The notes under the pieces are model-generated. The model did not search any database and was not told the origin of the DNA. It saw nothing but the letters and a program-made list of their open reading frames with translations. Below, one piece after another: positions 1 to 64,000 of a stretch of DNA of 64,000 bases. This DNA comes from Eledone cirrhosa (taxonomy: Eukaryota). The stretch is taken from NCBI GenBank assembly GCA_964016885.1, contig OZ024742.1:100068001-100132000 (forward strand). The letters are read 5' to 3'. The stretch's first letter is position 1, and the number at the start of each line of letters is the position of its first letter. The translations under genes were made by a program, and so were the position numbers.

Positions 1-66
1 TGTGTAAAGGAGGTGGTTAATCTCATCTGCATATGAAGCTGTATACGTTGGCTCAACTTAATATAG

Positions 67-555
67 AATAGAACCAGAATTTAGCTTCGAACATAGCTGT
101 ATACAAATATGTATTTGAAATTCGTATTTCTAATGAAATACGGTATTTTTATAAATAAACATTTAGAAAGCCATAACTATGAAAATGATTGACAGCTTAC
201 GCCACCATGCGGTGTCCGGCAAAGTTGAGCCAACTAATACAGCTTCATATGCAGATGAGATTAACCACCTCATTTACACAGGCGAAAAAACTATATTTTC
301 GCCTGTTTTCAAAGTTTAGCAGTTGCAAGAGCGGGAGGGATCGTCCTGACAAGAACCAGTTGAGTTCGAAATTCATCGACGATTGTCCCCCTTGCTTCAA
401 CCACACACCACTGGGTGGCGTTAGCTGGCAGTGCTTTTTTCTATAGCTATGGCTTTCTAAATGTTTATTTATAAACAAACCGTATTTCTTTAGAAATACA
501 AAATTCAAAGACGTATTTGTGTACAGCTATGTTCGAAGCAAAATCCTGGTTCTAT

Positions 556-556
<1 letters not shown>
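67..556. mobile_element. MITE with ~115-bp imperfect terminal inverted repeats
   Basis: 67-180 (aatagaaccag...catttagaaagccataactat) is the reverse complement of ~442-556 (atagctatggctttctaaatg...ctggttctatt); no credible coding capacity. Confidence 0.75.

Positions 557-558
<2 letters not shown>

Positions 559-641
<83 letters not shown>
559..641. repeat. (CA)n(TA)n microsatellite
   Basis: direct reading. Confidence 0.95.
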
Positions 642-645
<4 letters not shown>

Positions 646-818
646 CATAAGACGGGATTAAATCGCCACAAATGTTTATTGCATTATATATATATTTCTG
701 TTACATGGTTATTCATGTGATTTTGTCAGATGCTTATGCAATCATTGGTGCAGCTATGCAATTATTGTGATATGCCAGGGGTCATGCACGTTTATCCACT
801 GCGAAGTGATTTGGCATA

Positions 819-851
<33 letters not shown>

Positions 852-1057
852 GCAATTTAAGTTTTTCGAATATTAATAATAATATTCGATTCGTTTGCAA
901 CTATACAAACAGCTTCTTTTTTTTTTTTTAGAAACATTAGTGTCTGCAGTTCTGTTTACATGCCAACACAAGAGCAAGAATGAGGAGCTCATTCTACTGA
1001 CATGGCTTTAAAAAGGAGGCAGTTTGAATAATTGCAAACGAATTGAATATCATTATC

Positions 1058-1325
1058 AGTAGAGTCTCGGACGCCATGTTTTGACGCATAGAGTTATAGT
1101 CCTTGCCATTCTGAGTTCAAATCCCGTCGAGGTTAACTTTGCCTTGGCAGTATAGGTAGAGGGTTGGACGCCATGCTTTCTAGCATAGTTACGTCCCTTT
1201 ATGGTTTGAGTTCAAATCCCGCCGAGGTTAACTTTGCCTTTCATCCTTACGGGGTCGATAAAATAAAGTACCAGTAATGCACTGAGTAATTGCTGGCTTT
1301 GTGACAAAAGTAGAAACAATTATTA
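1058..1325 (+). mobile_element. tRNA-derived SINE (octopus OK-like), with a duplicated head
   Basis: B-box-like gagttcaaatccc twice, core gaggttaactttgcctttcatcc...ggggtcgataaaataaagtaccag, tail caaaagtagaaacaattatt; near copies at 4985-5178 and 46408-46602. Confidence 0.8.
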
Positions 1326-1606
1326 ATATTCGAAAAACTCAGATTACATTTATTGTATTCAACCATGTAGAGCGATAATTTTTTTTAAAATTTGAATATG
1401 GCAAAGTCGGCCATTAATTGCTCGTATACAGGAAACTGACTGGCCTATCTGCTGATATGCAAATCTGGCTGATCAGTGATTCTGCTAATATCTAGATCTG
1501 TCTGATCAGCCAGTCTGTTAATATGCAAATCAGACCGATCAGTCACTGTATATTTTAGAAAATATCATATATTTTCACTAGCTCTGACAGCTAGCAGGTG
1601 AACAGT

Positions 1607-1654
1607 GAACTGCACTGATGAAGGGTAATACCCAGAAACATTTGTCTGCAGTTC
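1607..1654 (+). ncRNA. Minimal type I hammerhead ribozyme motif
   Basis: stem I gaactgca/tgcagttc; CUGAUGA; stem II gggt-aat-accc (A/A at its base); GAAA; short stem III aca/tgt; GUC cleavage triplet at 1644-1646. Confidence 0.7.
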
Positions 1655-2081
1655 GGTTTACATGCCAACACAAGAGCAAGAATGAGGGGTTGATTCTACT
1701 GATGTGGCTTTTAAAAAGAGGCCGTTTGCACGATTGCAAACGAATCGAATATCATTATTGATATTCGAAAAACTCAGATTACATTTATTGTATTCAGCCA
1801 TCTAGACCGATAATTTTTTTAAAAATTATTATTTATATATATATATACATAAATAATAGTCCAGAAATAGCCGTCGAAACGGCTTGAGCTCTGCCGTCGG
1901 GGTCATACATTTTCCTATATATATACAGAGAGAGAGAAAGAGAAAGAGAGGGATAGAGAGAGAGAGAGGGGGGAGAGTCAGCGGTGCGGAGAGCGGGGAG
2001 ACTACTAATTATGGGAGTACTCAATACATGGGTAGACGCTGAAAAACCGAAACCACATGGCGTCGCAGTCGGGATTTTACT

Positions 2082-2182
<101 letters not shown>

Positions 2183-2968
2183 ATGTGTGTATGTGTGTGT
2201 TCCTGTGTCTATCTTCATATCGTTAATTCCCGACTCGGGCATTCTGTTGATCGAAAGACTGAACGAATGTGCATCATCGAAACCCACGGAGGATCCATCA
2301 ATCTTTGTGGATATCTACCTGGATCTTTTTAACAATACATGACTTTCTTCTGATAAACAGAAAACATTCTCTTAGTAGTTTTTATTCAGTTAGTTTATCC
2401 ACAATCTCAGTATATGTGTATTTGTGTACATGTATGAGTGTATGTGTATACGTGTGTTTGTTTATGAACCTGAATGCCTAAGTATTTAACATTAACACAC
2501 GATAATCTTCCAGTTCAATGATAATGTGTTCAGTAATCTGCAGTGGTGTATTGTTCGATATATCAGACAATTAATTGTAATACACCGCCCTTACTCGGTA
2601 CAAATTATAGGAAATTATAAACAATAACACTCTTGTGTTTTTGGGTTCATTTGCAATCTAAAATCGACGAAGCGTATACAGTGCATTGGTGCGTGACGAA
2701 GAAATGACTAAAAACACATGCTTCCACAAGAAATAATAACATAAAAAACTGAAAAAATTGTTACTGAGCTCTTATATAAAACAATGAATACTTGACCAAA
2801 TGAAATATATTTCTATTTGTTTGTTTTTCTTGTTATGTTTTGTTTTTTCTATTTCTTTTTTTTTAAATTTATTTTATTTTTTTTAGAAGTTAAAATATTG
2901 TTGATATCATAGTTAAATACAATTTTTCCTTCTTAATATATTTAAATTTGCATTATTTATATTGTATA

Positions 2969-3550
2969 CTAGCAGTGGTACCCGGCGTTGCACGGGATAA
3001 GGTATTTTGGAACAGACCTAATGGTGGAAAAACTGCATGCCTGGACAATATGTAAAGAAAATAAACCGAATACTCTGATGGCTGGATAATCTTTAAGATT
3101 TTCCTCGATGAAGCAGAAAAAATGTAGGTTTTCACCTAGGGGATCAAGAAAATAAAAAAATTTTATGTGCATAATATGCCTTGAAATTTCGGCTAGATGT
3201 AACGCTTCCAAAGAGCCCTAAAAATCTGAAAAAATGAAGTTTTTTTACCTAATGCGGGCCCTACCCATAAAAAAGTTGGATTTTCTATGCTCGCGGTATG
3301 AAGAAGAGACTGACTAATACATACTTACAATTTGAAGGAAATCGGTCTGACGTAACGCCTCAAAAGACCCCTAAAAAGCTTAAAAAACGCAGTTTTTCAC
3401 CTAATGCGAGTCATAGGAGATCAAAAAGTTGAATTCTCTGAAACATAAGTAATACACATGTAAAATTTCAAAAAGATCGGTCGGTTACTTCTCGAGTCTT
3501 AGGGATTCAAACTCACAGACACACAGACACACACACGCACACACACACAC

Positions 3551-3614
<64 letters not shown>

Positions 3615-3922
3615 CCTCAGGGAAGTGACGTAATGCACACATAGACAGCCAGACATACTGACAGATATTATAAGGGCGCGACGTTATATGCATGTTTCTA
3701 TCTAAAAAGAGAAAGACTAAGAATTATAGAGAGCGATCTCTAAATCGCCTAGTGCCGTCCTGAGGGCATTGAAAATTTGAAATGTTTTTTGCCCAGAACA
3801 CTCCCTGAAACATAAGTATTACATGTGTAAAGTTTGAAAACAGTCGGTTGGGTGCTTCTCGAGTTTTAGGGATTCAAACTTACCCACACACAGACAGACA
3901 TCCTCAGTTTTATATATATAGA
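2969..3922 (-). mobile_element. Non-autonomous Helitron, unit 1
   Basis: minus strand starts TCTATATATATAAAACTGAGGATGTCTGTCTG and ends with hairpin CCCGTGCAACGCCGGG, then TACCACTGCTAG followed by T. Confidence 0.75.
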
Positions 3923-4465
3923 CTAGCAGAAAACCACACGGTGGGCGGTTTTCTGCTAGCAAATCTAGTGTATATACTGATATTGTTGAGATTTGGATGA
4001 GAAATGTTTTCGGCACCACATGTTCACCGTCTCTCGGTGTGTCTTTTATGCATGTATAAATATATATGTTATCTATACGGTGAAATCTTTGAAATAAATA
4101 TATGTTAAAACGAAAAAGGAGAAAAAGAGATTAGTGACGGAAATATAAACGTTATGATACATAAACGTTATGATATAACGATGAAAATATAACTTCAAAT
4201 GGTCCTTGGCATGGTGTCAAGTCAGAACCGCCTCGAACTGGTTACTTCTGGCTTGTGCAAGGTGTGTCTATAGCAACCAGCGATTCCATCGGCCTCAGTG
4301 ACAAAAGTCAGTGGAGAGGGGAGGTAATGTTTCTATAGCGACAGTGTTTCTCTTGGTAGTACCAAAGTGGAGAAAGGAAGGGGAAGGTAATATTTCTGTA
4401 GCACCTACATTTGAGTTTTAGGGAAGGACAGACAGACAGATGGACAGACAAACAGAGAAATGCCC

Positions 4466-4474
4466 ATATATTTC

Positions 4475-4523
<49 letters not shown>

Positions 4524-4549
4524 CACACACAGAAATGTATATATATTTC

Positions 4550-4588
<39 letters not shown>

Positions 4589-4671
4589 CACACACAGAAA
4601 TGTATATATATTTCTGTGTGTATGTATATATATATATATATATTACACACACAGAAATGTATATATATTTC

Positions 4672-4704
<33 letters not shown>

Positions 4705-4866
4705 TACACACACAGAAATGTATATATATTTCTGTGTGTATGTATATATATATATATATATTACACACACAGAAATGTATATATATTTCTGTGTGTATAT
4801 AAATATATATTTCTGTGTGTGTATATATATATATATATTACACACACAGAAATGTATATATATTTC
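4466..4866. repeat. Minisatellite of palindromic ~55-65-bp units (acacacacagaaat-gtatatat-atttctgtgtgtgt + (TA)n); second block at 5425-5620
   Basis: direct reading; ~7 units here and ~4 in the second block. Confidence 0.9.
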
Positions 4867-4984
4867 TTAGAACAAACTTATTATTAATGTTTTGCTGTTC
4901 ATAACAATTGGAATTGAAAAATTACTTTTAAAATTATTAGTTATTTTACTAATGCTTAGATATGTAAAAATGAAGCAATGTTTC

Positions 4985-5178
4985 TAATAATTGTTTCTAC
5001 TTTTGGCACAAGGCCAGCAATTACCCAGTACATTACTGGTACTTTATTTTATCGACCTCGTGAGGATGAAAGGCAAAGTTAACCTCGGCGGTATTTGAAC
5101 TCAGACCGTAAAGGGACGTAACTCCATGCTATGAAGCATGGTGTCCGACTCTCTACAGATTCTGCCAATCCACCGCCC
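4985..5178 (-). mobile_element. tRNA-derived SINE (OK-like)
   Basis: reverse complement matches the 1148-1325 SINE in head, core and tail. Confidence 0.8.
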
Positions 5179-5935
5179 TAATGTCTGTACGTAATGAGGG
5201 AGTGAGAGGGGAGAGAAAGAAAGGCAGAGGTGAAGTGACGAAGTGACTCTCTCCTCCTCCTCCTCCTCCTCCTCCATCTCCACATTCGTCACAGCGATAG
5301 AGGGGAGGAATGTTAGTGTGTTATAAAGAGAAAGAGTGAGAGTGAGAGAAACAGACAGACTAAAAGAGAGGGATAGCTGGAGAGAGAGAGAGATAGCAAC
5401 AGATACAGTACAGTAGCTAACGGATGTATATATATTTCTGTGTGTGTATATATATATATATATATTACACACACAGAAATGTATATATATTTCTGTGTGT
5501 ATATATATATATATATTACACACACAGAAATGTATATATATATCTGTGTGTATATATATATATATTTCTGTGTGTGTATATATATATATATTACACACAC
5601 ACAGAAATGTATATATGTTTCTGTAGCACTCCTCAATTCCCCCCTCTCTCCCTCCCGCTATCCCCCTCTTGTAGTCTCTCTCTCTCTCTACGCGTGCGCA
5701 AAAAATATTCGCACGCGCGCACGTGTTTCCGCTGTCGGACAGACAGACAGAGAAATTGCTGGTTATATATTATAAGGAGATAGATGTATAAATATGTATA
5801 TATGTATATATGTGTATATATATATATATATATGGGGGGGAGCATGAACACACTCATACACATATATATACCTACATGCATATATACATAAAAATAAACA
5901 TGCATACATAAATACACACATAACTTTCTCACTCA

Positions 5936-5978
<43 letters not shown>

Positions 5979-5979
5979 A

Positions 5980-6088
5980 GAAAAAGTTAGACCCCGACGG
6001 CAGAGCTGAAGCCGTTTCGATGGCTATTTCTAGTCCAGAAATAGCCGTCCAAACGGCTTGAGCTCTGCCGTCGGGGTCTAACTTTTTC
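5980..6088. repeat. ~50-bp-arm hairpin of a dispersed repeat; half copies at 1857-1918 and 63964-64000
   Basis: gaaaaagttagaccccgacggcagagct...ggctatttct / agaaatagccg...agctctgccgtcggggtctaactttttc. Confidence 0.85.
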
Positions 6089-6127
6089 CTATTACCCACT
6101 CTACTACCCTAAGTATTGAGTACTCTG

Positions 6128-6281
6128 GTTGACCACAGCGGGATTTGAACTCAGAGCGAGCAAAGAGGTGTGACAAATACCGTAAAGCATTCTATCCAAC
6201 GCCTCAATGACTCTGCCAATTCACCGTCTTGAGATATAGATATACATATAGATATACATATAGATATACAGATAGATAGAC

Positions 6282-6342
<61 letters not shown>

Positions 6343-6452
6343 TGTTTCTTTTATTTGCCACCAGGGCATCAAAAGTGGGACAAGTACAATGGGGGGAGTT
6401 TACAAAACAAGGCGTCCTCAATAAGGAGGAGGCAATAACAAAATATAAAAAT
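6128..6452 (-). repeat. Local duplicate: SINE head + (GATA)n + Tx1 3' tail
   Basis: 6128-6290 matches 6832-6993; 6341-6452 matches 12851-12960. Confidence 0.85.
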
Positions 6453-6611
6453 AGGTTCCTTACCATACCTCCTTCGTTTTATATACATATATATATTCAA
6501 TCTGACGATTGAAGACAGGCACAACATCTGACTTCAAGAAACCACTGGTAAATGAAATAATTATCTTATGTTGTTTATTACATAACTATATATATATATA
6601 TATATATATAT

Positions 6612-6648
<37 letters not shown>

Positions 6649-6769
6649 GGATGGGAGATAGATGAAGATCCCATAACTCTTTGTGGATTCGTAGAGGATT
6701 CGTGTCTAGAGCACAATTAGACCTGGTGGAGCCCAACCGTGTCCAGGTTTGAAGACAGCCTATTTTAGA

Positions 6770-6932
6770 GGATGAATCGACTCCAGTACTGGACAGGTAC
6801 ATTTTTATCTACATCGAAAGGTGAAATCAAAGTTGACCACAGCGGGATTTGAACTCAGAGCGAGCAAAGAGGTGTGACAAATACCGTAAAGCATTCTATC
6901 CGACGCCTCAATGACTCTGCCAATTCACCGTC
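6770..6932 (-). mobile_element. tRNA-derived SINE (diverged OK-like)
   Basis: minus strand A-box-like tggcagagtcattg, B-box-like gagttcaaatcccg, core gtcaactttgatttcacctttcga. Confidence 0.65.
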
Positions 6933-7258
6933 TTGAGATATAGATATACATATAGATATACATATAGATATACAGATAGATAGACAGATAGATATGTTTC
7001 TTTTATTTGCCACTAGGGCATCAAAAGTGGGGCAAGTACAAAGGGGGGAGTTTACACAAAAAGGCGTCCTCAATAAGGAGGAGGCAATAACAAAATATAA
7101 AAATAAAATAAGATATAACAAAAAATAAAATTTTTAACAAAATCCTCAATAGAGAGGAGGCGCCTTGGGGGGTCGCACACACCCCCGAAAAAAGTGTGCA
7201 ACCCTTCTCCTCAGGAGCACAGAGAAGGGGTGCTCCCTTGGTCTTTCATCTTCCTCAC

Positions 7259-10200
7259 CTATAGTCTGATGTAGAGTGAAGGCCCATTCACACGGGCCAT
7301 TCTCGCCACTTTCACCCATCTTTCATAGAAACGGCTGGGGTGCAGCACCTCTCTCTCCATCCTGATCCTTCTTCCGAAATGATATCGGTAGAAACGGACC
7401 AGTTGTTGACCAGAGAGAAAGGTGCCTGACCTCAGTCCTTTCAGACGCGTCCACCATACAACCTCTTTCGCCATGGCTATTACGCACAGAAACACCGCCT
7501 CTGCTTCATCTTTGAAGGGGGGAGGCGGCTTGATCATTAAGATAGACTCGGTGGTCAACCGGATCGGTCCCACCCTTGACAGCAGTTGTTCGACATAGCC
7601 CCACAGATCGGCTACGCCCGAGCAGTGTACCAATGCGTGTGCAACGGTTTCCTCGTCGCACACGCATCTGGGACAGATCTTTTTGGCGGGGTCCCTACCC
7701 GGGCGTCCGTGTCTGTAGAGCCTTTCTCGAACGGGTAAAGCCCCTCGGTAGCACTGCCAGGCCAGGGACTTCTGGAAGTTGTCCATAGGTCCCGGGCTGA
7801 ATGTCCTACCGAACAGGCTGGCCAGTTCGTCCTCCTCCATGTCTAGGGCTTCTCCGAGGGCGTCGTCGCACCTGCTGCGTACCAGCCCTCTATAGAATGT
7901 TGCGGTGGAGTCTCCACTGATAACCGGATCCGCCTGCCAGAGGGCGGTGAGCGCCTGGGCACAATCAGTGTGCCAGGCGCCCAGTTTTCTCGGTCTTTGC
8001 TTGACCCAGGATTGCAGCTCAGTGAGTGAGACGAGTCTGGGAAAGGTTCGTCTCACAAACGAGGCCCACACCGGTTGTCCGGTGAGGAATACGTAGAGGT
8101 GCCGTAGCCTTAATGCGTGTTTACGCATCATTAGCCACGGCATCCCCAGCCCTCCTTTCGAAGGGTGTTGACAGCAGATGAATCTCCTCACCATAGGAGC
8201 CCGCCTCTTCCAAAGGAATTAGAAGAGCGCGCGCTCCATCTTGGTGAGGGTTTCCCTTGGGCAGGGCACTACGGTCAGGCGGTAGTAGATGACGGACGCT
8301 ATGTAGGTGTTCGCCACCTCCGCCCGACCTTTCAGGGATAGTTTGCAACTGGCCCACTTCTGGGTCAGTGCAAACACCCTGTTCGTAATCTCCGCCCAGT
8401 TTTTCTCCACCTGGAGGTCCGGTCCGAACCAGACCCCGAGCAACTTCACCGGGCCCTCCGTCCAGCGTCCGACGACGCTATCGGAGGGCATCGGTCTGCC
8501 CCTCCACGTGCCGAGTTGCAAACCGATCGACTTGTCCCGGTTCAGCTTAGCCCCTGTGAACTTTTCGTACTCCTCCAGTAAGGTGCCGACCGCCTCGATT
8601 TCGGAGGCCGTCGACACCATTACTGTCACGTCATCGGCGTAGGCCGACACCGCTTTCCGCAATCCCGGTTCCAAAGGGATGCCCTGCAACAACTCCAACT
8701 TCCGCAGTAGTGGCGCGAGAGTCAACACATACAGAAGGGAGGAGAGAGGGCACCCTTGTCGGATGGACCGCGCGATTTTGAACGGCTCCGAGAGGTAGCC
8801 GTTCACCTTGACCCTAGAGCAGATGCGGCTGATGTGCATAGCAGTGATCCAGCCCCTAAAAACGGGTCCGAAGCCTGCCGCCGCTAGCACCGCATCCAGG
8901 TAACCATGGTCGACCCTATCGAACGCCTTAGATTGATCCAAGTTGATCAGAGCCCCACCAAAGCCGGGTTCGTTCCCAACCCTCTCTCTGATGTATCGCA
9001 TGAGGTGGAGGTTGTCATGGATGGACCTGGACGGGATAGCGCATGTCTGCGCATCTCCCACCAGGTTGCCCACGACAAGCGCCAACCTCTTTGCTAGCAC
9101 CTTGGCCAAAATCTGTAACTCTGTATTTAGCAGTGTTATGGGCCTGAAGTTACTTATTTCGTCCCCCTTGTTCTCGTCCTTCCTCACTAGCGTTACTACG
9201 CCCTTGGTCACAGTACAGGGAATTCTTCCGTTCTGTTGCCAGTTGCAGTAGACCGCCTCGATGAGATCGGGGAACAAGTCCGGCATAGCTAGATATAATT
9301 CGTAAGGAAGACCATCGAGACCCGGGGATTTGCGTTTGCCGCATTGGCTCAGCACGTCCTCTATCTCAGCGGCCGAAATCGGCTCCTCGCAGGACTTCGC
9401 CTCCCTGTCCGAGAGGCGCGGCAGGCCGTCGAGGTATGGACCGAAGTCCACGTTCCCAACCGGCTCCCCGCCCCTCCCGAACAGTCGGGCAAAGTGCCTT
9501 TGAAAGGCCTCACACATCTGCTTAGGCTCAAGAATCGCCCGTCTATCCAGGTCTCGCAAAGACCGGATGGTGGATTTAGTTCCACTGTTGGCCTCTGTCA
9601 TGCGGGTCCAGCTAACAGCTTTGGTCCCCTCGTTCCCTAGAGCACGTATTTTACTTCGGACAACGCAGCCTTCGTGCTTCGCGTCGAAAAACTGGCTCAA
9701 AGCCGTTCTCGACGCTAGCACTCTGGCCACGTCGCTGCTTCTAATTGCCTCTTCTACTCTATCTATTAGCTCCCTTTCCTTCCTATTCCTATCCGCAGCT
9801 AGAACCTTACTAAATTCTATCGAGACTACTCTAATCTCTCTCTTTAGAGATACCCACCACCTGCTGTTGACGATCGCTCCAGTCAACCGTTCCTTAACTA
9901 ACGTACTAATCCGATTCCTGTAGGCTCTACTTGCCGGCAAGGACAAGTTGAGCTTCCAGTAACCGGGGCCCTGTCTATGAGTTCTGTCAAGGTTGACCAT
10001 GCAGGTCACTAATTTGTGGTCTGAATAGCCAACCATGCGCATTTTTGGACAACTTAAAAAGTCCTTATCCTTAATTCTAACTAAGAACCTATCTAGGTAC
10101 GACCTAGATGATCCGCTACAATTTGCCCAAGTCCAGGTTGGCGCAGTCGGAAAATCTAGTCGATATCTATCGGCCAGGTCAAATCGACCGATTAACCCTT

Positions 10201-10696
10201 TGAGGCTATTACACCCCTCTCTATCGGGGCAGGCCCCTACGTAGTCCCAGCGTGCATCTAGGATACCATTCCAGTCCCCCACTAATAGCAAGCAGCGGGA
10301 CGTCCCTAGAAAAGTCTCCAGACGATGGAAGAAGTCCGGCCGCATTGACCCGAAAGGGCCGTAGGCGGCTACCAACCTAAACGCTCCGCCTTTACCACTG
10401 CCAAGGTCCAGAACCACTATTCGACCCTCCTGGTCCAAATGTACCATCTGTGTTGGGAGACCCAGATGTTTTTGCAGCAGAACGACAACTCCACCCCCAC
10501 CTCCGGGCTGACAGAGAGATGCGTGCATCTCAAAGTCATCAAATGTGGGGGCCAGCTGTCGCACGTTGCTGATCCGGGTCTCGCAAATAACCATCACATC
10601 TATACGTTGTGACCTGAGGTCATTTAGAAGCATTTCTTGCTTCCAAGTTGAGCTCAGGCCACGCGCATTTAAACAGCCTACTCTTAGCATAGCCAT
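7259..10696 (-). pseudogene. E1 ORF2: AP endonuclease - RT - zinc finger, frameshift near 8220
   Basis: LNARGL, ETRI, GDWN, SDH (endonuclease); QGCPLS, YADD (RT); CPRC...HALVHC; ORFs 8219-10720 and 7259-8194. Confidence 0.92.
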
Positions 10697-10720
10697 GTTG
10701 GTGGTGAAGAGAAAAGACAC

Positions 10721-12512
10721 TTACCTCTCTGCGTCCCGGGTATCGGGCTGCACAATTTCCATTAGGGTGGGGGATGGGTTGTTGGGTGGGGTGGTGGTTT
10801 GTGGAAGTGTGGGGGCATCAGTGTGTTGTGTGGTTGGGGAGCTTGGAGTTGTGTGGGTGTTTGGGGAGGGGGTGGGATAGTTTTTTAGGAGGACGCGGTT
10901 AATGGGCCCGACGCAGGGGGGACCCACGTCCTCTTTAAAATTGTTTTTTAAAGTTTTATAGGTGTCCTGTGGGGCCTTAATCATTTTGAGGTGGGGGAAA
11001 TCCCCTGCCTGGGTGAAGTTAGGCCCTTGTGTTTTTATTAGATTGTTGTTGCACACAATGTTTAACAGTTTTTTGTTTCTTGTATTTATGTATGTGTATG
11101 CATGTTTTTGTTTTTGTGTGGTGTTTTTTGTTTGCTGTTGTGAGCTCTTTTGTGTTGGTGTCAGTGTTATGTTTTGGGGAGGGTTTTTTTTCATTTGTGT
11201 GTCTGAGGTGTGTTTTCTTTTTTTTCTTTTGATTGTGTGGAAGTGCTCCTCCTCGTCTGACGACGAACTAGGGTCATCTTCCGCGTTGGAGGGGAGGGGT
11301 ATATTTTCGGGTTGTGTTTGCGGTACGGGTGTTTTGGAAATTGTTTTTGTTTTTTGAGTGGAGGGGATGGGTTGGACATTGTTTTGTTTTGGTTTGAGCT
11401 GTGGTGGTTGTTTTTGTAGTGGTAGTTGTGGTGATTGTGTTGGTTGTGCAGTTGTTGGTGGTGTAGGCAGGATTGGGGTTTTCTTATTAAGTTGGGGACA
11501 GACAGCCCTCAGGTGACCTCTGGTTCCGCAGAGGTAACACGAGGGCCGTCTACCCTCAACGGTAATGTTGATGAAGGTTAGATCATCCAGTATGACGCGT
11601 TCAGGGATCTGGGCGATCCTTTCGGGCCTCATTTGAACTACAAGTTCGAGGCTCGTTCCACTGAACGCGTCACCCGATGCCTTTCCCATGGACACCAGCA
11701 TGTCATCCTCCAGGTCCAGAAAACCTGTCAAAACCCACCATATGTCCATAATCGGCAGGATGGTGTGGATTTTTATTTTTTGTGTTCTTCTACCCATGTA
11801 CGTAGGGTAGAAGGTGTATGCGGTGGATGTGATTGGTTTGATGGACAGTTTCACTGCTGTGTCCCTGTCCTTCATGAGAATGGATAGACTCCCGTAGAGT
11901 CTATCCTTCTGAATGAAGGTGATGTCCTTCATGACGTCTTTTAAAACCAGCTCTATCTCGCTCTGTGATGGTTGAGCTGGTTTTTTACTTTTGTTCGAGA
12001 TTGTCCTAAACATGACCGTGTTTAGGAGTCTCTGGCTTTTTAGTTCCGGGGGGGGAATGGATTGTGAATGAACCATTTTCCCCGTACACTATATATTTTT
12101 TCGCATCCGCCAGTAGCTCCTTCGCTTTTGTTATATCTACTGGCAGATAGTCGAGGGTTTTCCTTGTCGTCTCGGCGAAGGAGAAATTTTGTTTGTTTGT
12201 GTTGTTGTTGTCGTTGGTGGTGTTGTTGTTATCATTGTTGTTGTTGTCACCGTTATTGGTCTTGTTGTTGTTGTTATTGTTATTGTTATTGGTGTTGTTT
12301 TCGTCCGTCGCATTGTTGTTGTTGTTGCTGTTGCTGCCGATTCTTAGGGTTGTTGCCATGGCAACGTCAAGTTGTCGGTTAACAGGTGGAGAGAATTCTT
12401 CCTCTGGCTGACCTTTCTTCTTGACCTCTGCTACTGTGACAGTGGCAGGGGGAAGCTGTAAGTTCATCTTCCCCTTTCCTCCTTCGAATTTGGGTGAAGA
12501 ATCTTCGGCCAT
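10721..12512 (-). pseudogene. E1 ORF1: nucleic-acid-binding protein with CCHC knuckle, frameshift near 12060
   Basis: CYLCGTRGHLRAVC (CX2CX4HX4C), Asn-rich N-terminus, P/T/Q-rich linker, KRKKRK; ORFs 12006-12512 and 10721-12076. Confidence 0.88.
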
Positions 12513-12758
12513 TTAAAAAAATATTGACTTTTCAACAAGAAAAAACTTTTTTTTTTTTGTTTAACTATTTCGCCTAAAGGCGTAGAATATTTTGAGAGAC
12601 TGACCAGATCAAAGTTTGACCTGGCAGTCCCTCTACAAAATGGTACAAAAATTAAAGTTATCAGACAAGAATTTCTATAGAAATTTAAACAGAACTTACT
12701 CAGCAAGTTATACGCGTGTGTCCATCCCAGAGATAGATAGATAGATAGATAGATAGAC

Positions 12759-12850
<92 letters not shown>

Positions 12851-12851
<1 letters not shown>

Positions 12852-13355
12852 TGTTTCTTTTATTTGCCACCAGGGCATCAAAAGTGGGACAAGTACAATG
12901 GGGGGAGTTTACAAAACAAGGCGTCCTCAATAAGGAGGAGGCAATAACAAAATATAAAAATATAAAAATAAAATAAAATATAACAGAATAAAATTTATAA
13001 CAAAATCCTCAATAGAGAGGAGGGGCCTTGGAGGGTCGCACACACCCCCGAAAAAAAGTGTGTAACCCTTTTCCTCAGGAGCACAGAGAAGGGGTGCTCC
13101 CTTGGTCTTTCATCTTCCTCACCTATAGTCTGATGTAGAGTGAAGGCCCATTCACACGGGCCATTCTCGCCACTTTCACCCATCTTTCATAAAAACGGCT
13201 GAGGTGCAGCACCTCTCTCTCCATCCTGATCCTTCTTCCGAAATGATATCGGAAGAAACGGACCAGTTGTTGGCCAGAGAGAAAGGTGTCTGACCTCAGT
13301 CCTTTCAGACGCGTCCACCATACAACATCTTTCGCCATGGCTATTACGCACAGAA
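12851..13355 (-). mobile_element. 5'-truncated Tx1 copy E2 (ORF2 C-terminus + 3'UTR)
   Basis: LCVIAMAKDVVWWTRLKG...NGPSLYIRL*; 3'UTR as in E1; runs into (TATC)n. Confidence 0.92.
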
Positions 13356-13632
13356 TGACCACAAAGATCATATGGAGAATGACCACAATTATCCCTGTGG
13401 TAAAAGGTGCATTAGGATTAATACCCAAATCATCAGATCGGCACCTTAGCGTCTTTCCCTGCAAGATCAGCAAATATTAGCTACTGAAGATCGGACTACT
13501 AGGAACAGTGCACATTCTCAGACGAGTTCTCTCTCTACAATGAAAACATCTACTGCCCTAGGTTCAAGGCCTGAACCCGGCAATAGAGAAACAGAACTGA
13601 GCTAAACGAAATAACACAACAGTAATAATTAT
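13356..13632 (+). mobile_element. 3' end of an R4/Dong-like RLE retrotransposon
   Basis: IIPVVKGALGLIPK...KIGLLGTVHILRRVLS is typical of the restriction-like endonuclease C-terminus; short 3'UTR ending in TAA repeats. Confidence 0.65.
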
Positions 13633-13712
13633 TATTATTTCTTTATTGACCACTAGGGACAATACAAAAAGACAGGGACAGTGGGAGTTTACAATAAAAT
13701 CGAGTAAAAAAG
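13630..13712 (-). mobile_element. Tx1-related 3' tail ending in (AAT)n
   Basis: minus strand tttactcgattttattgtaaactcccactgtccc...tgtccctagtggtcaataaagaaataataataa resembles the E3 3'UTR. Confidence 0.7.
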
Positions 13713-13889
13713 TTAATTAACAAAAACAATTAACAATAAAATGACAACAATAAAAATTCCACAGAGGAATTTTATTACCAGACGGACAAGTAGGAATTGT
13801 ATTACTAGCGGACAAGTTATGAAGAAATTGTCGACAACGAGTATAAGGACTTAACCATCCTGGAAACAGACTAAATGAAAGAGAAGGAA

Positions 13890-14860
13890 ATAAAAGTATT
13901 ATCAAAGGAATATACACGGAGACAGAAGTTGGTGTTAAAGACGAAGTTAAGTGGTAGAAATAAGATACTGGCTATCAAGACATGAGCTGTTACAGCTCTA
14001 AGGTATAGCTCTAAGATACTGGCTATCAAGACATGAGCTGTTACAGCTCTAAGGTATAGCTCTAAGATACTGGCTATCAAGACATGAGCTGTTACAGCTC
14101 TAAGGTATATGACACTACAATGGGCTCTACACTCCAAAAATGACATTGACTGGTTTTATCTATCAGGACAGAGAGGAGGAAGAGGTCTCATTAGCTGTGA
14201 AATGTGTGTGAAGTAGGAAGGAAATAATCTGGCATAGTATATAAAGAATTCAAAGGAGAGATTGATGGCAGGAGTGAGAAAGATAAAGTTCCTAAACAGT
14301 GATGAAGCAAGGAAAATGGAGAATTTAAACAAGACAGACTGGTTGACACCTTGAATAGATGGAAGGAAAAAATGTGTATGGTCAAAAGTTGCGTGATATG
14401 CCTGAAACAGTTGACAAAGATAAGAACTGGGAATGTTCTAGGAAAAGCGACATAAAAGTTGAAACTGAAACCCTTATTTTCGCAACCCAGGGACAGGCAG
14501 CGAGAACGCCCTATATTAAGTTCGATATTGACAGGTAAGTGATCCCCAATTTGTAGGTTGTGTAGGTTGTGAGAGACAATAAACCACATTATTAATGGTT
14601 GAAAAGATGCTTGCTGAGAAAGTGTAAAATATAAGGCACGACAACATTAACAGATTGATTCATTGGAAGCTCTGTCATAAATATATGAGCAGAAGTGAGA
14701 AATGGTATGAGCAAGAAAGGGTTGCTGAAAACGAAAAGTATTAAATCTTGTGGGACATGACCATCCTTTGCGATCATTTAACGTGACTAGAAAGCCTGAC
14801 ATAGTTGTCATAGAAAAGAAAAATAATAAGAAAGCAAGTATTGTGGATATCACTAAAGGT
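13890..14860 (+). pseudogene. Decayed R4/Dong-like RT-thumb/RLE fragment, with a 51-bp triplication at 13961-14107
   Basis: broken frames give KEYTRRQKLVLKTKLSGRNKILAIKT, GGRGLISC, CRLC, RHDN, KPDIVVIEKK. Confidence 0.7.
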
Positions 14861-15070
14861 GACGTTGACATGCCGCGGATTTTAACACATAATTTAGTGA
14901 ACCGAAAAGAATATTGGATTTAAGGCATTTAATCTGACACTCTAGCGACGCTGCTAAAGCGACGTCCTATACTTGCTTACTGTGCCATACAATGGAGGCG
15001 AACCCGCAGCTATGTGTTTGCGAAGGGCACTTGTTAACCTCACAGCAATGCCATTGTTTCCACGCAAAGA

Positions 15071-15131
<61 letters not shown>

Positions 15132-16088
15132 TAGGAAACCTATATAGATATATGTGAGATAGTTCGAGGAGATGAGAGTAGAGAAGTAGTTATCTAAAGA
15201 AAGACATATAGCTTAGATTATAAGCTGGCAACTTAAACAACATGCGACACATTGAAAATAAATCCGGAATCTTCTCTCCTCCGAGTCATCTGTTCTGTTG
15301 TTCTCGTTCTTTATTATTGATTTGAATTTATTCCTGGATTATTAATGAGATTAAACGTGGGATTGTATCGGATTAACTTGTTTTTCCAGTAAAACTGTAG
15401 GTTTTCCACAGTGCAGCTACAGATCGCTCCTTAAATGGAAGAAACAGAAATTTCTGCTATAGCATAACATATTCGTCTTTATTGCAAACACAGACAATTC
15501 TTTCGTAAGCTGCAAGGTGAATGACATGGGTTCGATCTTGGTTGGAGACGATACCGTTCGTTAATATTCCTCGTCTATAAGGTCATTCGTACTTCAACAG
15601 AGTTGAGAGAGAAAGAGAGAGAAAACGAGAGAATGAGAGCATGTGTGTGTGAAAGAAAGAGTGACAAGGGGAGAGAGAGTGGAGATAGAGAGGAGAGGCT
15701 GGGTAGAGAAGCATGGTTAATGTCCTTGAGTTACACTCAATAAAACAGCAAGATTTTAAGTGCTGCTCGTACGATTCAATTAATAGATAATTTAATAATT
15801 TTGATATTCACTCAGATTACATTTTCTCCCCCCCCCCCCTCTCTCTCTCTCTCTCTCGTTTGGTTTCTCACACGCAATATCTGCACATATATATATATAT
15901 GTATATATATAGAGAGAGAGAGATAGATAGATAAATATACAAAGTGTGTATGATTGTGTATAGAAGATTATATTAATAAGAGGAATTGCAACTTTGTCTG
16001 ATTTACTCGTTTTATTTACAATCCTTTAAAATTTATAATGGTATTATAATGAAATAGTATGATAGAATATTAAATGTTAAGTGTTAAT

Positions 16089-16127
16089 TGAACAAGTACT
16101 TTCATGCTTTTGCAATCTTCAGGTTCA
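16089..16127 (-). ncRNA. Minimal type I hammerhead motif
   Basis: ugaac CUGAAGA uugcaaaagcau GAAA guac UU guuca. Confidence 0.6.
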
Positions 16128-16429
16128 TAATGTGTGGTGACAGTCAAGTTTGCAATTTTCAACTGTAATGAGATGGGTAAATTTTGTACCTTATATACAG
16201 TGAAAAGAGGCTCCAGAATGCTAAATCTTGCAAACTGTATTTCGACCAATCGGTGTGTGGTTTCACTGAATTACTAAAGCTGATTGGTTTAGGCGTCACG
16301 GTTGGTTGAGCATGTCTAACGAGCACTAATTGATCCTATCCAAAGCATCAATTGTTTTGCTATTTTTAGAAATGATGAAAATAGCATTTTCAAGTAATCA
16401 TCACCATCAACATCACTTTTATTATTATT

Positions 16430-16462
<33 letters not shown>

Positions 16463-16538
16463 AGTGGTCGTAGTCGACATCGTCGTTACCCATCTCATTA
16501 CAGTTGAAAATTGCAAACTTGACTGTCACCACACATTA

Positions 16539-16577
16539 TGAACCTGAAGATTGCGAAAGCAGGAAAGTACTTGTTCA
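16539..16577 (+). ncRNA. Minimal type I hammerhead motif
   Basis: stem I ugaac/guuca; CUGAAGA; stem II uugc-GAAA-gcag; GAAA; palindromic stem III AGUACU; CUU triplet. Confidence 0.72.
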
Positions 16578-16689
16578 ATTAACACTGAACATTTAATATT
16601 CTATGATACTATTTCATTATAATACCATTATAAATTTTAAAGGATTGTAAATAAAACGAGTAAATCAGACACAGTTGGAATTCCTCTTA

Positions 16690-16756
<67 letters not shown>

Positions 16757-16819
16757 GTATATGTATATATATATATAGTGACGAAGCATAAGTCAGTTGC
16801 GTGAACTCATAATCCTTTA

Positions 16820-16881
16820 TTTACTGCTATATATATTTCGATGATAGCCATTGAATGGCTATGACCTCATCAGGCTGTTAA
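16820..16881 (-). ncRNA. Minimal type I hammerhead motif of a third sequence family
   Basis: uuaacagc CUGAUGA ggucauagccauu-c-aauggcuaucauc GAAA uauau AUA gcaguaaa; long stem II; two mismatches in stem I. Confidence 0.65.
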
Positions 16882-16940
16882 TCAGTTCTTAGATATGCCA
16901 GCTCTGTGTTTATGGTGTTAATGGTATCAGATCCTTGGGA

Positions 16941-20417
<3,477 letters not shown>

Positions 20418-20439
20418 CACTCACACATACATACATACA

Positions 20440-21050
20440 TACATGGTGGCTGCCAACTCGTTTTCAAGTAGGGCCATTACTTTATAACCATGTAGGAGAA
20501 CCCTTACCCATGCGCTGAACGAGTGTGACTTTTTAGTCCAGCCAGCGACTTGAAAACTGTGGTACAAACACTACACTTGTGACAATTATTGACAGATAGT
20601 ACTGGGCCCATGGTATCTTGTGACGACAAGTGCATAGAGATCTCCAGATATAAAGCAATGCCTGTGCCGTGAAGCTTTTATAGTGAGCAAAGGCACTGCA
20701 CAAAGCCAGTCCCACTCTCTTAACCAAGATGATATTTACCAAAAAGAAGAACAAGTCAACATCATTGGATACCATCAGAGTTGCAGGTGTTATATCAGAG
20801 TTTTCCTTCTCCTAGAATTCTGCCTTGACAAAAACTAAGGGGTCATCTCTCCCGGTAATTTTGGATGGCCATTGACTCTTAAGAGCTCCTTTGCCCTTTG
20901 ACAGGTTTTGTTTTTAGTCCTGCAGGATGTCCAAAGTCACCCTCCTCACCAAGAAACCTTGGTGGGGTTGCCAGTTCAGTCGCCAACGACCCGACCATAA
21001 GACAGGTTGTACTGGGATACATGTTACCAGTAGCCCCAACTGGTGACCTG
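20440..21050 (-). mobile_element. Non-autonomous RTE-like element; related copy at ~46655-47250
   Basis: shared blocks (ctcctcaccaag...gggttgcc...gtcgcc.acgacccgaccat; ttctcctagaa); minus-strand 3' end ggcagccaccatgtatgtatg; RTE affinity is from recalled motif resemblance. Confidence 0.5.
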
Positions 21051-21430
21051 ACATACATATATACGTGCAGATATATATATATATACATACATACAATTAT
21101 AGATATATATATAGAGAGAGAAAGGGTGCGAATAAGAAAGATAGATAGATATAGATATAAGGATACATGTGCGTTTACATATCTATATATCCATACATAT
21201 ATCTATCTATCTATCTATCTATCTATCTTGATAGAGTAAGACACGCTTCACATCGGCTCCGCTATTCCATCGGGATTTACCCTTACTATTGTAAGTACCG
21301 GATAAATTTTTCAGTGCAACACATTTGGAACACTAACCCCTGTTATTTAGGGAAACATTTTTGCATTTACCCCCTTTTTAGGGGGTAAAATAAATATCTA
21401 TTTTTGCCGAAAAATTTCTTTCTTGGCAGC

Positions 21431-23269
21431 ATGGCGGAAAAGATGGCAGACATGTCTGCCATAAGCTCTGCCACGCCCCCCAAGTCTGAAGAACAAAAAA
21501 TAATTACAACAAAATTAGACAATGAAACAAACAAAGAAAATGAAAAAACAAATGTTAAGGAAAATGAGCAAACGGAAAACAAACAAACAGAAAATAATAC
21601 AAATAACAACAGGGCAACTTTCGCCCAGAAAACAAAACAATCCATTACATACACACCAATTGACCTAACTGCCGCCAGAGAAAAACTGGCCGAAGCAAAG
21701 AAACACATTGTTTTGGGGGAGAACGGAATGTTTTCCATTAACTCCCCCCCAGAATTCAAGAAAGAAAGAACAGAGAACACAGTTCTCTTCAGAACTATAC
21801 TGAACCAGACAAGAAAGCCAGCACAGCCCAGCCAAATGGAAATAGAGTTAGTCCTAAAAGACTATATGAAGAATATTCTCTTCATACGAAAGGACCGACT
21901 CTATGGCAGCATTTCGGTCCTAACAAGAGACAAGGAAACGGCGGAGAAGCTTTCCCTAAGCCCACTCTCATCGACAACATACAGCTTCTATCCCTCCTAC
22001 ATGGGTAGAAGAACACAGAGAGTAAAAGTAAAAACAATGCTGCCCACAATGGACTTCTGGTGGGCTATTGCTGGCTTCATAGACATGGGCGAAGACACAA
22101 TCCTGTCAATGGGGAAGGCAACTGGAGATGCGTTCCTGGCAATGGGCCTCGACATACTAGTCCAAATGAGGCCCGAAAGAATAGCACAAATCCCGGATCG
22201 CATCTGGCTGGATGACCTTACCCCAATAGACATAATTGTAGAGGGGAGAAGACCAGCATGCTATTTATGCATGGAAAGGGGACACGTTAAGGCTAACTGC
22301 CCGAAACGTATCCCCCAAAAGGACTATTGCCCACACCCACCACAAACAGTACACCAACACCACCCACCTCCAAAAATACACTAATACCACACACAGCAAA
22401 CAAAATACAGACACCACCAACCACAAACACAACACAAACATCACCACCACCAGCACCAAACACAAGCACGACACAAAAATCACCACCACCAACCACAACA
22501 CAAACATCACCACCACCATCACCAACCACAAGCACGACGCAAACATTACCACCACCACCACAAAACCCATTCCAAACAAATAATAAAAAAAACAGTAACA
22601 AATCTACCCCTCCCGCAAAAAAAAAACAACCACACAATACGTCCCTCCCACCTAGCGCTGAAGAGTTTCCCCCAACTTCTGAAGAAGAAGGAGGAGAAGC
22701 CTTCAGACAAGTTAAAAGAAAAAAAAGAAAACACACACCCAGCACACCACAAATAACCCACACACAAACACCAACTCCAATCAAAAACACCCCACCCTCA
22801 ACAAACAAAAATAAATCTGCGCCTCCCCTCTCCGAAACATTGACAGCATAACAAAAAAAGACGTTGCAATACACATATATAAATAAAGAAAACAAAAAAC
22901 TGGTTAAATTAATAAACAATAACCCTATGGTGCAGACCGAAGGGCCAAACTTTATCTCAACAGAGAAACTTCACCCATTTAAAAATGATAAAGGTCCCTC
23001 TGGACCTTTATCGTTCCTTAAAAGAACAATTTAGACGGGACGTGAGCCCCCCCCCCCCCTGTTTAAAACCGTTGAATCGCGTCCTCTTGAAAGATTTCCC
23101 CATAACCGCCCCTCTCCCTGACACAACTCCAAATACCCCAACCCTACCACACACGTGTACCCCCACACCACCACAAAACATCCCTCCACCCAACACACCT
23201 GATGCCATGGAAATTACGCAACCCGGAGAGGTAGGTGCTTTTCTTTCTTCACTTTCAACACCAAAATAG
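21431..23269 (+). pseudogene. E3 ORF1, disrupted by frameshifts and a stop
   Basis: fragments 21404-22384, 22327-22851 and 22985-23269 are collinear with the intact E6 ORF1; CYLCMERGHVKANC. Confidence 0.9.
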
Positions 23270-26200
23270 ATCAATTGAGAGTTGGCTGTTTGAACGCGCG
23301 TGGCCTGGGCTCAGCTTGGAAGCAAGCAAAGCTTCTAAGTGACCTCAGGTCACAAAGTATAGATGTGATGGTTGTTTGCGAGAGTCGGATCAGCAGCGTG
23401 AGACAGCTGGCGCCCGCCTTCGATGACTTTGAGATGCACGCATCTCTCTGTCAACCCGGAGGCGGGGGGGGGGGAGTTGCCGTACTGCTGGATAAACGTC
23501 TGACTCTCGACGTACAGATTGTTCACTCGGACCCGGGTGGTCGATTACTGGTGCTGGACGTCGGAGGCGGTGAAGGCGGGGCTTTCAGACTGGTCGGTCT
23601 TTATGCTCCCTTCGGGGCGGAAAGAGCCGACTTCTTCCAGCGTCTGGAGACTTTTCTAGGAACGTCGCGTTCCCTGCTTTTAGTAGGGGACTGGAATGGA
23701 ATCCTAGATGCGCGTTGGGACTATGCAGGGGCATGTCCCGATAGAGGGGGGTGTAGCAGCCTCAAGGGGTTACTCGATCGATTCGACCTGGTCGATAGAT
23801 TTCGACTAGATTGTCCAAATGCGCCAACCTGGACCTGGGCAAACCGCAGTGGACAATCTAGATCGTACCTAGATAGGTTTTTGGTTAGGAGTAAGGATAG
23901 GGACGTATTTAGTTGTCCAGAACTGATCATGGTTGGCTATTCAGATCACAAATTAGTGACCTGCGTGGTCAACCTTGATAGAACGCATAGACAGGGTCCC
24001 GGTTACTGGAAGATGAACTTGTCCTTGCCGACAAAGAAAGATTACAGAAACCGGATTAGTAGCTTAGTTAAGATGCGGTTGACGGGAGCGATCGTCAACA
24101 GTAGGTGGTGGGTATCTCTAAAGAGAGAGATTAGAGTAAGTTCGATAGGTTACAGTAAGGAACTAGCGGCGAATAGAAATAGGAAGGAAAGGGAGTTAAC
24201 AGATAAACTAGAAGAGGCGATTAGGAGCGGAGACATAGCCAGAGTGTTAGCGGCGAGAACGGCGTTGAGCCAGTTCTTTGACGCGAAGCACGAAGGCTGC
24301 GTTGTCCGAAGTAAAATACGTGCTTTAGGAAACGAGGGGACCAAAGCTGTTAGCTGGGCCCGCGTGACAGAAGCCAAGAGTGGGATTAAATCCACCATTC
24401 GGTCTTTGCGAGACCAGGATGGACGGGTGATCCTTGAACCTGAGCGAATGTGCGAGGCCTTTCAAAGGCACTTTGCTCGACTGTTCGGAGGTGGCGGGGG
24501 GCCGGACGGGGATGTGGATTTCGGTCCATAACTCGACGGTCTACCGCGTCTTTCGAGCGGCGAAGCGGAGTGCTGCGAAAGGCCAATCACAGCCACTGAA
24601 ATCGGGGAAGCGCTCAGCCAATGCAGCAGACGCAAATCCCCGGGTCTCGATGGTCTACCATACGAACTATATTTAGCTATGCCGGTCTTGTTCTCCGAAC
24701 TCCTCGAGGCTGTCTATTGCAACTGGCAACAGAACGGGAGAATTCCCTGTTCTGTGACCAAGGGCGTGGTCACGCTAGTGAGGAAGGACGAGAGCAAGGG
24801 GGACGACTTAAGTACCTTTAGGCCCATAACTCTGCTGAATGCAGAGTTACAGATTTTGGCCAAGGTGTTGGCGAAGAGGTTGGCGCTTGTGGTGGGTGGT
24901 TTGGTGGGAGACGCGCAGACATGCGCTATCCCGTCCAGGTCCATTCACGACAACCTCCACCTCATGCGATACATCATAGAGAGGGTTGGCTACGAACCCG
25001 GCTTTGGTGGGGCCCTGATCAACTTGGATCAATGTAAGGCGTTCGATAGGGTCGACCATGGTTACCTGGATGCGGTGCTAGCGGCGGCGGGCTTCGGACC
25101 CGTTTTCAGGGGCTGGATTTCTGCCATGCACAGTGGCAACATCTACTCTAGGATTAAAGTAAACGGCTACCTCTCGGAGCCGTTTCAAATCACCCGGTCC
25201 ATCAGACAGGGGTGCCCCCTCTCCTCCCTTCTGTACGTATTGACCCTCGAGCCACTGCTGCGGAAGTTGGAGTTGCTGCGGGGCATACCCCTGGAACCAG
25301 GATTGCACAAAGTGGTCTCGGCCTATGCCGACGACGTAACAGTAATGGTGGCGGACGCCTCGGAAATCGGGGTGATCGCCACCCTACTGGAGGAATACGA
25401 AAGGCTGACGGGGTCTAGGCTGAACCAGGATAAGTCAGTCGGTTTGCAACTCGGAACGTGGAGGGGCAAACCAATGCCGTTAGACGGTGTCGTCGGGCGG
25501 TGGACGGAGGGCCCGGTGAAGCTGCTCGGGGTCTGGTTCGGACCGGACCTCCAGGTGGAGAAGAATTGGGGCGAGGTGACGAACAGGGTGTTTGCGCTGA
25601 CCCAGAAGTGGGCCAAGTGCAAACTATCACTGAAAGGTCGGGCGGAGGTGACGAGCGCTTACATAGCGTCCGTCATCTACTACCGCCTGACCGTCGTGCC
25701 TTGCCCTAAGGAACAGCTCACCATCATGGAACACATGCTCTTCCAGTTCCTCTGGAAAAAGCGGCCTCCCATGGTGAGGAGATCCATCTGCTGCCAGCAC
25801 CCTTCGAAAGGAGGGCTGGGTATGCCGTGGCTGTTGATGCGTAGGCACGCATTGAGGCTACGGCATCTACAGGTATTCCTCAACGGTCAGCCGGTGTGGG
25901 CCCCGTTTGTGAGGCGAGCCTTCCCACAGCTCGTCTCGCTCACCGAACTGCAATCCTGGGTGAAGCAAAGACCGAGAAAACTGGGCAACTGGCACACCGA
26001 GTGTGCCCAGGCGCTCACGGCTATCTGGCAAGCGGACCCGACTATCAGTGGAGAATCCACCTCGACATTCTATAGAGGGTTGGTGGCTAGCAAGGGCGAC
26101 GACACCCTTGGAGAGTCGCTAGGCATGGAGGAGGACGAACTGGCCAGCCTGTTCGGTAGAACTTTCGGCCCGGGACCCATGGACAACTTCCAGAGGTCCC

Positions 26201-26706
26201 TAGCCTGGCAGTGTTACCGAGGGGCTCTGCCCGTTCTAGAAAAGCTCTACAGACACGGGCGCCCGGGCAGGGATCCCGCGAAAAAGATCTGCCCCAGATG
26301 CGTACGCGACGAGGAAACCGTTGCGCATGCACTGGTACACTGCCCGGGCGTTGCCGATCTGTGGGGCTACGTCGAACGACTGCTGTCGCGTGTGGCGCCG
26401 ATTCGATTAACCGCCGAGTCTGTGGTGAACATCAAGCCGCCTCCTCCCTTCAGAAATGAAGCAGAGGCGGTCTTTCTGTGCGTAATAGCCATGATGAAAG
26501 AGGTTGTGTGGTGGACGCGCCTGAAAGGTCTGAGGTCGGGTGACTTTCTCTCCGGCCATCACCTGGTTTACTTCTTCCGATACCACTTCGGAAGAAGGAT
26601 CAGGATGGAGAGAGAAGTGCTTGGCCCCAGACAGTTTTATGAAAGGTGGGTGAAAGAAGCGAGAATGGCCCGTGTAAATGGGCCTTCTCTCTACATTGTT
26701 CTGTAG
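23266..26706 (+). pseudogene. E3 ORF2 (EN-RT-ZnF), one in-frame stop at 24529-24531
   Basis: ORFs 23275-24531 and 24679-26706 share a frame; GDWN, SDH, QGCPLS, YADD. Confidence 0.92.
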
Positions 26707-26951
26707 GTGAAGAAGTGAAGAGGAAAGGGGGAGCGCCTCCTCTCTGGGCTTCCCCCGCGAAAAGAGTTGCACACTTTTCGGCGGTATGTGCAATCCCCAA
26801 CACGCCCCCTCCCTTTTGAGGACTTTTTATTGTTATATTATTATTGTTATTCCTTTTTTCTTTACTCGATTTATGTAAACTCCCCCACTGTGTAAATGTC
26901 CCCTTCTTTTGTGCCCTCGTGGCAAATAAATAGAAATTTATCTATCTATCT

Positions 26952-29900
26952 TTTACGATGGACACATGTGCTGAGCTCGCTCGGTAAGTTTTTGTTTAAA
27001 TTCATACGGAAATTGTAAACTGTAAACTTTCATTTTTGTACCATTTTGTAGAGGGACTGCCAGGTCAAATTTTGATCTGGTCGGTCTCTAAAAATATTCT
27101 GCGCCTTTGGGCGAAATAGTATTGTGAACATTTTATCTTTCGAAAAACTTCGAAAAACCCTATTTTGAGAAAAATGGCTGAAGCATCTTCACCATCAATC
27201 AAAGAAGGAAAGGGGCAGTCATACTCACAGCTTCCCCCTGCCACTGTCACAGCAGCAGATGCCAAAGGCAGAGGTCAGAGAGAGGAAGAATTGTCTTCAC
27301 CTGTTGACCGACCACTAGATGTAGCCACAACTACACAAGAATTTGAAAACACCAACAACAACAACGACAACAACAGCAACAATAAAGACAACAAAAACAA
27401 CAACAACACAAACGTCACAAGTATCCACACACCAAACGAGAAAGACAACAACAGCAACAAAGATGAAAACAACTCAAACGACGAGAAACAAAACAATACT
27501 AAAATCCAAAGGGAAAACAAAATATCTTTTGCACAAACGGCTAAATTATCAGTCGCGTATGTGCTTGAAGATATTTCAAAAGCAAAAGAAATGCTGGTAA
27601 AAGCCAAGAAATATGTATCTTTTGGCGAAAACGGTTCGTTTTCTATACATTCACCTCCAGAACTAAAAAAACAGACGGAATTACGAACTGTCGTATTCCG
27701 AACAATTTTAAATAAAACAAAAAAACCAGCGCAACCATCTCAAGCCGAAATCCAGTTAGTCTTGAAAGACGCGATGAGAGACATCACTTTTATATAAAAG
27801 GATAAACTCTATGGGTGTTTATCCATATTGATGAAAGACGAATTGGCGGCGAAAAAATACTCTGTGTCGCCAATTCGGTCCACACACTACACCTTCTTCC
27901 TCACCTACATAGGTAAAAAAACCCAGAGGATATGGATAACCACCATCACCCCAAACATAAACTACTGGTGGTTACTAACCGGCTTCCTCAATTTAGACGA
28001 GGACAACCTCATTTCAATAGGGAAGGCATCCGGCGACGCGTTCAGTGGAACGAGCATCGAAGTTCTGACCCAAATAAGGCCAGAACGCATCGCCCAAATC
28101 CCTGAGCGCGTCATGCTGGATGACCGTACCCACCTCAACATTATTGTGGAGGGTAGGCGTCCCTCCTGTTACCTCTGTAGCAATAGAGGTCACCTGAGGG
28201 CTGCCTGTCCCCAGCTCACACAGAAAAAAACACTGCTACCAACACCAACACCGCCCCAACAACAACAACAAAAACAACGACAACAACAACAACAACAAAA
28301 ACCAACAACCCCACCACCACCACCACCACCACAGCAACAACAAACACGTGAAAAAATAACACAGAATACCGTCCCACCCAATCCCTCCCCACCCAAAACA
28401 AATACAAAAACACACACACCGCAAACACTACCAGAAAACATACCCCTCCCACCCAACAAGGAAGACGAACCCCTTTCGTCGCAAGACGAAAAAGATCCCT
28501 TCCAACAAGTAAAAAGAAAGAAGAGGAGACGCACCACAGACACACATGTTAACTTTAACCCCCCCCCCCCCGCCCCCTCCCCCCAAGAGAACACAAACTA
28601 CACACAAACCACCCCTCCCTGTCACACAACACTATCTGCTACACAAAAAAAGACCTTACAATTTACATACATGAACACAGACAACAAAGAATTACGGAAA
28701 ACAATTTCAGCAAACCCTTCGGTCCAAACCGAAGGGCCTAACTTTAAAACTGCTGTGGGACTACCTCATTTAAAAATGATAAAAGTCCCAATGCACTTGT
28801 ACAAAACACTGAAAATAAATTTCACGGAGGACGTGGGCCCCCCCTGCGCCAAACCAATCAACCGCGTCCTCCTAAAAAAATTCACCCCCCCCCCCCCCTC
28901 CCCTCCCCCCCCCCAACCCCACCCCACCCAGACACCCACTCAACCACAAACACCCCAACCCCACAACACACCGATGCCCCTTCACTCCCACAAACCACCA
29001 CCCCACCCAACAACCCATCCCCAACCAGCATGGAAATTGAGCGGCCCGTTTCCCGGGACGCAGAGAGGTAAGTGCCTTTTAAGAGTAGGGTGTCTAAATG
29101 CGCGTGGCCTGGGCTCGTCTTGGAAGCAAGCAATGCTTCTAAATGACCTCAGGTCACAATCTATAAATGTGATGGTTATCTGCGAGGCCCGGATCAGCAG
29201 CATGCGACAGCTAGCCCCCATCTTTGACGACTTTGAGATGCACGCATCTCTCTGTCAGCCCGGAGGTGGGGGTGGGGTTGTCGTTCTGCTGCAAAAACAT
29301 ATGGGCCTTGCAACACAGATAGTACATTTGGACCCAGGGGGTCGACTGGTGGTGCTGGACCTTGGCAGTGGTGAAGGTAGAGCCTTTAGGCTGGTAGCCG
29401 CATATGCCCCTTTTGGGACTGAGCGGCCCGACTTTTTCCAGCGTCTGGAGTCTTTTCTAGGGACGTCCCGTTCCCTGCTTTTAGTGGGGGATTGGAATGG
29501 TATCCTGGATGCACGTTGGGACTATGCAGGGGCATGTCCCGATAGAGAGGGGTGCAACAGCCTCAAGGGGTTACTCGGCCGATTTGACCTGGCCGATAGA
29601 TTTCGACTAGATGTTCCGACGGTGCCAACCTGGTCTTGGTCAAAACGCAGCGGATCATCTAGGTCGTACCTAGATAGATTTTTAGTTAGAAATAAGGACA
29701 GGGACTTTTTAAGTTGTCCAGAAATGCTCATGGTTGGCTATTCAGACCACAAGTTGGTGACCTGCATGGTCAACCTTGACAGAACGCATAGACAGGGCCC
29801 CGGTTACTGGAAGCTCAACTTGTCCTTGCCGGCAAGTAGAGCCTACAGGGATCGGATTAGTACGTTAGTTAAGGAACGGTTGACTGGAGCGATCGTCAAC

Positions 29901-32771
29901 AGCAGGTGGTGGGTATCTCTAAAGAGAGAGATTAGAGTAGTCTCGATAGAATTTAGTAAGGTTCTAGCTGCGGATAGGAATAGGAAGGAAAGGGAGCTAA
30001 TAGATAGAGTAGAAGAGGCAATTAGAAGCGGCGACGTGGCCAGAGTCCTAGCGTCGAGAACGGCTTTGAGCCAGTTTTTCGACGCGAATCACGAAGGCTG
30101 CGTTGTCCGAAGTAAAATACGTGCTCTAGGGAACGAGGGGACCAAAGCTGTTAGCTGGGCCCGCGTGACAGAGGCCAACAGTGGAACTAAATCCACCATC
30201 CGGTCTCTGCGAGACCTGGATGGACGGGCGATTCTTGAGCCTAAGCAGATGTGTGAGGCCTTTCAAAGGCACTTTGCCCGACTGTTCGGGAGGGGCGGGG
30301 AGCCGGTTGGGAACGTGGACTTCGGTCCGTACCTCGACGGCCTGCCGCGCCTCTCGGACAAGGAGGCGAAGTCCTGCGAGGAGCCGATTTCGGCCGCTGA
30401 AATAGAGGACGTGCTGAGCCAATGCGGCAAACGCAAATCCCCGGGTCTCGATGGTCTTCCTTACGAATTATATCTAGCTATGCCGGACTTATTCCCCGAT
30501 CTCCTGGAGGCGGTCTACTGCAACTGGCAACAGAACGGGAGAATTCCCTGTACTGTGACCAAGGGCGTAGTCACGATAGTGAGGAAGGACGAGAACAAGG
30601 GGGGCGAAATAAGTAACTTCAGGCCCATAACTCTGCTAAATACAGAGTTACAGATTTTGGCCAAGGTGCTAGCAAAGAGGTTGGCGCTTGTCGTGGGCAA
30701 CCTGGTGGAAGATGCGCAGACATGCGCTATCCCGTCCAGGTCCATCCATGACAACCTCCACCTCATGCGATACATCATAGAGAGGGTTGGGAACGAACCC
30801 GGCTTTGGTGGGGTTCTGATCAACTTGGATCAATCTAAGGCGTTCGATAGGGTCGACCATGGTTACCTGGATGTGGTGCTAGCGGCGGCAGGCTTCGGAC
30901 CCGTTTTCAGGGGCTGGATCACTGCTATGCACAGCAGCCGCATCTGCTCTAGGGTCAAGGTGAACGGCTACCTCTCGGAGCCGTTCAAAATCGCGCGGTC
31001 CATCCGACAAGGGTGCCCTCTCTCCTCCCTTCTGTATGTGTTGACTCTCGAGCCACTACTGCGGAAGTTGGAGTTGTTGCAGGGCATCCCTTTGGAACCG
31101 GGATTGCGGAAAGCGGTGTCGGCCTACGCCGATGACGTGACAGCAATGGTGTCGACGGCCTCCGAAATCGAGGCGGTCGGCACCTTACTGGAGGAGTACG
31201 AAAGGTTCACAGGGGCTAAGCTGAACCGGGACAAGTCGATCGGTTTGCAACTCGACACGTGGAGGGGCAGACCGATGCCGTCCGATGGCGTCGTCGGACG
31301 CTGGACGGAGGGCCCGGTGAAGTTGCTCGGGGTCTGGTTCGGACCGGACCTCCAGGTGGAGAAAAACTGGGCGGAGGTTACAAACAGGGTGTTTGCACTG
31401 ACCCAGAAGTGGGCCAGTTGCAAACTATCCCTGAAAGGTCGGGCGGAGGTGGCGAACACCTACATAGCGTCCGTCATCTACTATCGCCTGACCGTAGTGC
31501 CCTGCCCAAGGGAAACCCTCACCAAGATGGAGCGCGCACTCTTCCAATTCCTTTGGAAGAGGCGGGCTCCTATGGTGAGGAGATCTATCTGCTGTCAACA
31601 CCCTTCGAAAGGAGGGCTGGGGATGCCGTGGCTAATGATGCGTAAACACGCATTAAGGCTACGGCACCTCCAGGTATTCCTCACCGGTCAACCGGTATGG
31701 GCCTCGTTTGTGAGATGAACCTTTCCCAGACTCGTCTCACTCACCGAGCTGCAATCCTGGGTCAAGCAAAGACCGAGAAAACTGGGCGCCTGGCACACTG
31801 AGTGTGCCCAGGCGCTCACCGCCCTCTGGCAGGCGGATCCGGTTATCAGTGGAGACTCCACCGCAACATTCTATAGAGGGCTGGTACGCAGCAGGTGCGA
31901 CGACGCCCTCGGAGAAGCCCTAGACATGGAGGAGGACGAACTGGCCAGCCTGTTCGGTAGGACATTCAGCCCGGGACCTATGGACAACTTCCAGAAGTCC
32001 CTGGCCTGGCAGTGCTACCGAGGGGCTTTACCCGTTCGAGAAAGGCTCTACAGACACGGGCGCCCGGGTAGGGACCCCGCCAAAAATATCTGTCCCAGAT
32101 GCGTGTGCGACGAGGAAACCGTTGCACACGCATTGGTACACTGCTCGGGCGTAGCCTATCTGTGGGGCTATGTCGAACAACTGCTGTCAAGGGTGGGACC
32201 GATCCGGTTGACCACCGAGTCTATTGTAATGATCAAGCCGCCTCCCCCCTTCAAAGATGAAGCAGAGGCGGTGTTTCTGTGCGTAATAGCCATGGCGAAA
32301 GAGGTTGTATGGTGGACGCGTCTGAAAGGACTGAGGTCAGGCACCTTTCTCTCTGGCCAACAACTGGTCCGTTTCTTCCGATATCATTTCGGAAGAAGGA
32401 TCAGGATGGAGAGAGAGGTGCTCCACCCCAGTCGTTTTTATGAAAGGTGGGTGAAAGTGGCGAGAATAGCCTGTGTGAATGGGCCTTCTCTTTACATAAG
32501 CCTGTAGGTGGAAAAGAGGAAGGAACGAGGGAGAACCCCCTCTCTGTGCTCCTGAGGAAAAGGGTTGCACACTTTTTTCGGGGGTGTGTGCGACCCCCCA
32601 AGGCGCCTCCTCTCTATTGAGGATTTTGTTATAAATTTTATTTTTTGTTATATTTTATTTTATTTTTATATTTTGTTATTGCCTCCTCCTTATTGGGGAC
32701 GCCTTTTTGTGTAAACTCCCCCCTTTGTACTTGTCCCACTTTTGATGCCCTGGTGGCAAATAAAAGAAACA

Positions 32772-32772
<1 letters not shown>
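26952..32772 (+). mobile_element. Full-length Tx1-clade LINE, copy E4
   Basis: 5'UTR similar to E1; ORF1 from 27174; ORF2 to 32507; 3'UTR runs into (TATC)n. Confidence 0.93.
27174..32507 (+). pseudogene. E4 ORF1 + ORF2 with stops at 27797 and 31718 and a deleted inter-ORF spacer
   Basis: CYLCSNRGHLRAAC; endonuclease and RT motifs (YADD); ORFs 27165-27797, 27828-31718 and 31926-32507. Confidence 0.9.
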
Positions 32773-32804
<32 letters not shown>

Positions 32805-32819
32805 CTCTATCTCTCTATC

Positions 32820-35800
32820 AGACGTGTGTAACTTCGCGGAGAAGTTTCCGTTAATTTATGTAAGAAAAAAACGTGAGTTTTCAGTTAAATTTTATATTAT
32901 TGTGTAACTTGACCCCCCGTCTGGAACTTCAGGTGGTAGGTCAACACATTTTCGCCCCTACAGGAGCGAAATATCCGTTTGAAATATTTTTTCTCCATCG
33001 AATCTTGGAAAAAATATTGTAAAAGTTTGATTACGTTATGAACGCTGCGTCCAACGATAATGGTGGTGGAGAGGCGGTAAGACTACAGAGCTCGCAGTCA
33101 ACATCGTCTTCTTCACTAGATACTATAGAGATGGAAAGACGAAATGAAAATGCAAAAAGAAATTCATATCCAAACAACACAAATGACACCAAACAGTTCA
33201 ATGACAACAAAAATAACAGCAACACCAATAATTATGATAAAAACGACAATGATAACAACAACAAAGAAAAAATAAAGACAACACCAATAACACCAGCATC
33301 AAAGACAACAACAACACCAAGGAAAATACGAATAATATCAACATCGGTGACAACAAGAATAACAACAAGAATAACAACAATAATGACAACACCACCAACA
33401 CGGATAATTCCACAAAGAAACCAAAATTCTCCTTTGCAGAGACAGTTCAAAAAAAAAGGAGGAACTGATATATCTCGACATAACAAATGCTGAACAACTT
33501 TTAAAGGACGCTAGGAGATATGTCACTTTCAAAAAAAATGGTGCTTTCAGCATCAATTCTCCGGTAGAAATTCGCAAGGAAACTGCTCTCAAAACGATAG
33601 TTTTTAGGACAGTTTGCAATTCTACCCGAAAACCAGTCCAATTGTCACAGAAAGAAATCGAACTGGTTTCAAAAAAAAAATGAATGATATTGCATTCATT
33701 CAAAGAAGCAAACTTTTTGGGAGTATTTCGGTACTCATGAAGGATCAATTGACGGCCCAAAATTACTCTGTGTCGCCAATTGTATCCAACCTGTACACCT
33801 TTTTCCCTACATACATGGGAAAAAGGACACAAAAGATCAAAATCACGAGTGTCACACCAAAGGTGAACATATGGTGGATACTGTGCGGCTTCATCAATTT
33901 TGATGAAGACAGAATACTATCAGTAGGAAAGTCCCCCAGAGATGTATTCAATGGGACTAGCAATGAAGTTCTGGTGCAAATGAGTCCAGAGCAAATAGCT
34001 ATGATCCCACAACGTGTACTCCTGGACGGACTCACCTACATAAACTTTTCGGTTGAGGGTAGGCGGCCTTCATGTTACCATTGCTTTAGCAGGGGTCACC
34101 TGAGGGCTTCCTGTCCTAAATTAATGAATCAAAAAAAGGCTCTTCTGCCGACACCCATCAAAACAACACAACCACCAACACCACCACAACAACAACAACA
34201 CCAACACACAAAAATAACCACAACAAACACAGTCCCACCCAATCCCACTCCACCTAAAACCACTGCAAAATCACATACAGACACAACAGCTCCCCAAGAC
34301 ATACCCCTCCCCAATCACACAGACGATACAACAGATGAGGCTATCTCGCCATCACCCAGTGAAGACGAGGGAGAACCCCATCGCTCGAAAAGAAAGAAAA
34401 GACATCACAAAAGCAAAAAACCAGCAAACACTACCACAAACATACAACCACCAATACAAACAACAAAAACATCACAAACAAAACCCCCACCTCCTGAAAA
34501 CAAAATACCTACAACAAAACGAAAGCACACACAAGAACTACAGACAAAAACAAACACAACACAAGAAAATTACACTTACACTTACATAACCACTGAAAAC
34601 AAAACACTAATGGAAACCATCACGAACGACCCTTCGGTTTTCACCGAAGGGAAAACTTTCGCCCACTCTATTAAAAATAACAAAAAACTGAACCTAAAAC
34701 TGATTAGGGTCCCTATACAAACTTATAGGTCCCTAAAAGAAACATCTGAGAAGGATGTGGGGAATTCCTGCGTGAAACCACTTAACCGCGTCCTTCTCAA
34801 ATGTCTCCCCACCCCAGACACCCCCATCCCACCAGACCCAAACCCCGCCAAACATCTCCGTCCCCACCCCGCCGGAAACCACCACCCATCCAGACAACCC
34901 CTCCAACACCCCCATGGAAATCGTGCGGTCTGGTCCCCAGGAGACGAAGGGTGAGTGATCTCTTTTCCTCTTTTAACTTTTCAGCACCAACATGGCCAAT
35001 ATAAGAGTTGGATGTGTGAACGTACGCGGCCTGGGGATGGCCTGGAAACAGGGCAAACTCTTAAACGACCTCAGGTCGCACAGTATGGATGTGGTAGCCA
35101 TTTGCGAGTCCAGGATCCACAGCGAGCGACAGCTGGCCCCCATCTTCGATGACTTTGAGATCTACGCATCCCTCTGTCAACCGGGGGGTGGGGGCGGAGT
35201 TGCCGTTTTGCTGCGGAACACCTGGGCCTCGTAACATAGACGGTACATCTAGACCCGGAGGGTCAACTGGTGGTCCTAGACGTTGACGATAGTGAAGGTG
35301 GAGCCTTCAGGCTGGTGGCCGCATATGCCCTATCCGGGACACCGCGGCCAGACTTCTTCAAACGTCTAGAGACTTTTCTGGGAACGTCCCGCTCCTTGCT
35401 TTTAGTGGGGGGCTGGAATGGAATCCTAGTTGCACGTTGGGACTATGTGGGAGCATGTCCCGATAAGGGGGGGGGGGGTGTAACAGCCTCAAACAGTTAA
35501 TCGACCGATTTGACCTGGCCGATAGATATCGACTAGATTTTCCGACTGCGCCAGTGTGGACGTGGAGTAATCGTAGCGGAACATCTAGATCGTACCTAGA
35601 TAGGGTTCTAGTTAGAAATAAGGATAGGGACATGTTAAGCTGTCCACAAATGTTCATGGTTGCCTATTCAGATCACAAACTAGTGACCTGCATGGCCAAC
35701 CTTGATAGAACCCATAGACAAGGACCCGGCTACTTGAAGCTGAACTTGTCGTTAACGACAAGCAAAGCCTACAGTAGACGGATTAGCACTTTAGTTAAAC

Positions 35801-38672
35801 AGCACTTGACAGGGACCATTGTCAGCAACAGATGGTGGTACTCTCTCAAGAGGGCAGTTAGATTAGACTCGATAGTTTTTAGTAAAGAATTAGCGTTAGA
35901 TAGAAATAGAACCGAGAAGGAACTGGTAGATAAAGTAGAAGAGGCAATTAGAAGTGGCAACATAGCCAGCGTGCTAGCAACGAGAACGGCCTTGGACCAG
36001 TTCTTCGACGCAAAGCACGAGGGCTGCGTTGTCAGAAGCAAAATACGTGCTCTGGGAAACGAGGGAGCCAAAGCTGTTAGCTGGGCCAGAGTGACAGAGG
36101 CAAAAAATGGCAACAAGTCCACGATTCGGTCTTTGAAGGACCAAAACGGACGCGTGATACGTGAGACGAAGCAGATGTGTGCGGCTTTTCAGCGGCACTT
36201 TGCTCAACTGTTCGGGAGGGGCGGCGCGCCGGGAGAGGCTATGGATTTCGGTCCATACCTCGACGGCCTACCGCGACTCTCGGACAGCGAAGCAAAGTTC
36301 TGCGAAAAGCTGATTTCAGCCGCTGAGATAGGGGACGCGCTGAACCAATGAGGCAAACGCAAATCTCCAGGTCTCGACGGTCTACCCTACGAATTTTACG
36401 TAGCAATGCCGGACTTATTCTCCGGTCTCCTGGAAGCGGTCAACTGCAACTGGCAACAGAACGGGAGAATTCCCAGTTCTGTAACCGGGGGCGTGGTCAC
36501 ACTAATCAGGAAGGACGAGAATAAGGGGGATGACATAGGCACCTTCCGGCCCATAACTCTGCTAAGCACAGAGTTACAGATTTTGGCCAAGGTGTTGGCA
36601 AAGAGGCTGGCGCTTGTCGTCGAGAACCTGGTGGGAGAAGCGCAGACATGCGCAATCCCGACCAAGTACATACACGACAACCTCCACCTCATGCGATACA
36701 TCATAGAGAGGGAAGGGTGTAAACCCCGCTTCGGTGGGGCCCTGATCAACTTGGATCAGTCTAAGGCTTTCGATAGGTTGACCATCGTTACCTGGATGCG
36801 GTGCTCGAGGCGGCAGGCTTCGGACCCGTGTTCAGGGGCTGGATTGCTGCAATGCACAACAGCAACATCTGCTCAAGGGTCAAGGTGAACGGCTACCTCT
36901 CGGAGCCGTTCCATATTACGCGATCCATTCGACAGGGATGCCCTCTCTCCTCCCTTCTGTACGTACTGACTCTCGAGCCACTACTGCGGAAGCTGGAGCT
37001 ATTGCAGGGCATCCCTCTGGAACCGAGACTGCGGAAAGCGACGTCGGCCTACGCCGACGACGTGACAGTAATGGTGTTGGGCGCCTCACAAATCGAGGAA
37101 GTCGGCACCTTACTGAAGGAATACGAAAGTTTCAGAGGAGCGAAGCTGAACCGGGACAAGTCGTCGGTTTGCAACTCGGATCGTGGAGAGGCAAACCGAT
37201 GCCTTCTGATGGCGTCGTCGGACGCTAGACGGAAGGACCGGTAAAGCTGCTCGGGGTCAGGTTTGGTCCGGACCTCCAGGTGGAGAAGAACTGGAACGAA
37301 GTGACGGCCAAGGTGTTTGCACTCACCCAGAAGTGGGCCGAGTGCAAACTATCCTTGAAAGGTCGAGCGGAGGTGGCGAATACTTTTATAGCCTCCGCCA
37401 TCTACTACCGCTTGACCGTCGTGCCTTGTCCAGCCAAAACGCTCGCCAAAATGGAGCGCGCGCTCTTCCGATTCCTTTGGAAGAGGCGGGCTCCTTTGGT
37501 GAGAAGATCCATCTGCTGCCAACACCCTTCTAACGGTGTGCTGGGGATGCCGTGGTTGATGATGCGCAAAAACGCGCTCAGGCTGCGGCATCTTTACGTA
37601 TTCCTCACCGGACAACCGGTGTGGGCCCCGTTCGTGAGGCGAGCCTTCCCACGACTCGTCTCGCTGACCGAGCTGCAGTCCTGGGTCAAGCGAAGACTGA
37701 GGAAAATTGGCGACTGGCACATCGAATGTGCTCAGGCGCTCACAGCCCTCTGGCAGGCGGACCAGGTGATCAGTGGAGACTACACTTCATCATTCTATAG
37801 AGGGTTGGTCCGCAGCAAGTGCGACGACGCGCTCGGTGAAACTCTAGGCGTAGAGGAAGATGAACTGGCCAGTCTGTTCGGTAGGACCTTCCGCCCGGGA
37901 CCGATGGACAACTTCCAAAAGTCCCTGGCCTGGCAGTGCTACCGAGGAGCTCTACCAGTTCGAGACAAGCTCTACAGACATGGGCGCCCGGGCAGGGACC
38001 CTGCAATAAAGATCTGTCCGAGGTGCGTGCGAGACGAAGAAACCGTCGCGCACGCATTCATACAGTGCCCGGGCGTCACTGACCTGTGGGGCTATGTAGA
38101 ACGACTATTGTCGCGGGTGGGACCAATCCGGTTGACCACCGAGTCCATTGTCATGATCAAACCGCCACCCTCCCTCAAAAACGAAAGAGAGGCGGTTTTC
38201 TTTTGTGTGATAGCTATGGCGAAAGAGGTTGTATGGTGGACAAGGTTGAAAGGGCTGAGGTCAGACACCTTTCTCTCCGGCCAACAACTGATTCTTTTTT
38301 TCAAATACCACTTTGGAAGAAGAATCAGGATGGAGAGAGAGGTGCTGTACCCCAGCAAGTTTTATGAAAGGTGGGTGAAAGTGGCGAGAATGGCTCGAGT
38401 GAATGGGCCTTCTCTCTATATCAGCCTGTAGGTTGAGGAAAAGGAGGAGGAGAGGAAAGGAGTACAAACTCTTCGTACTCCTGGAGATGAGGGTTGCACA
38501 TTTTTTCGGGGGTATGTGTTACCCATATAAACTGTCTCCCCCTATTGGGGAAAATCGACTAACTTTTTAAATTGCATTTGTGATAACATTTTACACGTTT
38601 TTTATTGTATGTAAACTTCCCCCTTTGTATTTGTCCCCTTCTTTTGTGCCCCTGTGGCTAATAAAGAAACAT
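32820..38672 (+). mobile_element. Full-length, more degraded Tx1-clade LINE, copy E5
   Basis: ORF1 fragments 33038-34954 (CYHCFSRGHLRASC); ORF2 fragments 34992-38431; (TATC)n flanks. Confidence 0.92.
34992..38431 (+). pseudogene. E5 ORF2 with multiple frameshifts and stops
   Basis: collinear fragments carrying SDH, QGCPLS, YADD and CPRC motifs. Confidence 0.9.
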
Positions 38673-38679
38673 ATCTATC

Positions 38680-38710
<31 letters not shown>

Positions 38711-39159
38711 CCATCTAGCTATCTATCTATATATCTATCTATCTATGTATCCACCTTGCAAGATGAGGCCTAGGTGCATTTATGTCTGTGTGTTTGTGTG
38801 CGTATATGTGTGTGTGTGTGTGTGTTTATATGTGGCTGTTTATGTGTGTCTATGTATGCGAGAGTGTCTTACGAGTAAGAGTAATATGTTATACTGCATG
38901 TTGAAGGAAAAAATGAAAACAAACAAAAAGGTAACGTAGAGAAGGAACATTAGTTTATATAAAACAGAAAGAGAAAATTGTTACTTATCACAACTTACTC
39001 TGAACATGATTTACTTAAACAAATAACTCATAGAATACATAATAATGGAAGTCGTACAATATTACATGTATTAAATATATAGAAATATATATAAATATCA
39101 ATAATACCGTGTGACATTATCTGTCAAGATAATGGGGTTGTGTTTTATTTAATATTATA

Positions 39160-39309
39160 TAATATCTCTATAGATTATATATATATATATATGTTGGTAT
39201 ATATATATGTGTGTGTATATATATATATGTATATGTGTGTGGGTGTATGTATATACAAACACACACACAGACAGAGGAGAGAAAGAGATAAATCTACCGG
39301 ATGACAATA

Positions 39310-39387
<78 letters not shown>

Positions 39388-39473
39388 ATATATATGTGTG
39401 TGTTTGTGTGTGTTTATATATACATATATATGTGAGTGTGTGTGTGTGAGGATGTATATACACACACACACAC

Positions 39474-39543
<70 letters not shown>

Positions 39544-39563
39544 GTATGTATATACACACACAC

Positions 39564-39644
<81 letters not shown>

Positions 39645-39691
39645 CACACATACATATATATATATATCTATATATATATATATATATATAT

Positions 39692-39735
<44 letters not shown>
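39160..39735. repeat. Compound (TA)/(CA)/(CT) microsatellite
   Basis: direct reading. Confidence 0.95.
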
Positions 39736-39738
<3 letters not shown>

Positions 39739-39874
39739 ATTGTCATCTAGTAAAACAGTTGACACCTTGATTCGTTGATTCAGTTGGAGAATTTATAACA
39801 TTATGAGTGCATATACAAAGCTTCTGTTGTGGGTTTTTCTTTTTCTTTTTTATATTTTGTACAATTTGCCAAGG

Positions 39875-40350
39875 AAATGGCTGTGTGGTTAAAGAGTTCG
39901 TTTTGCAGCCAGGTAGATTCGGATTCAATCCCACTCCGAAGACCAGAGGCAGATGTATTTTATTACTTCTACTATAGGCTTGTCAGTGCAACCCCAGAAA
40001 CCCATCCTATCTATCTATCTACCTATCTACCTATCTATCTATCTACTTATTTATTCATATATCTATCTATCTCTTTCTTCTTCTTCTTCTTCTTCTTCTT
40101 CTTCTTCTTCTTCTTCCCCCTCTCTCTTTCTCTCTCTCTATTTATATATATATATATATATGAGGGGGGTATGTGCATACGTGTGGGTGCTTATGAACCG
40201 TAACCAAGCGTTTCGACATAAAAGAGGTCGATAAAATATGTACAAGGCTTTAAAAGTAGGTATTGATGTTATGATCGATTAAAACTGGTAGTACTCCAGC
40301 ATGGCCAGAGACTAATGACTGAAATCTGTTAGAGAATAAAAGAATAAAAG
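39875..40350 (+). mobile_element. Decayed SINE (octopus OR-like) split by microsatellites
   Basis: head tggctgtgtggttaa...ggattcaatccca; tail ggtcgataaaa...ctccagcatggcc...agaataaaagaataaaag. Confidence 0.45.
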
Positions 40351-42059
40351 TGTACTATTGTCATCAAGTAATAGAGATGACATATTGATTGTGTTAGCTC
40401 AACATTGTAGCTACATATAACAAAGCTTCTATTGTTTGTTTTTTTTATTCTTCCCGTAATTATTTCTAGTTATCCTTTTAACACTCCTTTTATTCAGGAT
40501 CGGTACCACCATTATGACTACTAGATTAGCCACCTAAAGAGTTAACATTACTGAAAGTTAAAGGGTCATATATGTATGCATGGATACGTAACCCATGATG
40601 GACTCTTAGGTGCGTCGCTATGATATACAGTGTGTTGTGAGCACTTTAAACCAGGTGATCTGAACATAGCCGATATCTTCCAGGGAGAGAGAGAGAGAGA
40701 GAGAAAGAGAAGAGGTGAGAGTGAGAGAGATGGGAAGAAATGAGAAACAGCTATAGAGGATGACTTGACCCAGTACAGAACTGGTATGTATTTTTTTATA
40801 AACCAGGAAACAATTAAAGGCAAAATTAAGCTGGAAGGAATTTGCAGTTATAGCAGAGAAAGCTGGAAGGAATACCCCACAAAGTATTCTATCCGACATT
40901 CTTACGACCAACCGCCTATAGAAATTTGTATAATTAAGTATATAATAATTTCTTACGATCAAAAAATAACTCATTACACATCTTTGTCGCGAAGCTCCCA
41001 TGTAGAAATATCCAAAGCGTTATAGTATCATGAACTTTAACATGATTGGGCACTAGTCCTTGTGGACTGTATAGTAGAAGATACAGGCTTAGTACTTTCG
41101 ATAGCAAATGTATGAAATATCGTTTCGTCAAACTGTAAGTTGAAATTATTTTATTTGGGAGAAGATTACGCACGCAGTAGGGCTTGCTTAGGGCGATAAA
41201 TAATAAGTCACATTAAATATGTAATTGTTAAAGAATGGGCCTCAGTGTCTTGTGGGATCTGCTTTTGTGTTATGCCCTCTAATTCAAACATCGCCTCCTA
41301 TACTCGGAAACATCCGTTCCTATCAGATTATTTGTGGGAATTGGGAGGGACACTGGCTAATATAGTAGCGCAAGTAGACCAGTGTCGTCAATTATGGCAT
41401 ATACGTTGAATGTACTTTGATTTTAGTGACCAACATTGGTATGACATATACGTAAATGTTGCTGGATATATGAACAATCAAACTGGAAAATTTGCATATT
41501 AATAAATGTATGATTTGCATGAGAGAAACTCTATAGTTTATGTTGATTACTGACTCGTGGAAGTGATTAAAAATAACATTATTTAATAATTTATTTCTGG
41601 GATATCATTACAGAAATATTCATCATATATGTAAAAAGGACTTATAGGTTTAAATGTATGAGTAACATTGAAGAAATTATCATTTTCAGGGATTAATGTA
41701 CGATTAGAACCCTTTTGATTGGAAAACAAAACTGATATAGTAAATGTATTGACTACATATACCTATGTTTGTGGGTGTGTATATTTTAAAGAGTTACAGA
41801 CAGATATATATATATATATATATATAAATATACAAACACACATGGCGTATTACTATAGTTGATTAGTGGTAGTTCCGGTGTCTGAATATGTAGCGCCCAT
41901 ATTCCGGTTATTCGCCAAATTCTTCTAAATAAAATATTTTGTTGTTATATTTGCTATTAAGATGGCTTCCAGGGCCAATCTCCTAATTTTAGGGGACAAT
42001 TGTTTTATCAACTAATTTTTAACCAATGAGTTATGACATTCGCAGACTAACCCCAAAAT

Positions 42060-45000
42060 ACACCCTTCCACATCCACATGTACACACACACACACACACG
42101 CACACATGTATAGACATATATGCATATATACACTAAACAAACAAACAAACACTAATATACATGCACACATATATACATATAAACATATGCATACACCGAT
42201 CCATGATAACACACTTACATACACACAGATACACGCTCACACACATGAATGCAACACACAATTACACGCGCATACACATAAAACGATAAGAAACTACACA
42301 GACTCACGTTTATATACACAGTCATATACACAAGCATACAGCAATTAAATTTAATGGAATGAAAGGTTCAATTTTTTTAATTTATAATTCGTATTATCCG
42401 CCCTTTTTTACAGAAAAAATAGGGGCTTTAAAAAATCCCTTAAAAAATTTGCAATTATCTCTATGGAGTCTGTTTGTTCTAAATAAATTATCCCTGTTAA
42501 TTCCATTAAGATACACGTACACACACATACACTACACACACACATACACATACATACATACACACACACACATACAAACACATACACTAAACGCACATAC
42601 ACACACATACACACACATACACACACATACACGCACACACATGCACTACACACATATACACAAACATACATGCACACACACACGTACATCTGCTCACATA
42701 AATACACATATGAACATATACACGCATACACACATACTCATAGGCACATGCACATATATAGGCACATGAAGAAATGTACACAAACGTGTGCATATATACA
42801 TGCATAAATAGACATGCACAGAGACACACTTGCACATGCACACGCAAATGTATACAAACATGCGTCTATATACATAGCACACATGCATGCGCAACCGCAT
42901 GCACACATACACACTTACACATGTGCATAAACATTCACAGACTTAAACATACATATACAAACGTAAACATATATACACAACGGTTCGTGCATACGCATGC
43001 ATGCACATGAACACGAATTCACACACACACATACATACACATATATACACATAAATAGACAAGCACATCTGCACATACATAGACAAATACATCAGCACCT
43101 ACACACATACATACATTCACATATGCATATAGACAATAGAAGAGCACACAAACACACATACACATTCAGAGATGCACGTACAAATACACACATACGCACG
43201 CACGCATACAAACGCATGCGTACACACATATGACTATGCACATGTGCATACATATGCAAACATGTACAGGCGCACACATACACTCACTCCCTTTCATAGA
43301 CACATATACAAACACCCACATGCAAACATATTCATCCATACTCACATTCACACTCACACATTCATACACACATATGCACAGAAACATACTCACGCACACA
43401 AGCAACTAAACAACATACACAATCTGATGCAAACATACATATATATGTACACAAACGCATTCACACACACATATATGCACACATACATACCCGCACACGC
43501 ATAAACATAAATCCACACAAACACCCATATACACACATAGAGATATATACACACAAACACCCATATATACACACATACAGATATATGTATACACACAAAG
43601 ACCCATATATATATATATACACACACACATACAGATATATACACACAAACACTCATATATACACACATACAGATATATACACACAAACACCCATATATAC
43701 ACACATACATATATATACACACAAACACCCATATATATACACATACAGATATATACACACATACAGTTATATACACACAAACACCCATATATACACACAT
43801 ACAGATATATAGACACAAACATCTATATACACACATACAGATATATACACACATACAGATATATACACACAAACACCCATATATATACACATACAGATAT
43901 ATACACACAAACACCCATATATGCACACATACAGATATATACACACAAACACCCATATATACACACATACAGATATATACACACAAACACCCATATATAC
44001 ACACATACAGATATATACACACAAACACCCATTGCACATGCATCCGCAGAAACATACACATAAGCCAATCTATACACATATATACACAAATGCCAATGTA
44101 CCCACATACACAGCGGCACACACATACACATATATGTACATACATACACATCCGAATACACATATACATATATGTACACAAACACCAATGTGCCCACATA
44201 CACATACACATATATGTACACAAACACACACGTACACACATCACATCCGTACACACATACACATATATGCACACTAACATCCATACACACATGCACATCC
44301 GTACACACATACACATATATGCTCACAAACACATATATACACACACACAACCATGTACATACATACACTTATATGCACACAACCACCCAAGTACGCACTT
44401 ACACATCCACCGACACATTCACAACATATCTGCCCACACATACACATATGTGCACATAAACACCCACGTACACACATACACATTCGCCCGCACATACACA
44501 TATATACACACAAGCACCCAAGTACCCACATACACATTCGCCCACACATACACATATATACACACAAGCACCCACGTACACATCCGCCCACACATACACA
44601 TCCACACATACACATATATACACTCAAACACACTGCGCACACATACACATTCGCCCGCACATACACATATATATACACAAGCACCCACATACACATTCGC
44701 CCACACCCACGCACATACACATATATATACACAAGCACCCACATACACATTCGCCCAACACCCACGTACACACATACACATATATACACGCGAGCACCCA
44801 CGTACACACATACACATATATACACACGAGCACCCAAGTACCCACATCCGCCCACACACACATATATATAGACATACACATATATTTAGACACTACACAT
44901 CCGCCAACACATACACATATATATATATATAGACACTAACACCCACGTACACACATACACATAAATCTCTACAAACACCCACATATATACTTACACCCAA
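42060..45000. repeat. CA/TA-rich cryptic satellite, with a ~34-bp minisatellite at 43520-44030
   Basis: repeated acacatacagatatatacacacaaacacccatatat-like units. Confidence 0.9.
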
Positions 45001-45387
45001 ATTAATTTTTAATAGTTTTGTTTCCATTATATTTTTTTATTTAGCCCTTCAATTATAAATTGTATTAATCCGCTCCTCCGCCATCTTTGTTTCTTTCCCT
45101 TTAAATTGTAATTATTTTTAGCTTGACCCCCATTTTTCTCCTGAACTAATTAACATTCTCTGACCTCCCCTCACCACACCGTTCCACTCTCCCCTTTTTA
45201 GAAGGTCTCTTTGTTGTTGCTGTTGTTGTTGTTGTTGAGGTGGTGGTGGTGGTTTTATGTTCTTTTCTTTATTGTTTGTGTTAATTTGTTTTTTATTAAA
45301 ATCTTCATGTAATGTTCATTTATGTTGTTCCTTCCTAAATAACTCCTACTATCCTGTCCCGGATCACATTTCACACATTAGGCAATC

Positions 45388-45453
45388 TAGTAGTAGTAGT
45401 AGTGGTGGTGGTAGTGGTGGTGGTGGTGGTGGTGGTGGTGGTGGTAGTAGTAA

Positions 45454-45496
<43 letters not shown>

Positions 45497-45533
45497 GGTG
45501 GTGGTGGTGGTGGTGGTGGTGGTGGTGGTGGTG

Positions 45534-45589
<56 letters not shown>

Positions 45590-45624
45590 GGTGGTGGTGG
45601 TGGTGGTGGTGGTAGTAGTAGTAA

Positions 45625-45661
<37 letters not shown>

Positions 45662-45684
45662 GGTGGTGGTGGTGGTAGTAGTAA

Positions 45685-45721
<37 letters not shown>

Positions 45722-45725
45722 GGTG

Positions 45726-45766
<41 letters not shown>

Positions 45767-45791
45767 GGTGGTGGTGGTGGCAGTAGTGGCG

Positions 45792-45840
<49 letters not shown>

Positions 45841-45881
45841 TAGTAGTAGTAATTGTTGTTGCTGTTGCTGTTGTTACTGTT

Positions 45882-45914
<33 letters not shown>

Positions 45915-45975
45915 ATGGTGGTAGTAGTAGTAGCAGCAATAGTACTAATTGTTGTTGTTGTTGTTGCTGTTGTTA

Positions 45976-46008
<33 letters not shown>

Positions 46009-46055
46009 GAAGAGGAGTGGTAGTAGTAGTAGTAGTAATTGTTGTTGTTGTTGCT

Positions 46056-46109
<54 letters not shown>

Positions 46110-46300
46110 CCACTACCACAATACAAACCACTTCTGCCACCGCCACCACACAATCACCGCCACTGCTGCAACCACCACTACCAATACCATTAATGGCACT
46201 GATACTACTACTAGTACTACCAGAAGAAGAAGAAGAAGAAGAAAAAGAAAAAGAAGAAGAAGAAGAAGAAGAAGAAGAAGACCACCAACAACAATAACAA
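45388..46300. repeat. (GTA)n/(GTG)n/(GTT)n/(GAA)n trinucleotide array
   Basis: direct reading. Confidence 0.95.
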
Positions 46301-46407
46301 GTCCCCAATATTGTAGTAGAAACGATTCTTCTCTGACTTTCTCACTTTCCCTCTCTCATACACACTCTTTCTCTCTCATTATTATTAAAAAATGGTGGAT
46401 TTTTAGG

Positions 46408-46602
46408 GTGGTGGATTGGCAGTATCGATAGAGGGTCGGATGCCATGCTTTGCAGCAAATAGTGACGGCCCTTTATGATCTGAGTTCAAATCCCGCTGAG
46501 GTTAACTTTGCCTTTCATCCTTACGGGGTCGATAAAATAAAGTACGAGTAATGTACTGGGTTATTGCTGGCCTTGTGCCAAAAGTAGAAACAATTATTAT
46601 TA
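46408..46602 (+). mobile_element. tRNA-derived SINE (OK-like)
   Basis: matches 1148-1325 throughout. Confidence 0.8.
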
Positions 46603-46654
46603 AAAAACGAAACAAAAACATACATACATACATACACACACGCATACATACATT

Positions 46655-47250
46655 CTTACATGATGGCTGCCCCCTCGTTATACCATTATTAATAATTATT
46701 AATTAATTCTATCATGCAATGCTTGTGCGTGAAGATATTTTTTAAAGTGAGGAAAGACTGTGCACTGAGCCAATCCCACTCTTTGAGCGACAGTAGCTAT
46801 AACCCGAAAAGAAGAAAAGATCAACATCATCGGCAACTACTGAGCCCCAAGTTATATATCGGAGTTATCCCAGTTTCCTGAGTTGCTTTCTCCTAGAAGA
46901 ATGCCCTGACAAAGGATAGGGGTCCTTCACTCCCAGTGGTTTAACCACGCGATCGGGTGTCCAGCCCGACTATTTCTATGTCCCCGCGCATATACATACA
47001 CATGCACCCATGTATATACACATATACATACATATGTACATGTGTATATATACATATTTACACACTTTTGGATAGCCGTTGACTCATATGAGTTCTTCCG
47101 CCCTTTGTCAGGTTTGGTTTTTTTGTCCTGCAGGGTGTCCAAAATCACCCTCCTCACCAAGTAAACTTGGTGGGTTGCCGGTTTAGTCGCCGACGACCCG
47201 ACCATGCGACAGGTTGCACTGGGTTACATATTACCAGTAGCACTCAAGAG
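46655..47250 (-). mobile_element. Non-autonomous RTE-like element, second copy
   Basis: homologous to 20440-21050. Confidence 0.5.
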
Positions 47251-47335
47251 TGACTCGAAATACATACATACATACATGCATACATACATACATACATACA
47301 TACATACATACATACATACATACATACATACATAC

Positions 47336-47611
47336 AAATATGTAAAACATTCCAAAAATTTTGCATCTAATAACTGCATATATACATGTGCAGATACAAA
47401 GCGTATACACATGCAGACATACAATTCAAAACATACACATCCACACATACAATAACATCCATACCTACACATGCATGCATGCAGACATGCAGACATATCT
47501 ACCTAGTTGATGTTGTGTAAATTCCAATGAGAGAGTCTTGTATCTATGTTAGAAACCGACTCTCTCTCTGTATTGGCAAACATTTGTGAAATTATAAAAC
47601 CAGAAGAACAT
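47336..47611 (+). mobile_element. R4/Dong-like element, 3' fragment D1, in (CATA)n
   Basis: matches 49313-49583; CATA repeats on both sides. Confidence 0.85.
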
Positions 47612-47693
47612 ACATACATACATACATACATACATACATACATACATACATACATACATACATACATACATACATACATACATACATACATAC

Positions 47694-49583
47694 ATTGAAA
47701 ATTTCCCTCAACGAAATCTTCCAGAGAGAAATTATCTCATGTATAAATATCTCTCTGGCTGAACGTGTTAAAATGACAATGGTGAATAAAAAACCAAATA
47801 ATGAAATACTACGTGTTATTGACGAAATAGGGGATGAATATTTACGACGAATAAAAACCCCAACATTTTGGCAAATCAACGCCTGTTTATATGCCTGAGC
47901 AATGACAATGAAGCACCACCAAAAATACCACCAAAAATACCATCATATATAACTAAAATAGAAAAAAAGAGTGCTGACCTCAGAAAAAACATAGGACATG
48001 TGATAATGCTCCTTACATGCAAACAAACATAAAAATACCTCACTCCTCACTAACAAAGAGTGAAAAATAAAATAGAGACGCTGTTTGGTAACAGTAGAAC
48101 CAGAACTCTCCAATATAAGCTGATCACCCTCAAACAAGAATTGAGAGCTGTTAGCGAAAAACGCCGATACCTGAAGAATGTAGATGAGAGAAAAATGCTT
48201 AATAAAAGATTCAGACGAAACTAAACATCAGTCTATAGAGATATGAAGGGCAAAATAATGAGTGTCACTGAGGCCCCATCCCAGAAAGACATAGATTCCT
48301 TTTGGAGAAAAATATGGGGTGAATAGAAGAATTTCAACAGTGACATAAACCGCCTTTACTTGAAACGTAAGTAGGGAGGCAGAGGCCTAACATCAGTCCA
48401 GACAACATTTGAATGTCGCATCATATATCTCCGACAACATCTACGAACCTCAAAGCGTAGGAGCCCGCTTCTCGAGCAAGTCTATCTGCATGAAACAGAT
48501 AAGATCATGAGAGTTGGGAAGGAACTCCTTGAGAGATATTCCCTGTGTGATAATCAAAAACTCACACCCAGGAAGCTCCAGAGTGAGAGTAATATAGATA
48601 AGGAAAATAGTCTATCTTGGACCAACAACCGCTATATTGGCTCCCATTTTGAAGGATACGCTTTTGCAATCCAAGAACACGAGATTAGCACGAAATACCT
48701 GATTCACAAAAGAGATAGGGATGCAGGCAAAACATCTAGATGTGATAACAAGTGCAGACTCTGCAGAACTAACATCGAGGATATCACCCATGTCATCAGC
48801 AGCTGCCCAAAGATGTCATCGCGGTACTATCTACCTATGAGGCATGATGTAGTGGCCAAAACACTGTACAATGCAGTTCGTAAAAAAGATAGCCCCGATA
48901 ACAAACACATTAAAAGCTACAACAATGTGGAAGACATCCATGTACATAATATGAAAGAGTACTGGTGGAATGTTCCAGTAAAAACCCCAATAAAATGCAG
49001 GCATAACAGACCAGATATTATGATATGGGACAGGGAGAAGAAAACATGCACAGTAGTGGAAATTAGCTGCCCAGCAGATGCCAATATAATATCAAAGATT
49101 AGTGAAAAGGAGAATATTTATGCAGAACTGATGAGAAATCTGCAGATACTCCACCCTGATTACACCTTCAGATATATGCCTGTGATTATTGGGGCACTGG
49201 GATATGTTAGTAACTGCCTCAATACAAATCTTGAGAAGCTAGGCTTCAGAGGAACAGAAAGAACACAACTAGTTAGGAAATTACAAGTACAATCCATTAA
49301 TGGAACAGTAAAAATATGTAAAACATTCCAAAAATTTTGCATCTAATAACTGCATATACACATGTACAGATACAAAGCATATACACATGCACACATACAA
49401 CTCAAAACATACACATCGACACATACAATAACATCTATATCTACACATGCATGCATGCAGACATACATACATATCTACCTAGTTGATGTTGTGTAAATTC
49501 CAATGAGAGAGTCTTGTGTCTATGTTAGAAACCGACTCTCTCTCTATTGGTAAAACTTTGTGAAATTATAAAACCAGAAGAAC
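47694..49583 (+). mobile_element. R4/Dong-like element D2, 5'-truncated and RT-deleted
   Basis: 47694-48340 matches 50661-51333; then RLE domain and 3'UTR ending ccagaagaa(cata)n. Confidence 0.85.
48507..49346 (+). pseudogene. CCHC + restriction-like endonuclease (PD..E) C-terminal domain
   Basis: CRLCRTNIEDITHVISSC, RHD, RPDI, VVEISCP, PVIIGALG. Confidence 0.88.
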
Positions 49584-49672
49584 ATACATACATACATAAT
49601 ACATACATACATACATACATACATACATACATACATACATACATACATACATACATACATACATACATACAT

Positions 49673-49823
49673 AGTCTACAAATGGCTGCGATAGCTGGCA
49701 CCTTCAAAATTTGCAAAACATTCTTGCGATTCAAGGGATGACAATTTCTTTTCTTTTACAACCTTGCCACCAGGAAGGTGGCCGGTCAAAAAAATATACT
49801 CGAAATTAAGAGAAAGAGATAAC
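49673..49823 (+). mobile_element. 3' fragment D3 of a second R4/Dong-like family, in (CATA)n
   Basis: LQMAAIAGTFKICKTFLRF* parallels LQVQSINGTVKICKTFQKF; different 3'UTR; ends in (cata)n. Confidence 0.7.
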
Positions 49824-49835
49824 ATACATACATAC

Positions 49836-52665
49836 AGTCAACGCGATCAGTCGCATATTTTGGCGTGGGAGACTATTTATTAAATTTAAGATGAATACTA
49901 TCTCCGACGGTAATCCCACAACTACAGTCATGTTGAATAACTGGTTATTCTTCTAACTATCGCTTCTGAAGACACCTTTTATTCGAATTCTTAGAGATAT
50001 CCGACTAAATACATAATTCATTTTACAAGGATTTGCTACAAACAGCATGGATGAACACAACATCAACAACAAAATTAAGGAAGTACCGAAGACAAATAAC
50101 AAGGAAGGTAATCAAACTTTATTCAGTTGTAGCTACAGAAGAAACCTAAATTATAAATCGCATTTCTCTTGGAGTTGCGAACTTAATAATGATTTATTTA
50201 ATTGTTATAAAATGGCAAAAAACAATCCCTCCATTGGATATATGAATAGAATGAAGCTACACTGGGACGAAATGCACCCAGAGCTAAATTATTTCCCAGC
50301 GAAACAATTACGCCAACAAGCGACGTTTGTTGAACGTAAAAATAATATAAATATTATTAATTGTAAGTCCCCCACAACAAACATGTTATCAACAAAACGT
50401 GCTACAGGTCGCCATGCTACTAGTCTTCCTAGCAACCAGGTCGAACAGCGTCTTGAAACAACTATGCCTGTAAGAAACTTGACACCACCTGTACTATCTA
50501 AGTCTACCTCGAATGCTGGGGAAAACACTATCGATAATAATAATAATCGAAGAAATAATAATAATAATCGAAGAAATTTGACACCACGTGTACCATCCGA
50601 GTCTACCTCGACTGTTGTGGAAAATACTATCGATAATGATAATAATCAAAAGTATAAACAATTGAAATCTTCCCTCAACGAAATCTTCCAGTGCGACATT
50701 AACTCATGTATAAATATCTCTCTTGCTGAACGTATTAAAACAACAATGTTTAATAAAAAAAACAAATTATGAAATATTACGTGTTATTGACGAAATAGGG
50801 GATCAATATTTACGACGGATAAAACCCCCAACATTTTGGCAAATCAACGCCTGTTTATATGCCCTAGCAACGACAGTGTAGCATTATCTTGGTGATAGCA
50901 GCGATATTAACAAGAATAGAACACCACCAAAAATACCATTATATATAACTAAAATAGAAAAAAAGATTACTGACCTACGAAAAAACATAGGACATGTGAC
51001 AATGCTTCTTACATGCAAACAAACACAAAAAAACCTCACTCCTCACTAACAAAGAGTGAAAAATAAAATAGAGACGATGTTTGGTAACAGTAGAACCAGA
51101 ACTCTCCAATATAAGCTGATCACCCTCAAACAAGAATTGAGAGCTGTTAGCGAAAAACGCCGATACCTGAAGAAGGTAGATGAGAGAAAATGCTTAATAA
51201 AAGATTCAGATGAAACCAAACATCAGTCTATAGAGATATGAAGGTCAAAATAATGAGTGTCACTGAGGCCCCATCCCAGAAAGACATAGATTCCTTTTGG
51301 AGAGAAATATGGGGTGAATAGAAGAATTTCAACCAAGAATTTCAACCAAGATGCATTGTGGCTGAGAGAAATCCGAAAGAACTATTGCTCCTACAATACA
51401 ACAAAAGCATATGAAATAAGTGAGGGTACCCTTGAGACTGTGATAGGAAAACTCCAAGACAAGAAAACACCAGGAAGAGACATGATTGTCGGCTACTGGT
51501 ACAAAAAACTGATATTCTATCGGAGGTATCTTACTGACCAATACACTTATACCAGAATGGTTGACATTAGCACAAACATTACTGGTCCCCAAGAACAGAG
51601 ACACCCACTTGGTAAAAAACTACCAACCCATTGCATGCCAGAACCTGATGTATAAAATGTATACAGCCTGTCTGAACCTATTCCTCCAAGATCACTGTGA
51701 AAATAATAATATCATCACAGATGAACAAGCAGCTGGAGAGAAAGGGGTTTGGGGATGTGCTGAACAACTCCTAATCAACAAAGCTGCGATGTCGGAGGTG
51801 CGACAACTTAGGAGGAATATGGCTACAGTCTGGCTGGACTACAGGAAAGCTTTCGATTCTGTTCCCCACTCTTGGATGATAGAGGCCCTCCAACTTGCTA
51901 AAGTCCCAGACATTATTGTCAGAGCCATAGAGAGGCTGTCTTCTTCTTGGGCTACTATCCGAAGGTTAAAAACAGAGAGGGAGAACTCTATTTTCACTGA
52001 TAAAATAAAATATTGCAGGGGTATATTTCAGGGAGACAGTCTCTCTGTGATATTGTTCATCTTGTCATTAAACCCATTGTCCTTTCTGCTCAAGAAATGT
52101 GAGGGATACATCATTGGCTCACAGGAGGAGAGAAATACGAACCTAACCCATAACTTCGTTGTGGACGATCTGAAACTCTATACCAAGAACATGGATGGGA
52201 TGAAGAAAAATCTTGACTTGGTTACAACGTTCTCAAAGGATATAGGAATGGAGTTTGACCAAGATAAATACTCATACATGACTGTAAAGCGGGTAAAAAC
52301 AACAACCCAATCTAGCAACATTGTTATCAATGGCCTAACTGTTTCACCAATATCTGATGAGGACTACTACAGATTCCTGGGGATAGATGAGAACATATCC
52401 TATAGTGGTATCTGTAATAAAGAACGTGTAACCAGGGAATACTACACCTGATTAAGAAAGATCTGGGCGTCGGATCTTTCTGCGCAAAACAAAACAGTGG
52501 CTCACAATGTGTTTGCTGTGCCTGTCCTAACACCAATGTTTGGAATACTCAATTGGATGATAGACGAAATCTGAGCAGTTGATGTTGGAACTCGAAAAAT
52601 ACTGAACAACACCGGAAACTTCCACATCAACGGTGACATAGACCGCCTTTCAATGCAACCTTCTC
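49836..52665 (+). mobile_element. R4/Dong-like element D4: 5'UTR, N-terminal region and decayed RT, 3'-truncated
   Basis: ORF 50047-50772; RT fragment 51561-52451 with WLDYRKAFDSVPH, GIFQGDSLS, VDDLKLY. Confidence 0.85.
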
Positions 52666-52684
52666 CAATTTAAAGTGACTGTTG

Positions 52685-55190
52685 TGATGGTAGTGGCGGT
52701 GGTAGTATATTGGTGGCCGTGGTGGTAGCGTATTGGTGGTGGTGGTGGTAGTATATTGGTGGCGATTGTGGTAGCGTATTGGTGGTGGTGGTGGTGGTAG
52801 CGTATTGGTGGTGGTAGAGGTGGTAGTATATTGGTGGCCATGGTGGTAGCGTATTGGTGGTGGTGGTGGCGGTGGTAGTATATTGGTGGCCATGGTGGTA
52901 GCGTATTGGTGGTGGTGGTGGCGGTAGTATATTGGTGGCCATGGTGGTAGCGTATTGGTGGTGGCGGTGGTAGTATATTGGAGGCCGTGGTGGTAGCGTA
53001 TTGGTGGTGGTGGTGGTGGTGGTAGTATATTGGTGGTGGTGGTGGTAGTATATTGGTGGCGGTGGTGGTAGCGTATCGGTGGTGGTGGTGGTGGTAGCGT
53101 ATTGGTGGTGGTGGTGGTGGTAGTATATTGGTGGCGATGGTGGTAGCGTATTGGTGGTAGCGTATTGGTGGTAGCGGTGGTAGTGATAGTATATTGGTGG
53201 CGATGGTGGCAGCGTATTGGTGGTAGCGGTGGTAGTATATTGGTGGTGGCGGTGGTAGCGTATTGGTGGTGGCGGTGGTAGTATATTGGTGGTGGTGGTC
53301 GTAGCGTATTGGTGGTGGCGGTGGTAGTATGTTGGTGGTGGTGGTGGTGGTAGCATATTGGTGGTGGGGGTGGTAGCATATTGGTGGTGGTAGCGTATTG
53401 GTGGTGGTGGTGGTGGTAGCATATTGGTGGTGGTAGCGTATTGGTGGTGGTGGTGGTGGTAGGATATTAGTCGTGGGGGTAATAGCATATTGGTGGTGGT
53501 GGTGGTAGCATATTGGTGGTGGTGGTGGTGGTGGTAGCATATTGGTGGTGGTGGTGGTGGTAGTATATTGGTGGTGGTGGTGGTGGTAGTAGCATGTTGG
53601 TGGTGGCGGTGGTAGCATATTGGTGGTGGTAGTGGTAGTGGTGGTGGTATATTGGTGGTGGCGGTGGTAGCGTATTGGTGGTAGTAGTGTATTGGTGGTA
53701 GCGGTGGTGTCAGTGGTAGCATATGGGTGGTGATCGTGGTAGCGTATAGATGGTGGCGGTGGCAGCATATTGGTGGTGGTGGTAGTATATTGGTGGCGGT
53801 GGTGGTGAGCATATTGGTGGTGGCGGTGGTAGCATATTGGTGGTGGTGGTGGTAGCATATTGGTGGTGGTGGTTGTAGCATATTGGTGGTGGCGATGGTA
53901 GTATATTGGTGGTGGTGGTGGTAGTATATTGGTGGTGGTAGTGGTAGCGTATCTGTGGTGGTAGTGGTAGCATATTGGTGGTGGTAGTGGTAGCGTATAG
54001 GTGGTGGTGGTAGTATATTGGTGGTGGTGGTGGTGGTGGTAGCATATTGGTGGTGGCGGTGGTAGTGGTAGCATATTGGTGGTGGCGGTGGTAACATATT
54101 GGTGGTGGTGGCGGTGGTAACATATTGGTGGTGGTGGTGGTGGTAGCATATTGGTGGTGGCGGTGGTGGTAGCATATTGGTGGTGGCGGTGGTAACATAT
54201 TGGTGGTGGTGGTGGTGGTGGTGGCGTATTGGTGGTGGCGGTAGTGGTGGTAGTGGTGTTAGCATATTGGTGGTTGGGGTTTTGGTGGTGGTGGTAGCAT
54301 ATTGGTGGTGGTGGTAGTGTATTGGAGGTGGTGGTGGTGGTGGTGGTAGTGGTAGCATATTGGTGGCGGTGTTGGTGGTGGTGATAGCATATTGGTTGTG
54401 GTTGTGGTGGTGGTGGTGGTGGTGGTGTATTGGAGGTGGCGGTGGTGGTGGCGGTGGTGGTGCTGCTGCTGCTGCTTCTACTGCTGCGTTGCTTCTGTTG
54501 TTTCTGCTTTTGTTTTATCGCTGTTGCAGCTGTCGTGGTGTTGGTATTGTTGTTGTTGCTGGTAGTGGTGGGTGTTTTATATAGTGGTGATGGTAGTGGT
54601 TGCGGTGGTGGTGATGGGTTTTGTGAGGTGGTAGTAGCGGTGTTGGTGGTTATTGTAGTGGAATATGATGGGGCATGGTGGAGATGATGGTGGAGATGAT
54701 GGTGGAGGTGATGGTAGAGGTGGTGGTGGGGCATGTTGGAGATAGTTATTGTTTTGTATTTATTGTTGTTGATTTTATTACTATAGAAGCTGCCCCTGTT
54801 GTAATACTTGTTCTTGTTTTTATTGTTCGTGGTAGTGCTGGTGGTGGTGGTGCTGGTGCTGGTGGTGGTAGTAGCAGTGGTGCTTCTGGTGGTAGTGGTG
54901 TTGGTGCTGGTGGTGGTGGTAGTTGTTGTTCTTGTTGTGTTGGTGGTGCTGGTGCTGGTGGTGCTGGTGGTGCTGGTGGTAGTGGTGGTGGTTCTAGTGG
55001 TAGTGGTGGTGGTGCTGTTGGTGGAAGTTGTTGTTGTGGTAGTGGTGCTGGTGGTGCTGGTGGTAGTTGTTGTTGTTGTTGTTGTGGTGGTGGTGGTCGT
55101 GATGGTTGTGCTGCTGGTTGTGCTGGTGGTGCTGGAAGTGGTGATGGTGATGGAGCTGGTGACGGGGCTTGGTGGGGGTATTGCTACGTT
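52685..55190. repeat. G-rich minisatellite (ggt)n-tag[c/t][a/g]tatt grading into (GGT)/(GTT)/(GCT) repeats
   Basis: direct reading. Confidence 0.93.
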
Positions 55191-55561
55191 ATTAACACGA
55201 CATGGCTGTAAAATTTCATGCGAAAGAGGAACATGGCAGAGTGTTTAGTATGATTGATTAGTTTTGTCTGTCAGAGGCCGTGGAATGTCGGCCGCCATAA
55301 CAAGAGTGCTGCCATATTGCCTTCATCTTTGTGACGGAAACATTTTCCCTAAACCTTCCAAATATTCTTCAGATTTTCCACCGAAAGGAAATATATTTTC
55401 ATAGGGAATTTGAGTTATGGCATTGTCCTAAACTGTTGGCTGTTAATTATAAATGTTGTGGCTGTTGGAGTCGTTGGTAGTGATGGTAGAGGTAGTGTAT
55501 AATGCGAAGGGTTTGGTTCTTCTTATATTTAGCTTCTTATTACTTCTGTACAGGGTGCGTG

Positions 55562-55615
<54 letters not shown>

Positions 55616-55746
55616 GAGAGAGAGAGAGAGAAGGAGAGAGAGAGAGAGAGAGGGAGAGAGAGAGAGAGGAGAGAGAAAGAGAGAGAGTGTATATGTCTGT
55701 TGAATAGATAGATAGATTGATTAATTGATAGATAGATAGATAGATT

Positions 55747-55831
<85 letters not shown>

Positions 55832-56062
55832 ATTTCTATTTATTTGCCACGAGGGCACAAAAGAAGGGGACATTTACACAGTGGGGGAGTTTACATAAAT
55901 CGAGTAAAGAAAAAAGGAATAACAATAATAATATAACAATAAAAAGTCCTCAAAGGGGAGGGGGCGTGTTGGGGATTGCACATACCCCCGAAAAGTGTGC
56001 AACTCTTTTCGCGGGGGAAGCCCAGAGAGGAGGCGCTCCCCCTTTCCTCTTCACTTCTTCAC

Positions 56063-59000
56063 CTACAGAACAATGTAGAGAGAAGGCCCATTTACACGGG
56101 CCATTCTCGCTTCTTTCACCCACCTTTCATAAAACTGTCTGGGACCAAGCACTTCTCTCTCCATCCTGATTCTTCTTCCGAAGTGGTATCGGAAGAAGTA
56201 AACCAGGTGATGGCCGGAGAGAAAGTCACCCGACCTCAGACCTTTCAGGCGCGTCCACCACACAACCTCTTTCATCATGGCTATTACGCACAGAAAGACC
56301 GCCTCTGCTTCATTTCTGAAGGGATGAGGTGGCTTGATGTTCACCACAGACTCGGCGGTTAATCGAATCGGCGCCACACGCGACAGCAGTCGTTCGACGT
56401 AGCCCCACAGATCGGCAACGCCCGGGCAGTGTACCAGTGCATGCGCAACGGTTTCCTCGTCGCGCACGCATCTGGGACAGATCTTTTTCGCGGGATCCCT
56501 GCCCGGGCGCCCGTGTCTGTAGAGCTTTTCTCGAACGGGCAGAGCCCCCCGGTAACACTGCCAGGCTAGGGACCTCTGGAAGTTGTCCATGGGTCCCGGG
56601 CCGAAAGTTCTACCGAACAGGCTGGCCAGTTCGTCCTCCTCCATGCCTAGCGACTCTCCAAGGGTGTCGTCGCCCCTGCTAGCCACCAACCCTCTATAGA
56701 ATGTCGAGGTGGATTCTCCACTGACAGTCGGGTCCGCTTGCCAGATAGCCGTGAGCGCCTGGGCACACTCGGTGTGCCAGTTGCCCAGTTTTCTCGGTCT
56801 TTGCTTCACCCAGGATTGTAGTTCGGTGAGCGAGACGAGCTGTGGGAAGGCTCGCCTCACAAACGGGGCCCACACCGGCTGACCGTTGAGGAATACCTGT
56901 AGATGCCGTAGCCTCAATGCGTGCCTACGCATCAACAGCCACGGCATACCCAGCCCTCCTTTCGAAGGGTGCTGGCAGCAGATGGATCTCCTCACCATGG
57001 GAGGCCGCTTCTTCCAGAGGAACTGGAAGAGCATGCGTTCCATGATGGTGAGCTTTTCCTTGGGGCAAGGCACGACGGTCAGGCGGTAGTAGATGACGGA
57101 CGCTATGTAAGCGTTCGTCACCTCCGCCCGACCTTTCAGTGATAGTTTGCACTTGGCCCACTTCTGGGTCAGCGCAAACACCCTGCTCGTCACCTCGCCC
57201 CAATTCTTCTCCACCTGGAGGTCCGGTCCGAACCAGACCCCGAGCAGCTTCACCGGGCCCTCCGTCCACCGCCCGACGACACCGTCTAACGGCATCGGTT
57301 TGCCCCTCCACGTTCCGAGTTGCAAACCGACTGACTTGTCCTGGTTCAGCTTAGCCCCCGTCAGCCTTTCGTATTCCTCCAGTAGGGTGGCGATCGCCCC
57401 GATTTCCGAGGCGTCCGCCACCATTACTGTTACGTCGTCGGCATAGGCCGAGACCGCTTTGTGCAATCCCGGTTCCAGGGGTATGCCCCGCAGCAACTCC
57501 AAATTCCGCAGCAGTGGCTCGAGAGTCAATACGTACAGAAGGGAGGAGAGGGGGCACCCCTGTCTGATGGATCGGGTGATTTGAAACGGCTCCGAGAGGT
57601 AGCCGTTTACTTTAATCCTAGAGTAGATGTTGCCACTGTGCATGGCAGAAATCCAGCCCCTGAAAACGGGTCCGAAGCCCGCCGCCGCTAGCACCGCATC
57701 CAGGTAACCATGGTCGACCCTATCGAACGCCTTAGATTGATCCAAGTTGATCAGGGCCCCACCAAAGCCGGGTTCGTAGCCAACCCTCTCTATGATGTAT
57801 CGCATGAGGTGGAGGTTGTCGTGAATGGACCTGGACGGGATAGCGCATGTCTGCGCGTCTCCCACCAAACCACCCACCACAAGCGCCAACCTCTTCGCCA
57901 ACACCTTGGCCAAAATCTGTAACTCTGCATTCAGCAGAGTTATGGGCCTAAAGTTACTTAAGTCGTCCCCCTTGCTCTCGTCCTTCCTCACTAGCGTGAC
58001 CACGCCCTTGGTCACAGAACAGGGAATTCTCCCGTTCTGTTGCCAGTTGCAATAGACAGCCTCGAGGAGTTCGGAGAACAAGACCGGCATAGCTAAATAA
58101 AGTTCGTATGGTAGACCATCGAGACCCGGGGATTTGCGTCTGCTGCATTGGCTGAGCGCTTCCCCGATTTCAGTGGCTGTGATTGGCCTTTCGCAGCACT
58201 CCGCTTCGCCGTTCGAAAGACGCGGTAGACCGTCGAGGTATGGACCGAAGTCCACATCCCCGTCCGGCCCCCCGCCACCCCCGAACAGTCGAGCAAAGTG
58301 CCTTTGAAAGGTCTCGCACATTCGCTCAGGTTCAAGGATCACCCGTCCATCCTGGTCTCGCAAAGACCGAATGGTGGATTTAATCCCACTCTTGGCTTCT
58401 GTCACGCGGGCCCAGCTAACAGCTTTGGTCCCCTCGTTTCCTAAAGCACGTATTTTACTTCGGACAACGCAGCCTTCGTGCTTCGCGTCAAAGAACTGGC
58501 TCAATGCCGTTCTCGTCGCTAACACTCTGGCTACGTCTCCGCTCCTAATCGCCTCTTCTAGTTTATCTGTTAACTCCCTTTCCCTCCTATTTCTATTCGC
58601 CGCTAGTTCCTTACTGTAACCTATCGAACTTACTCTAATCTCTCTCTTTAGAGATATCCACCACCTACTGTTGACGATCGCTCCCGTCAACCGCATCTTA
58701 ACTAAGCTACTAATCCGGTTTCTGTAATCTTTCTTTGTCGGTAAGGACAAGTTCATCTTCCAGTAACCGGGACCCTGTCTATGCGTTCTATCAAGGTTGA
58801 CCACGCAGGTCACTAATTTGTGATCTGAATAGCCAACCATGATCAGTTCTGGACAACTAAATACGTCCCTATCCTTACTCCTAACCAAAAACCTATCTAG
58901 GTACGATCTAGATTGTCCACTGCGGTTTGCCCAGGTCCAGGTTGGCGCAGTTGGACAATCTAGTCGAAATCTATCGACCAGGTCGAATCGATCGAGTAAC

Positions 59001-59504
59001 CCCTTGAGGCTGCTACACCCCCCTCTATCGGGACATGCCCCTGCATAGTCCCAACGCGCATCTAGGATTCCATTCCAGTCCCCCACTAAAAGCAGGGAAC
59101 GCGACGTTCCTAGAAAAGTCTCCAGACGTTGGAAGAAGTCGGCTCTTTCCGCCCCGAAGGGAGCATAAAGACCGACCAGTCTGAAAGCCCCGCCTTCACC
59201 GCCTCCGACGTCCAGCACCAGTAATCGACCCCCCGGGTCCGAGTGAACAATCTGTACGTCGAGAGTCAGACGTTTATCCAGCAGTACGGCAACCCCCCCC
59301 CCCCCCGCCTCCGGGTTGACAGAGAGATGCGTGCATCTCAAAGTCATCGAAGGCGGGCGCCAGCTGTCTCACGCTGCTGATCCGACTCTCGCAAACAACC
59401 ATCACATCTATACTTTGTGACCTGAGGTCACTTAGAAGCTTTTCTTGCTTCCAAGCTGAGCCCAGGCCACGCGCGTTCAAACAGCCAACTCTCAATTGAT
59501 CTAT
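56063..59504 (-). CDS. E6 ORF2 (AP endonuclease-RT-zinc finger); one frameshift in a G14 run at 59293-59306; no ATG at the homologous start
   Basis: ORFs 59274-59495 and 56063-59347; catalytic motifs present (ESRI, GDWN, SDH, YADD). Confidence 0.88.
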
Positions 59505-61336
59505 TTTGGTGTTGAAAGTGAAGAAAGAAAAGCACTTACCTCTCCGGGTTGCGTAATTTCCATGGCATCAGGTGTGTTGGGTGGAGGGATGTTTTGTGGT
59601 GGTGTGAGGGTACACGTGTGTGGTGGGGTTGGGGTATTTGGAGTTGTGTCAGGGAGAGGGGCGGTTATGGGGAAATCTTTCAAGAGGACGCGATTCAACG
59701 GTTTTAAACAGGGGGGGCTCACGTCCCGTCTAAATTGTTCTTTTAAGGAACGATAAAGGTCCAGAGGGACCTTTATCATTTTTAAATGGGTGAAGTTCTC
59801 TGTTGAGATAAAGTTTGGCCCTTCGGTCTGCACCATAGGGTTATTGTTTATTAATTTAACCAGTTTTTTGTTTTCTTTATTTATATATGTGTATTGCAAC
59901 GTCTTTTTTTGTGATGCTGTCAATGTTTCGGAGAGGGGAGGCGCAGATTTATTTTTGTTTGTTGAGGGTGGGGTGTTTTTGATTGGAGTTGGTGTTTGTG
60001 TGTGGGTTATTTGTGGTGTGCTGGGTGTGTGTTTTCTTTTTTTTCTTTTAACTTGTCTGAAGGCTTCTCCTCCTTCTTCTTCAGAAGTTGGGGGAAACTC
60101 TTCAGCGCTAGGTGGGAGGGACGTGTTGTGTGGTTGTTTTTTTTTTGCGGGAGGGGTAGATTTGTTACTGTTTTTTTTATTATTTGTTTGGAATGGGTTT
60201 TGTGGTGGTGGTGGTGGTAATGTTTGTGTCGTGCTTGTGGTTGGTGATGGTGGAGGTGATGTTTGTGTTGTGGTTGGTGGTGATGATTTTTGTGTCGTGC
60301 TTGTGTTTGGTGCTGGTGGTGGTGATGTTTGTGTTGTGTTTGTGGTTGGTGGTGTCTGTATTTTGTTTGCTGTGTGTGGTATTAGTGTATTTTTGGAGGT
60401 GGGTGGTGCTGGTGTACTGTTTGTGGTGGGTGTGGGCAATAGTCCTTTTTGGGGGATACGTTTCGGGCAGTTAGCCTTAACGTGTCCCCTTTCCATGCAT
60501 AAATAGCATGCTGGTCTTCTCCCCTCTACAATTATGTCTATTGGGGTAAGGTCATCCAGCCAGATGCGATCCGGGATTTGTGCTATTCTTTCGGGCCTCA
60601 TTTGGACTAGTATGTCGAGGCCCATTCCCAGGAACGCATCTCCAGTTGCCTTCCCCATTGACAGCATAGTGTCTTCGCCCATATCAATGAAGCCAGCAAT
60701 AGCCCACCAGAAGTCCATTGTGGGCAGCATTGTTTTTACTTTTACTCTCTGTGTTCTTCTACCCATGTAGGAGGGATAGAAGCTATATGTTGTCGACGAG
60801 AGTGGGCTTAGGGAAAGCTTCTCCGCCGTTTCTTTGTCTCTTGTTAGGACCGAAATGCTGCCATAGAGTCGGTCCTTTCGTATGAAGAGAATATTCTTCA
60901 TATAGTCTTTTAGGACTAACTCTATTTCCATTTGGCTGGGCTGTGCTGGCTTTCTTGTCTGGTTCAGTATAGTTCTGTATAGAACTGTGTTTTCTGCTCT
61001 GGCTTTCTTGAATTCTGGGGGGGAGTTAATGGAAAACATTCCGTTCTCCCCCAAAACAATGTGTTTCTTTGCTTCGGCCAGTTTTTCTCTGGCGGCAGTT
61101 AGGTCAATTGGTGTGTATGTAATGGATTGTTTTGTTTTCTGGGCGAAAGTTGCCCTGTCGTTATTTGTATTATTTTCTGTTTGTTTGTTTTCTGTTTGCT
61201 CATTTTCCTTAACATTTGTTTTTTCATTTTGTTTGTTTGTTTCAATGTCTAATTTTGTTGTAATTATTTTTTGTTCTTCAGACTTGGGGGGCGTGGCAGA
61301 GCTAATGGCAGACATGTCTGCCATCTTTTCCGCCAT
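59501..61336 (-). CDS. E6 ORF1, intact CCHC-knuckle protein (~611 aa from ATG)
   Basis: uninterrupted ORF 59501-61363; first ATG gives MAEKMAD; CYLCMERGHVKANC. Confidence 0.9.
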   Translation of the reverse strand: MAEKMADMSAISSATPPKSEEQKIITTKLDIETNKQNEKTNVKENEQTENKQTENNTNNDRATFAQKTKQSITYTPIDLTAAREKLAEAKKHIVLGENGMFSINSPPEFKKARAENTVLYRTILNQTRKPAQPSQMEIELVLKDYMKNILFIRKDRLYGSISVLTRDKETAEKLSLSPLSSTTYSFYPSYMGRRTQRVKVKTMLPTMDFWWAIAGFIDMGEDTMLSMGKATGDAFLGMGLDILVQMRPERIAQIPDRIWLDDLTPIDIIVEGRRPACYLCMERGHVKANCPKRIPQKGLLPTPTTNSTPAPPTSKNTLIPHTANKIQTPPTTNTTQTSPPPAPNTSTTQKSSPPTTTQTSPPPSPTTSTTQTLPPPPPQNPFQTNNKKNSNKSTPPAKKKQPHNTSLPPSAEEFPPTSEEEGGEAFRQVKRKKRKHTPSTPQITHTQTPTPIKNTPPSTNKNKSAPPLSETLTASQKKTLQYTYINKENKKLVKLINNNPMVQTEGPNFISTENFTHLKMIKVPLDLYRSLKEQFRRDVSPPCLKPLNRVLLKDFPITAPLPDTTPNTPTPPHTCTLTPPQNIPPPNTPDAMEITQPGEVSAFLSSLSTPK

Positions 61337-61576
61337 GCTGCCAAGAAAGAAATTTTTCGGCAAAAATAGATATTTATTTTACCCCCTAAAAAGGGGGTAA
61401 ATGCAAAAATGTTTCCCTAAATAACAGGGGTTAGTGTTCCAAATGTGTTGCACTAAAAAATTTATCCGGTACTTACAATAGTAAGGGTAAATCCCGATGG
61501 AATAGCGGAGCCGATGCGAAGCGTGTCTTACTCTATCAAGATAGATAGATAGATAGATAGATATATTGATAGATTT

Positions 61577-61638
<62 letters not shown>

Positions 61639-63914
61639 TGATTGATTGATAATCAAAGGGAAAAGCTGTTGATTGGGTTCTAGAAACGTTTATGTTAGTG
61701 TTAAATATTACATAATGGCTCATATTAAACTGTGCCCAGATCCCTAATTTTCAATTATCCTCACCACCCACTCTCTGGCACTTCGATATTTCATCCCCGC
61801 TACAGCAAAAACAATTACATAAATAAATAAAATAGCAGGCTCCTAGTCGTTTTAAGGCCTCTATGCTATATTTTAGCTAGTCATAAATAATTCGGTCCTG
61901 ATTACATAGTTACTTTATGTAGACTATTTGAGGTCTGTTCTCTCCGTTTGTTTATAAGAGGAAGTTATACAGACAACTCCGATGATTCCTTCGGACCTCT
62001 CAATGATAACTCGTTTCTATGAACCGAAATTGTACTGCCCAAGTTCATATCTATCTATTGATATTATCTAGAGTGATCGAATTTCATTAGTTTGTAATTC
62101 GCATATTTCCAAATTTTCAAATTTCAATCTCCCCGTGCTTCATTATTTCATAAACGCTGGCCTTGTGCCAAAAGTAGAAACAATTATTTCATAAGATTTT
62201 GTTACTTCTGGCTTTTAATTGTAATGGACGGAAAGCGATGTCACTTACACCCTTAACGTAAAGACAACTTACTCGCACAGGATTCGAAAGATACTGGGTT
62301 CGAATCTTCATAGGCGATTCAGGTCATCTATTGCCAATAATGATCGACTGCCGCTACAGCAATGTAGTGGGAGTGGACCTTGTCTATAAGCCAACAAGGT
62401 GAACGCAACGGACAGGTTCCGATCTGGTTAGATCTCACAGCAGATTGGTTAGACTAGTAACGCCAAATATAGATTTAGGGAAGGATAAATATATAAGGCG
62501 TTGATTATATGGTTAAACTAATGGCAGATGTGAAAATTCATGGGAGAAGCGCACAGCATATCCATATACACCGTTGCTACTAAGAGTTTCTTGCCACATG
62601 CACTCGATCAGGCAATTTACTGGATAGACAAGAATTATTTCATCTATAAGTTATTAACTAACCCCGAGGAAATGTCACCCTTTAATTAGAAACATCTTTC
62701 AAGTACTAATGATCAATAAGACGTATTAAATGTTTTATTTATTAACGATATACCAGTACATACACATAAAAGTAATTTATTCGTCCGAGATTTTAAAAGA
62801 AAAAACATTCGGTCTCTCTCGCTCTCTTGCTTTCTCCCACTTTTTACCATTTTCTCTTCCTTCTCCCCCTGTCTCTCTCACACATACATGCACATGCGCA
62901 CGAACATACATACACATCCATTCCTATTAATTTTACACGAAATATACAACAGCTTTCATGTAAAGGATGTGCGTGAGTGGATGATACTCTCTGCAGGAAT
63001 TTCTCAAATCGTCCTTTATATTGGTTTCAGGGACTTAAGCTTGTGAGATATTATGCATGAGAAATGCAATATTTTATTCGTTTGTCAGGTTTGTAAATAT
63101 TTCTAGTGCAGTTATTAAGATTGCCAACAAAGCAATTATGCGTTATATTATTGCCCCTTGCTATATATCCTAGCACATCATTTCTCAAAGTATGTATCGT
63201 GAGATGAATTGAATGCAACACGAATAAAACAGATTCCCTTTCTAAATGTGAAAAATACAAATTGAATTTCGTACTAAAATTAATATATAACTGACAAGGT
63301 GGTGAAACAACTAAATTAAGAATAAAATCATTCCCCCCCCCCCCTCCCCCCCATACACACTCACATACCAAAGAAATAACAACACCAAGCGCATGATACT
63401 CATTGGTACTTTTGTTCCGTTTATTGATTAAAGAAAGTACAAATAATTTTCTTTTATGTTTCACTATATATATTCCTGTTTTATGCTATGCTAATATGTA
63501 TAAATATCTCTTTTGAAAAAATTCAGGTACAAAGTAGACTAAAATATTTTTAGATTTTCTAAAGTGAACCATGAGTAAAACAAAAGGACGGGAGCACTTC
63601 CCTAACACATAATCCGTGGATATTTATAATTATTGCCAACGAATTTGTAGCTAAAATAGTGCTGGTACCATTTTAACTGGAAAATTGAAAATTTGACTCA
63701 TGTATCAGTGTAAGATCCAAGTGAAAATAAATAAAACACATACACACGCGTGTGTGGTGAAGGATATATATATATATATATGGGGGGGGGCGTGTGTGTG
63801 TGTGTGTGTATCACGCTCTTCTGCCTCTCTCTCTATTGAACTCGTATACACACATAGAAATACGCGTGTGTGTGTGTGTGTGTGTGTATCACGTTCTTCT
63901 GCCACTCTCTCTCT

Positions 63915-63966
<52 letters not shown>

Positions 63967-64000
63967 AACAAGTAAGACCCCGACGGCTGAGCTCAAGCCG

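Follow-up and report, generated by a model that had tools for sequence, protein, structure and literature searches.

The analyzed window, a 64,000-nucleotide stretch of Eledone cirrhosa DNA (contig OZ024742.1, positions 100,068,001 to 100,132,000), contains five full-length retroelements, E1, E3, E4, E5 and E6, which represent four lineages since E3 and E6 are 98.3% identical, and a 5'-truncated copy, E2 (12800..13355, minus strand), which consists of an ORF2 end at 13123 and a 3'UTR and is 93.6% identical to E1. The elements belong to the L1 group of non-LTR retrotransposons, as follows from the domain set of ORF2 (PF03372, PF00078 and, with a sub-threshold score, PF13966) combined with a separate ORF1, tails of (TATC)n or (ATT)n, the occurrence of 5'-truncated copies and the lack of LTRs in the elements examined. 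Among solved structures, the best match of ORF2 is human L1 ORF2p (E = 1e-47), with R2 at 1e-22. The nearest relatives returned, at 68% and 38–46%, include no named Tx1 reference, and the label Tx1 is that of the initial annotation. A CCHC zinc knuckle in ORF1 is a feature of the Tx1 clade; here, each of the five ORF1s shows a CCHC pattern, but the PF00098 match (E = 0.0085) falls below the cut-off. All five full-length elements are flanked by TATC-type runs, which may be either target or tail sequence, and copies lie in tandem. The lineage that carries the donor-consensus sites described below numbers at least 5,352 copies.

The E3 element (21228..26951, plus strand) lies between (TATC)n runs and encompasses a 5'UTR with a donor-like hexamer (site 1, 21291..21296) 63 nt from its 5' end, ORF1 (21431..23269, start to stop, with a weak, sub-threshold CCHC knuckle match in Pfam), a second donor-like site close to the ORF1 end (site 2, 23231..23236, phase 0) that is followed by a T/C tract, and ORF2 (23266..26706), which encodes an AP endonuclease, a reverse transcriptase and a C-terminal zinc motif. 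The region of the ORF2 stop (26687..26708) is a candidate acceptor that can also be read as a third GTAGGT hexamer; the 3'UTR (26707..26951) contains AATAAA at 26925 and the (TATC)n tail. This copy is damaged by an ORF1 frameshift and an internal stop in ORF2.

The initial annotation proposed that ORF2 of these elements is an intron, with the donor at the end of ORF1 and the acceptor at the ORF2 stop, and the donor half of this proposal holds. Besides E3, donor-like sites are located where it placed them in E1 (10719..10724, minus strand, phase 2, with the ORF1 stop inside the site), E4 (29068..29073, phase 2), E5 (34951..34956, phase 1) and E6 (59534..59539, minus strand, phase 0). In the E4 copy, the spacer after the donor, including most of the T/C tract, is deleted along with the ORF2 AUG. 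The pattern purine-G|GT(AA/AG/GA)GT occurs nine times in the window on both strands, and five of these occurrences are the ORF1 ends, so that it is not a matter of chance. The phases are indeed 2, 0 and 1, and characterize whole subfamilies rather than single copies; for instance, phase 1 of E5 could have been specific to that copy but is common to four sampled copies. Survival of the site in three reading phases shows that, as claimed, protein constraint fails to explain its conservation.

Across a broader sample, 45 of 48 elements carry the ORF1-end hexamer with the preceding G, exclusively as GTAAGT, GTAGGT or GTGAGT, and each of the three misses reflects a one-base change confined to one copy. 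Among 12 lineage representatives, with 69–96% ORF2 identity between lineages, positions -1, +1, +2, +5 and +6 are constant and variation begins from +7 onward. Given that 46 of 184 fourfold-degenerate ORF2 sites are invariant (17/60 for G and 7/32 for T), the chance of four such invariant positions is about 0.005, an estimate for sites chosen after the fact. By a crude score of U1 complementarity, the ORF1-end site is the best of 261–320 GT sites in eight of the 12 lineages and joint best in three, the exception being E5. The exon-side AG is retained in 11 of 12 lineages, unlike at the 5'UTR site. Site 2 is located 25–50 nt before the ORF2 AUG and is preceded, by 24–40 nt, by a conserved AUG in the ORF1 frame. 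Considered together, the sequence comparisons support the view that selection maintains a signal resembling a 5' splice site at the end of ORF1. Among the more distant relatives (37 metagenome loci at 22–40% identity, too distant to date the motif), the 11 that include an ORF2 start all lack the hexamer in the 200 nt preceding it.

The same three hexamer variants recur in the non-coding 5'UTR, 30–75 nt from the 5' end, in 45 of the 46 elements with 5'UTR homology, the single miss being truncated below the site. In the window, this site is found at 12694..12699 in E1 and 61471..61476 in E6 (both minus strand), at 32873..32878 in E5 and at 26984 in E4, where an acceptor-like tract extends to 27051, delimiting a 68-nt intron-like stretch (26984..27051). 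The bases preceding the 5'UTR hexamer vary freely, no downstream AG is common to all types, and in most types no upstream ORF ends there. Splicing from this site to an AG located just ahead of the ORF2 AUG was considered and rejected, such an AG being present only in the E5, L085 and L086 types. An RNA without the intron-like stretch would be copied in cis, yet in an uncounted total of E1/E4-type copies, the nine that do not have the A of the acceptor all retain this stretch. The order of hexamer, U-rich tract and start codon in good context is repeated at sites 1 and 2.

The acceptor half of the proposal fares worse. The six ORF2 ends are TAG|GT where claimed (7259, 13123, 26706, 32507, 38431 and 56063), and in E3 and E6 (56061..56082, minus strand) the context, a pyrimidine stretch followed by the AG, is clean as described; in E1 (7257..7267, minus strand), E4 (32499..32509) and E5 (38423..38433), however, there is another AG 7 nt upstream, and such a competing AG is present in most lineages. 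The pyrimidine stretch (10–13 pyrimidines in 16) is itself ORF2 coding sequence. By a crude generic score, the stop AG ranks first of 267 AGs in E3 and first of about 260 in E3/E6 and its sister lineage L078 only, compared with 6–33 in the other lineages, where the better of the two AGs ranks 3–20 in nine representatives. In lineage L082, ORF2 ends in TAA and the AG is missing, and in the L091 clade the stop is preceded by a purine-rich run. For the two exon-side bases, the neutral expectation of conservation is about 0.13, compatible with shared descent, and in 10 of 12 lineages the ORF2 stop carries a donor-like G-stop-GT context. Thus, of the two sites expected to be conserved across related lineages, the donor is, whereas the acceptor is absent in L082 and ranks first in two lineages only; with conservation that fits descent and no ORF2-less copies found (see below), the role of the ORF2 stop as the partner of the donor is not supported.

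The predicted consequence for the reading frame was borne out: a junction at the ORF2 stop would end ORF1 after 0 codons in E1 and E5 and after three in E3/E6, with E4 as the exception (41 codons). Among 13 lineages, the stop-AG junction ends ORF1 within 0–3 codons in eight, including all three phase-shifted lineages that have the AG; in the four other lineages that lack an early stop by this route, the upstream AG combined with a phase-2 donor ends ORF1 at the stop of ORF2 itself. If either AG is allowed, ORF1 would end within three codons in 12 of the 13 lineages, which leaves some probability for an ORF2-skipping event similar to that of copia. The phase-1 E5 subfamily belongs to a clade with a one-base insertion in the 3'UTR that restores the immediate stop, in a single event.

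HAL1 (half-L1) elements consist of ORF1 only, and the initial annotation anticipated such ORF1-plus-3'UTR copies as a possible product of splicing. None came to light: precisely ORF2-less copies were absent among 379 copies of the E3 type, 1,502 of the E1/E4 type and 308 of the L031 type (95% upper bound 0.14%), and so was any multi-copy ORF1-plus-3'UTR family with a precise junction among these 2,189 copies. The search targeted precise junctions behind the exact exon-end motif, covered both AGs for the E1/E4 and L031 types, and left aside E5, five smaller lineages and junctions beginning with G plus A, C or G. On contig 1, the 60 copies listed up to 36.7 Mb all continue into ORF2 (53 by place and seven as read). 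This absence is weak evidence because an ORF2-less RNA needs ORF2p in trans, so that few copies are expected. In human, the spliced L1 copies dependent on ORF1p supplied in trans number 11 in 6,609 (PMC5860796); at this rate, zero in 2,189 has a probability of 0.026, and the true rate could be lower. A mini-intron fusing ORF1 to ORF2, from the donor to an AG 40–60 nt downstream, was rejected as out of frame in E3; it would be in frame in the phase-2 and phase-1 families, but none of the 14 non-G E1/E4-type copies shows it, the other two types having no non-G copies. Contig sets of unrecorded kind, in which contigs indicate presence only, were counted neither way: in four sets from one study, no joint of the E3 donor to the ORF2 end is among the 15 of 96 joints listed, and in the smallest set, none of the 15 of 25 joints listed for E3–E5 has GT..AG ends, while uncut contigs span the E3 donor (23105–23451) and the ORF2 stop (26338–26947). 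Depth in the smallest set, likewise counted neither way, is higher over ORF1.

Our preferred explanation, which we put at somewhat under an even chance, is that the two conserved hexamers, one 30–75 nt from the 5' end and the other at the ORF1 stop, recruit U1 snRNP to the bicistronic transcript in its uncut form, where it would aid full-length transcription rather than mark an intron. The sites, their conservation and the lack of spliced copies in the genome are observed, and all speak for this reading; we infer U1 binding from the similarity to the donor consensus. By analogy with Evade of Arabidopsis, the bound U1 might suppress premature 3'-end formation or support elongation, and any splicing between the ORF1-end site and the ORF2 stop would amount at most to a minor branch in the cells in which the element is copied. 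According to the account in PMC5580714, the conserved donor of Ty1/copia elements is bound by U1, which prevents the unspliced RNA from being terminated prematurely. However, in Evade the same U1-binding site is also spliced (shGAG), which counts against our reading, as does the early end of ORF1 after a junction in 12 of 13 lineages. Retention of the exon-side AG at the ORF1-end site, as would be expected of a working donor, counts against it as well. Furthermore, in 14 elements AATAAA/ATTAAA occurs 0–2 times in ORF2 compared with 1–8 times in the ORF1 region, which leaves the ORF1-end site with few evident signals downstream to guard against.

Less probable, and on balance rather unlikely, is the original reading, namely, that the whole of ORF2 is an alternative intron of 3.4–3.5 kb, spliced to the stop AG or to the AG 7 nt before it, the spliced ORF1-only mRNA retaining the 3'UTR and raising ORF1p over ORF2p as in Drosophila copia. 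A version of equal probability has the donor phase and the post-junction stop coevolving across 3.5 kb and the spliced RNA barred from retrotransposition. What survives of the original proposal is the selected donor, complete with its exon-side AG, and not the ORF2-stop partner or the ORF2-less copies; the intron would have to be deduced from the donor, from the rank of the stop AG in E3/E6 and L078 (with the better AG at 3–20 in nine others) and from the frame logic, including the compensating insertion in the E5 clade, with the ~3-kb copia intron as precedent (PMC5580714). Against these stand the lack of processed copies, even with both AGs covered in two types, the mobilization of other RNAs in trans that has been inferred for Tx1 elements (PMC4494074), the TAA of L082 and the purines of L091, and acceptor conservation no greater than descent would give. 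Moreover, most of the frame logic goes back to a single inherited state, for which each lineage has two chances, and it would also follow if the ORF2 end is a third donor-like hexamer.

The possibility that the motif reflects translation context plus inheritance, with phase-shifted families having merely inherited the letters, appears improbable. A stop codon between two Gs (G-stop-G) terminates translation efficiently before reinitiation at ORF2, and the three variants are exactly G plus TAA, TAG or TGA plus GT; the ORF1 stop lies inside the motif in eight of 12 representatives, the T at +6 is the first base of the stop in the three phase-1 ones, and the ORF2 stop is in the G-stop-GT context in 10 of 12. 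Termination–reinitiation has been described for SART1 and L1 (PMC5972666). However, because the same hexamer is conserved in the non-coding 5'UTR, mostly with no upstream ORF ending there, stop-codon context is not its whole cause, and in the E3 family the motif persists at a distance of 12 codons from the stop, in two donor-compatible forms only (25 and 5 of 30). Marginally less probable still is that the hexamer acts close to a promoter, as a DNA factor site or a promoter-proximal U1 site, and that its ORF1-end copy marks an internal promoter for a separate ORF2 mRNA. This fits the identical order of elements at the two sites, and human L1 does have ORF2-only RNAs, although there they are produced by splicing (PMC2896524); yet the conserved ORF1-frame AUG before site 2 would act as an upstream ORF and, among the loci inspected for other purposes, no subfamily begins just above site 2. 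An HIV-like arrangement with a poly(A) signal upstream of the donor was dismissed, the hexamers 220–360 nt upstream of the ORF1-end site not being at homologous positions.

L1-group LINEs are usually described as using one unspliced bicistronic RNA, with splicing a dead end. The literature searched, outside subscription journals and Repbase, yielded no account of a LINE mRNA that skips ORF2 and none of U1 sites conserved among LINEs. The closest parallels are Evade and Drosophila copia, as portrayed in PMC5580714, in which the donor is similarly near the end of the structural-protein ORF and better conserved than the acceptor, and the ~3-kb copia intron, with termination in the 3' LTR, resembles the ORF2 span; these, however, are LTR elements with demonstrated spliced RNA, whereas E1–E6 are non-LTR elements known from genomic sequence and have a second site in the 5'UTR. 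Human L1, by the accounts of SpIREs and SpORF2 (PMC5860796, PMC2896524), is likewise an L1-group element with 5'UTR donors and spliced RNAs, but its splicing removes the 5'UTR or ORF1, keeps ORF2 and leaves copies (131 of 6,609); here, no spliced copies were found and the sites are conserved between lineages with as little as 69% identity. That selection maintains donor-consensus sites at fixed positions in these elements suggests that LINEs, similarly to Ty1/copia, can use U1 snRNP; whether this would serve full-length transcription or an ORF1-only message, either bears on the ORF1p:ORF2p ratio.

A separate observation concerns the start of ORF2 in the E3/E6 family, where the AUG found in other families is replaced by an ATA codon in the ORF2 frame that overlaps the ORF1 stop (23266..23269 in E3). 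The arrangement is similar to the termination–reinitiation described for SART1 and L1 (PMC5972666), in which the two ORFs of a bicistronic RNA either overlap at stop and start or are parted by a short spacer, but differs in that the overlapping start is ATA, not AUG. The ORF2 of this family is nonetheless under purifying selection, and would represent a natural case of AUG-independent ORF2 translation.

Selection on donor-consensus sites, one at the ORF1 end and one in the 5'UTR, is the best-supported step in interpreting these LINEs. Within the 3.0 Gb assembly, which contains 5,352 exact matches to a degenerate ORF2-start motif, the window holds five full-length elements (E1, E3, E4, E5 and E6) and one truncated copy, flanked by (TATC)n runs; (ATT)n runs take the place of TATC-type runs in the L082/L091 clade of related copies. 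ORF2 of these putative Tx1 elements matches endonuclease, RT and zinc-binding domains, and human L1 ORF2p is its top relative of solved structure. Every donor- and acceptor-like motif listed by the initial annotation lies where it was placed, but E3 and E6 belong to a single family.

Forty stretches around listed copies were fetched, then 20 more. The hexamer at the ORF1 end (site 2), in the form G|GT(AA/AG/GA)GT, is present in 45 of 48 elements, and the other three show single-base differences. Among 12 lineage representatives, with ORF2 identities of ~69-96%, site 2 is the top U1 match of the element in eight, ties for the top in three and ranks lower in E5, by a crude score of our own. Positions -1, +1, +2, +5 and +6 are constant, and variation starts from +7. 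Of 184 fourfold-degenerate cases in ORF2, 46 show no variation, which puts the neutral expectation for four unchanged positions at ~0.005, the positions having been picked after the fact.

A second copy of the hexamer (site 1), absent from the initial list, lies 30-75 nt from the element 5' end, at 21291, 26984 and 32873 on the plus strand and at 12699 and 61476 on the minus strand. Using only the sequence downstream of the hexamer as bait, we found 5'UTR homology in 46 of the 68 elements examined and the hexamer in 45 of these 46, the sole miss being truncated below it. The eleven bait UTRs are 70-87% similar over their alignable parts, and some cannot be aligned. Site 1 alternates among the same three hexamer variants, within a single family too, and has no stop codon and no downstream AG common to the UTR types; this pattern speaks for selection acting on a signal that resembles a donor. 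In E1/E4-type 5'UTRs, a good acceptor follows 67-68 nt after the hexamer, and none of nine copies lacking the acceptor A is spliced across this intron-like stretch; an RNA so spliced would encode ORF2p in cis. Hairpin-like inverted repeats occur in the 5' and 3' UTRs (27052-27090 and 26724-26820), conserved across families as judged by eye, and one begins directly after the acceptor-like AG of the E4 5'UTR.

U1 would bind both sites. In Evade, the closest worked example, PMC5580714 describes a conserved donor that initiates splicing and at which U1 also blocks early termination of the unspliced RNA. For our elements, a mainly non-splicing role ranks first, at somewhat below even odds, because the 5'UTR site has neither a shared acceptor nor spliced copies; a weak point of this reading is that ORF2 contains few poly(A) hexamers to protect.

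Skipping of ORF2 from the ORF1-end donor to an acceptor AG in the ORF2 stop, as initially proposed, comes second and is rather unlikely. By a crude score, this AG ranks first of ~260 AGs in E3/E6 and L078 and 6-33 elsewhere, and it is absent in L082; most lineages have an additional AG 7 nt upstream, and the better of the pair ranks 3-20. The preceding pyrimidine stretch consists of ORF2 codons, with purines there in the L091 clade, and the neutral expectation that the two bases following the stop are kept is ~0.13 across the ten closer lineages. For the reading frame, 51 of the 68 elements could be scored (15 lack the 3' end and two a donor call) and were grouped into 13 lineages, setting aside five copies altered privately or by chimerism. 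Splicing to the stop AG would terminate ORF1 within 0-3 codons in eight of the 13 lineages, and splicing to the upstream AG would do likewise in four more, L082 having neither AG; this counts for the intron model as suggestive only, because it is largely one inherited state.

Exact exon-end motifs number 379 (E3 type), 1,502 (E1/E4 type) and 308 (L031 type). The signature sought for spliced copies, an exon end continued by GT and non-A or by non-G, occurs 0 and 0, 7 and 14, and 1 and 0 times, respectively; all 22 hits are point variants or small indels whose sequence runs into ORF2. For other continuations, 60 listed sites within the initial 36.7 Mb of contig 1 were compared with the ORF2-motif list: 53 matched by place, and inspection of the other seven showed that they extend into ORF2. 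The genomic copies lacking exactly the donor-to-acceptor interval, to which the initial annotation had looked for confirmation, thus number 0 of 2,189 in these three types (95% bound 0.14%), E5 and smaller lineages being outside the count. PMC5860796 gives 131 spliced copies among 6,609 for human L1, 11 of them of the class requiring ORF1p in trans; at the latter rate, zero in 2,189 has a probability of 0.026, and copying of RNA without ORF2 may be rarer still here. The count rules out a spliced RNA that is both abundant and readily mobilised in these types but not splicing itself. The donor-like signal is real and selected; the claim that ORF2 is an intron is unproven.

Stop-codon context combined with inheritance is improbable as a source of the hexamers. 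The donor is in phase 2 in most lineages, where the motif contains the ORF1 stop, in phase 1 in the E5 subfamily and L082/L091 and in phase 0 in E3. In 10 of the 12 lineages, the ORF2 end can be read as a further GTAGGT, the third in the element. An internal-promoter reading is slightly less probable again. Spliced or U1-guarded RNAs are described for copia elements (PMC5580714) and splicing for human L1 (PMC5860796, PMC2896524); within the limits of the library searched, we found no report of an ORF2-skipping LINE mRNA or of U1 sites conserved across a lineage of LINEs.

In the E3/E6 family, which has at least 379 copies, the ORF2 AUG is missing from all 30 loci read, and an ATA there overlaps the ORF1 stop (23266-23269, plus strand; 59501-59504, minus strand). 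Over 1.4 kb of ORF2, six young copies are separated from two older AUG-less ones by 10 synonymous and 3 non-synonymous fixed differences, vs 3 and 12 for private changes (Fisher p 0.007). This contrast shows purifying selection and makes translation without that AUG likely, with non-AUG reinitiation or a -1 slip as the likely start; reinitiation is described for SART1 and L1 (PMC5972666). Two homopolymers differ in length among E3-family copies, a G run early in ORF2 (~23465-23477) and a C run towards the end of ORF1, and ORF2 is open across the 484 fetched codons in only 6 of the 30; the length changes may reflect either slippage or assembly error. In the E4 copy, the ORF2 AUG is gone together with most of the spacer (29074-29081), and with a homopolymer frameshift this copy reads as a single open frame of 1,306 codons, unlike other E4-type copies.

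Elements of different families lie head to tail at ~5.8 kb spacing, joined by TATC-type runs, in window positions 21180-38760 and in L037-L040, L100-L101 and L107, as if each had inserted into another's tail. Mosaics among L096, L171, L175, L182 and L073 (E1-type 5'UTRs on E5-type ORF2 starts, E4- or E5-type 3' ends behind E1-type ORF1 ends) suggest that recombination between families is frequent. The window also contains a tandem array at 16971-20302 (~499 bp unit, ~6.7 copies, 98-99% identity) and, at 51513-52451 (plus strand) with 48375-50772, an RT-encoding element of a different kind, unaligned with the L1-group copies (PF00078, E 7e-21).
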